Assembly (NCBI GenBank): GCA_036337435.1
Contig: JAYZEG010000070.1
Location: 1-21,124, forward strand
Length of the DNA stretch: 21,124 bases
Source: Myxococcota bacterium
GTDB lineage: Bacteria; Myxococcota_A; Bradymonadia; UBA7976; UBA1532
Direction of reading: 5' to 3'
The notes under the pieces were generated by a model. It was not told the DNA's origin. It was given only the letters and a program-made list of their open reading frames with translations, and made no database searches. Below, piece by piece: positions 1 to 21,124 of this stretch. The first letter of the stretch is position 1; the number at the start of each line of letters is the position of its first letter. The position numbers and the translations under genes are program-made.

Positions 1-2
1 CT

Positions 3-1346
3 GCGGTTCATCTGCACAATGAAGTTGCTTGGTATTTCAACAGAATCAGTTCATGGGGGTTCGCGCCGGCTGGTGCAAATGTTAACCGGCAAACCTGCGA
101 CACCATGGCGATCGCTGGTGAACAGAGAATGTGCTGGGAAACTGTTGAAGACCGTCTGAGTGGTGGCGGACGCTGCGGCCTAAGAGCCAACAACCCGGCT
201 GAATATGAACGCATCATCTTTCATCGGCGAGGGGGGCCTGTAACCGAGTGCAGCGCCGTCGTTGGCCAACCCGCTGGTGAGGAAGTCTGCAATGATGTCG
301 ATGATGATTGCGATGGGCATATTGACGAAGGCATACCGGGCGTCGGTGACTCGTGCCCTTTGAATACGCCAACTCCTTGCCGTCGCGGTGTATTGCGATG
401 CCAGGGCGACGGTCAGTTGACTTGCCAGCCGGTCGATGTGGCACCACAGGTGGAACGTTGCAATGGCCTGGATGACGATTGCGATGGACAGGTCGACGAG
501 CATGCCGTCGGTTCAGGAGAGCCATGTGACCTCATCGGTTTGGGCCGTTGTCAGATAGCGCAGCGCCAATGCATCGCGCCAGGTGAGTTGGTGTGTCAAG
601 CTGTCGCTGATCCGGCTGCGCAGGAGCTTTGCAATGGTTTAGATGATGACTGTGATGGCCGGATTGATGAGACATTTCAGCAGCTGGGCCAAGGCTGCTT
701 TGTCGGCGAGGGTCTCTGTCGACGTGAAGGACGCATCACCTGTGGTGGGGGGCGGGGTGAACTTGATTTAGCCTTTAACGGAGTCAGGCGAGATCTCACC
801 CATGAGCAGGCAGTCGAAATGGGGTTTACTCAGTGCTGGTCTGGCCATTATGGGGACCAGGGACCCGTCAACCCGATTCTTGAGGCATGCGCCGAAAATG
901 AACTCATGCTGGCCTGTCGACGGACCGGCCGGCCAGAACTATCGGTGGCGGCAACGGGGCGTCGCTCTATCGTCTTGACAGACGTTCGGGATGAACGGTC
1001 ACCGATGAACGTGCACAATGGCGTCAATTGGTTTTTTTCTGACAGCTATTCATGGGGATTCGTCCCGGAAGGAGCATTGGTGGTTCGGCGGCCGTGTGAC
1101 ATCGCTCAGGGCGAGGACGCGGCCCGCTTGTGTTGGCACACCCAGAATGGGACTCTCCGCGAAGGGTACCGCTGTGGTCAAGAGACCGGGCTAAACGGAG
1201 ATTTGTGGGAGCGGGTTTTGTATCATAGAACGGCACAACCCGCTTTGAGATGCGACACTGAGCCTGGTCAACCTATGGAAGAGCAGTGCAACGACGCAGA
1301 TGACGACTGTGATGGCCTCATCGATGAAGCGGCTGATTGCCAATAA
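3..1346 (+). CDS. Cys-rich surface protein, 5'-truncated by the window, with MopE-related metal-binding repeats and two copies of an unnamed Trp/Cys-rich domain
   Basis: The frame of ORF 105..1346 is open back to base 3 (AVHLHNEVAWYFNRISSWGF...), so the start lies outside the window. Four repeats: EVCNDVDDDCDGHIDE, ERCNGLDDDCDGQVDE, ELCNGLDDDCDGRIDE, EQCNDADDDCDGLIDE. Stop TAA at 1344-1346. Confidence 0.8.
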   Translation, partial: AVHLHNEVAWYFNRISSWGFAPAGANVNRQTCDTMAIAGEQRMCWETVEDRLSGGGRCGLRANNPAEYERIIFHRRGGPVTECSAVVGQPAGEEVCNDVDDDCDGHIDEGIPGVGDSCPLNTPTPCRRGVLRCQGDGQLTCQPVDVAPQVERCNGLDDDCDGQVDEHAVGSGEPCDLIGLGRCQIAQRQCIAPGELVCQAVADPAAQELCNGLDDDCDGRIDETFQQLGQGCFVGEGLCRREGRITCGGGRGELDLAFNGVRRDLTHEQAVEMGFTQCWSGHYGDQGPVNPILEACAENELMLACRRTGRPELSVAATGRRSIVLTDVRDERSPMNVHNGVNWFFSDSYSWGFVPEGALVVRRPCDIAQGEDAARLCWHTQNGTLREGYRCGQETGLNGDLWERVLYHRTAQPALRCDTEPGQPMEEQCNDADDDCDGLIDEAADCQ

Positions 1347-1457
1347 GGCCCTTGGCGGCTGTATACTTTGAGCTGTCTACGAAAATATGTAACCTATGGT
1401 CACGGGTGGGACCTAATGGATGTCGGCACCACTTCAGAAAACAGGGATAAAATTCTA

Positions 1458-3797
1458 ATGAACAGGAAACGGGTTCAAGCTTTTAGGCGGCCCAAAGGCC
1501 ATGCAGCGTACCGTAGACTATTTGCGTTTGGTTGCGTGGTTTTCATTACGGCGTGTAATAAGCCGTCGCCAGAGAAAACAGCCCCGTCGCCAGCGCCGGT
1601 CGCAAAAACTCAGGCACAAAAAAAGAATGTGCAAGAGCCGGCGAGTCCGGGTGTTAAACCGCAAACGCCAACAGTTCCAGCCGCTTTGGCCAGTCCCGTG
1701 GTCGACCCACGAAAAGCCAAAGCGGATGCTGCTGTTAAGGCATTTTGCTCGAGGTGCCACGCCTTTCCGGAGCCGAGTCAATTCACCATGCAGACTTGGG
1801 CTGAGACTTTGAGGATGAAGCTTGGTTACTTTAGAAAATACAAGATCGATGTTGAAGGCGCGCCGCCGCCCGCAGAGCTTTTCGGCTACTATGCTGCCAA
1901 TGCTGCGAAAACATTGCTCGTACCCTCGTTTGAGCCGGCTGGTAATTTCAAAACGAAGCTTACACCTGTGCGGAGTTTTGGTCTGCCCGCAGAAACCGTG
2001 ATTGCGGACCTGGTCACGACGCGCGAGGGCGATGGTTTCGGTGGAGCAGCGATACTCTCTGATTTGTTGTCCGGCCGAGTTGTCAGCGTAGACGCGTCCG
2101 GCGCAACGCAGTTACTCGCCACATTGCGGCATCCAGCGCGTCTCCATGTCGTTGATGTAGATGGAGATGGTCAGAAAGATATTATCGCAGCTGAACTCGG
2201 GACATTCAGCGCAGTCGACCACAAGCGGGGAGAAGTCGTCTTATTGAAGCGGGCGGGAAAAGCATTCAAAGCAACTAAGCTTCTTGGTGATATTGGCCGT
2301 GTATCGGAAGTTGTGTCGGGAGACCTGGATGGTGATGGTCATCCTGACCTCGTGATAGCCGAGTTCGGATGGCTGACGACGGGCTCCCTTACTGTGCTCT
2401 TCAATCCAGGTGGCAAAAAGGCCTCGAAAGCTCAGGCGTGGCGGTCAGACAAGCTCGACGCTGGCCGAGGGGCAGTGTCCGCGAAAGTTGCTGATTTAGA
2501 CGGCGATGGGGTCAACGAGATCATCGCATTGTTTGGACAGGAACGAGAAGAAGTGGTCGTCTACAAGCGGCTGCCCAACGGTCGTTTTCGGTCCAAGCGG
2601 GTTTATGAAGCTGGAAATCCGCTATGGGGTGGAACCATATTGAAGCTGGCCGACGCAGACAAAGACGGAGATTTGGACGTTTTGGTGGGAAATGGGGACA
2701 CGTTGGACTCGCCTCGCGCGGCAACTTTTCAAGGGCTGCACTTACTGACCAACCAGGGCAGTCTACGTTTTGAACACCAACAATTGGCAGCATTGCCGGG
2801 CCTTCAAGACGTCGAGGTGATCGATTATGACCGGGATGGCGACCTCGACTTTGTCTTGGCTGCAAGCGTCACACCCACCGTTCTTCAGATGCTAGAGTCA
2901 TCGGTTCCAGCGGGTCGTGTCATTGGGTCACTCTTGCTCCTACAGCGTGAAAAAGATGGCGTGTACAAAGCCGTGACATTGAGTGACCGTCCCCCCTGTT
3001 ACTCCGCGTTGGCCAGCACAAAAGACGGTGACCTATTCATCGGTAATTTCGGTCTGGGCTGGGAGATTCTCGGCCAGAAACAATCCGTGTCGGCCAATCA
3101 GAGGGCATTGAGTGATTGTTCAGATGAGGCTCCGCTCAAACTCTGGTCCTTCAAAGAGCCAAAAGGGAAGGCTGAGACTGCAGATGTGGCCAAACTGGAT
3201 TGGCGCCAGGCTGATGCCAGACGGCTCAAAGCGCGCGTCGCAGCGTTTCGACGTTTGCTCAAAACGGAGCCATTGCGAGCGGGCTATCACATGGGACTCG
3301 GCATATCACTCGCGCAATCCGGCGAAAAGAAGGAGGCGCTCGAGGTCATGCGCCGTGCGGTGGGGCTCAATCCCAACTCACCTGACTTGCACGTGAACGT
3401 CGCGACTCTCCTCAACACCATGGACGAGTACAGGGAAGCTGTCTTGATGGCAGATAAGGCACTCAAATTGCGCAAAAACTACCCGGAAGCCTTGAATGCG
3501 AAGTCGGTGTCTCTCGCACGTATGGCACGAATACAGGAGGCTTTGGACTTGTCCCGCAAAGCCATTCAGCTGAAGCCGCGTTTTTTGCCTTTCCGATTTA
3601 ATTTGGCCAACTTACTCATGTTTCAGCAAAAGGCGAATGAGGCTGTACGCGAGCTGGATGAAATCCTGGTGATCGAGCCCGGACACCCCGTCGCGCAGTC
3701 TATGAAAATGCAGTTGATGAGCCACTTACGGGGAGGGGCACCGTCGGGCGGGCCTGGTTTTCCCGGTGGAGGTTTTCCGGGCGGCCCGCCCCGCTAG
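1458..3797 (+). CDS. Putative lipoprotein: c-type heme domain, FG-GAP/VCBS-like beta-propeller, C-terminal TPR repeats
   Basis: ATG 1458 follows AGGGAT (start uncertain). Basic N-region, hydrophobic stretch and lipobox-like FITA|C; Pro/Ala/Lys linker; CSRCH at 1746-1760; DxDxDG repeats (DVDGDGQKDI, DLDGDGHPDL, DLDGDGVNEI, DADKDGDLDV, DYDRDGDLDF); TPR-like helices (RRAVGLNPNS, KALKLRKNY, KAIQLKPRF, EILVIEPGH). Confidence 0.8.
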   Translation: MNRKRVQAFRRPKGHAAYRRLFAFGCVVFITACNKPSPEKTAPSPAPVAKTQAQKKNVQEPASPGVKPQTPTVPAALASPVVDPRKAKADAAVKAFCSRCHAFPEPSQFTMQTWAETLRMKLGYFRKYKIDVEGAPPPAELFGYYAANAAKTLLVPSFEPAGNFKTKLTPVRSFGLPAETVIADLVTTREGDGFGGAAILSDLLSGRVVSVDASGATQLLATLRHPARLHVVDVDGDGQKDIIAAELGTFSAVDHKRGEVVLLKRAGKAFKATKLLGDIGRVSEVVSGDLDGDGHPDLVIAEFGWLTTGSLTVLFNPGGKKASKAQAWRSDKLDAGRGAVSAKVADLDGDGVNEIIALFGQEREEVVVYKRLPNGRFRSKRVYEAGNPLWGGTILKLADADKDGDLDVLVGNGDTLDSPRAATFQGLHLLTNQGSLRFEHQQLAALPGLQDVEVIDYDRDGDLDFVLAASVTPTVLQMLESSVPAGRVIGSLLLLQREKDGVYKAVTLSDRPPCYSALASTKDGDLFIGNFGLGWEILGQKQSVSANQRALSDCSDEAPLKLWSFKEPKGKAETADVAKLDWRQADARRLKARVAAFRRLLKTEPLRAGYHMGLGISLAQSGEKKEALEVMRRAVGLNPNSPDLHVNVATLLNTMDEYREAVLMADKALKLRKNYPEALNAKSVSLARMARIQEALDLSRKAIQLKPRFLPFRFNLANLLMFQQKANEAVRELDEILVIEPGHPVAQSMKMQLMSHLRGGAPSGGPGFPGGGFPGGPPR

Positions 3798-4174
3798 TCT
3801 TTGTGACCTAGGTGGGCGACTAGGCTGGCGCACTTGGCCTGTCGAGTTTTGATCTCCGTTAAAATCCGCTCGATGACCACGGCTGCGCGGCTGTTGAGAT
3901 ATTTACTCTCGGCAGCCTCATGACACCGAGTTGCGAGGTCTGAGGCTCTGGGAGCAAGTTTTTTTAGTACCCTGTGACATTTCTTGTTCAAGCGCTGGAT
4001 GGTGCCGATGTGTCGTTCTGCGCGGACCGCTATGCCTTTCTGCTTGGCTGACATTGCGGCCTTGAGGGCTGTTACACAAGGTTGTCGTTCGCTGTCCTTG
4101 GCTTGACTACGGGCATTCAGTGGATTGAATAACAATGCCATCAACAGACCCAACTGGCTCAAGTTTCTGTTCAT
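3794..4174 (-). CDS. Small basic secreted hypothetical protein (126 aa, 4 Cys)
   Basis: Signal-peptide-like N-terminus (MNRNLSQLGLLMALLFNPLNARSQA). ATGA overlap with the acylase stop (4171-4174). Its TAG shares the CTAG at 3794-3797 with the convergent gene's TAG. Confidence 0.6.
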   Translation of the reverse strand: MNRNLSQLGLLMALLFNPLNARSQAKDSERQPCVTALKAAMSAKQKGIAVRAERHIGTIQRLNKKCHRVLKKLAPRASDLATRCHEAAESKYLNSRAAVVIERILTEIKTRQAKCASLVAHLGHKD

Positions 4175-7100
4175 TCATTGTACTCCAATTCTGAACTGGG
4201 AGAGAATGCAAGTCGTCCAACGCTGCCATTAACGACATCGGCGACATGGAAGCGCATTGGCACGGTTTCGTTGGCGAGCCAAAGGGCAAGTTGGTCGGCG
4301 AAATGGGGTGAATTGAAGTCCCCCGATTGGCCGCCTGGAAGGATGTTACGTCCCTTGACCTCACCGGCTTTTAGTCCGATGACCATTCGCATCACCGGAC
4401 CGTTCTTGTGTCTGAACGAGCCAGACATGCCAGGATTTGCGGCATCGACCGCCCATTGGTCTCCTCCACGCGGAAACCATTTGAGAGACCGCCTCGGATC
4501 ATCATTTGTTAAGCGTGTTTGAAGGGGGAGTGTCGCAGTCGTGATGGCAAAGACGTCCAATACGCTTTCGAAAGCGGGGCTATCCGTTACGAAGTCCGCA
4601 AGGAGTGACTCGAATCGAGCTTGATGTCGCATGCCCCAAAGCCAATTGCTCATCTCTTGAGTGCCAAAGCCGCCATCGGACCCGTTCTCAGTGCTTGGGC
4701 CGCTCAAGAAACGGTCTGTCTCTTCCAGCGCAAGCAACATCACCTCAGTGCTGGTCTCCACTTGGTCGGTGCCGATTCGATCAAAGAAAACCGATTCCCC
4801 AGTTTCATCAATCCAGCTGCTGTGCTGCTTGGGATTGTCAGGTCCTCGCCCGTCCAGAAAACGTTTAAGAGCAATAATTTTGTATTGTTCTTGCGGAAGT
4901 GTCCAAGCGTTATCTACCCCTTCATCATCCCACGTCAGGTTCAGGAATGACCGAATCCAAACATTGAAGATCATGGTCGCTACGGCGGCAGCCCGATCGG
5001 CATCGCTTGGTGCGTCATAAAAGGTTTCCACGCCCGATGGTGTATCACATCCGGTCCTTATCCAGTCTTCTATCCGTTGTCGATATTCAGCCAAGCGCGT
5101 TTCGCTGAGCTCCGTTATCCTTCTGCGGAATTGTGCATCGGACAGGGCAGAGTCGATAGCTCGGATCAGATAGGGCGCGAAGATTTCTCCGAGCCGAGAG
5201 GTGCGTTCTGCTTGGATCTTGGTCATAGACTCTACATTGACTTGTCCGGCGTCCAGTTGAGACTCGAGTGCCCGTGCGATGGAGTGGGCACGGGTGGAAT
5301 TCCAAGGGCCTCCGATATATCTTGGATCATCGAATAAAGCCCCGTTGTGAGTTGCCCCGGCCGGGTCATTATTTGCAGCGACGAGATAGCCGGTCTCAGG
5401 GTTTACCGCCTGGGGAATCTCGTCGAATGGAATGACACACTGATACGGCTTGTCGTTTTTGCTTTCATCTACGCTGCCGTTTATCGTTGGTATATTGAAT
5501 CCGCCGTAGCGTTTCCCATCTAACAAGAATCGTGGATGAGCATCGACCATCCACCGACCATCGTCATCGCGTTCGAGATAGGAGCGGCATGGAAATCCTT
5601 GATATGAACTAAAGAAAATATTGCCATCTTTATCACCGCCCGCTGTATAGAGTCCGTTGCCAACGAGACCTTTCATACTCTCGCGCAGCTCCTCCGCTGT
5701 CTTCGAGAAGCCAGCCTGGTTGGCCGCGTCTAGATAGGTCGTGCCATCGAAGGCGGTATAATCGAAGCTGATCGCCGAGATCACCCCATCGTCGTCTGTA
5801 TCCCCAGGTATGACCCGGCGACCAATGGCTTGGAATACATACGATGGGCCGCCATCTTCGGTGGGTTCTATACCTTCAATCTCAGTGATTAGACGCCCGT
5901 CGAAGGTCTGATATCGGCTGTGTGTCAACTGTCGACCCTGGCTGCCAAGTGCAGGCACATCCGCCACTTGATAGGTTTCGTCTATTCTGACTAGGGGGCG
6001 CCACTCTCCTTGGAAAAATGAATGGGTCGGGCGCCCAGAGGGGTCGAGCTGCAACGATTCAGCATACCAATCGACTGTGTCCGCATAGGGATTGACTTGG
6101 CTCCACGCAACATGCCCATTTGTACCAGCACCAAGAACGGGCAATTGCGCCATAAGTATCCCTACTTGCCGATTGTCTTCCTCGCCGTAAACAGAGGTAT
6201 CGAGACCGACCAGATAGGTGACCGGCGGCACGGACAATGGAAGATGTCCATCCCCGGCGACCAATGTAAATCCCTCCTCGGTTTTTGAGCCCGAGACGGC
6301 CCATACATTCGACCCAATGCCTTCCCGTGTTCGGCGCATAAGCCGTTGCTCGATGGTCCAAAGCTGAGTCGATAGGCCGACGAGCAACTTCCTCATCGCT
6401 GACCCTGAGCGTCCATCGGGTGAGGATGGCATTCTGGGTGCGGGAAGGGCGGTGTCGGTTGGTAACCGTCCATTGAGCCCAAAGCCAGTCGTGGTTGAAT
6501 AGGGAAGTAGCGGGCTTAAGTCACCGAGGACGTCACGAAGGAAGCCTGAACGTCGTTTGTCTGAGAACGGTGCATCCTCAAAGAGGGTGTTGTGATTTAG
6601 GACGGCCGCACTGCGCTGAATGTCGCTGGTGTCGAAGGTGGTTTGATACATTACGACAGCCGCCATGGCTGTCATGTCTCGTAGGGTCCAGTCTTCAAGG
6701 AGGTCTGATGGGCTGGCCGCCAATAGGCCTGATGCCAAACTGAACTCGATGGGCGGGGATAAGATGCCTGCTCTTACCGCGTCTAAGTAGGCGTTGATTC
6801 CATCTACCACTGATCCCAAGTAGCTTCTCATGTCCAAAGACATGCCCTCGTCCAATTGTTTGGCGACAAAAGGAATGCCCGTTAATCGAGCGTCGATATC
6901 GCTTTCCAGTGCCAAATCACCCAAAAGGGCACTGATGGTGCCGAGACCCAGCCGACGTTGCATATCCATAATAAAATATCGATCACGAGCAAGAATAAAT
7001 CCGAGAACTCGACCCAGGTCGCTTCGGCTTTGCGCATACAGATTGGGTGCCCCACCCTCGGTTACGAGCACCTGAACGGGATAATCAAGACCTGGAAGGC

Positions 7101-7296
7101 CCCACGCCTCCGTGAGGGGGACTGATTCGATCATTGTTTTTGGGTCTGAACGGTCGTCGTCGGCGTCTGGTCTCAATGACAGGTCGGTTAGGACGGAGAG
7201 ATCACCCATACCTCCGTCAGTCCTGGTTGGACCTGTATCGGACGAACCGCAGCCTGCGCTTGCGGCAACCATCATCACTAAGAGGCGATAACTCAT
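4171..7296 (-). CDS. Penicillin acylase family Ntn-hydrolase (peptidase S45), probable lipoprotein
   Basis: Alpha-subunit motifs (GFILARDRYFIMDMQRR, GINAYL); nucleophile motif GIG|SNVWAVSG with the Ser codon at 6310-6312; DGHL, GTNGHVAWS, NPETGYLVAANN, PGGQSG..SPHFADQLALW. Start placed at ATG 7296 because it overlaps the upstream stop (ATGA) and gives a lipobox-like ASAG|C. Confidence 0.9.
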   Translation of the reverse strand: MSYRLLVMMVAASAGCGSSDTGPTRTDGGMGDLSVLTDLSLRPDADDDRSDPKTMIESVPLTEAWGLPGLDYPVQVLVTEGGAPNLYAQSRSDLGRVLGFILARDRYFIMDMQRRLGLGTISALLGDLALESDIDARLTGIPFVAKQLDEGMSLDMRSYLGSVVDGINAYLDAVRAGILSPPIEFSLASGLLAASPSDLLEDWTLRDMTAMAAVVMYQTTFDTSDIQRSAAVLNHNTLFEDAPFSDKRRSGFLRDVLGDLSPLLPYSTTTGFGLNGRLPTDTALPAPRMPSSPDGRSGSAMRKLLVGLSTQLWTIEQRLMRRTREGIGSNVWAVSGSKTEEGFTLVAGDGHLPLSVPPVTYLVGLDTSVYGEEDNRQVGILMAQLPVLGAGTNGHVAWSQVNPYADTVDWYAESLQLDPSGRPTHSFFQGEWRPLVRIDETYQVADVPALGSQGRQLTHSRYQTFDGRLITEIEGIEPTEDGGPSYVFQAIGRRVIPGDTDDDGVISAISFDYTAFDGTTYLDAANQAGFSKTAEELRESMKGLVGNGLYTAGGDKDGNIFFSSYQGFPCRSYLERDDDGRWMVDAHPRFLLDGKRYGGFNIPTINGSVDESKNDKPYQCVIPFDEIPQAVNPETGYLVAANNDPAGATHNGALFDDPRYIGGPWNSTRAHSIARALESQLDAGQVNVESMTKIQAERTSRLGEIFAPYLIRAIDSALSDAQFRRRITELSETRLAEYRQRIEDWIRTGCDTPSGVETFYDAPSDADRAAAVATMIFNVWIRSFLNLTWDDEGVDNAWTLPQEQYKIIALKRFLDGRGPDNPKQHSSWIDETGESVFFDRIGTDQVETSTEVMLLALEETDRFLSGPSTENGSDGGFGTQEMSNWLWGMRHQARFESLLADFVTDSPAFESVLDVFAITTATLPLQTRLTNDDPRRSLKWFPRGGDQWAVDAANPGMSGSFRHKNGPVMRMVIGLKAGEVKGRNILPGGQSGDFNSPHFADQLALWLANETVPMRFHVADVVNGSVGRLAFSPSSELEYNE

Positions 7297-7865
7297 ATTT
7301 GATCCAGTGGGTGTGATTTTCGATTTTTCTCTTTGGTCCGGTGAGCGTGCCCTTTGAACTTGCGCCCCGCACCATGGCGCCAAGTCCACATAGAGAGAAT
7401 GAGAAGAACATAGAGCGTGAGTTGTGGTCGGGCCAAATCGGTCGGTGTTGATGATACGCAGCTACATGATGGTGCCGTTGGTGCTCGACTCAGGCCCGCC
7501 TGAGTTGTCTCCTGCGTTGCCGCGACATGAGTTTTCGGCAACATGTCGGCCTGGGCTGCGAGCGGGGGTGGCATTAAGTGCGGAGGCAGCAGTGACCGCC
7601 TTGAGCTCGTTTTCGGCCCGTAATTCGTAGCCAAGTAATCCAAGATTTTTGCTTCGTCGCTGGGTGGAATTTGCCATAGATTTTGGGTTGCCTGCATCCA
7701 ACGGATAGTCTTTTTCCATTCGGATCGGGTTCCTCGGTTCTGTGTAATGAGACTTGCGGAGTGACAGCTCGTACAATGCGCCTTGACGAAAAGAACACCC
7801 TCTGATTCAGCCAATGCTGTAGGCGCACTTTGAATTATAAAATAAAACGCGATGGTGGCGGTCAT
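7293..7865 (-). CDS. Monoheme cytochrome c, probable electron acceptor of the sulfite dehydrogenase (SorB/SorU-like), with C-terminal membrane anchor
   Basis: ATG 7865 in an ATGA overlap with the Mo-enzyme stop; signal peptide ending ALA|E; CTSCH at 7761-7775; WKKTIRWMQ...ILDYLATNYGP; C-terminal SCSC, hydrophobic stretch and basic tail. Confidence 0.8.
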   Translation of the reverse strand: MTATIAFYFIIQSAPTALAESEGVLFVKAHCTSCHSASLITQNRGTRSEWKKTIRWMQATQNLWQIPPSDEAKILDYLATNYGPKTSSRRSLLPPHLMPPPLAAQADMLPKTHVAATQETTQAGLSRAPTAPSCSCVSSTPTDLARPQLTLYVLLILSMWTWRHGAGRKFKGHAHRTKEKNRKSHPLDQI

Positions 7866-9121
7866 GAAGCCTCGATCCGGATGGCGACTCGATGGCACGC
7901 ATTATTCAAGTAACCTTTTGGATTCCATCCCGGCAAGACCATTGGTTGGCTACGGCCATCTTCGTCTGTTGCGCGAGCCCATATCTCGTAATAACCAGGT
8001 CCCATCTTGGGAAGTGTAAGGCGAAACTGCTGCCAACAGTATCGATTGAGGGGTCGATTCAATTTGGCGCGAATCCATGTTTGGCCAAAGTCCACCGAGA
8101 TATGTAGTTCTGCGACGGGTCCAGTCCCACTCCAGGCGTGCCCCTCAACGTCGACGGGGCTCGCCTCTTTTAAAACGGTGCCAGAGGCGGGCCTTGTGAT
8201 GAGAGATTTGACTGGCATGTCTTCGATGATGCACATGTCAGTGTCCTCAACCGGAGAGCCTGGTGCCACCGGACGGCATGGGATGCGATACGATTTTTCG
8301 CCCATTTTAGGCCCGTCGTGTACTTTGTTTCGAATGAGAAGCCCCGTCAGCCATTTGCCAGAACATGAGCCTGGAAAGCCAGGGACGACAAGCCGTAACG
8401 GATAGCCATGCAAACGAGGGATGGGCTCATGATTCATGCTCCATGCGATCATGCAGTCATCGCTCATCGCCTTTTTCAGCGGGATGCCCCTTGATATAGG
8501 CTTCTTCCCATCCTGCCCACTGAGATGGCTGTCTGCGCCAACATACGCGACGTAGATGGCGTCGCTCGTCATTTCGACCTGTTCCAGCAACGCTTTCAGC
8601 AGGATGCCAGTCCAGGTAACACAGCCGACCGCTCCCGTCGTCCACTGGTTGCCCTTTGCACTGGGGGTGAATTCGTTCCGGCCATTGCCAGCGCATTCGA
8701 GGACATAGGTCCGGGTCACGATCGAGAAGCGAGCTTTCAATTCAGCAATGGAAAAGGTGACGGGTTTCTTGATCGATTCACCCTCAATGATGAGACGCCA
8801 ATCTTCGGCAGACCCTGCCTTCGGGGGGATTCCATTGTTGCGCACAAAAAGGTGGCTTGCCGGCGTGACCTGATGGGTGAGAAGATGCGCTGGCGTTTCA
8901 ATATTAAGTGGCCGCTCGTTTAAGACGGTCAGTCCGCTTATTTTACTGGACGGTAAGTTCGGTGGCCTTGGCCCAGCGTGGACGCTGCTGACGAACTCGA
9001 AATGGTCATGTCGCTGGCCAAAAAGTGAGAAAAGTGCCATTGCCAAGCCACCCTGAATGAGCGTCCGCCGGCTCATTGATGACCGTTGAGTACCGCCTTG
9101 GCTTGTGTGCTGATTGGTCAT
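7862..9121 (-). CDS. Sulfite oxidase family molybdoenzyme (SorA/SorT/SoxC-like sulfite dehydrogenase), Tat-exported
   Basis: Twin-arginine SRRTLI signal; LFVRNNG; Mo-ligand motif LECAGNGR; HGYPLRLVVPG; SGKWL; dimerisation domain (VKSLIT, GHAWSG, SVDFGQTW, WARATD..G..QP, WNPKGYLNN). Confidence 0.92.
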   Translation of the reverse strand: MTNQHTSQGGTQRSSMSRRTLIQGGLAMALFSLFGQRHDHFEFVSSVHAGPRPPNLPSSKISGLTVLNERPLNIETPAHLLTHQVTPASHLFVRNNGIPPKAGSAEDWRLIIEGESIKKPVTFSIAELKARFSIVTRTYVLECAGNGRNEFTPSAKGNQWTTGAVGCVTWTGILLKALLEQVEMTSDAIYVAYVGADSHLSGQDGKKPISRGIPLKKAMSDDCMIAWSMNHEPIPRLHGYPLRLVVPGFPGSCSGKWLTGLLIRNKVHDGPKMGEKSYRIPCRPVAPGSPVEDTDMCIIEDMPVKSLITRPASGTVLKEASPVDVEGHAWSGTGPVAELHISVDFGQTWIRAKLNRPLNRYCWQQFRLTLPKMGPGYYEIWARATDEDGRSQPMVLPGWNPKGYLNNACHRVAIRIEAS

Positions 9122-9141
9122 TCACCCCCCCGAAAGAGAGT

Positions 9142-10227
9142 TTAGATCATTACCTGAAGAAGTCCGAGTGAAAAGACAGACAAAACAAACGCCGAGAAGA
9201 AACCAGCGTACAGTGCTTTCAGGCCGATATTCTTGAGCGTTCTGAAGTGAACGCCGAGTCCTACCCCAGCCATGGCCATCGTGACAAGAAAAAGGGATGC
9301 TGTCGTGACAAGACTCTTCATCGATAGCGGAATGGCTGCCGCTGACCAAAATGCACTGTCCTTGAGATGGACGGTGAAATCGGGCAAAAGATTTGCCGAA
9401 TTGGCAATGGCGAGAGCGATAAATCCAAGGATGAAGGGCGGAAACAGTGTGGTCCACTGGGCCCGTCTTGGTACATATGCTTCTTCCTTTCGCCGTTTTT
9501 CTCGCGCATACCATACGCCGAGAAGAAGGAGCATGGGTGCAAGCAGGAGAACGCGGACAAGTTTTACGATCACTGCGATTTCGCCAGCAGATTCGCTGTA
9601 AGCGAAGCCGGCTGCCATGACTTGGGGCGTCGCCTGGATTGCAATGCCTGCCCAAATCCCAAATTCATTGTCTGTTAGCCCCAAAGCATGGCCAAGTGGG
9701 GGGAACACGAAAATCGCGGCGAGTCCAAAAATTGTAATGGTGGTTATCGCGAAGGCGGTGTCATTGTCATCTGCCTCGATGGATGGTGCCGAGACAGCGA
9801 TTGCGGTTCCGCCACAGATGGCCGTTCCAATGCCGATCAGCAGTCCAAGCTTTTGCCCGACGCCTAGCTGCTTGCAGAGCCATAGGGTCAGGGCCAATGC
9901 AACAATGACGCAGAGGGTTGATAGCAGTAACGCTTGTCCAGACACTTTCAACACGTAGTTGAAGTCGAGTTTTGCACCCATGAGTACAATGGCAAAGGGA
10001 AGCAGCCTCTTGACTGAAAACTTAATCCCGCTTCCTGCTGTTCTTGGCAAATACAGGGTGTTGCGAACAAGCATGCCGAGCACAATGGCGATTAGCAATG
10101 CGTCGATGGGATGACGACCATCGATGGTAAATGGTGCAAATGGCAGTTTGTTTATGTAGAGCGCGAGCGCAGCGATTGTCGCTGTGAGTGCAGTGCCAAG
10201 CCAGATGCTTTGTCCTTGGTCAGCCAC
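9142..10227 (-). CDS. YeiH/UPF0324 putative sulfate (sulfite) exporter family membrane protein
   Basis: Many hydrophobic segments; family motifs AIVLGM, LIGIGTAICGGTAIAV, FGIWAG.AI..TPQV.AAG, VKLVRVLLLAP, MAMAGVGL. GTG start 3 bp after the cysK stop. Confidence 0.88.
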   Translation of the reverse strand: MADQGQSIWLGTALTATIAALALYINKLPFAPFTIDGRHPIDALLIAIVLGMLVRNTLYLPRTAGSGIKFSVKRLLPFAIVLMGAKLDFNYVLKVSGQALLLSTLCVIVALALTLWLCKQLGVGQKLGLLIGIGTAICGGTAIAVSAPSIEADDNDTAFAITTITIFGLAAIFVFPPLGHALGLTDNEFGIWAGIAIQATPQVMAAGFAYSESAGEIAVIVKLVRVLLLAPMLLLLGVWYAREKRRKEEAYVPRRAQWTTLFPPFILGFIALAIANSANLLPDFTVHLKDSAFWSAAAIPLSMKSLVTTASLFLVTMAMAGVGLGVHFRTLKNIGLKALYAGFFSAFVLSVFSLGLLQVMI

Positions 10228-10230
10228 GGG

Positions 10231-11184
10231 TCAAATAATGAAATCCAGCCCGGGAGCTGGACCGAGGGGGTTGTCCTGGCTGAGATAACGCTCCCAACTG
10301 TCACAAATCACAGTGACAACGGTTTTACCGGGTCCGATGGCCGCGGCGAGTTTGACTGCGATAGCCACATTGGCTCCGGCTGACAGGCCTGCCAAAATGC
10401 CTTCTTCGCGAGCCAGTCGGCGAGTCATCTTATAAGCGTCAGTGCCATCACAGGTATAGATTTCGTCGATCACAGTGCGGTCTAGATTCGATGGGATAAA
10501 GCCGGCACCGATCCCTTGGATTGAATGCGGTCGTACTTGCCCTCCGCCAATGGCTTGGGAATCAAAGGGTTCGATGGCAACGATCTTGGTTGCCGGATAC
10601 TCGGCCTTGAAGACGCGCCCCACACCTGAGACCGTGCCGCCGGTGCCAACGCCGCTGACGAATACATCGGGAGCGGCCCCGAGGGCTGCGACGATTTCTT
10701 TTGCTGTCGTTTCCGAATGTGCATCTGGATTGGCCGGGTTCGAGAATTGCTGCGCCATAAAACACCGAGGATTACTGTCCACGATTGCTTGAGCACGCTC
10801 TATGGCCCCCTGCATGAGCTTGCGAGCAGGTGTCAGGATGACCTGAGCTCCAAGATGCTCCATAAGTTTGCGTCGTTCGTTAGACTTGTCATCGGGCATC
10901 GTGATGATCAGTTTGTAGCCTTTGACGGCCGCAACCAGTGCTAATCCAATCCCGGTGTTCCCGCTGGTCGGTTCAACGATGGTATCTCCAGCTTTGAGCA
11001 CCCCTTTTGCTTCAGCGGCCTCGATCATCGCAAGGGCGATACGGTCTTTTACGCTGCCCCCGGGGTTGCTTGACTCAAGTTTAACCAAAACCGTCGCTGA
11101 GGGGCGTTCGACAACCCGTTTCAGTCGCACCATTGGCGTCTGTCCGACCAACTCAAGTACATTGTCCGAAATCAAGGGTTTCAC
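10231..11184 (-). CDS. cysK: Cysteine synthase (O-acetylserine sulfhydrylase, CysK-like)
   Basis: GQTPMVRL; KLESSNPGGSVKDRIA (PLP Lys); EPTSGNTGIGLA; QQFSNPAN; GVGTGGT; HSIQGIGAGF; ERYLS. Confidence 0.9.
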   Translation of the reverse strand: MKPLISDNVLELVGQTPMVRLKRVVERPSATVLVKLESSNPGGSVKDRIALAMIEAAEAKGVLKAGDTIVEPTSGNTGIGLALVAAVKGYKLIITMPDDKSNERRKLMEHLGAQVILTPARKLMQGAIERAQAIVDSNPRCFMAQQFSNPANPDAHSETTAKEIVAALGAAPDVFVSGVGTGGTVSGVGRVFKAEYPATKIVAIEPFDSQAIGGGQVRPHSIQGIGAGFIPSNLDRTVIDEIYTCDGTDAYKMTRRLAREEGILAGLSAGANVAIAVKLAAAIGPGKTVVTVICDSWERYLSQDNPLGPAPGLDFII

Positions 11185-11219
11185 GTCGCTTAAGCGGCCT
11201 CGTATTGACGTTCCGTTCA

Positions 11220-11249
11220 GTCGTACACGGCCCTCTTAAGAAAGGTCAA
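11220..11249 (-). promoter_or_regulatory. Possible sigma70-type promoter for the cysK cluster
   Basis: Minus strand TTGACC (11249-11244), 18-nt spacer, TACGAC (11225-11220), in the 106-bp gap upstream of cysK. The -10 match is weak. Confidence 0.25.
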
Positions 11250-11290
11250 GGACATTTAAGCTTTTGGGCACTCACGAGCAGACTGAGCCG

Positions 11291-13117
11291 CTATTCGGCA
11301 TCTCCCTCGGCGTCTATCCCGGCATCGGCTACGTCATCTACATCAGACTCGCTGTCTTGCGCGTTACCCATGTCTGGATTATCCGGTTCTGCAGCACCAC
11401 AGGTCTCAACACCCGTCTCGGGAAGGGCGTCCAAATACTCGACGTTCATAGATGTGATTTGGACCTGACTCGCACCTGGGTTCAGGAATAGCGTATGTAA
11501 CTTCTGGCCCGAATCCGGCAGACAGTTTGCAGCGAGGGTGAGCGCTTGATTACTGCCATTCAAAGCCGGGGTAAATTTATATTCGTAGTCAAATTGAACA
11601 GGCCGACCAGCAGTGACTGCAATGGGGGTGTCTTTTCGAACCATTAAGCTCAGCGGTGACGCACTGCCCCCGCCTCCGAAGCCAGGAACTGGTCCTTGGC
11701 CACCCGCAGAAACTGACCATGACAGGCGTACGGCGCTTGTTCCGTCTTGAGGTCTTACGTGAAATTGCTTAAAGGCCGGAACACCATCTACAAAGCCGCT
11801 GACGCCAGCCGATTGGGTGCCTTCGACTAAATGTGGAAGAGCATTTCGTCCAGCGTTGAAGCGAGACCAGCCCAAAGAACGTTCACATGAGCCGAAACCA
11901 TGGCGGGCAAAAATATCGGCCGCTTGAGCTTCAACGTCAGGCCCAAAGTCAGCAGCTACACCTAACATGAGGGCTGCAGCGGCGGCATGATTTGTCCCGT
12001 AAGTGAATTGTTCGAGAGCCAGGTAGGCGATGGATTCGGCGATTTCTGACCCGACGGCTTCTCGCAGCGACCAGAGCGTGCTTCCAATGATTTCTCCCTG
12101 CGCGTGCACTTCGTCGACCGTGTCATCGGGACATATTTTGACGTTACTCAAGTCTCTCAAGCCGAGACCCATGACGCCCACATATTTGCCGATAACCGGG
12201 TCGTTAGAGATTGACGCTGCGAAAAAATCGGCGAGCCCCTCGTTCATTGAACGTGGGGACATATCAAGTCCGTATTCATCAAGAACAGCACCCACCGAGA
12301 GTCGATTGGTGCCGACGACCGCGTGTGTGTACTCGTGATAAATGACTCGACTGTCATAGGCGAAATCGAGGTCCCCTTGAAAAAAAACAATGCTGTCGCT
12401 GTCGCGCGGCGGGAGTCCGAACTGAGACGCAAATTGTCGCCACGCTTCTTTCGGGAAGAAGGCAGCATTTGACAGGCCGATCCAGCCATCAGGACCTGGA
12501 TTCAGAAAGGGCAGTGGTGGGTCAACTTGGATTTGCACGTTAACCAGGGCTGGCAGCGGGTAATCGAGTTCAGCGAAGCCATGTACATCCTTGAAGTAAT
12601 CATGGGCCTGGTTGACATGATGATACATCATGATTTCCGCAAATTGGTCATTGGGGTCACTATCCTGGTCTGGTGGTGCGATGCTCAGGTAATGCCCATC
12701 GGGGTCTGGTCTGACGGTCTGCACCTCGTTACACAGAGCGATGGAGATGTTGAAACCCCCAACGTCTGGCATTGCAACGACGCCACCCTCTTCGTTGAGG
12801 CAATTGAATACTTGGACCCAGGGGCTGGTCAGAGCCCCTTCAGGATGGGCCGATTTCTCGACTGTCACCTCAGACAGGGTGCCCTCATCGGTCGTCGGGT
12901 CATTGAGATAAACCGAAGCGAGTGGCTCGTCGAGCAGAGGGTAGTTGATCTGGGGCTCCTGGCCTCCAAGATCGATTGGCCTGATAGCCGCATCGGCACT
13001 CAATGATGCATCAGGTGTTAAGATGACGATGCCCTCATTTGCCGGCTTGTTGTCTATGCAGCCCGACGCCAGGGCGAGGGAGAGGAACGCTGCAGCACTC
13101 TTCAGATGTATGTTCAT
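11291..13117 (-). CDS. Zinc metalloprotease, thermolysin/fungalysin-like (M4/M36) catalytic domain, lipoprotein
   Basis: ATG 13117 after GAGAGA; lipobox LASG|C; MMYHHVNQAHDYF; HEYTH at 12323-12337; third ligand motif NEGLADFFA; EVHAQGEIIGSTLWSLR; acidic C-terminal tail. Confidence 0.85.
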   Translation of the reverse strand: MNIHLKSAAAFLSLALASGCIDNKPANEGIVILTPDASLSADAAIRPIDLGGQEPQINYPLLDEPLASVYLNDPTTDEGTLSEVTVEKSAHPEGALTSPWVQVFNCLNEEGGVVAMPDVGGFNISIALCNEVQTVRPDPDGHYLSIAPPDQDSDPNDQFAEIMMYHHVNQAHDYFKDVHGFAELDYPLPALVNVQIQVDPPLPFLNPGPDGWIGLSNAAFFPKEAWRQFASQFGLPPRDSDSIVFFQGDLDFAYDSRVIYHEYTHAVVGTNRLSVGAVLDEYGLDMSPRSMNEGLADFFAASISNDPVIGKYVGVMGLGLRDLSNVKICPDDTVDEVHAQGEIIGSTLWSLREAVGSEIAESIAYLALEQFTYGTNHAAAAALMLGVAADFGPDVEAQAADIFARHGFGSCERSLGWSRFNAGRNALPHLVEGTQSAGVSGFVDGVPAFKQFHVRPQDGTSAVRLSWSVSAGGQGPVPGFGGGGSASPLSLMVRKDTPIAVTAGRPVQFDYEYKFTPALNGSNQALTLAANCLPDSGQKLHTLFLNPGASQVQITSMNVEYLDALPETGVETCGAAEPDNPDMGNAQDSESDVDDVADAGIDAEGDAE

Positions 13118-13145
13118 TGGTGTCTCTCTGGGGTCCGAAAGTCGA

Positions 13146-13784
13146 TTAGTGAAGGAGGGCATTGCGTATGCTCAAAAGGGCACCCGTTGATGCATCTATG
13201 CGAACCTTGACGTGGCTTACCATGGGTAGGGGAGCAACATTGAATTCATAAATGGGGGTGGCGAAAGCTCCGGTTGTCGTCAAACCGAAAACCGCTTCAA
13301 TGGCCTTCATGCCAACCGGCTTTGAACCGAAGCGGGCCTCGAGTGCGCTTGACACAGCGGCTCGCGCCTGTCGTTCATCGATAACGGCTCGCGCTGCCCC
13401 CGTTATGGGGACGCAGTCCGTATTGAATGCAATGATGTGGCCATCTCCATCTACGGTCACTGTTGCCGAACGGTCTAAAACGATGGTGTTGTCATGCCAT
13501 TGACGGTACCGAAGCACGGTGCGCCCCTTGGTTGTGACCTCAGATTCAAAGCGGAGTCCAGGTCCGCCTGTGAGCAGGCTAAAACGATCGAGAAAGTAGC
13601 GTCCTCTCTCTCTGTTCGTTTTTCCTTGCGTAGGCAGTTTTATCCTTGTGATGACTCGCGCTTGGCCGGAGGTTGTGGACCAGACGATACGGGCATTGGC
13701 CAGTGTCTCTAGTTGGGTGCGTACCTCAGTTGGGGCCAGGGGCGTTCCAAGAAAGGTTCCAATGATAAAGAAAAAGGGCAGCAT
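13146..13784 (-). CDS. Stand-alone FTP + PepSY protease propeptide-like protein
   Basis: GGAGG RBS 4 nt before ATG 13784; hydrophobic signal MLPFFFIIGTFLG; FTP-like TVLRYRQWHDNTIVLDRSATVTVDGDGHI; PepSY-like IDERQARAAV...YEFNV...VRIDASTGALL; no HExxH. Confidence 0.75.
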   Translation of the reverse strand: MLPFFFIIGTFLGTPLAPTEVRTQLETLANARIVWSTTSGQARVITRIKLPTQGKTNRERGRYFLDRFSLLTGGPGLRFESEVTTKGRTVLRYRQWHDNTIVLDRSATVTVDGDGHIIAFNTDCVPITGAARAVIDERQARAAVSSALEARFGSKPVGMKAIEAVFGLTTTGAFATPIYEFNVAPLPMVSHVKVRIDASTGALLSIRNALLH

Positions 13785-14097
13785 GATTCCTCCGTTCAAC
13801 TCGACCCGATGAGCAAAATGACGTGTCGTATTGGTCACGCTGATTGGGTCAGCGCACAAAACGATGCGCTGCCGATACAGCAACTCTCGGTCCGGTTACT
13901 GGAAAAAAGATAAAGAGTCTTTTTGAGTGTCTCAATAACCGGTTTCCTATGGGTACTGCTAGCCCCTTTGTCAGTTTAAAATTTTGTGTCTCACCCTATG
14001 CGACGACTCTATTTTTCGGGATGAAAATTTCGCGGTGAGTTAAGATTGTTGGGGAGCCGTTTTAAAGACCTGAGCTGTCTGGCCGATGTATTAGGTG

Positions 14098-16605
14098 ATG
14101 AACAAGAAACTCAAAGTACGGGTTTTTAAGTTTGGCGGCTCAAGTTTATCGAGTGCGGAACGCATCGTTGCAGCTGTCGGGCTTGTCGAGGCCGGCCTCC
14201 GCACGAGTAACGTGATTACAGTGACATCGGCGATGGGTGGTACGACGGATCGGCTGAGTCATCTGGCAAGCTCCGGCGTGTCTTCGACAGAATGGGGTCG
14301 AACTGTTGATTCATTGAGTGACCAGTACCTTGACGTCGTGACCCGGCTTGAGCTCGCTGACTTCTATCGAAACCGCGTATCTCAGCTTTTGGACCGCTTG
14401 CGAAGCCTTTATCCTCAACAAGGGCCGACGGATTCCGAGAGCCGGAGAGATGAGATCATGGGATTTGGGGAACGGCTTACAGCCCCCCTTTTTGCGGGCC
14501 GTTTGGCGAAGACCGCGAGCGGGTCAAATGCGGCTTTGCTCGATGGGACCGATTTCTTTCTGACAGACGCTAACTTTACCGATGCATGGCTGGTCAAAGA
14601 TGAGACCTATGCCGCTGTGTCGAGGGCCCTTGAACCTCATCTGGTTCCGGCGCGCCCGGTCGTGGTGACGGGCTACTGTGGGCGAACCCATCTTGGAGTA
14701 CCGACGACTTTAGGTCGGGGTGGTTCAGACTCGACTGCAACGGTCATTGCAAGAGCTGTAAATGCTGAATCAGTCACCTTGTGGTCAGATGTTCCCGGTG
14801 TCATGACCGCGGATCCTCGGCGGGTTGGGGATGCCCGTACTCTGCCGCATCTGTCCTATGGCGAGGCTGCTGAACTGTCTTTCTATGGTGCGAAAGTGCT
14901 TCATCCAAGGGCAATGCAGCCTGTCTCAGAAGGCTGCATCCCCGTTCTCTGCAAGAGCACCTTTGCGCCTAACGAGCAAGGCACTTTAATCGACAGTCGT
15001 GGGCCCGGAGGCGTCGACCCAGTCAAAGCATGTAGCCTCGAATCAGGATACAGAAGCATGTCGATCATTGGACCCGGTATGGTCGGACTTTCTGGTGTGG
15101 CAGCCCAGGTTTTGGCCGCACTCGCCGCGGTAGAGATTAATGTCGTCATGCTCAGTCAGGCTTGCTCTGAGTTAGCTTTGACGGTGGTGGTACGGGGTAA
15201 GGACTCAGACCGTGCGAGGCGCGCACTGGAGGCGGCCTGTGAGCGGGACGTTCTCAAGGACGCCTCGGCGAGTCTTAGACTTAGGCCGGAACCCATCAGT
15301 CTGATCGCGGCAGTTGGAGCAGACATGGCGCGTGTTCCCGGTGTGGCGGGTCGATTCATGACCGCTCTCGGAAAAGCCAAAGTGAATGTTGTTGCCATTT
15401 CACAGGCTGATACTGAGCTGAACATAACAGCGGCAATCGAAAGCCAATCGGGTGACGTTGCCCTGCAGGCGATTCACGAGGAGTTTGGGCTGGGTCGACG
15501 GCCAACTATCAATGCGAATCAGCAAGGGTGTGACCTTTTGCTGCTCGGCATGGGTCAAATTTCAACCAAGTTTGTTGGCCTGGTGCAGGACCAAATTCGC
15601 TCAGGTGTTGGGCTCAATATTGTTGCTGTCGCTGACACGAGCGGCTTCTTATTTCGACCCCCTGGCGTCGATCCAGCTGAACTCAATTCGGCCTACTTTG
15701 GCAAAAAAGAAGGTCGGCAACTTAAGTCACTTGGACATGTCGTTGACGGTGATAGCGAGTCGTTGATTCGAAAGGCCCTTCAATATCGATTGAATTCGCC
15801 AATCGTGGTGGACATGACGGCAGATTGTGGTCTGGCGGATGCGTTGGTGACTGCCAAGAGGCTTGGAGCCCATGTCGTAAGCGCGAACAAAGCACCCTTC
15901 GCAGGCTCCATAAGTCAATTCAATGATTTATTTGAAGGCCAGGGGATGACTTGCATTGAGGCGACGGTTGGCGCAGGCCTGCCCGTCATCGATACGTTGC
16001 GTAGCCTTCGAGACACAGGTGATTCGGTTCAACTGATTGAGGGCTGTTTTTCGGGTACGCTTGGATATATCATGACCCGGGTCGAAGAGGGGATAAGCCT
16101 GTCAAAAGCTGTGCTCGAGGCACTCGATTATGGTTATACTGAGCCAGACCCTGCCATTGATTTGAGCGGATTAGACGTGTTTCGAAAGGCCGTCATATTG
16201 GCGCGGGTGGCCGGCTGGATACCTGGTCAGTCTGCGGACGATTGTCGTCCCTTTATTGCGGACTTGGGTACGGGTCTCCCCAAACAGGTACTGATGAGAC
16301 GTATAGAGGGGCAAAATTCGGTGTTCGCAAAATCCGTAGAGGCGGCGGCGAGTCGAGGGTCGCGGCTGAGATATGTTGCCACGGTTGACCCAACGGGGGT
16401 CAAGGTTGGGCTCAAAGAGTTAGATGGGACTCACCCACTCGCCCAGCTGAAAGGGACTGACAACATGGTCGTTTTCTCAACGGCACGTTACAGCGAGCGC
16501 CCCCTGGCCATAATGGGGCCAGGTGCCGGGCCTGATGTGACAGCCATGGGCGTCATGGCCGATGTCTTAAGGATCATACGGCAGTCTCGAGTGACCTATG
16601 CCTGA
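14098..16605 (+). CDS. thrA: Bifunctional aspartokinase / homoserine dehydrogenase
   Basis: Kinase motifs FKFGGSS, SAMGGTTD, TTLGRGGSD, WSDVPGVMTADPR, ELSFYGAKVLHP; two ACT-like domains; dehydrogenase motifs VVSANK, EATVGAGLPVI, GYTEPDP..DLSGLDV.RK, GPGAG..VTA. Start is ATG 14098 or GTG 14095. Confidence 0.93.
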   Translation: MNKKLKVRVFKFGGSSLSSAERIVAAVGLVEAGLRTSNVITVTSAMGGTTDRLSHLASSGVSSTEWGRTVDSLSDQYLDVVTRLELADFYRNRVSQLLDRLRSLYPQQGPTDSESRRDEIMGFGERLTAPLFAGRLAKTASGSNAALLDGTDFFLTDANFTDAWLVKDETYAAVSRALEPHLVPARPVVVTGYCGRTHLGVPTTLGRGGSDSTATVIARAVNAESVTLWSDVPGVMTADPRRVGDARTLPHLSYGEAAELSFYGAKVLHPRAMQPVSEGCIPVLCKSTFAPNEQGTLIDSRGPGGVDPVKACSLESGYRSMSIIGPGMVGLSGVAAQVLAALAAVEINVVMLSQACSELALTVVVRGKDSDRARRALEAACERDVLKDASASLRLRPEPISLIAAVGADMARVPGVAGRFMTALGKAKVNVVAISQADTELNITAAIESQSGDVALQAIHEEFGLGRRPTINANQQGCDLLLLGMGQISTKFVGLVQDQIRSGVGLNIVAVADTSGFLFRPPGVDPAELNSAYFGKKEGRQLKSLGHVVDGDSESLIRKALQYRLNSPIVVDMTADCGLADALVTAKRLGAHVVSANKAPFAGSISQFNDLFEGQGMTCIEATVGAGLPVIDTLRSLRDTGDSVQLIEGCFSGTLGYIMTRVEEGISLSKAVLEALDYGYTEPDPAIDLSGLDVFRKAVILARVAGWIPGQSADDCRPFIADLGTGLPKQVLMRRIEGQNSVFAKSVEAAASRGSRLRYVATVDPTGVKVGLKELDGTHPLAQLKGTDNMVVFSTARYSERPLAIMGPGAGPDVTAMGVMADVLRIIRQSRVTYA

Positions 16606-17530
16606 GCGCATCCGGGCCTTTGCGCCTGCGACCGTCGCGAACGTTGGATGCGGCTTTGATTCTTTGGGCTTTGCGGTTGAGGGTCTCGGCGATGAGGTGA
16701 CGGCGGTGCGGCGCTCTCAGGCGGGCGTTTCGATCGGCGACATCGAGTCGACCGTTGACCTTCCCATGTCTAGCGACAGCAACATCATTGGCATTGTCGC
16801 AAAGAGTGTATTGAAGCGGGCGTCCGCCAAATTTGGTGTCGAGTTATTCTTAAAAAAAGGATTGGGGGTTGGGACCGGTTTGGGGAGTTCGGCTGCCAGT
16901 GCGGCGGCAGCGGGATACGCGGTGAATGAGCTGCTTGATACGCCTTTGTCACAAAAGGAACTCCTGGATGCGATCCTCGATGGTGAGGAAGCCGTCTCAG
17001 GTCGTCACGCGGATAACGCCGCGCCAGCACTGCTCGGAGGACTGGTTCTCATTACTGGGCAAGAGTTAAGCGGGCTTCGGGTTTTGCCAGTGCCCGATGG
17101 CTTACAAGTGGTCTTGGTCTCTCCTGACTTTCGACTGGATACGCGAAAAGCCCGTTCGGTTCTGCCATCCGAGGTGCGCTTGGGTGAGGCTCTGAAACAA
17201 AGCCGTAATTTGGCAGCCTTGGTGGATGCTTGCCATCGTAATGATGCGTTGGATTTTCTGTCCGCTGCTCGGGATGAATTGATAGAGGCGTATCGTTTGC
17301 CCCTCATACCGGGGGCTTTGGAGGCGACGCAGCGGTGCAGAGAATTGGGCTATGTTGCGACGTTTTTGAGCGGATCCGGGCCAACCATAGCTGTTCTCTG
17401 CCTCGATTCCGCAAATATTGACGAGATCCGGCTTGCTATCGAGGGCGCGTTTTCAGGCTCCGGTTTAACCAGTTTCTGCCATGTGTCCTCGGTCGGAGCA
17501 GCCGGCGCACGGCGATTGGAGCCGACATGA
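16598..17530 (+). CDS. thrB: Homoserine kinase (GHMP family)
   Basis: APATVANVGCGFDSLG, GTGLGSSAAS, HADNAAPALLGG, LSGSGPT; 8-bp overlap with the thrA end. Confidence 0.93.
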   Translation: MPERIRAFAPATVANVGCGFDSLGFAVEGLGDEVTAVRRSQAGVSIGDIESTVDLPMSSDSNIIGIVAKSVLKRASAKFGVELFLKKGLGVGTGLGSSAASAAAAGYAVNELLDTPLSQKELLDAILDGEEAVSGRHADNAAPALLGGLVLITGQELSGLRVLPVPDGLQVVLVSPDFRLDTRKARSVLPSEVRLGEALKQSRNLAALVDACHRNDALDFLSAARDELIEAYRLPLIPGALEATQRCRELGYVATFLSGSGPTIAVLCLDSANIDEIRLAIEGAFSGSGLTSFCHVSSVGAAGARRLEPT

Positions 17531-18702
17531 AATGCCAGCTGAGTTGTGTTGAATGTGGTCAGACCTATGCGCCACTTCAGGTCCGCTATCGTTGTGATTG
17601 TGGTGGCACCCTCGATGTCCTTCACAAGGACACGGCACTGAATCAGGTTCCACTCGAGACTTTTGACAGACGGTTGGCGTCTAAATTGCCAGCAGACAAG
17701 TCTGGTGTGTGGCGGTTTCGTGAATTCATTCTGCCTGTTGATGAGACTGACATTTGTACACGTGGAGAGGGGAATACCGGACTTTATCGGAGCCAGACAC
17801 TAGCCAATTACGTCGGGCTGTCCTCTATCGCTTTGAAACACGAGGGAGAAAATCCGACCGGTTCGTTCAAAGACCGTGGAATGACGGTCGGAATCACCAT
17901 GGCAAAAAAATTAGGGTTTGAGAGGGTCGCCGTGGCGTCCACCGGCAATACGAGTGCCTCTCTTGCGGCCTATGCGGCCATGGTTGGCTTACAAGCGGTT
18001 ATTTTTATTCCCAACGGTCAAATTGCCCTGGGCAAATTGGGGCAGGCGTTGGCATACGGCGCACGAACGCTGCAAATCGATGGGGATTTTGATGACGCGA
18101 TGGCACTGGTGGAATCATTCAGTGCCAACGAGGGTCTGTATTTGCTCAATTCGGTCAATCCTTTTCGCATTGAAGGCCAGAAGGCGATCGGTTTTGAAAT
18201 TCTCCAAGATTTGGACTGGCGAGTGCCCGATTGGATCGTTGTGCCTGGTGGGAACTTGGGGAACAACTCAGCGATCACAAAAGGAATGATTGAACTCTAC
18301 GAGCTTGGACTTATCGACAGATTACCACGGGTTGCGGTGATCCAGGCCGACGGGGCCAACCCGCTGCATGTGGCTTGGACAGGCGGGGGGGCCCTACAGC
18401 CTCAAAAAGCAAAAACGTTGGCGACTGCAATTAAAATCGGGACTCCCATTTCATTTACCAAAAGCCTTCGTGGTTTAAGGCGTGTAAACGGCTGGGTCGA
18501 CTCGGTCTCCGATGACGATATTCTGGAGGCGAAAGCTGTCGTCGATTCGAGCGGTATCGGTGCTGAGCCTGCGTCATGCGCATCGATTGCGGGTGTCCGA
18601 AAGATGGTTCGTAATGGGATTATAGGGGCGTCAGATAAAGTGGTTGCCGTGTTGACTGGCCATGTTCTAAAGGATCCGGGCATCGTCTTTGACTTTAAGT
18701 AA
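17527..18702 (+). CDS. thrC: Threonine synthase (fold-type II PLP); C-terminus possibly truncated, in-frame coding-like sequence continues to 18795
   Basis: N-terminal CVEC...CDCGG; GEGNT; KHEGENPTGSFKDRG; ASTGNTS; NSVNPFRIEGQK; VPGGNLGN; ATAIKIG; VLTGHVLKDP. ATGA overlap with thrB. Confidence 0.93.
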   Translation: MKCQLSCVECGQTYAPLQVRYRCDCGGTLDVLHKDTALNQVPLETFDRRLASKLPADKSGVWRFREFILPVDETDICTRGEGNTGLYRSQTLANYVGLSSIALKHEGENPTGSFKDRGMTVGITMAKKLGFERVAVASTGNTSASLAAYAAMVGLQAVIFIPNGQIALGKLGQALAYGARTLQIDGDFDDAMALVESFSANEGLYLLNSVNPFRIEGQKAIGFEILQDLDWRVPDWIVVPGGNLGNNSAITKGMIELYELGLIDRLPRVAVIQADGANPLHVAWTGGGALQPQKAKTLATAIKIGTPISFTKSLRGLRRVNGWVDSVSDDDILEAKAVVDSSGIGAEPASCASIAGVRKMVRNGIIGASDKVVAVLTGHVLKDPGIVFDFK

Positions 18703-18808
18703 AAAAAATTAGAAACGACTGTATCGAATAACTTTAAGAATACACCGATTCAGGTGCCAGCTAATATCGATGCCATAAGGCGTGCATTGGAATAACCGCA
18801 GTTGATTG

Positions 18809-18880
18809 GGCTCATAGCTTGCCGCGTAAGCCAGGATTGTGTGCTGGTATCGATGCCGGGCCAATGAGCCATTTTTTTTT
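18809..18880 (+). terminator. Structured element followed by a T9 tract; probable terminator of the thr operon
   Basis: GGCTCAT (18809-18815) pairs with ATGAGCC (18864-18870) and encloses two small hairpins; it is followed by A and nine Ts (18872-18880). Confidence 0.45.
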
Positions 18881-18910
18881 GATGGCGTAGGCCATCGCCT
18901 TGGGGGGGCA

Positions 18911-19786
18911 ATGAAACTCTGTATCGCAACATGCTCGAATTTGCCCGACTGGGAACGAGATGACGAGCCATTCTTTCAGGCGCTGGAAGATGCGGGGGTG
19001 GCGCATCAACTTAGAGCTTGGGATGAGCCCGATGTGGACTGGGGGCAGTTTGACGCTTGCCTGATTCGAACGACATGGGACTACATGGAACGAAAGGATG
19101 AGTTTGTTCGTTGGGCTCAGGCTGTTGAGTCCGTTACCGAGCTATTTAATCCGGCGTCGGTTGTGAACTGGAATACCGACAAACGTTACTTGTTGGATTT
19201 AGAACGGGCCGGAGTTGAAATCGCACCAACCATCTGGCTCGAGAAAAATAACCCATATGATCTGGCAAAATTGATGCAATCGCGGGGCTGGCGACATGGT
19301 TTTCTAAAGCCGACCGTCGGCGCATCTGCACGAGAGACCCTTCGCTTCGAGCCGGCCGGGTATGCTCACGCCCAAGTCTTTCTGGATAGAGTTCTGGCAA
19401 GAGAGTCCATGATGCTGCAGCCCTATCTACAGAGCGTTGAAACAAGTGGGGAACTGTCGGCTGTATACTTCGATGGCCAATTTTCCCATTCTGTTCAGAA
19501 GATCCCAGTGCCAGGCGATTACCGAGTCCAAGACGATTATGGTGCGACCGACTTTGCAGTGGAGATGGATGCCGCCCTAAGGGCCAAAACCGAGTCTACC
19601 CTGATGGTCGCACAGCGTTTACTGGGTCTTGAAAAGGCACTTCTGTACGCTCGGGTTGACTATATTCAACTTGATTCAGGACAACATGTCCTCAATGAGC
19701 TTGAGTTGGTCGAGCCGTCCCTCTTTTTTAGACACTCGCCCCATGGGGCTGGTCGATTGGTCGCTGCTCTCGTTAAGCGTCTTTAG
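18911..19786 (+). CDS. ATP-grasp enzyme (RimK/glutathione-synthetase-like fold, DcsG-like subfamily)
   Basis: G-rich RBS before ATG 18911; IRTTWDY, WNTDKRYLLDL, KPTVGASA, GELSAVYFDGQFSHSVQK, DYRVQDDYG, YARVD, NELELVEPSLF. Confidence 0.75.
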   Translation: MKLCIATCSNLPDWERDDEPFFQALEDAGVAHQLRAWDEPDVDWGQFDACLIRTTWDYMERKDEFVRWAQAVESVTELFNPASVVNWNTDKRYLLDLERAGVEIAPTIWLEKNNPYDLAKLMQSRGWRHGFLKPTVGASARETLRFEPAGYAHAQVFLDRVLARESMMLQPYLQSVETSGELSAVYFDGQFSHSVQKIPVPGDYRVQDDYGATDFAVEMDAALRAKTESTLMVAQRLLGLEKALLYARVDYIQLDSGQHVLNELELVEPSLFFRHSPHGAGRLVAALVKRL

Positions 19787-21123
19787 AGATTCCGCGAGGT
19801 AACACTTAGGGTGTAGGGTTCGCACGAGAACGTCGGGCCATCCTCGGGTGCACGGACACGCATCAACAGTCGAACCGAATCATCGATTTGACAAAAAGCC
19901 CGCCTGACGAAAGTGAACGTGATGCTGTCTTCTCCATCTTCGGCCCCACGACACTGTTCCTCCACAAGCACCCGACCACGGCAGGCTTCTGAAATCAATC
20001 GCGATTCAGCAGCCACTGCGACGCAGAGCTCTAGGTCCACGTCAGCCGGAATGTTGCTAAGCTGAATTGTGGCCTCGTAATCCTGGTCAATTTCCAGGTA
20101 GTTCGGAATGCAGAAGTTGCGCCCCTCTTGGATGAGTAGATTGTACCAATCGGTATCGCCGTCAGGATAAATCGTAGCTGTGATATTGAGTGGGGCCTCT
20201 GTATTCTGAGGAATCGGTCCCAGGACTTCCCCACGAGAACATGTCTCGTTGGTTTCGTAAAAATCGACCATTAAATCTTCATCGGTCGCCCCATCACAAT
20301 CATTATCTTGGGCATCACAAACTTCTATTGAGGGCCTAACTTCACCCTGGCAAGCGAGGACACCGTTGGCACATGTCTGCGTGCCTCGTTGGCATGCACC
20401 AATGTCAGACCCTCCGCAAGGGCCGGGGACGATATCATCGACGACACCATTACAATTGTCATCGAGTCCATTGCAGAGTTCGTCTATCTCTCCGGGAAGA
20501 GTGGTCTCGGCTCCCCCTGGGTCTAAGCAGGGACCCCAGCGTCCATTGTCTCTGCATTCCGTGCGGCCGCGAACGCAAATGCCGATATTGGTTGAACAAC
20601 TCTCCGATTCTCCGGCTCTACATTCGCAATTTTCGTCTGTAGTCCCATCGCAGTCGTTGTCCAGTCCATCATTGCAGATTTCCTGCGCTGGCGAGGCGGC
20701 GTCGCATATACTCCAGCCGCCTTGTTGGCATGTTTGATTTCCCATGGAGCATTCACGATTGCAGGCTCGAAAAAGGTTTTCATCGATCGAACCATCGCAG
20801 TCATTGTCTTGATTATCGCAAATCTCAGCACCAACCTGGGGGGCAGTACAATTTCCCCAAACCCCGAGGCGGCATGTTTCACTGCCATTTCCGCAGCCAT
20901 TCATACAGTCTCTGGTCACGTTTTCATCGACTCGGCCATCGCAATCGTTGTCACGATTATCGCAGACCTCACTTTGGGGCATGGGGGCAGTGCAACCAAA
21001 CCAGCGTCCTGCTTGGCAAGTTTCTGCTCCGCCTCCACAAAGAGAGTTACATGCGCGCTGTAATCCACCTTCATCGATGCGGCCATCCAAATCATTATCC
21101 TGATTGTCACAAATCTCAGGGAA
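19783..21123 (-). CDS. Cys-rich surface protein, 5'-truncated by the window, with MopE-related repeats and a C-terminal PPC-like beta-sandwich domain
   Basis: The frame is open to the window edge (FPEICDNQDNDLDGRIDE...). Six repeats of the E-x-C-D/N...D-N-D-C-D-G-x-x-D-E type; C-terminal DFYETNETC...ATIYPDGDTDWY...DLEL...YTLSV. Confidence 0.8.
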   Translation of the reverse strand, partial: FPEICDNQDNDLDGRIDEGGLQRACNSLCGGGAETCQAGRWFGCTAPMPQSEVCDNRDNDCDGRVDENVTRDCMNGCGNGSETCRLGVWGNCTAPQVGAEICDNQDNDCDGSIDENLFRACNRECSMGNQTCQQGGWSICDAASPAQEICNDGLDNDCDGTTDENCECRAGESESCSTNIGICVRGRTECRDNGRWGPCLDPGGAETTLPGEIDELCNGLDDNCNGVVDDIVPGPCGGSDIGACQRGTQTCANGVLACQGEVRPSIEVCDAQDNDCDGATDEDLMVDFYETNETCSRGEVLGPIPQNTEAPLNITATIYPDGDTDWYNLLIQEGRNFCIPNYLEIDQDYEATIQLSNIPADVDLELCVAVAAESRLISEACRGRVLVEEQCRGAEDGEDSITFTFVRRAFCQIDDSVRLLMRVRAPEDGPTFSCEPYTLSVTSRNL

Positions 21124-21124
21124 G

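Follow-up and report, generated by a model that had tools for sequence, protein, structure and literature searches.

The six minus-strand genes between positions 3794 and 11184 of the window (the whole 21,124-nucleotide stretch of DNA analyzed) are best explained as a mosaic of three layers, in which a cysK-yeiH module, a putative sulfite dehydrogenase cassette, and an acylase with an orphan open reading frame (ORF) as mere neighbors stand side by side, and YeiH would export sulfite for oxidation in the periplasm. We consider this reading moderately probable, and it draws on direct observations of which genes are present, how they are spaced and conserved, and where they fall in phylogenies. 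The initial annotation had proposed one coupled operon linking cysteine synthase, sulfite export and oxidation, and an exported amidohydrolase; its partnership of exporter and sulfite dehydrogenase and its CysK-YeiH pair are supported, and its six-gene unit and its role for the acylase are not. The genes and their surroundings are as follows.

13146-13883, minus strand: FTP-propeptide protein (Pfam; syntenic in the same-genus genome G001)
11291-13162, minus strand: M36-like metallopeptidase (Pfam; syntenic in G001)
10231-11184, minus strand: cysK paralogue, 317 aa (TIGR01139, 398 bits, cut-off 351)
10234-10275, minus strand: C-terminal tail of CysK, residues 304-317 (ending PGLDFII-COOH), conserved in the YeiH-linked clade
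9142-10227, minus strand: YeiH/PSE-family membrane transporter, 361 aa (PF03601, 256 bits)
7862-9121, minus strand: SUOX-family molybdoenzyme with Tat signal, 419 aa (PF00174 and PF03404)
7293-7865, minus strand: mono-heme c-type cytochrome, 190 aa (one CxxCH, CTSCH at residue 31)
4171-7296, minus strand: lipoprotein Ntn-hydrolase of the penicillin-amidase family (the acylase), 1041 aa (PF01804, 363 bits)
3794-4174, minus strand: orphan ORF, 126 aa, four Cys, N-terminus resembling a signal peptide (no Pfam or NCBIfam family)
1368-3797, plus strand: FG-GAP/TPR protein, convergent (Pfam; syntenic in G001)

The source genome is marine myxobacterial, and its assembly is 87% complete. The six ORFs lie where the initial annotation had placed them, and the identities it gave them match the domain calls (PALP/cysK, PF03601, PF00174 with PF03404, CxxCH and PF01804). 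ATGA start/stop overlaps at 7865-7862, 7296-7293 and 4174-4171 were read directly in the sequence, as were the 3-nt gap between cysK and yeiH (10228-10230) and the 20-nt gap between yeiH and the Mo-enzyme gene (9122-9141). Tight spacing by itself is unremarkable, because 25 of the 74 orthologous loci that could be assessed would allow a 4-nt start/stop overlap of Mo enzyme and cytochrome. The same-strand run begins upstream of cysK with the FTP and M36 genes, the latter ending 106 nt from cysK, and at the far end the 3′ end of the FG-GAP/TPR gene overlaps the stop of the small ORF by 4 nt. A separate metagenome run (X6, record 30, 9019-9330) also crosses from yeiH into the Mo-enzyme gene, so this junction did not arise in assembly.

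CysK and YeiH form a conserved, tightly spaced two-gene module, with cysK as the immediate upstream neighbor in 22 of 27 YeiH loci, separated from YeiH by 0-13 nt where the start is unambiguous. By its domain call (PALP/cysK) the window CysK is a canonical O-acetylserine sulfhydrylase core followed by a clade-specific C-terminal extension; it shows the features of O-acetylserine sulfhydrylase A (a TIGR01139 score above cut-off, the PLP lysine and the asparagine loop), carries the motifs SVKDR at 44, TSGNTG at 73 and GTGGT at 180, has cysteine synthase 2egu as its best PDB match (333 bits), and shares the source genome with three other CysK-family genes. Its partner matches PF03601, the YeiH/PSE family that we take to be TC 2.A.98, over its full length (residues 11-341 on profile positions 2-303 of 304). 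By analogy this transporter is probably a sulfite exporter, its substrate and direction of transport being carried over from the genetics of distant family members. According to the respective papers, resistance to sulfite stress in Salmonella requires yeiH, by a mechanism called still unknown there, BP2808 of Bordetella is treated as a sulfite exporter, and YeiH of Hyphomicrobium shows 526-fold induction by thiosulfate. The window resembles the YeiE-YeiH system of Salmonella, E. coli and Cronobacter, BP2808 of Bordetella pertussis and Hden_0834 of Hyphomicrobium denitrificans in having a PF03601 transporter at the meeting of sulfite handling and cysteine metabolism, but differs from them in the cysK paralogue tightly coupled upstream, in the putative sulfite dehydrogenase gene downstream of yeiH in the source genome, in a TIGR00698 score under the cut-off (168 vs 232.6 bits), and in that domain annotation of the window found no LysR-type YeiE neighbor.

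An alternative explanation, which we regard as rather unlikely, could be that YeiH works inward, such that CysK-YeiH takes up and fixes thiosulfate, sulfite or sulfate and the Mo enzyme conditions the source or detoxifies external sulfite. A CysK that is biosynthetic by every sequence criterion and its conserved pairing with a transporter would be consistent with this, but it would not account for the observation, in the Salmonella and Bordetella papers, that loss of yeiH heightens rather than lowers sensitivity to sulfite or cysteine, nor for the sulfite-producing enzymes (TauD-family and cysteine dioxygenase) whose genes adjoin YeiH genes. Moreover, a sulfite importer and a periplasmic sulfite oxidase placed side by side would be rivals for one substrate.

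In the YeiH tree, the window copy fell within a 20-row CysK-linked clade as sister to the same-genus copy (SH-aLRT 99), while 25 of 26 SorA-linked YeiHs made up a separate clade (SH-aLRT 96), the 26th (L109) sitting on a long branch outside it. Since the window copy belongs to the CysK-linked clade and the SorA-linked YeiHs stand apart, its juxtaposition with the Mo enzyme arose independently, the window joining the CysK-YeiH and SUOX/cytochrome modules on its own account.

The Mo enzyme is probably, as judged from its sequence, the catalytic subunit of a sulfite dehydrogenase. The Mo-binding SUOX domain PF00174 (170 bits) and the dimerization domain PF03404 (70 bits) both score over cut-off, the best PDB match is SorT 4pw3 (167 bits), and Cys143 in the motif ECAGNGR, predicted to be the conserved Mo-ligating cysteine, aligns with the cysteine of SorT CSGNGR; the Mo ligand of SorT is Cys127 in the SorT paper's own numbering. 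A twin-arginine motif (SRRTLIQ, residues 17-23) with a hydrophobic stretch after it, recognized by reading only, predicts export to the periplasm by a Tat leader, and the source genome encodes MoaA, MoeA and TatC. The known periplasmic sulfite:cytochrome c oxidoreductases SorAB (Starkeya novella, PDB 2blf) and SorT/SorU (Sinorhizobium meliloti, PDB 4pw3) share with the window the SUOX fold and dimerization domain, the C(A/S)GNGR motif, the twin-arginine leader and a small c-type cytochrome gene adjoining at tight or overlapping spacing. Unlike them, the window enzyme falls in a separate, mostly uncultured clade (50-60% identity) and under all equivalog cut-offs (SorA 233 of 600, SorT 219 of 570 and SoxC 200 of 420 bits), the cassette of its clade often has a YeiH-family gene before it, and in the source genus the cytochrome ends in a CxC, a hydrophobic helix and a basic tail, a combination common only to the window and the related genome G003. 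With 32.5 bits against the SorB model, where the cut-off is 93, this cytochrome is SorB-like and not a SorB equivalog.

Mo enzyme and cytochrome c constitute a real two-gene cassette, as the two genes adjoin in 76 of the 80 orthologous metagenome loci studied (the best 80 of 507 relatives). A YeiH-family gene occurs in 30 of these same 80 loci and lies next to the Mo enzyme in 26 of the 53 that were assessable, i.e. had at least 1200 nt upstream, with none detected by the query used in 27 of the 53; four representative YeiH-family neighbors were confirmed as PF03601. Other recurrent neighbors in the 80 loci were rhodanese (16), DsrE_2 (14) and MBL-fold (12) genes, and TauD/TfdA was directly upstream of YeiH in 10. 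This adjacency amid rhodanese, DsrE-like and TauD-family genes supports the earlier proposal of joint action by an exporter of the YeiH type and a SorA-like sulfite dehydrogenase in the periplasm, and we found no description of a YeiH gene before this cassette in the literature searched. In two further cases (L062 and G257), CysK-YeiH has a divergent neighbor that encodes another, more distant SUOX enzyme carrying a fused cytochrome c domain.

The same neighborhoods bear on whether the Mo enzyme might have some other SUOX-family activity, as a SoxCD-like sulfane dehydrogenase or another S- or N-oxide oxidoreductase, with its place behind yeiH incidental. Its scores under the SorA, SorT and SoxC equivalog cut-offs, its modest identity to solved sulfite-oxidizing enzymes (the 167 bits to SorT) and the copies in its nearest relatives (G003, G016, G018 and G024), which are not beside YeiH, are compatible with that idea. 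We think it improbable, however, in view of three best family scores that are all to sulfite or sulfane dehydrogenases, the presence of the Mo-ligand cysteine motif and the dimerization domain, a small c-type cytochrome partner as in SorAB, orthologue neighborhoods dominated by sulfur genes and YeiH, and no SoxD/SoxYZ-like genes among the recurrent neighbors of the Mo-enzyme loci.

Under the mosaic reading, sulfite would arise in the cytoplasm, with the PAPS-reductase step of assimilation, thiosulfate-derived S-sulfocysteine and cysteine breakdown as candidate sources, and would be expelled by YeiH; the periplasmic Mo enzyme would then oxidize it to sulfate and feed the electrons by way of the membrane-tethered cytochrome c into the respiratory chain. 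Substrate, transport direction and co-transcription are here what we infer. Neither CDO nor the NIR_SIR sulfite reductase was found in the source genome (87% complete assembly). YeiH as a sulfite conduit gains comparative support from its repeated, phylogenetically independent placement beside this sulfite dehydrogenase clade and because YeiH genes are also found beside TauD-family and cysteine dioxygenase genes. This addresses two open points, namely the route by which cytoplasmic sulfite reaches periplasmic sulfite dehydrogenases and the actual job of YeiH proteins, and the YeiH loci with SUOX, TauD-family or cysteine dioxygenase genes offer simple operons for testing.

A single functional unit of six genes finds no support in relatives, in which the gene order is not kept and the Mo-enzyme/cytochrome pair and the acylase are scattered, an outcome that the initial annotation had itself named as refuting its proposal. 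Neither the full six genes nor even CysK-YeiH-Mo enzyme-cytochrome occurred in any other genome or contig examined. The same-genus genome G001 retains thrB, FTP, M36, CysK, YeiH, acylase, FG-GAP/TPR and MopE, but YeiH and the acylase are 116 nt apart there, and neither Mo enzyme nor cytochrome c separates them. Junction DNA of the window and G001 had no homology, and the cassette may have been either inserted in the window or deleted in G001. In G003, CysK-YeiH and the Mo-enzyme/cytochrome pair are on separate contigs, the latter behind a divergent acyltransferase-like gene, and the orthologues of the pair in five relatives (G003, G016, G018, G023 and G024) have other, unrelated neighbors.

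In our preferred reading the acylase and the orphan ORF are part of the mosaic as genus-level syntenic neighbors only, the acylase being a bystander outside the sulfur module. We find it very doubtful that all six genes make up one operon in which the exported acylase frees organosulfur from prey or detritus to feed CysK-linked metabolism, followed by sulfite export and oxidation. It is true that cysK through the small ORF lie on the same strand and overlap or nearly touch, that the acylase follows YeiH in G001 as well and adjoins it in both same-genus genomes carrying an acylase, and that in G025 and G026, from another family, the two are 5.5 kb apart, but that interval is filled by opposite-strand MotA/MotB genes, DUF2914 and an FAA hydrolase. 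The acylase was in none of the best 80 of 507 Mo-enzyme loci and, of 27 YeiH loci, only 3 had it in the 7-kb flank, one of them with the two genes adjacent. Spread across 41 related genomes was also unequal (acylase relatives in 31, YeiH in 9 and a Mo-enzyme orthologue of at least 50% identity in 6), no desulfonating enzyme is nearby, the small ORF has no homologue, and nothing was found in support of an organosulfur substrate; the acylase part of the earlier proposal can be dropped. There may still be a local functional tie at this site, since the acylase start overlaps the cytochrome stop.

Like penicillin G acylase, D-succinylase and PvdQ, the acylase matches PF01804 over its full length and has a Ser-Asn where the beta chain begins with its nucleophile (Ser329-Asn330, aligned to the start of the beta chains of penicillin G acylase); it differs in being about 200-270 residues longer than solved members, in being a lipoprotein as judged by reading of its lipobox (SAGC), and in a best PDB match, D-succinylase, of only 81 bits. 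Identity as a PvdQ or AHL acylase equivalog was rejected (18.5 bits against a cut-off of 950). The small ORF matched no Pfam or NCBIfam family and, in the protein collection, no protein but itself, was absent from the equivalent gap in G001, from 14 acylase loci and from the best 80 of 507 Mo-enzyme loci, and has a weakly positive in-frame codon score.

The tie of YeiH to a subclass of cysteine synthase with a terminal-Ile tail is a concrete and testable oddity in a well-studied enzyme family. Rather than the ordinary C-terminus just past ERYLS, the window CysK has a 14-residue extension ending DFII. A tail ending D-F-[I/V/M]-I was present in all 20 assessable CysKs of the YeiH-linked clade (the window and all 19 Myxococcota-type loci that could be assessed), with D314, F315 and I317 invariant and synonymous variation among the tail codons, and was absent from the CysK paralogues compared. 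A search with the tail pattern matched 4 of 401 genomes of the phylum, all four with YeiH downstream, and a reversed control matched 0. Residues 301-317 have AF2 pLDDT below 50, and any role for the tail is putative. According to a review (PMC9547175), the C-terminal Ile of CysE anchors CysE peptides in CysK, and the YeiH-linked CysK resembles those peptides in ending in an invariant Ile after hydrophobic or aromatic residues; it departs from the cysteine synthase complex in that the tail is CysK's own, whereas the known complex docks the tail of the partner CysE in the CysK active site. The CysE-like protein of the source genome ends in SEDAG, without a terminal Ile. The YeiH-linked CysK could be a self-capped cysteine synthase, the D-F-I-I tail mimicking that of serine acetyltransferase in its own or its dimer partner's active site so that enzyme activity, and possibly sulfite efflux by YeiH, is gated by O-acetylserine or sulfide, an idea that we hold to be unlikely. 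If true, cysK(DFII)-yeiH would be an undescribed sensor or valve module of sulfur homeostasis, onto which lineages have repeatedly bolted sulfite-producing (cysteine dioxygenase) or sulfite-consuming (SUOX) enzymes.

The initial annotation read six minus-strand genes as one operon linking cysteine synthase, sulfite export and oxidation, and an exported acylase. They lie on contig C70 of a 4.38-Mb assembly of 95 contigs (87% complete), and the layout, gaps and ATGA overlaps it described were borne out by ORF coordinates and reading of the junction sequence. Family scans agreed with its assignments of CysK, YeiH, a SUOX-family Mo enzyme, a cytochrome, a PF01804 acylase and a small ORF of no family.

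Features of the gene run and their occurrence elsewhere
3794-11184 (-): six ORFs, from ORF reading
10234-10275 (-): CysK tail D-F-[I/V/M]-I-COOH with invariant terminal Ile; also in loci L058-L076, L084, L063, L188 and L189, the YeiH-linked CysK clade
10228-10230: 3-nt gap, cysK to yeiH
9122-9141: 20-nt gap, yeiH to Mo enzyme
7865-7862: ATGA overlap, Mo enzyme to cytochrome
7296-7293: ATGA overlap, cytochrome to acylase
4174-4171: ATGA overlap, acylase to small ORF
7293-7565 (-): cytochrome C-terminal tail; also in locus L026, 3211-3400 (-); metagenome orthologues are without it

The same-strand run opens upstream of cysK: an FTP-propeptide gene comes first, then the gene of an M36-like peptidase, 106 nt before cysK. 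A convergent FG-GAP/TPR gene ends the run. The joint between YeiH and the Mo enzyme is spanned at 9019-9330 by contigs of an independent marine metagenome run (X6). A scan of 3500-14200 gave 4 promoter-like sites, where 6.6 were expected, and 18 terminator-like sites, where 10.5 were expected; no site fell at an informative junction, and Rfam gave 0 matches over the same interval at E up to 1.

Comparison with relatives indicates that the six-gene unit is not conserved. The complete (100%) same-genus genome G001 keeps the order thrB, FTP, M36, CysK, YeiH, acylase, FG-GAP/TPR and MopE, with identities to the window genes of 69% for CysK, 74% for YeiH and 61% for the acylase, yet its locus is without Mo enzyme or cytochrome and has 116 nt between YeiH and acylase; its sole SUOX relative is a 38% paralogue on a different contig. 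Alignment of the window's junction DNA to that 116-nt spacer gave a best local score of 19, against a shuffled mean of 19.4. In G003, also of the genus, CysK-YeiH stands at a contig end and the orthologous Mo enzyme (57–61%) and cytochrome are on a different contig, between a divergent acyltransferase-like gene and a TIG-domain protein. Mo-enzyme orthologues in four further relatives (G016, G018, G023 and G024; 50–58% identity) adjoin GH113, sigma-54 regulator or rhodanese/fatty-acid-hydroxylase genes, and the window's other genes were absent from the stretches fetched around them. Among 41 related genomes, acylase relatives occurred in 31, YeiH in 9 and a Mo-enzyme orthologue of 50% identity or more in 6.

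What is conserved is, first, the pair of CysK and YeiH. A scan with a YeiH alignment, taking one genome per species, gave 27 loci. In 22 of them YeiH is immediately preceded by a co-oriented CysK gene, and these include every one of the 20 loci whose YeiH reaches 56% identity. By record title 19 of these 20 are Myxococcota-type (Bradymonadia, Polyangia, Kofleriaceae, Nannocystaceae, Haliangiales, Myxococcales, “Deltaproteobacteria”) and one, L059, is an “uncultured proteobacterium”; the remaining two of the 22 are from Acidobacteria and Latescibacterota. No third gene was conserved around the pair beyond subgroups of the 27 loci. The window's YeiH matches PF03601 at 256 bits and its CysK matches TIGR01139 at 398 bits (cut-off 351). 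This CysK is a dedicated paralogue, since the genome has three other CysK-family genes, namely a better-scoring CysK (434 bits), a CysM and a CBS-like protein. Assignment as a cysteate synthase was rejected (CapA model 204 against a cut-off of 600), as was CysM (271–278 against cut-offs of 394–413). A predicted CysK and YeiH complex scored 0.11 against a mark of 0.32, which counts neither for nor against contact. In one locus (L064, 6014-8077 (+)) the CysK match ends at residue 251 and a single long frame continues through YeiH, a pattern that a frameshift, a fusion or faulty assembly might explain.

The C-terminal tail of this CysK marks the pairing. The ending D-F-[I/V/M]-I was found in 19 of 19 assessable Myxococcota-type loci and in the window, with D314, F315, I317 and W297 invariant among these; CysK paralogues of the same genomes end soon after ERYLS, without the tail. 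The tail DNA pattern occurred in 4 of 401 genomes of the phylum (reversed control 0), and all four have YeiH immediately downstream. Conservation of DFII could reflect merely a ribosome-binding signal for yeiH, but tail codons vary synonymously in lower-GC genomes and the spacing to the yeiH start varies, which argues against this. Serine acetyltransferase tails bind the CysK active site with the terminal Ile as anchor, according to the review PMC9547175, and the tail of the YeiH-linked CysK clade resembles such a plug; the genome's CysE-like protein ends in SEDAG. In an AF2 monomer the CysK core was good (mean pLDDT 87.5) and residues 301-317 of the tail stayed under 50, too low to claim any docking pose. 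A protein-collection search with the C-terminal region returned close relatives only, the named ones being plain “cysteine synthase A”.

The second conserved pair is the Mo enzyme with its cytochrome. The Mo enzyme has the SUOX fold (PF00174 and PF03404), with SorT, a Thermus enzyme, chicken sulfite oxidase and SorA as best solved relatives (155–167 bits), and is below the SorA, SorT and SoxC equivalog cut-offs. Its ECAGNGR aligned with the Cys motif of SorT, for which a cysteine is the reported Mo ligand. Genes for MoaA, MoeA and TatC are present elsewhere in the genome. When metagenomes were scanned with an alignment built from the orthologues, 507 relatives came up, of which the best 80 (50–60% identity, locus GC 0.35–0.69) were examined. 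Within these 80 the cytochrome adjoins the Mo enzyme in 76, and a 4-nt start/stop overlap between them is possible in 25 of 74 assessable loci. A YeiH-family gene adjoins the Mo enzyme in 30 of the 80; these are 24–38% identical to the window's YeiH, with PF03601 confirmed in four representatives. Counting only loci with at least 1200 nt upstream, 26 of 53 have this neighbour: in 21 it is upstream in the same orientation, in 4 it is divergent and in 1 it is downstream. In 4 of the 80 loci a CysK/M-family gene in divergent orientation follows. Other recurrent neighbours are sulfur-related.

Recurrent neighbours of the Mo enzyme in the best 80 of 507 metagenome relatives
129-aa rhodanese, right after the cytochrome: 16 loci
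DsrE_2: 14 loci
MBL-fold protein: 12 loci
TauD/TfdA-family dioxygenase, directly upstream of YeiH: 10 loci
Two-domain rhodanese: 7 loci

On low-GC metagenome contigs the order aldo-keto reductase, TauD/TfdA-family dioxygenase, YeiH, Mo enzyme, cytochrome c recurs (loci L110, L115, L119, L141, L164, L168, L176, L183, L106 and L108, the aldo-keto reductase in 8), and looks like a sulfonate-to-sulfate route.

Phylogenetic analysis bears on how the two pairs came together. In a quick IQ-TREE tree the window YeiH fell within a 20-row CysK-linked clade, sister to the G001 copy (SH-aLRT 99), and 25 of 26 SorA-linked YeiHs formed a separate clade (SH-aLRT 96), with L109 as a long branch outside. In a FastTree tree of the Mo enzyme G003 was nearest to the window and YeiH adjacency was scattered, well-supported branches requiring at least 9 changes. 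From this placement and this scatter, the window's juxtaposition arose separately from the arrangement common in metagenomes, and this speaks for function rather than shared descent. It is plausible that cysK-yeiH and the Mo-enzyme and cytochrome genes, two conserved pairs brought together locally, form a module for exporting and oxidising sulfite, and to that extent the initial reading is supported; we infer sulfite as the substrate, the direction of transport, co-transcription and a role for the CysK tail.

The acylase and the orphan small ORF, by comparison, are neighbours of this sulfur core, and membership in the unit was not upheld. Neither occurred in any of the best 80 of 507 Mo-enzyme loci, the acylase's distribution is decoupled from the sulfur genes, and in two relatives (G025 and G026) it lies 5.5 kb from YeiH with opposite-strand MotA/MotB genes between. 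The acylase (PF01804, 1041 aa) has a lipobox and Ser329-Asn330 at the nucleophile position, and its solved relatives are only remote (D-succinylase, 81 bits). The small ORF (126 aa) has a weak codon signal, matched no family in family scans, and had no homologue at near lengths in a 5.8-billion-protein collection or in the equivalent 487-nt interval of G001. The ATGA between cytochrome and acylase may itself be a by-product of the local joint, since the frame runs 27 residues beyond the cytochrome's helix, up to the acylase start, and stops after 7 in G003. The cytochrome is a single-haem protein of 190 aa with a core like its orthologues'; its C-terminal CxC, hydrophobic helix and basic tail, common only to the window and G003, matched no family model but look like a MYXO-CTERM-type sorting signal. 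A PDB sequence search with the cytochrome gave a chance match only (E 0.28).

The sulfur genes of this genome include those for CysD, CysN/C, CysH and an EpsC-like serine acetyltransferase, and in its 87% complete assembly neither a NIR_SIR sulfite reductase nor a cysteine dioxygenase was detected. NIR_SIR is present in the three relatives searched (G001, G003 and G016), and the 19-kb sulfite-reductase region of G001 has no counterpart in the assembly except one weak paralogue match. Given this completeness and the lack of a syntenic anchor, the reductase may be lost or may just be missing from the assembly; if the loss is real, PAPS-derived sulfite would be left without a reductive sink, and sulfite export and oxidation would make particular sense. 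A TauD-family gene on contig C10 was not taken as a sulfite source because it has no NCBIfam equivalog and its neighbours are unrelated.

Published work connects YeiH with sulfite. In Salmonella, sulfite stress resistance needs yeiH, via a mechanism that the paper calls unknown; in Bordetella, BP2808 is treated as an exporter of sulfite that cysteine induces along with cysteine dioxygenases; in Hyphomicrobium, thiosulfate induces YeiH 526-fold; and a Rhodococcus paper mentions SorA-like and YeiH genes together, with gene numbers far apart. The words exporter, permease and transporter are all absent from a paper on how sulfite-oxidising enzymes are regulated. Literature searches on YeiH, PF03601, SorA and sulfite exporters returned no account of linked YeiH and sulfite dehydrogenase genes, nor of YeiH paired with a CysK that bears the tail.

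Several further arrangements were seen. In two other Myxococcota genomes, a distant SUOX enzyme with a cytochrome c domain fused at its C-terminus lies divergently beside CysK-YeiH (L062, 4166-5806 (-); L188, about 2628-3023; genomes given as L062 and G257). In L065 (8106-9616 (-)), L066 and L072, YeiH is directly followed by a convergent pair of genes, one for a cysteine dioxygenase (PF05995) and one for a second CysK that has no tail; cysteine dioxygenase is also near YeiH in a Phycisphaeraceae locus (L080, 1137-1835). These links point the same way as the independent YeiH/Mo-enzyme juxtaposition, towards function. On contig C47 an ArsS-type arsenosugar radical-SAM gene (L099, 8229-9344 (-); 414 bits, over cut-off) lies about 1.6 kb from cysH. 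In the window, a divergently transcribed threonine operon at 14095-18702 (+) comprises a bifunctional aspartokinase/homoserine dehydrogenase, a GHMP-family (homoserine-kinase-like) gene and a threonine-synthase-like PALP enzyme; successive genes overlap, start on stop, by 8 nt (16598-16605) and then 4 nt (17527-17530). Proteins at both window ends, 3-1346 (+) and 19783-21123 (-), carry MopE-type Cu-binding repeats, the left-end one being syntenic in G001.

Follow-up and report, generated by a model that had tools for sequence, protein, structure and literature searches.

The window (the whole stretch of DNA that was analysed, 21,124 nucleotides) carries a cysK paralogue on its minus strand at positions 10231–11184. 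The gene has a GTG start and a TGA stop (10231–10233), and its open reading frame translates into a 317-residue protein that ends ...ERYLS-QDNPLGPAPGL-DFII. The extended tail that an initial annotation had claimed for this protein is thus real. The last 15 codons (Q-D-N-P-L-G-P-A-P-G-L-D-F-I-I) occupy 10234–10278. The next gene on the same strand (9142–10227) encodes a 361-residue transporter of the YeiH family; its GTG start lies 3 nt past the cysK stop. The product scores 256.3 bits against PF03601 (cut-off 24.5) and 168.1 bits against the narrower TIGR00698, which is below that model's cut-off of 232.6. The yeiH-family gene is single-copy in the window genome. Further along the minus strand lie a gene for a SorA-like molybdenum sulfite dehydrogenase with a twin-arginine leader (..SRRTLIQGG..; 7862–9121) and one for a putative SorB-like c-type cytochrome subunit (7293–7898). 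The former matches PF00174 and PF03404 and reaches 233 bits against the SorA model NF052245 (cut-off 600); we use the label SorA-like because just the Mo-oxidoreductase and dimerisation domains are secure. This gene is an optional neighbour of the cysK–yeiH pair: of the loci fetched, L183 and L152 alone have a SorA-like gene next to the two. The SorB-like assignment (NF052246 SorB, 32 bits against a cut-off of 93; PF09098, 26.3 against 25.2) is weak and leans on the position after the SorA-like gene.

The tailed protein scores 398 bits against the NCBIfam cysK model TIGR01139 (cut-off 350.95) and 390.3 bits against the cysKM subfamily model (cut-off 344.15), and it matches Pfam PF00291. The scores against the cysM models are below the cut-offs (TIGR01138, 271.3 versus 394.2 bits; NF008735, 277.5 versus 413 bits). 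The TIGR01139 match stops at residue 303, which leaves the 14 residues thereafter outside the family model. An AlphaFold2 monomer model has a mean pLDDT of 90.9 and aligns in Foldseek with S. aureus CysK (PDB ID: 8srt and 8sru) with a TM of 0.93–0.94 and an rmsd of 1.2–1.5. None of the solved chains aligns past query residue 303. The codon at 11047–11049 (minus strand) specifies Lys46 (S-V-K-D-R), the PLP Schiff-base lysine, which never varies and, in solved CysK chains, corresponds to the catalytic Lys. The Asn loop T73-S-G-N-T77 (10954–10968, minus strand) is the site for the substrate or peptide carboxylate according to H. influenzae CysK, as given in the available part of PMC9547175. The glycine-rich phosphate loop GTGGT (G180–T184) and S268, the serine in contact with the pyridine nitrogen, are also present. 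Across 109 clade members these positions vary little or not at all, and they align with solved CysK chains. Judged by these residues, the gene product is a CysK-type PLP enzyme, predicted to be catalytically intact, of a rare and patchy clade that we call the DFII clade.

The tail can be read as three parts, all encoded on the minus strand. The proximal segment S-Q-D-N-P (residues 302–306; 10267–10281) is conserved, with the clade consensus S-x-[D/E]-[R/K]-P. It is followed by a variable Pro/Gly spacer, L-G-P-A-P (residues 307–311; 10252–10266), which has 1–6 residues across the clade. The terminal motif G-L-D-F-I-I (residues 312–317; 10234–10251) has the clade consensus [G/A/S]-[L/V/M]-D-F-[I/M/V]-I, taken from the alignment and per-position counts. 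An end of the form [D/V]-F-[I/M/V/T/L]-[I/L] is present in 110 of the best 120 homologue clusters (the window's own included; 59–100% identity); the 10 exceptions are P0041 and nine proteins that end ...ERYLSVNL. Across 109 aligned tailed sequences, F315 never changes, and conservation reaches 90% or more at D314 and at I317. The residue at −2 in the 110 tailed clusters is mostly I (92 clusters) and otherwise M (11), V (5) or T (2). The segment that separates P306 from the motif differs in both sequence and length. The initial annotation had suggested testing whether a terminal D-[FY]-x-I is kept while the linker changes, and a kept D-F-x-I with a changing linker is the pattern seen in the best 120 clusters and in the 109-sequence alignment.

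A set of 126 distinct tails gives the same layout. They have 13–18 residues after R-Y (Y300), with P at +6 in 111 and S at +2 in 110, and positions −7 to −11 are unconserved. P306 is a signature residue of the tailed clade. The tailed proteins form one clade (110 tips, support 0.996) with no tail-less members inside. Among 149 other CysK-like representatives (50% clusters), D-F at −4/−3 together with a terminal Ile was found in none, and nine end in Ile. A generic CysK pattern scan of genome contigs found the tail in 0 of 80 loci. The conservation of the tail is more than chance. Both synonymous codons are used at D, F, I and I across the loci, which places the constraint on the protein. A search for covariation between position −2 and core residues yielded no usable signal; there was no DFMI-specific column, and DFVI is a single clade. 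The tail-coding region also contains a terminator-like hairpin (minus strand, 10263–10242), which we treated as chance. It is absent even from the 88%-identical relative L183, its z is near 0 in most loci, and the total of the hairpin scan is not higher than in shuffles (7 versus 4.5 ± 2.1).

Known ligands of the CysK active site offer a comparison for this motif. In the available part of PMC9547175, the native M. tuberculosis CysE tetrapeptide DFSI was crystallised in CysK1 (PDB ID: 2Q3C). The terminal Ile provides about 80% of the interaction energy in H. influenzae, where Thr69 and Thr73 of CysK bind the Ile carboxylate and Phe144 and PLP contact the Ile side chain (same source). The likeness to CysE peptides drawn in the initial annotation is borne out, with three of four positions of the motif identical to DFSI. 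The window CysK ends in a free Ile with Phe at −3, in keeping with the free terminal Ile and the aromatic or hydrophobic −3 residue that characterise CysK active-site ligands (compare DFSI, MNLNI and YGDGI). The receiving side is also kept. Every H. influenzae CysK cleft residue listed in the accessible text of PMC9547175 is present and (nearly) invariant in the tailed clade: V41 (V45 in the window CysK), K42 (K46), 69-TSGNT-73 (T73–T77), M96 (M96), M120 (M124), 143-QF-144 (Q146–F147), 175-GVGT-178 (G178–T181), 228-GIGA-231 (G224–A227) and S272 (S268). Several clade-specific residues lie nearby in sequence: R121 and L123 (Gly in 80% of other CysKs) adjoin M124, and D98 adjoins M96. W297 takes the place of Gly in GERYLS, and R140, C141 and C245 are further clade-specific residues. 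According to the portion of PMC7948407 available, M120 of CysK disengages the inhibitor and favours the substrate by a competitive-allosteric route.

The pairing of the tailed CysK with YeiH is new in this analysis and was missed by the initial annotation. The gene directly downstream of the tailed cysK, on the same strand, is of the yeiH family in each of the 33 informative metagenome loci (those with at least 250 nt beyond the cysK stop) and in four of four genomes (G000, G001, G257 and G328). In four additional loci a cysK stub adjoins yeiH. The intergenic distance, −4 to +42 nt, is suggestive of translational coupling. Identity to the window copies is 59–88% for CysK and 54–91% for YeiH, and the two diverge in step. 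A third conserved gene was not seen in the 49 flanking ORFs (18 loci) examined, which had been hand-picked as closest to the pair from 90 ORFs of 21 loci. A fusion of CysK and YeiH occurs in 0 of the 18 long representatives examined.

YeiH was recently identified as the main sulfite-resistance determinant in Salmonella, by a mechanism given as unknown in the available part of PMC12880088. In the part of PMC13689094 available, BP2808 of Bordetella pertussis is a cysteine-induced exporter that belongs to the YeiH family. The C-terminus of YeiH itself was considered as a plug for CysK and ruled out. YeiH proteins terminate in hydrophobic residues (L, V or G) and conserve no Ile there; the periplasmic location predicted for the C-terminus (PMC12880088, same part) also counts against it. 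The sulfite reductase domain PF01077 was not found in the window genome, which is 87% complete. The argument that sulfite must be exported for want of a sulfite reductase was dropped, since PF01077 is present in the tailed-CysK genomes G001 and G003.

We compared the CysE C-terminus of the same genome, as the initial annotation had suggested; it ends ...PPDLDFRSGNSSTEPSEDAG, without a terminal Ile. A single CysE homologue without a terminal Ile is found in each of the five carrier genomes (G000, G001, G003, G257 and G328). A CysE with no Ile at its end is usual in this lineage even where the tailed CysK is missing (27 of 30 loci of relatives), so it is not a specific correlate of the tail. All five carrier genomes have further CysK-type genes above the family cut-off; in G000 the housekeeping CysK is on contig 11 (426 bits). 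In P. aeruginosa, CysE1 lacks a terminal Ile and does not bind CysK, and CysK still takes an Ile-ended peptide (PMC12895370, available in part). By analogy, the CysE of the window lineage may be in a similar complex-free situation.

AlphaFold2 monomer models, computed with a 109-sequence alignment each, leave the tail undocked. The pLDDT is below 50 for the last 11 residues of the window CysK and for the last 5 residues of P0069, a short-tail relative of 304 residues. The models suggest either that no confident docking in cis is encoded or that such docking is invisible without PLP.

Our preferred reading, to which we assign a probability of about 40%, is that the tail is a CysE-mimicking plug for an active site of its own kind, probably in trans. 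The motif [G/A/S]-[L/V/M]-D-F-[I/M/V]-I would replicate, within CysK itself, the C-terminal end of serine acetyltransferase. The carboxylate of the terminal Ile would be held on the Asn loop T73–T77 of a CysK site of the same protein species, and the Phe would pack in the hydrophobic cleft. Since neither monomer model docks the tail, the plugged site most likely lies in the partner subunit or in a different dimer. The resting enzyme would be plugged and would open when O-acetylserine, or the true β-substituted substrate, displaces the tail. The displacement may follow the published competitive-allosteric route, which needs Met120 (Met124 in the window CysK). No Ile-ended CysE exists in the five carrier genomes, thus no rival CysE tail is present there, and we counted this in favour of the self-plug. 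The enzyme would form a two-gene unit with the co-translated YeiH, and its reaction is therefore likely to involve sulfite or another sulfur oxyanion related to it.

A role in docking to the transporter would account equally well for the strict linkage to yeiH seen in 33 of 33 loci. The tail would then be a docking peptide for the co-encoded YeiH, with D-F-I-I in a cytoplasmic groove of the transporter and not in the CysK site. The result would be a membrane-bound enzyme–transporter pair for channelling, or CysK as a regulatory subunit. The gene order in the loci, the four genomes and the four stub loci agrees with such docking, as do the short gaps, the divergence of the two proteins in step, the lack of a third conserved neighbour in the flanking ORFs and the undocked tail in both models. 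A precedent is known from plants, where the STAS domain of a sulfate transporter binds cysteine synthase. However, operon linkage alone does not establish contact, and no fusion of the two proteins was seen in the long representatives. The motif is exactly of the CysK-site type and the CysK cleft is fully kept, so a groove in YeiH would need to mimic it. We regard docking to YeiH as possible but doubtful. It is quite unlikely, in our estimate, that both sites are used in turn, with the tailed CysK as the sensing and gating subunit of YeiH and D-F-I-I toggling between the CysK site and a cytoplasmic site on YeiH. The tail would occupy its own CysK site when substrate-free and would move to YeiH once the enzyme has closed on O-acetylserine or on a sulfur oxyanion adduct. 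If this were true, sulfite export would track the state of cysteine synthesis, and a moonlighting CysK with both socket and plug would give the first mechanistic handle on the control of YeiH.

Other roles for the tail within the CysK family were also weighed. It could act as a lid in cis that folds into its own active site during turnover, shields the aminoacrylate and selects the sulfur donor, a catalytic and not an inhibitory function. Agren et al. (FEBS Lett, 2009) reportedly described aminoacrylate protection and sulfur-donor selectivity for the C-terminus of CysM. The carboxylate of the last residue of M. tuberculosis CysM, Ala323, lies within the enzyme's own active site in the available part of PMC9547175. 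The initial annotation's statement that no such arrangement is described therefore holds for CysK, for which the literature searched contained no enzyme bearing its own plug, but it does not extend to CysM. The conserved proximal anchor and the short spacer are what a hinge would need, and a sulfite-handling module could need to keep out reactive nucleophiles. A lid is nevertheless unlikely: the tail is unplaced in the two monomer models, its motif is like the inhibitory CysE end DFSI and unlike an Ala-ended tail, and the tails can be as short as 13 residues after Y300. The protein is also a CysK and not a CysM (271–278 bits against cysM cut-offs of 394–413). We consider it rather improbable that the tail targets the housekeeping CysK paralogue of the same cell and couples both enzymes, in the manner of CysE, CymR-type proteins and CdiA-CT. 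Each carrier genome checked does have further CysK-type genes and no competing CysE tail, and solved complexes show wide use of the CysK site (PDB ID: 8zyc and 5xoq, by title CysK with the CdiA toxin and with a transcription-factor peptide). Yet there is no gene linkage, as the housekeeping cysK is on another contig, and since the tailed clade retains an intact cleft flanked by clade-specific substitutions, self-recognition is the simpler explanation. Least probable, and in our view very unlikely, is a conserved end with no ligand role in sulfur metabolism, such as a signal for degradation or stability, or an element used in packing within the clade. In favour of this, the terminal residues are disordered in the AlphaFold2 models, and binding of the tail is a prediction. 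Three observations would, however, become coincidence: three of the last four residues hardly vary at an overall identity of 59–70%, the motif sits at the free C-terminus, and it is identical to a known type of CysK ligand.

Taken together, the evidence points to the tailed CysK as an undescribed self-gated or transporter-coupled enzyme. The CysK active site serves as a docking socket for CysE, toxins and regulators, and CysK is a target for antibiotic adjuvants. An entire clade of CysK whose own polypeptide bears the plug for that socket would amount to a natural experiment on how this much-studied enzyme can regulate itself. A dedicated enzyme partner of YeiH also suggests what passes through YeiH or what controls it.

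Among the closest known systems is the cysteine synthase complex of CysE and CysK. The receiving cleft is the same, and the ligand shares the free C-terminal Ile, the aromatic residue at −3 and the acidic residue at −4; the solved or known CysE ends are DFSI in M. tuberculosis (2Q3C), ...MNLNI in H. influenzae (PDB ID: 1Y7L) and ...GDGI in S. enterica. The peptide is on CysE there, whereas here it is on CysK itself and we infer its binding from the match to these ends. The CdiA-CT toxin and CymR-type transcription factors likewise dock into the CysK active site as a socket for proteins (PMC4961446, available in part), but they are separate proteins that recruit the housekeeping CysK. M. tuberculosis CysM shares the O-acetylserine sulfhydrylase fold and places its own tail into the catalytic site, which for the window CysK is a predicted docking. 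CysM differs in belonging to another subfamily, in using O-phosphoserine and thiocarboxylated CysO (PMC9547175, same part as above) and in having an Ala-ended, protective tail. The CysE1 and CysK of P. aeruginosa are a natural complex-free case as well, although no CysK tail is reported in the part of that source available. The window yeiH is in the same Pfam family, PF03601, as Salmonella YeiH (with YeiE) and B. pertussis BP2808. The enterobacterial yeiH is partnered with the LysR regulator gene yeiE, whereas the window yeiH is partnered with cysK, an enzyme gene.

The tailed cysteine synthase gene (positions 10231-11184, minus strand) runs from a GTG start to a TGA stop and encodes 317 residues with the C-terminus ...VICDSWERYLS-QDNPLGPAPGL-DFII. 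The segment 10231-10278, where the initial annotation had placed a CysE-like tail, is indeed the stop codon and the final 15 codons of this ORF. By profile and fold, the protein appears to be a bona fide CysK. TIGR01139 scores 398 bits (cut-off 350.95), with the match stopping at residue 303, and the Pfam PALP match covers residues 11-295. The nearest solved structures are CysK chains (2egu, 2e-98), none of which aligns past residue 303. The AlphaFold2 model has a mean pLDDT of 90.9 and a TM of 0.93-0.94 on S. aureus CysK. The catalytic lysine K46, the Asn loop T73-T77, the phosphate loop G180-T184, and S268 were all found.

The tail is conserved across a clade. Among the best 120 clusters from a search of 5.8 billion proteins (the window's own cluster included), 110 end in [D/V]-F-[I/M/V/T/L]-[I/L], at identities of 59-100%. 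The ten without the motif are P0041 and nine ending ...ERYLSVNL. In an alignment of 109 tail-bearing sequences F315 never varies, and D314 and I317 each reach at least 90% conservation; the penultimate residue is I in 92 of the 110 tail-bearers, M in 11, V in 5, and T in 2. The 126 distinct tails have three parts: a conserved proximal S-x-[D/E]-[R/K]-P, an unconserved spacer of 1-6 residues, and a terminal [G/A/S]-[L/V/M]-D-F-[I/M/V]-I. Some of these tails were selected by pattern, so the last four residues are biased in this count; the other positions are informative. The prediction that D-[FY]-x-I would be kept while the linker varies is thus borne out. Synonymous codon use at the D, F, I, and I positions differs among loci, so it is the peptide that is under selection. 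Rooted on the CysM-like paralogue of the window's genome, a maximum-likelihood tree of 207 CysK-like sequences places the 110 tail-bearers in a single clade (support 0.996) with no tail-less members, and its sister is the ...ERYLSVNL group. In a library of 50%-identity representatives, the entire clade is reduced to one entry (P0037); alignments of all others to the window CysK end at about residue 302-305. The motif is absent from the 149 other CysK-like representatives, nine of which have a terminal Ile. The tail is more than a chance feature.

The tailed CysK is an accessory paralogue. The canonical CysK of this genome (87% complete) lies on contig 11 (426 bits, C-terminus ...ERYLSTPLYRELIT), and a CysM-like protein and a CBS-domain cystathionine beta-synthase-like protein are also present. 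A match extending to residue 317 was found in only 2 of 40 relatives, both of the same genus. Of 401 genomes sampled from the phylum, four, belonging to three families, carry the exact tail DNA pattern, which DFMI and similar variants escape. The few clade members named by their sources are all Myxococcota (Haliangiales, Kofleriaceae). One relative has three adjacent CysK-like genes (G007 contig 160, 41533-44309), one with an in-frame TGA.

A YeiH-family gene (361 aa, minus strand; PF03601, 256 bits) starts 3 nt past the cysK stop. Next come two genes, one for a SorA-like molybdenum oxidoreductase that has a twin-arginine leader, the other for a SorB-like cytochrome. Metagenomes were scanned with the degenerate pattern W-[D/E]-R-Y ... 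D-F-I-I-stop, in which the downstream gene plays no part. This gave 68 loci, 43 with a CysK and/or YeiH match and 25 with neither; of the 43, 39 hold a CysK ORF and four only a stub beside yeiH. A YeiH-family gene comes next, on the same strand, in all 33 loci having at least 250 nt past the cysK stop, with a spacing of -4 to +42 nt (21 refined pairs). The same holds in the genomes G001, G257, and G328; the G003 contig is too short to show it. Tailed cysK and yeiH form a strict two-gene unit. From 21 loci 90 flanking ORFs were extracted; among the 49 hand-picked as nearest to the pair (18 loci), two Mo-oxidoreductases are the only family found more than once. Besides the window, a SorA-like neighbor is confined, among the retrieved loci, to an 88% relative (L183) and L152. 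A YeiH-family exporter of Bordetella pertussis is reported to be cysteine-induced (PMC13689094).

Beside the pair, metagenome locus L152 encodes a fusion of a Mo-oxidoreductase with a c-type cytochrome (2097-3896), and metagenome locus L160 a rhodanese/class-V aminotransferase (cysteine desulfurase-like)/metallo-beta-lactamase fusion (2673-5135). Both fit a sulfur-handling neighborhood. The window's sulfur genes are flanked by a 1072-aa penicillin-amidase-family protein (4171-7389, minus) and an M36 fungalysin-like peptidase (11291-13162, minus). In G001 the pair lies between the same two genes, with no SorA/SorB-like genes separating yeiH from the amidase. A threonine pathway cluster (14095-18702, plus) includes a bifunctional aspartokinase/homoserine dehydrogenase with ACT domains, a candidate GHMP-type homoserine kinase, and a PALP threonine-synthase-like gene. 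Each end of the window encodes a protein with repeated putative metal-binding motifs of the MopE type (PF11617), one at 105-1346 (plus) and the other at 19783-21090 (minus).

In H. influenzae CysK, the CysE-peptide site is lined by V41, K42, 69-TSGNT-73, M96, M120, 143-QF-144, 175-GVGT-178, 228-GIGA-231, and S272 (PMC9547175). The window equivalents are V45, K46, T73-T77, M96, M124, Q146-F147, G178-T181, G224-A227, and S268. Each is invariant or nearly so in the 109-sequence alignment, and the socket for a CysE peptide is therefore intact. The clade also has signature residues rare in other CysKs (R121, L123, D98, R140, C141, C245, W274, and W297), which may touch the tail. R121 and L123 (Gly in 80% of other CysKs) lie beside M124; D98 is close to M96, and W297 stands in place of the Gly of GERYLS. 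M124 is the counterpart of M120, which is described as disengaging the CysE inhibitor in favor of substrate (PMC7948407). The clade keeps C141 and C245 almost without exception (the latter is Val in 74% of other CysKs), and the two might act as a redox or persulfide pair.

The initial annotation had pointed to the CysE C-terminus of the same genome as a comparison. The sole CysE homologue ends ...PPDLDFRSGNSSTEPSEDAG; it lacks a terminal Ile, and so do those of G001, G003, G257, and G328. Terminal Ile is missing from CysE in 27 of 30 relatives' loci, irrespective of a tailed CysK; only L215, L218, and L220 have it. Because CysE here lacks this residue, and an Ile-lacking P. aeruginosa CysE fails to bind CysK (PMC12895370), we infer that the classical cysteine synthase complex is probably absent in these cells. 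The sole CysE-type plug would then be on the CysK paralogue.

Close to its C-terminus, CysE of this lineage (L001:1036-2049, contig 58 of the window's genome; L192-L221) conserves ...E-S-P-P-x-L-D-F-R..., after which come 5-25 residues, mostly charged, with no Ile at the end. Its L-D-F core is similar to the G-L-D-F-I-I of the CysK tail, which may reflect coincidence or a shared origin. Natural fusions of about 960-995 aa (P0122, P0126, P0142) join two CysK (PALP) domains to a serine acetyltransferase (SATase_N plus hexapeptide) with a C-terminal Ile (...DTGI, ...DPKI, ...DPQI), and are in effect cysteine synthase complexes held together by a covalent tether.

We propose, with a probability of about 0.4, that the tail mimics CysE and fills an active site belonging to its own protein species, with trans occupancy the likelier form. 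A lid acting in cis, shielding the aminoacrylate, has a precedent in M. tuberculosis CysM, whose last residue, Ala323, places its carboxylate in its own active site (PMC9547175). AlphaFold2 monomer predictions were made without PLP from 109-sequence alignments. The ends are undocked in both the window CysK (residues 307-317, pLDDT <50) and its short-tail relative P0069 (residues 300-304, pLDDT <50; proximal tail of moderate confidence, mean 67 over residues 291-300). This argues mildly against strongly encoded cis docking, and we consider such a lid improbable; monomers are uninformative on trans or hetero binding. Of the hetero partners, YeiH, for which the tail would be a docking peptide, is unlikely, though less so than the lid; a plug for the housekeeping CysK is less probable than either. 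Least probable of all is a tail without any ligand role.

With self-plugging, the tail would keep the enzyme closed at rest, and substrate would open it by an M124-dependent competitive-allosteric route. Tailed CysK and YeiH would work as a unit on sulfite-related chemistry. The YeiH/SorA context suggests candidate reactions: S-sulfocysteine from thiosulfate, sulfite use or release with cysteate, and plain cysteine synthesis.

In a full-text search of open-access literature, no CysK was reported to carry a CysE-like tail of its own or to have a YeiH partner. Within that coverage, the initial annotation's statement that no such arrangement was known stands for CysK; it does not extend to an enzyme's own tail in its site, as M. 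tuberculosis CysM provides one. The socket, the type of plug, and the own-tail idea are thus already known. What is new is the combination of socket and plug on one CysK, its clade-wide conservation, and the YeiH coupling. In H. influenzae, about 80% of the binding energy comes from the terminal Ile (PMC9547175). The tail DFII differs at one position from DFSI, the native tetrapeptide of M. tuberculosis CysE crystallized in CysK1 (entry 2Q3C; PMC9547175).
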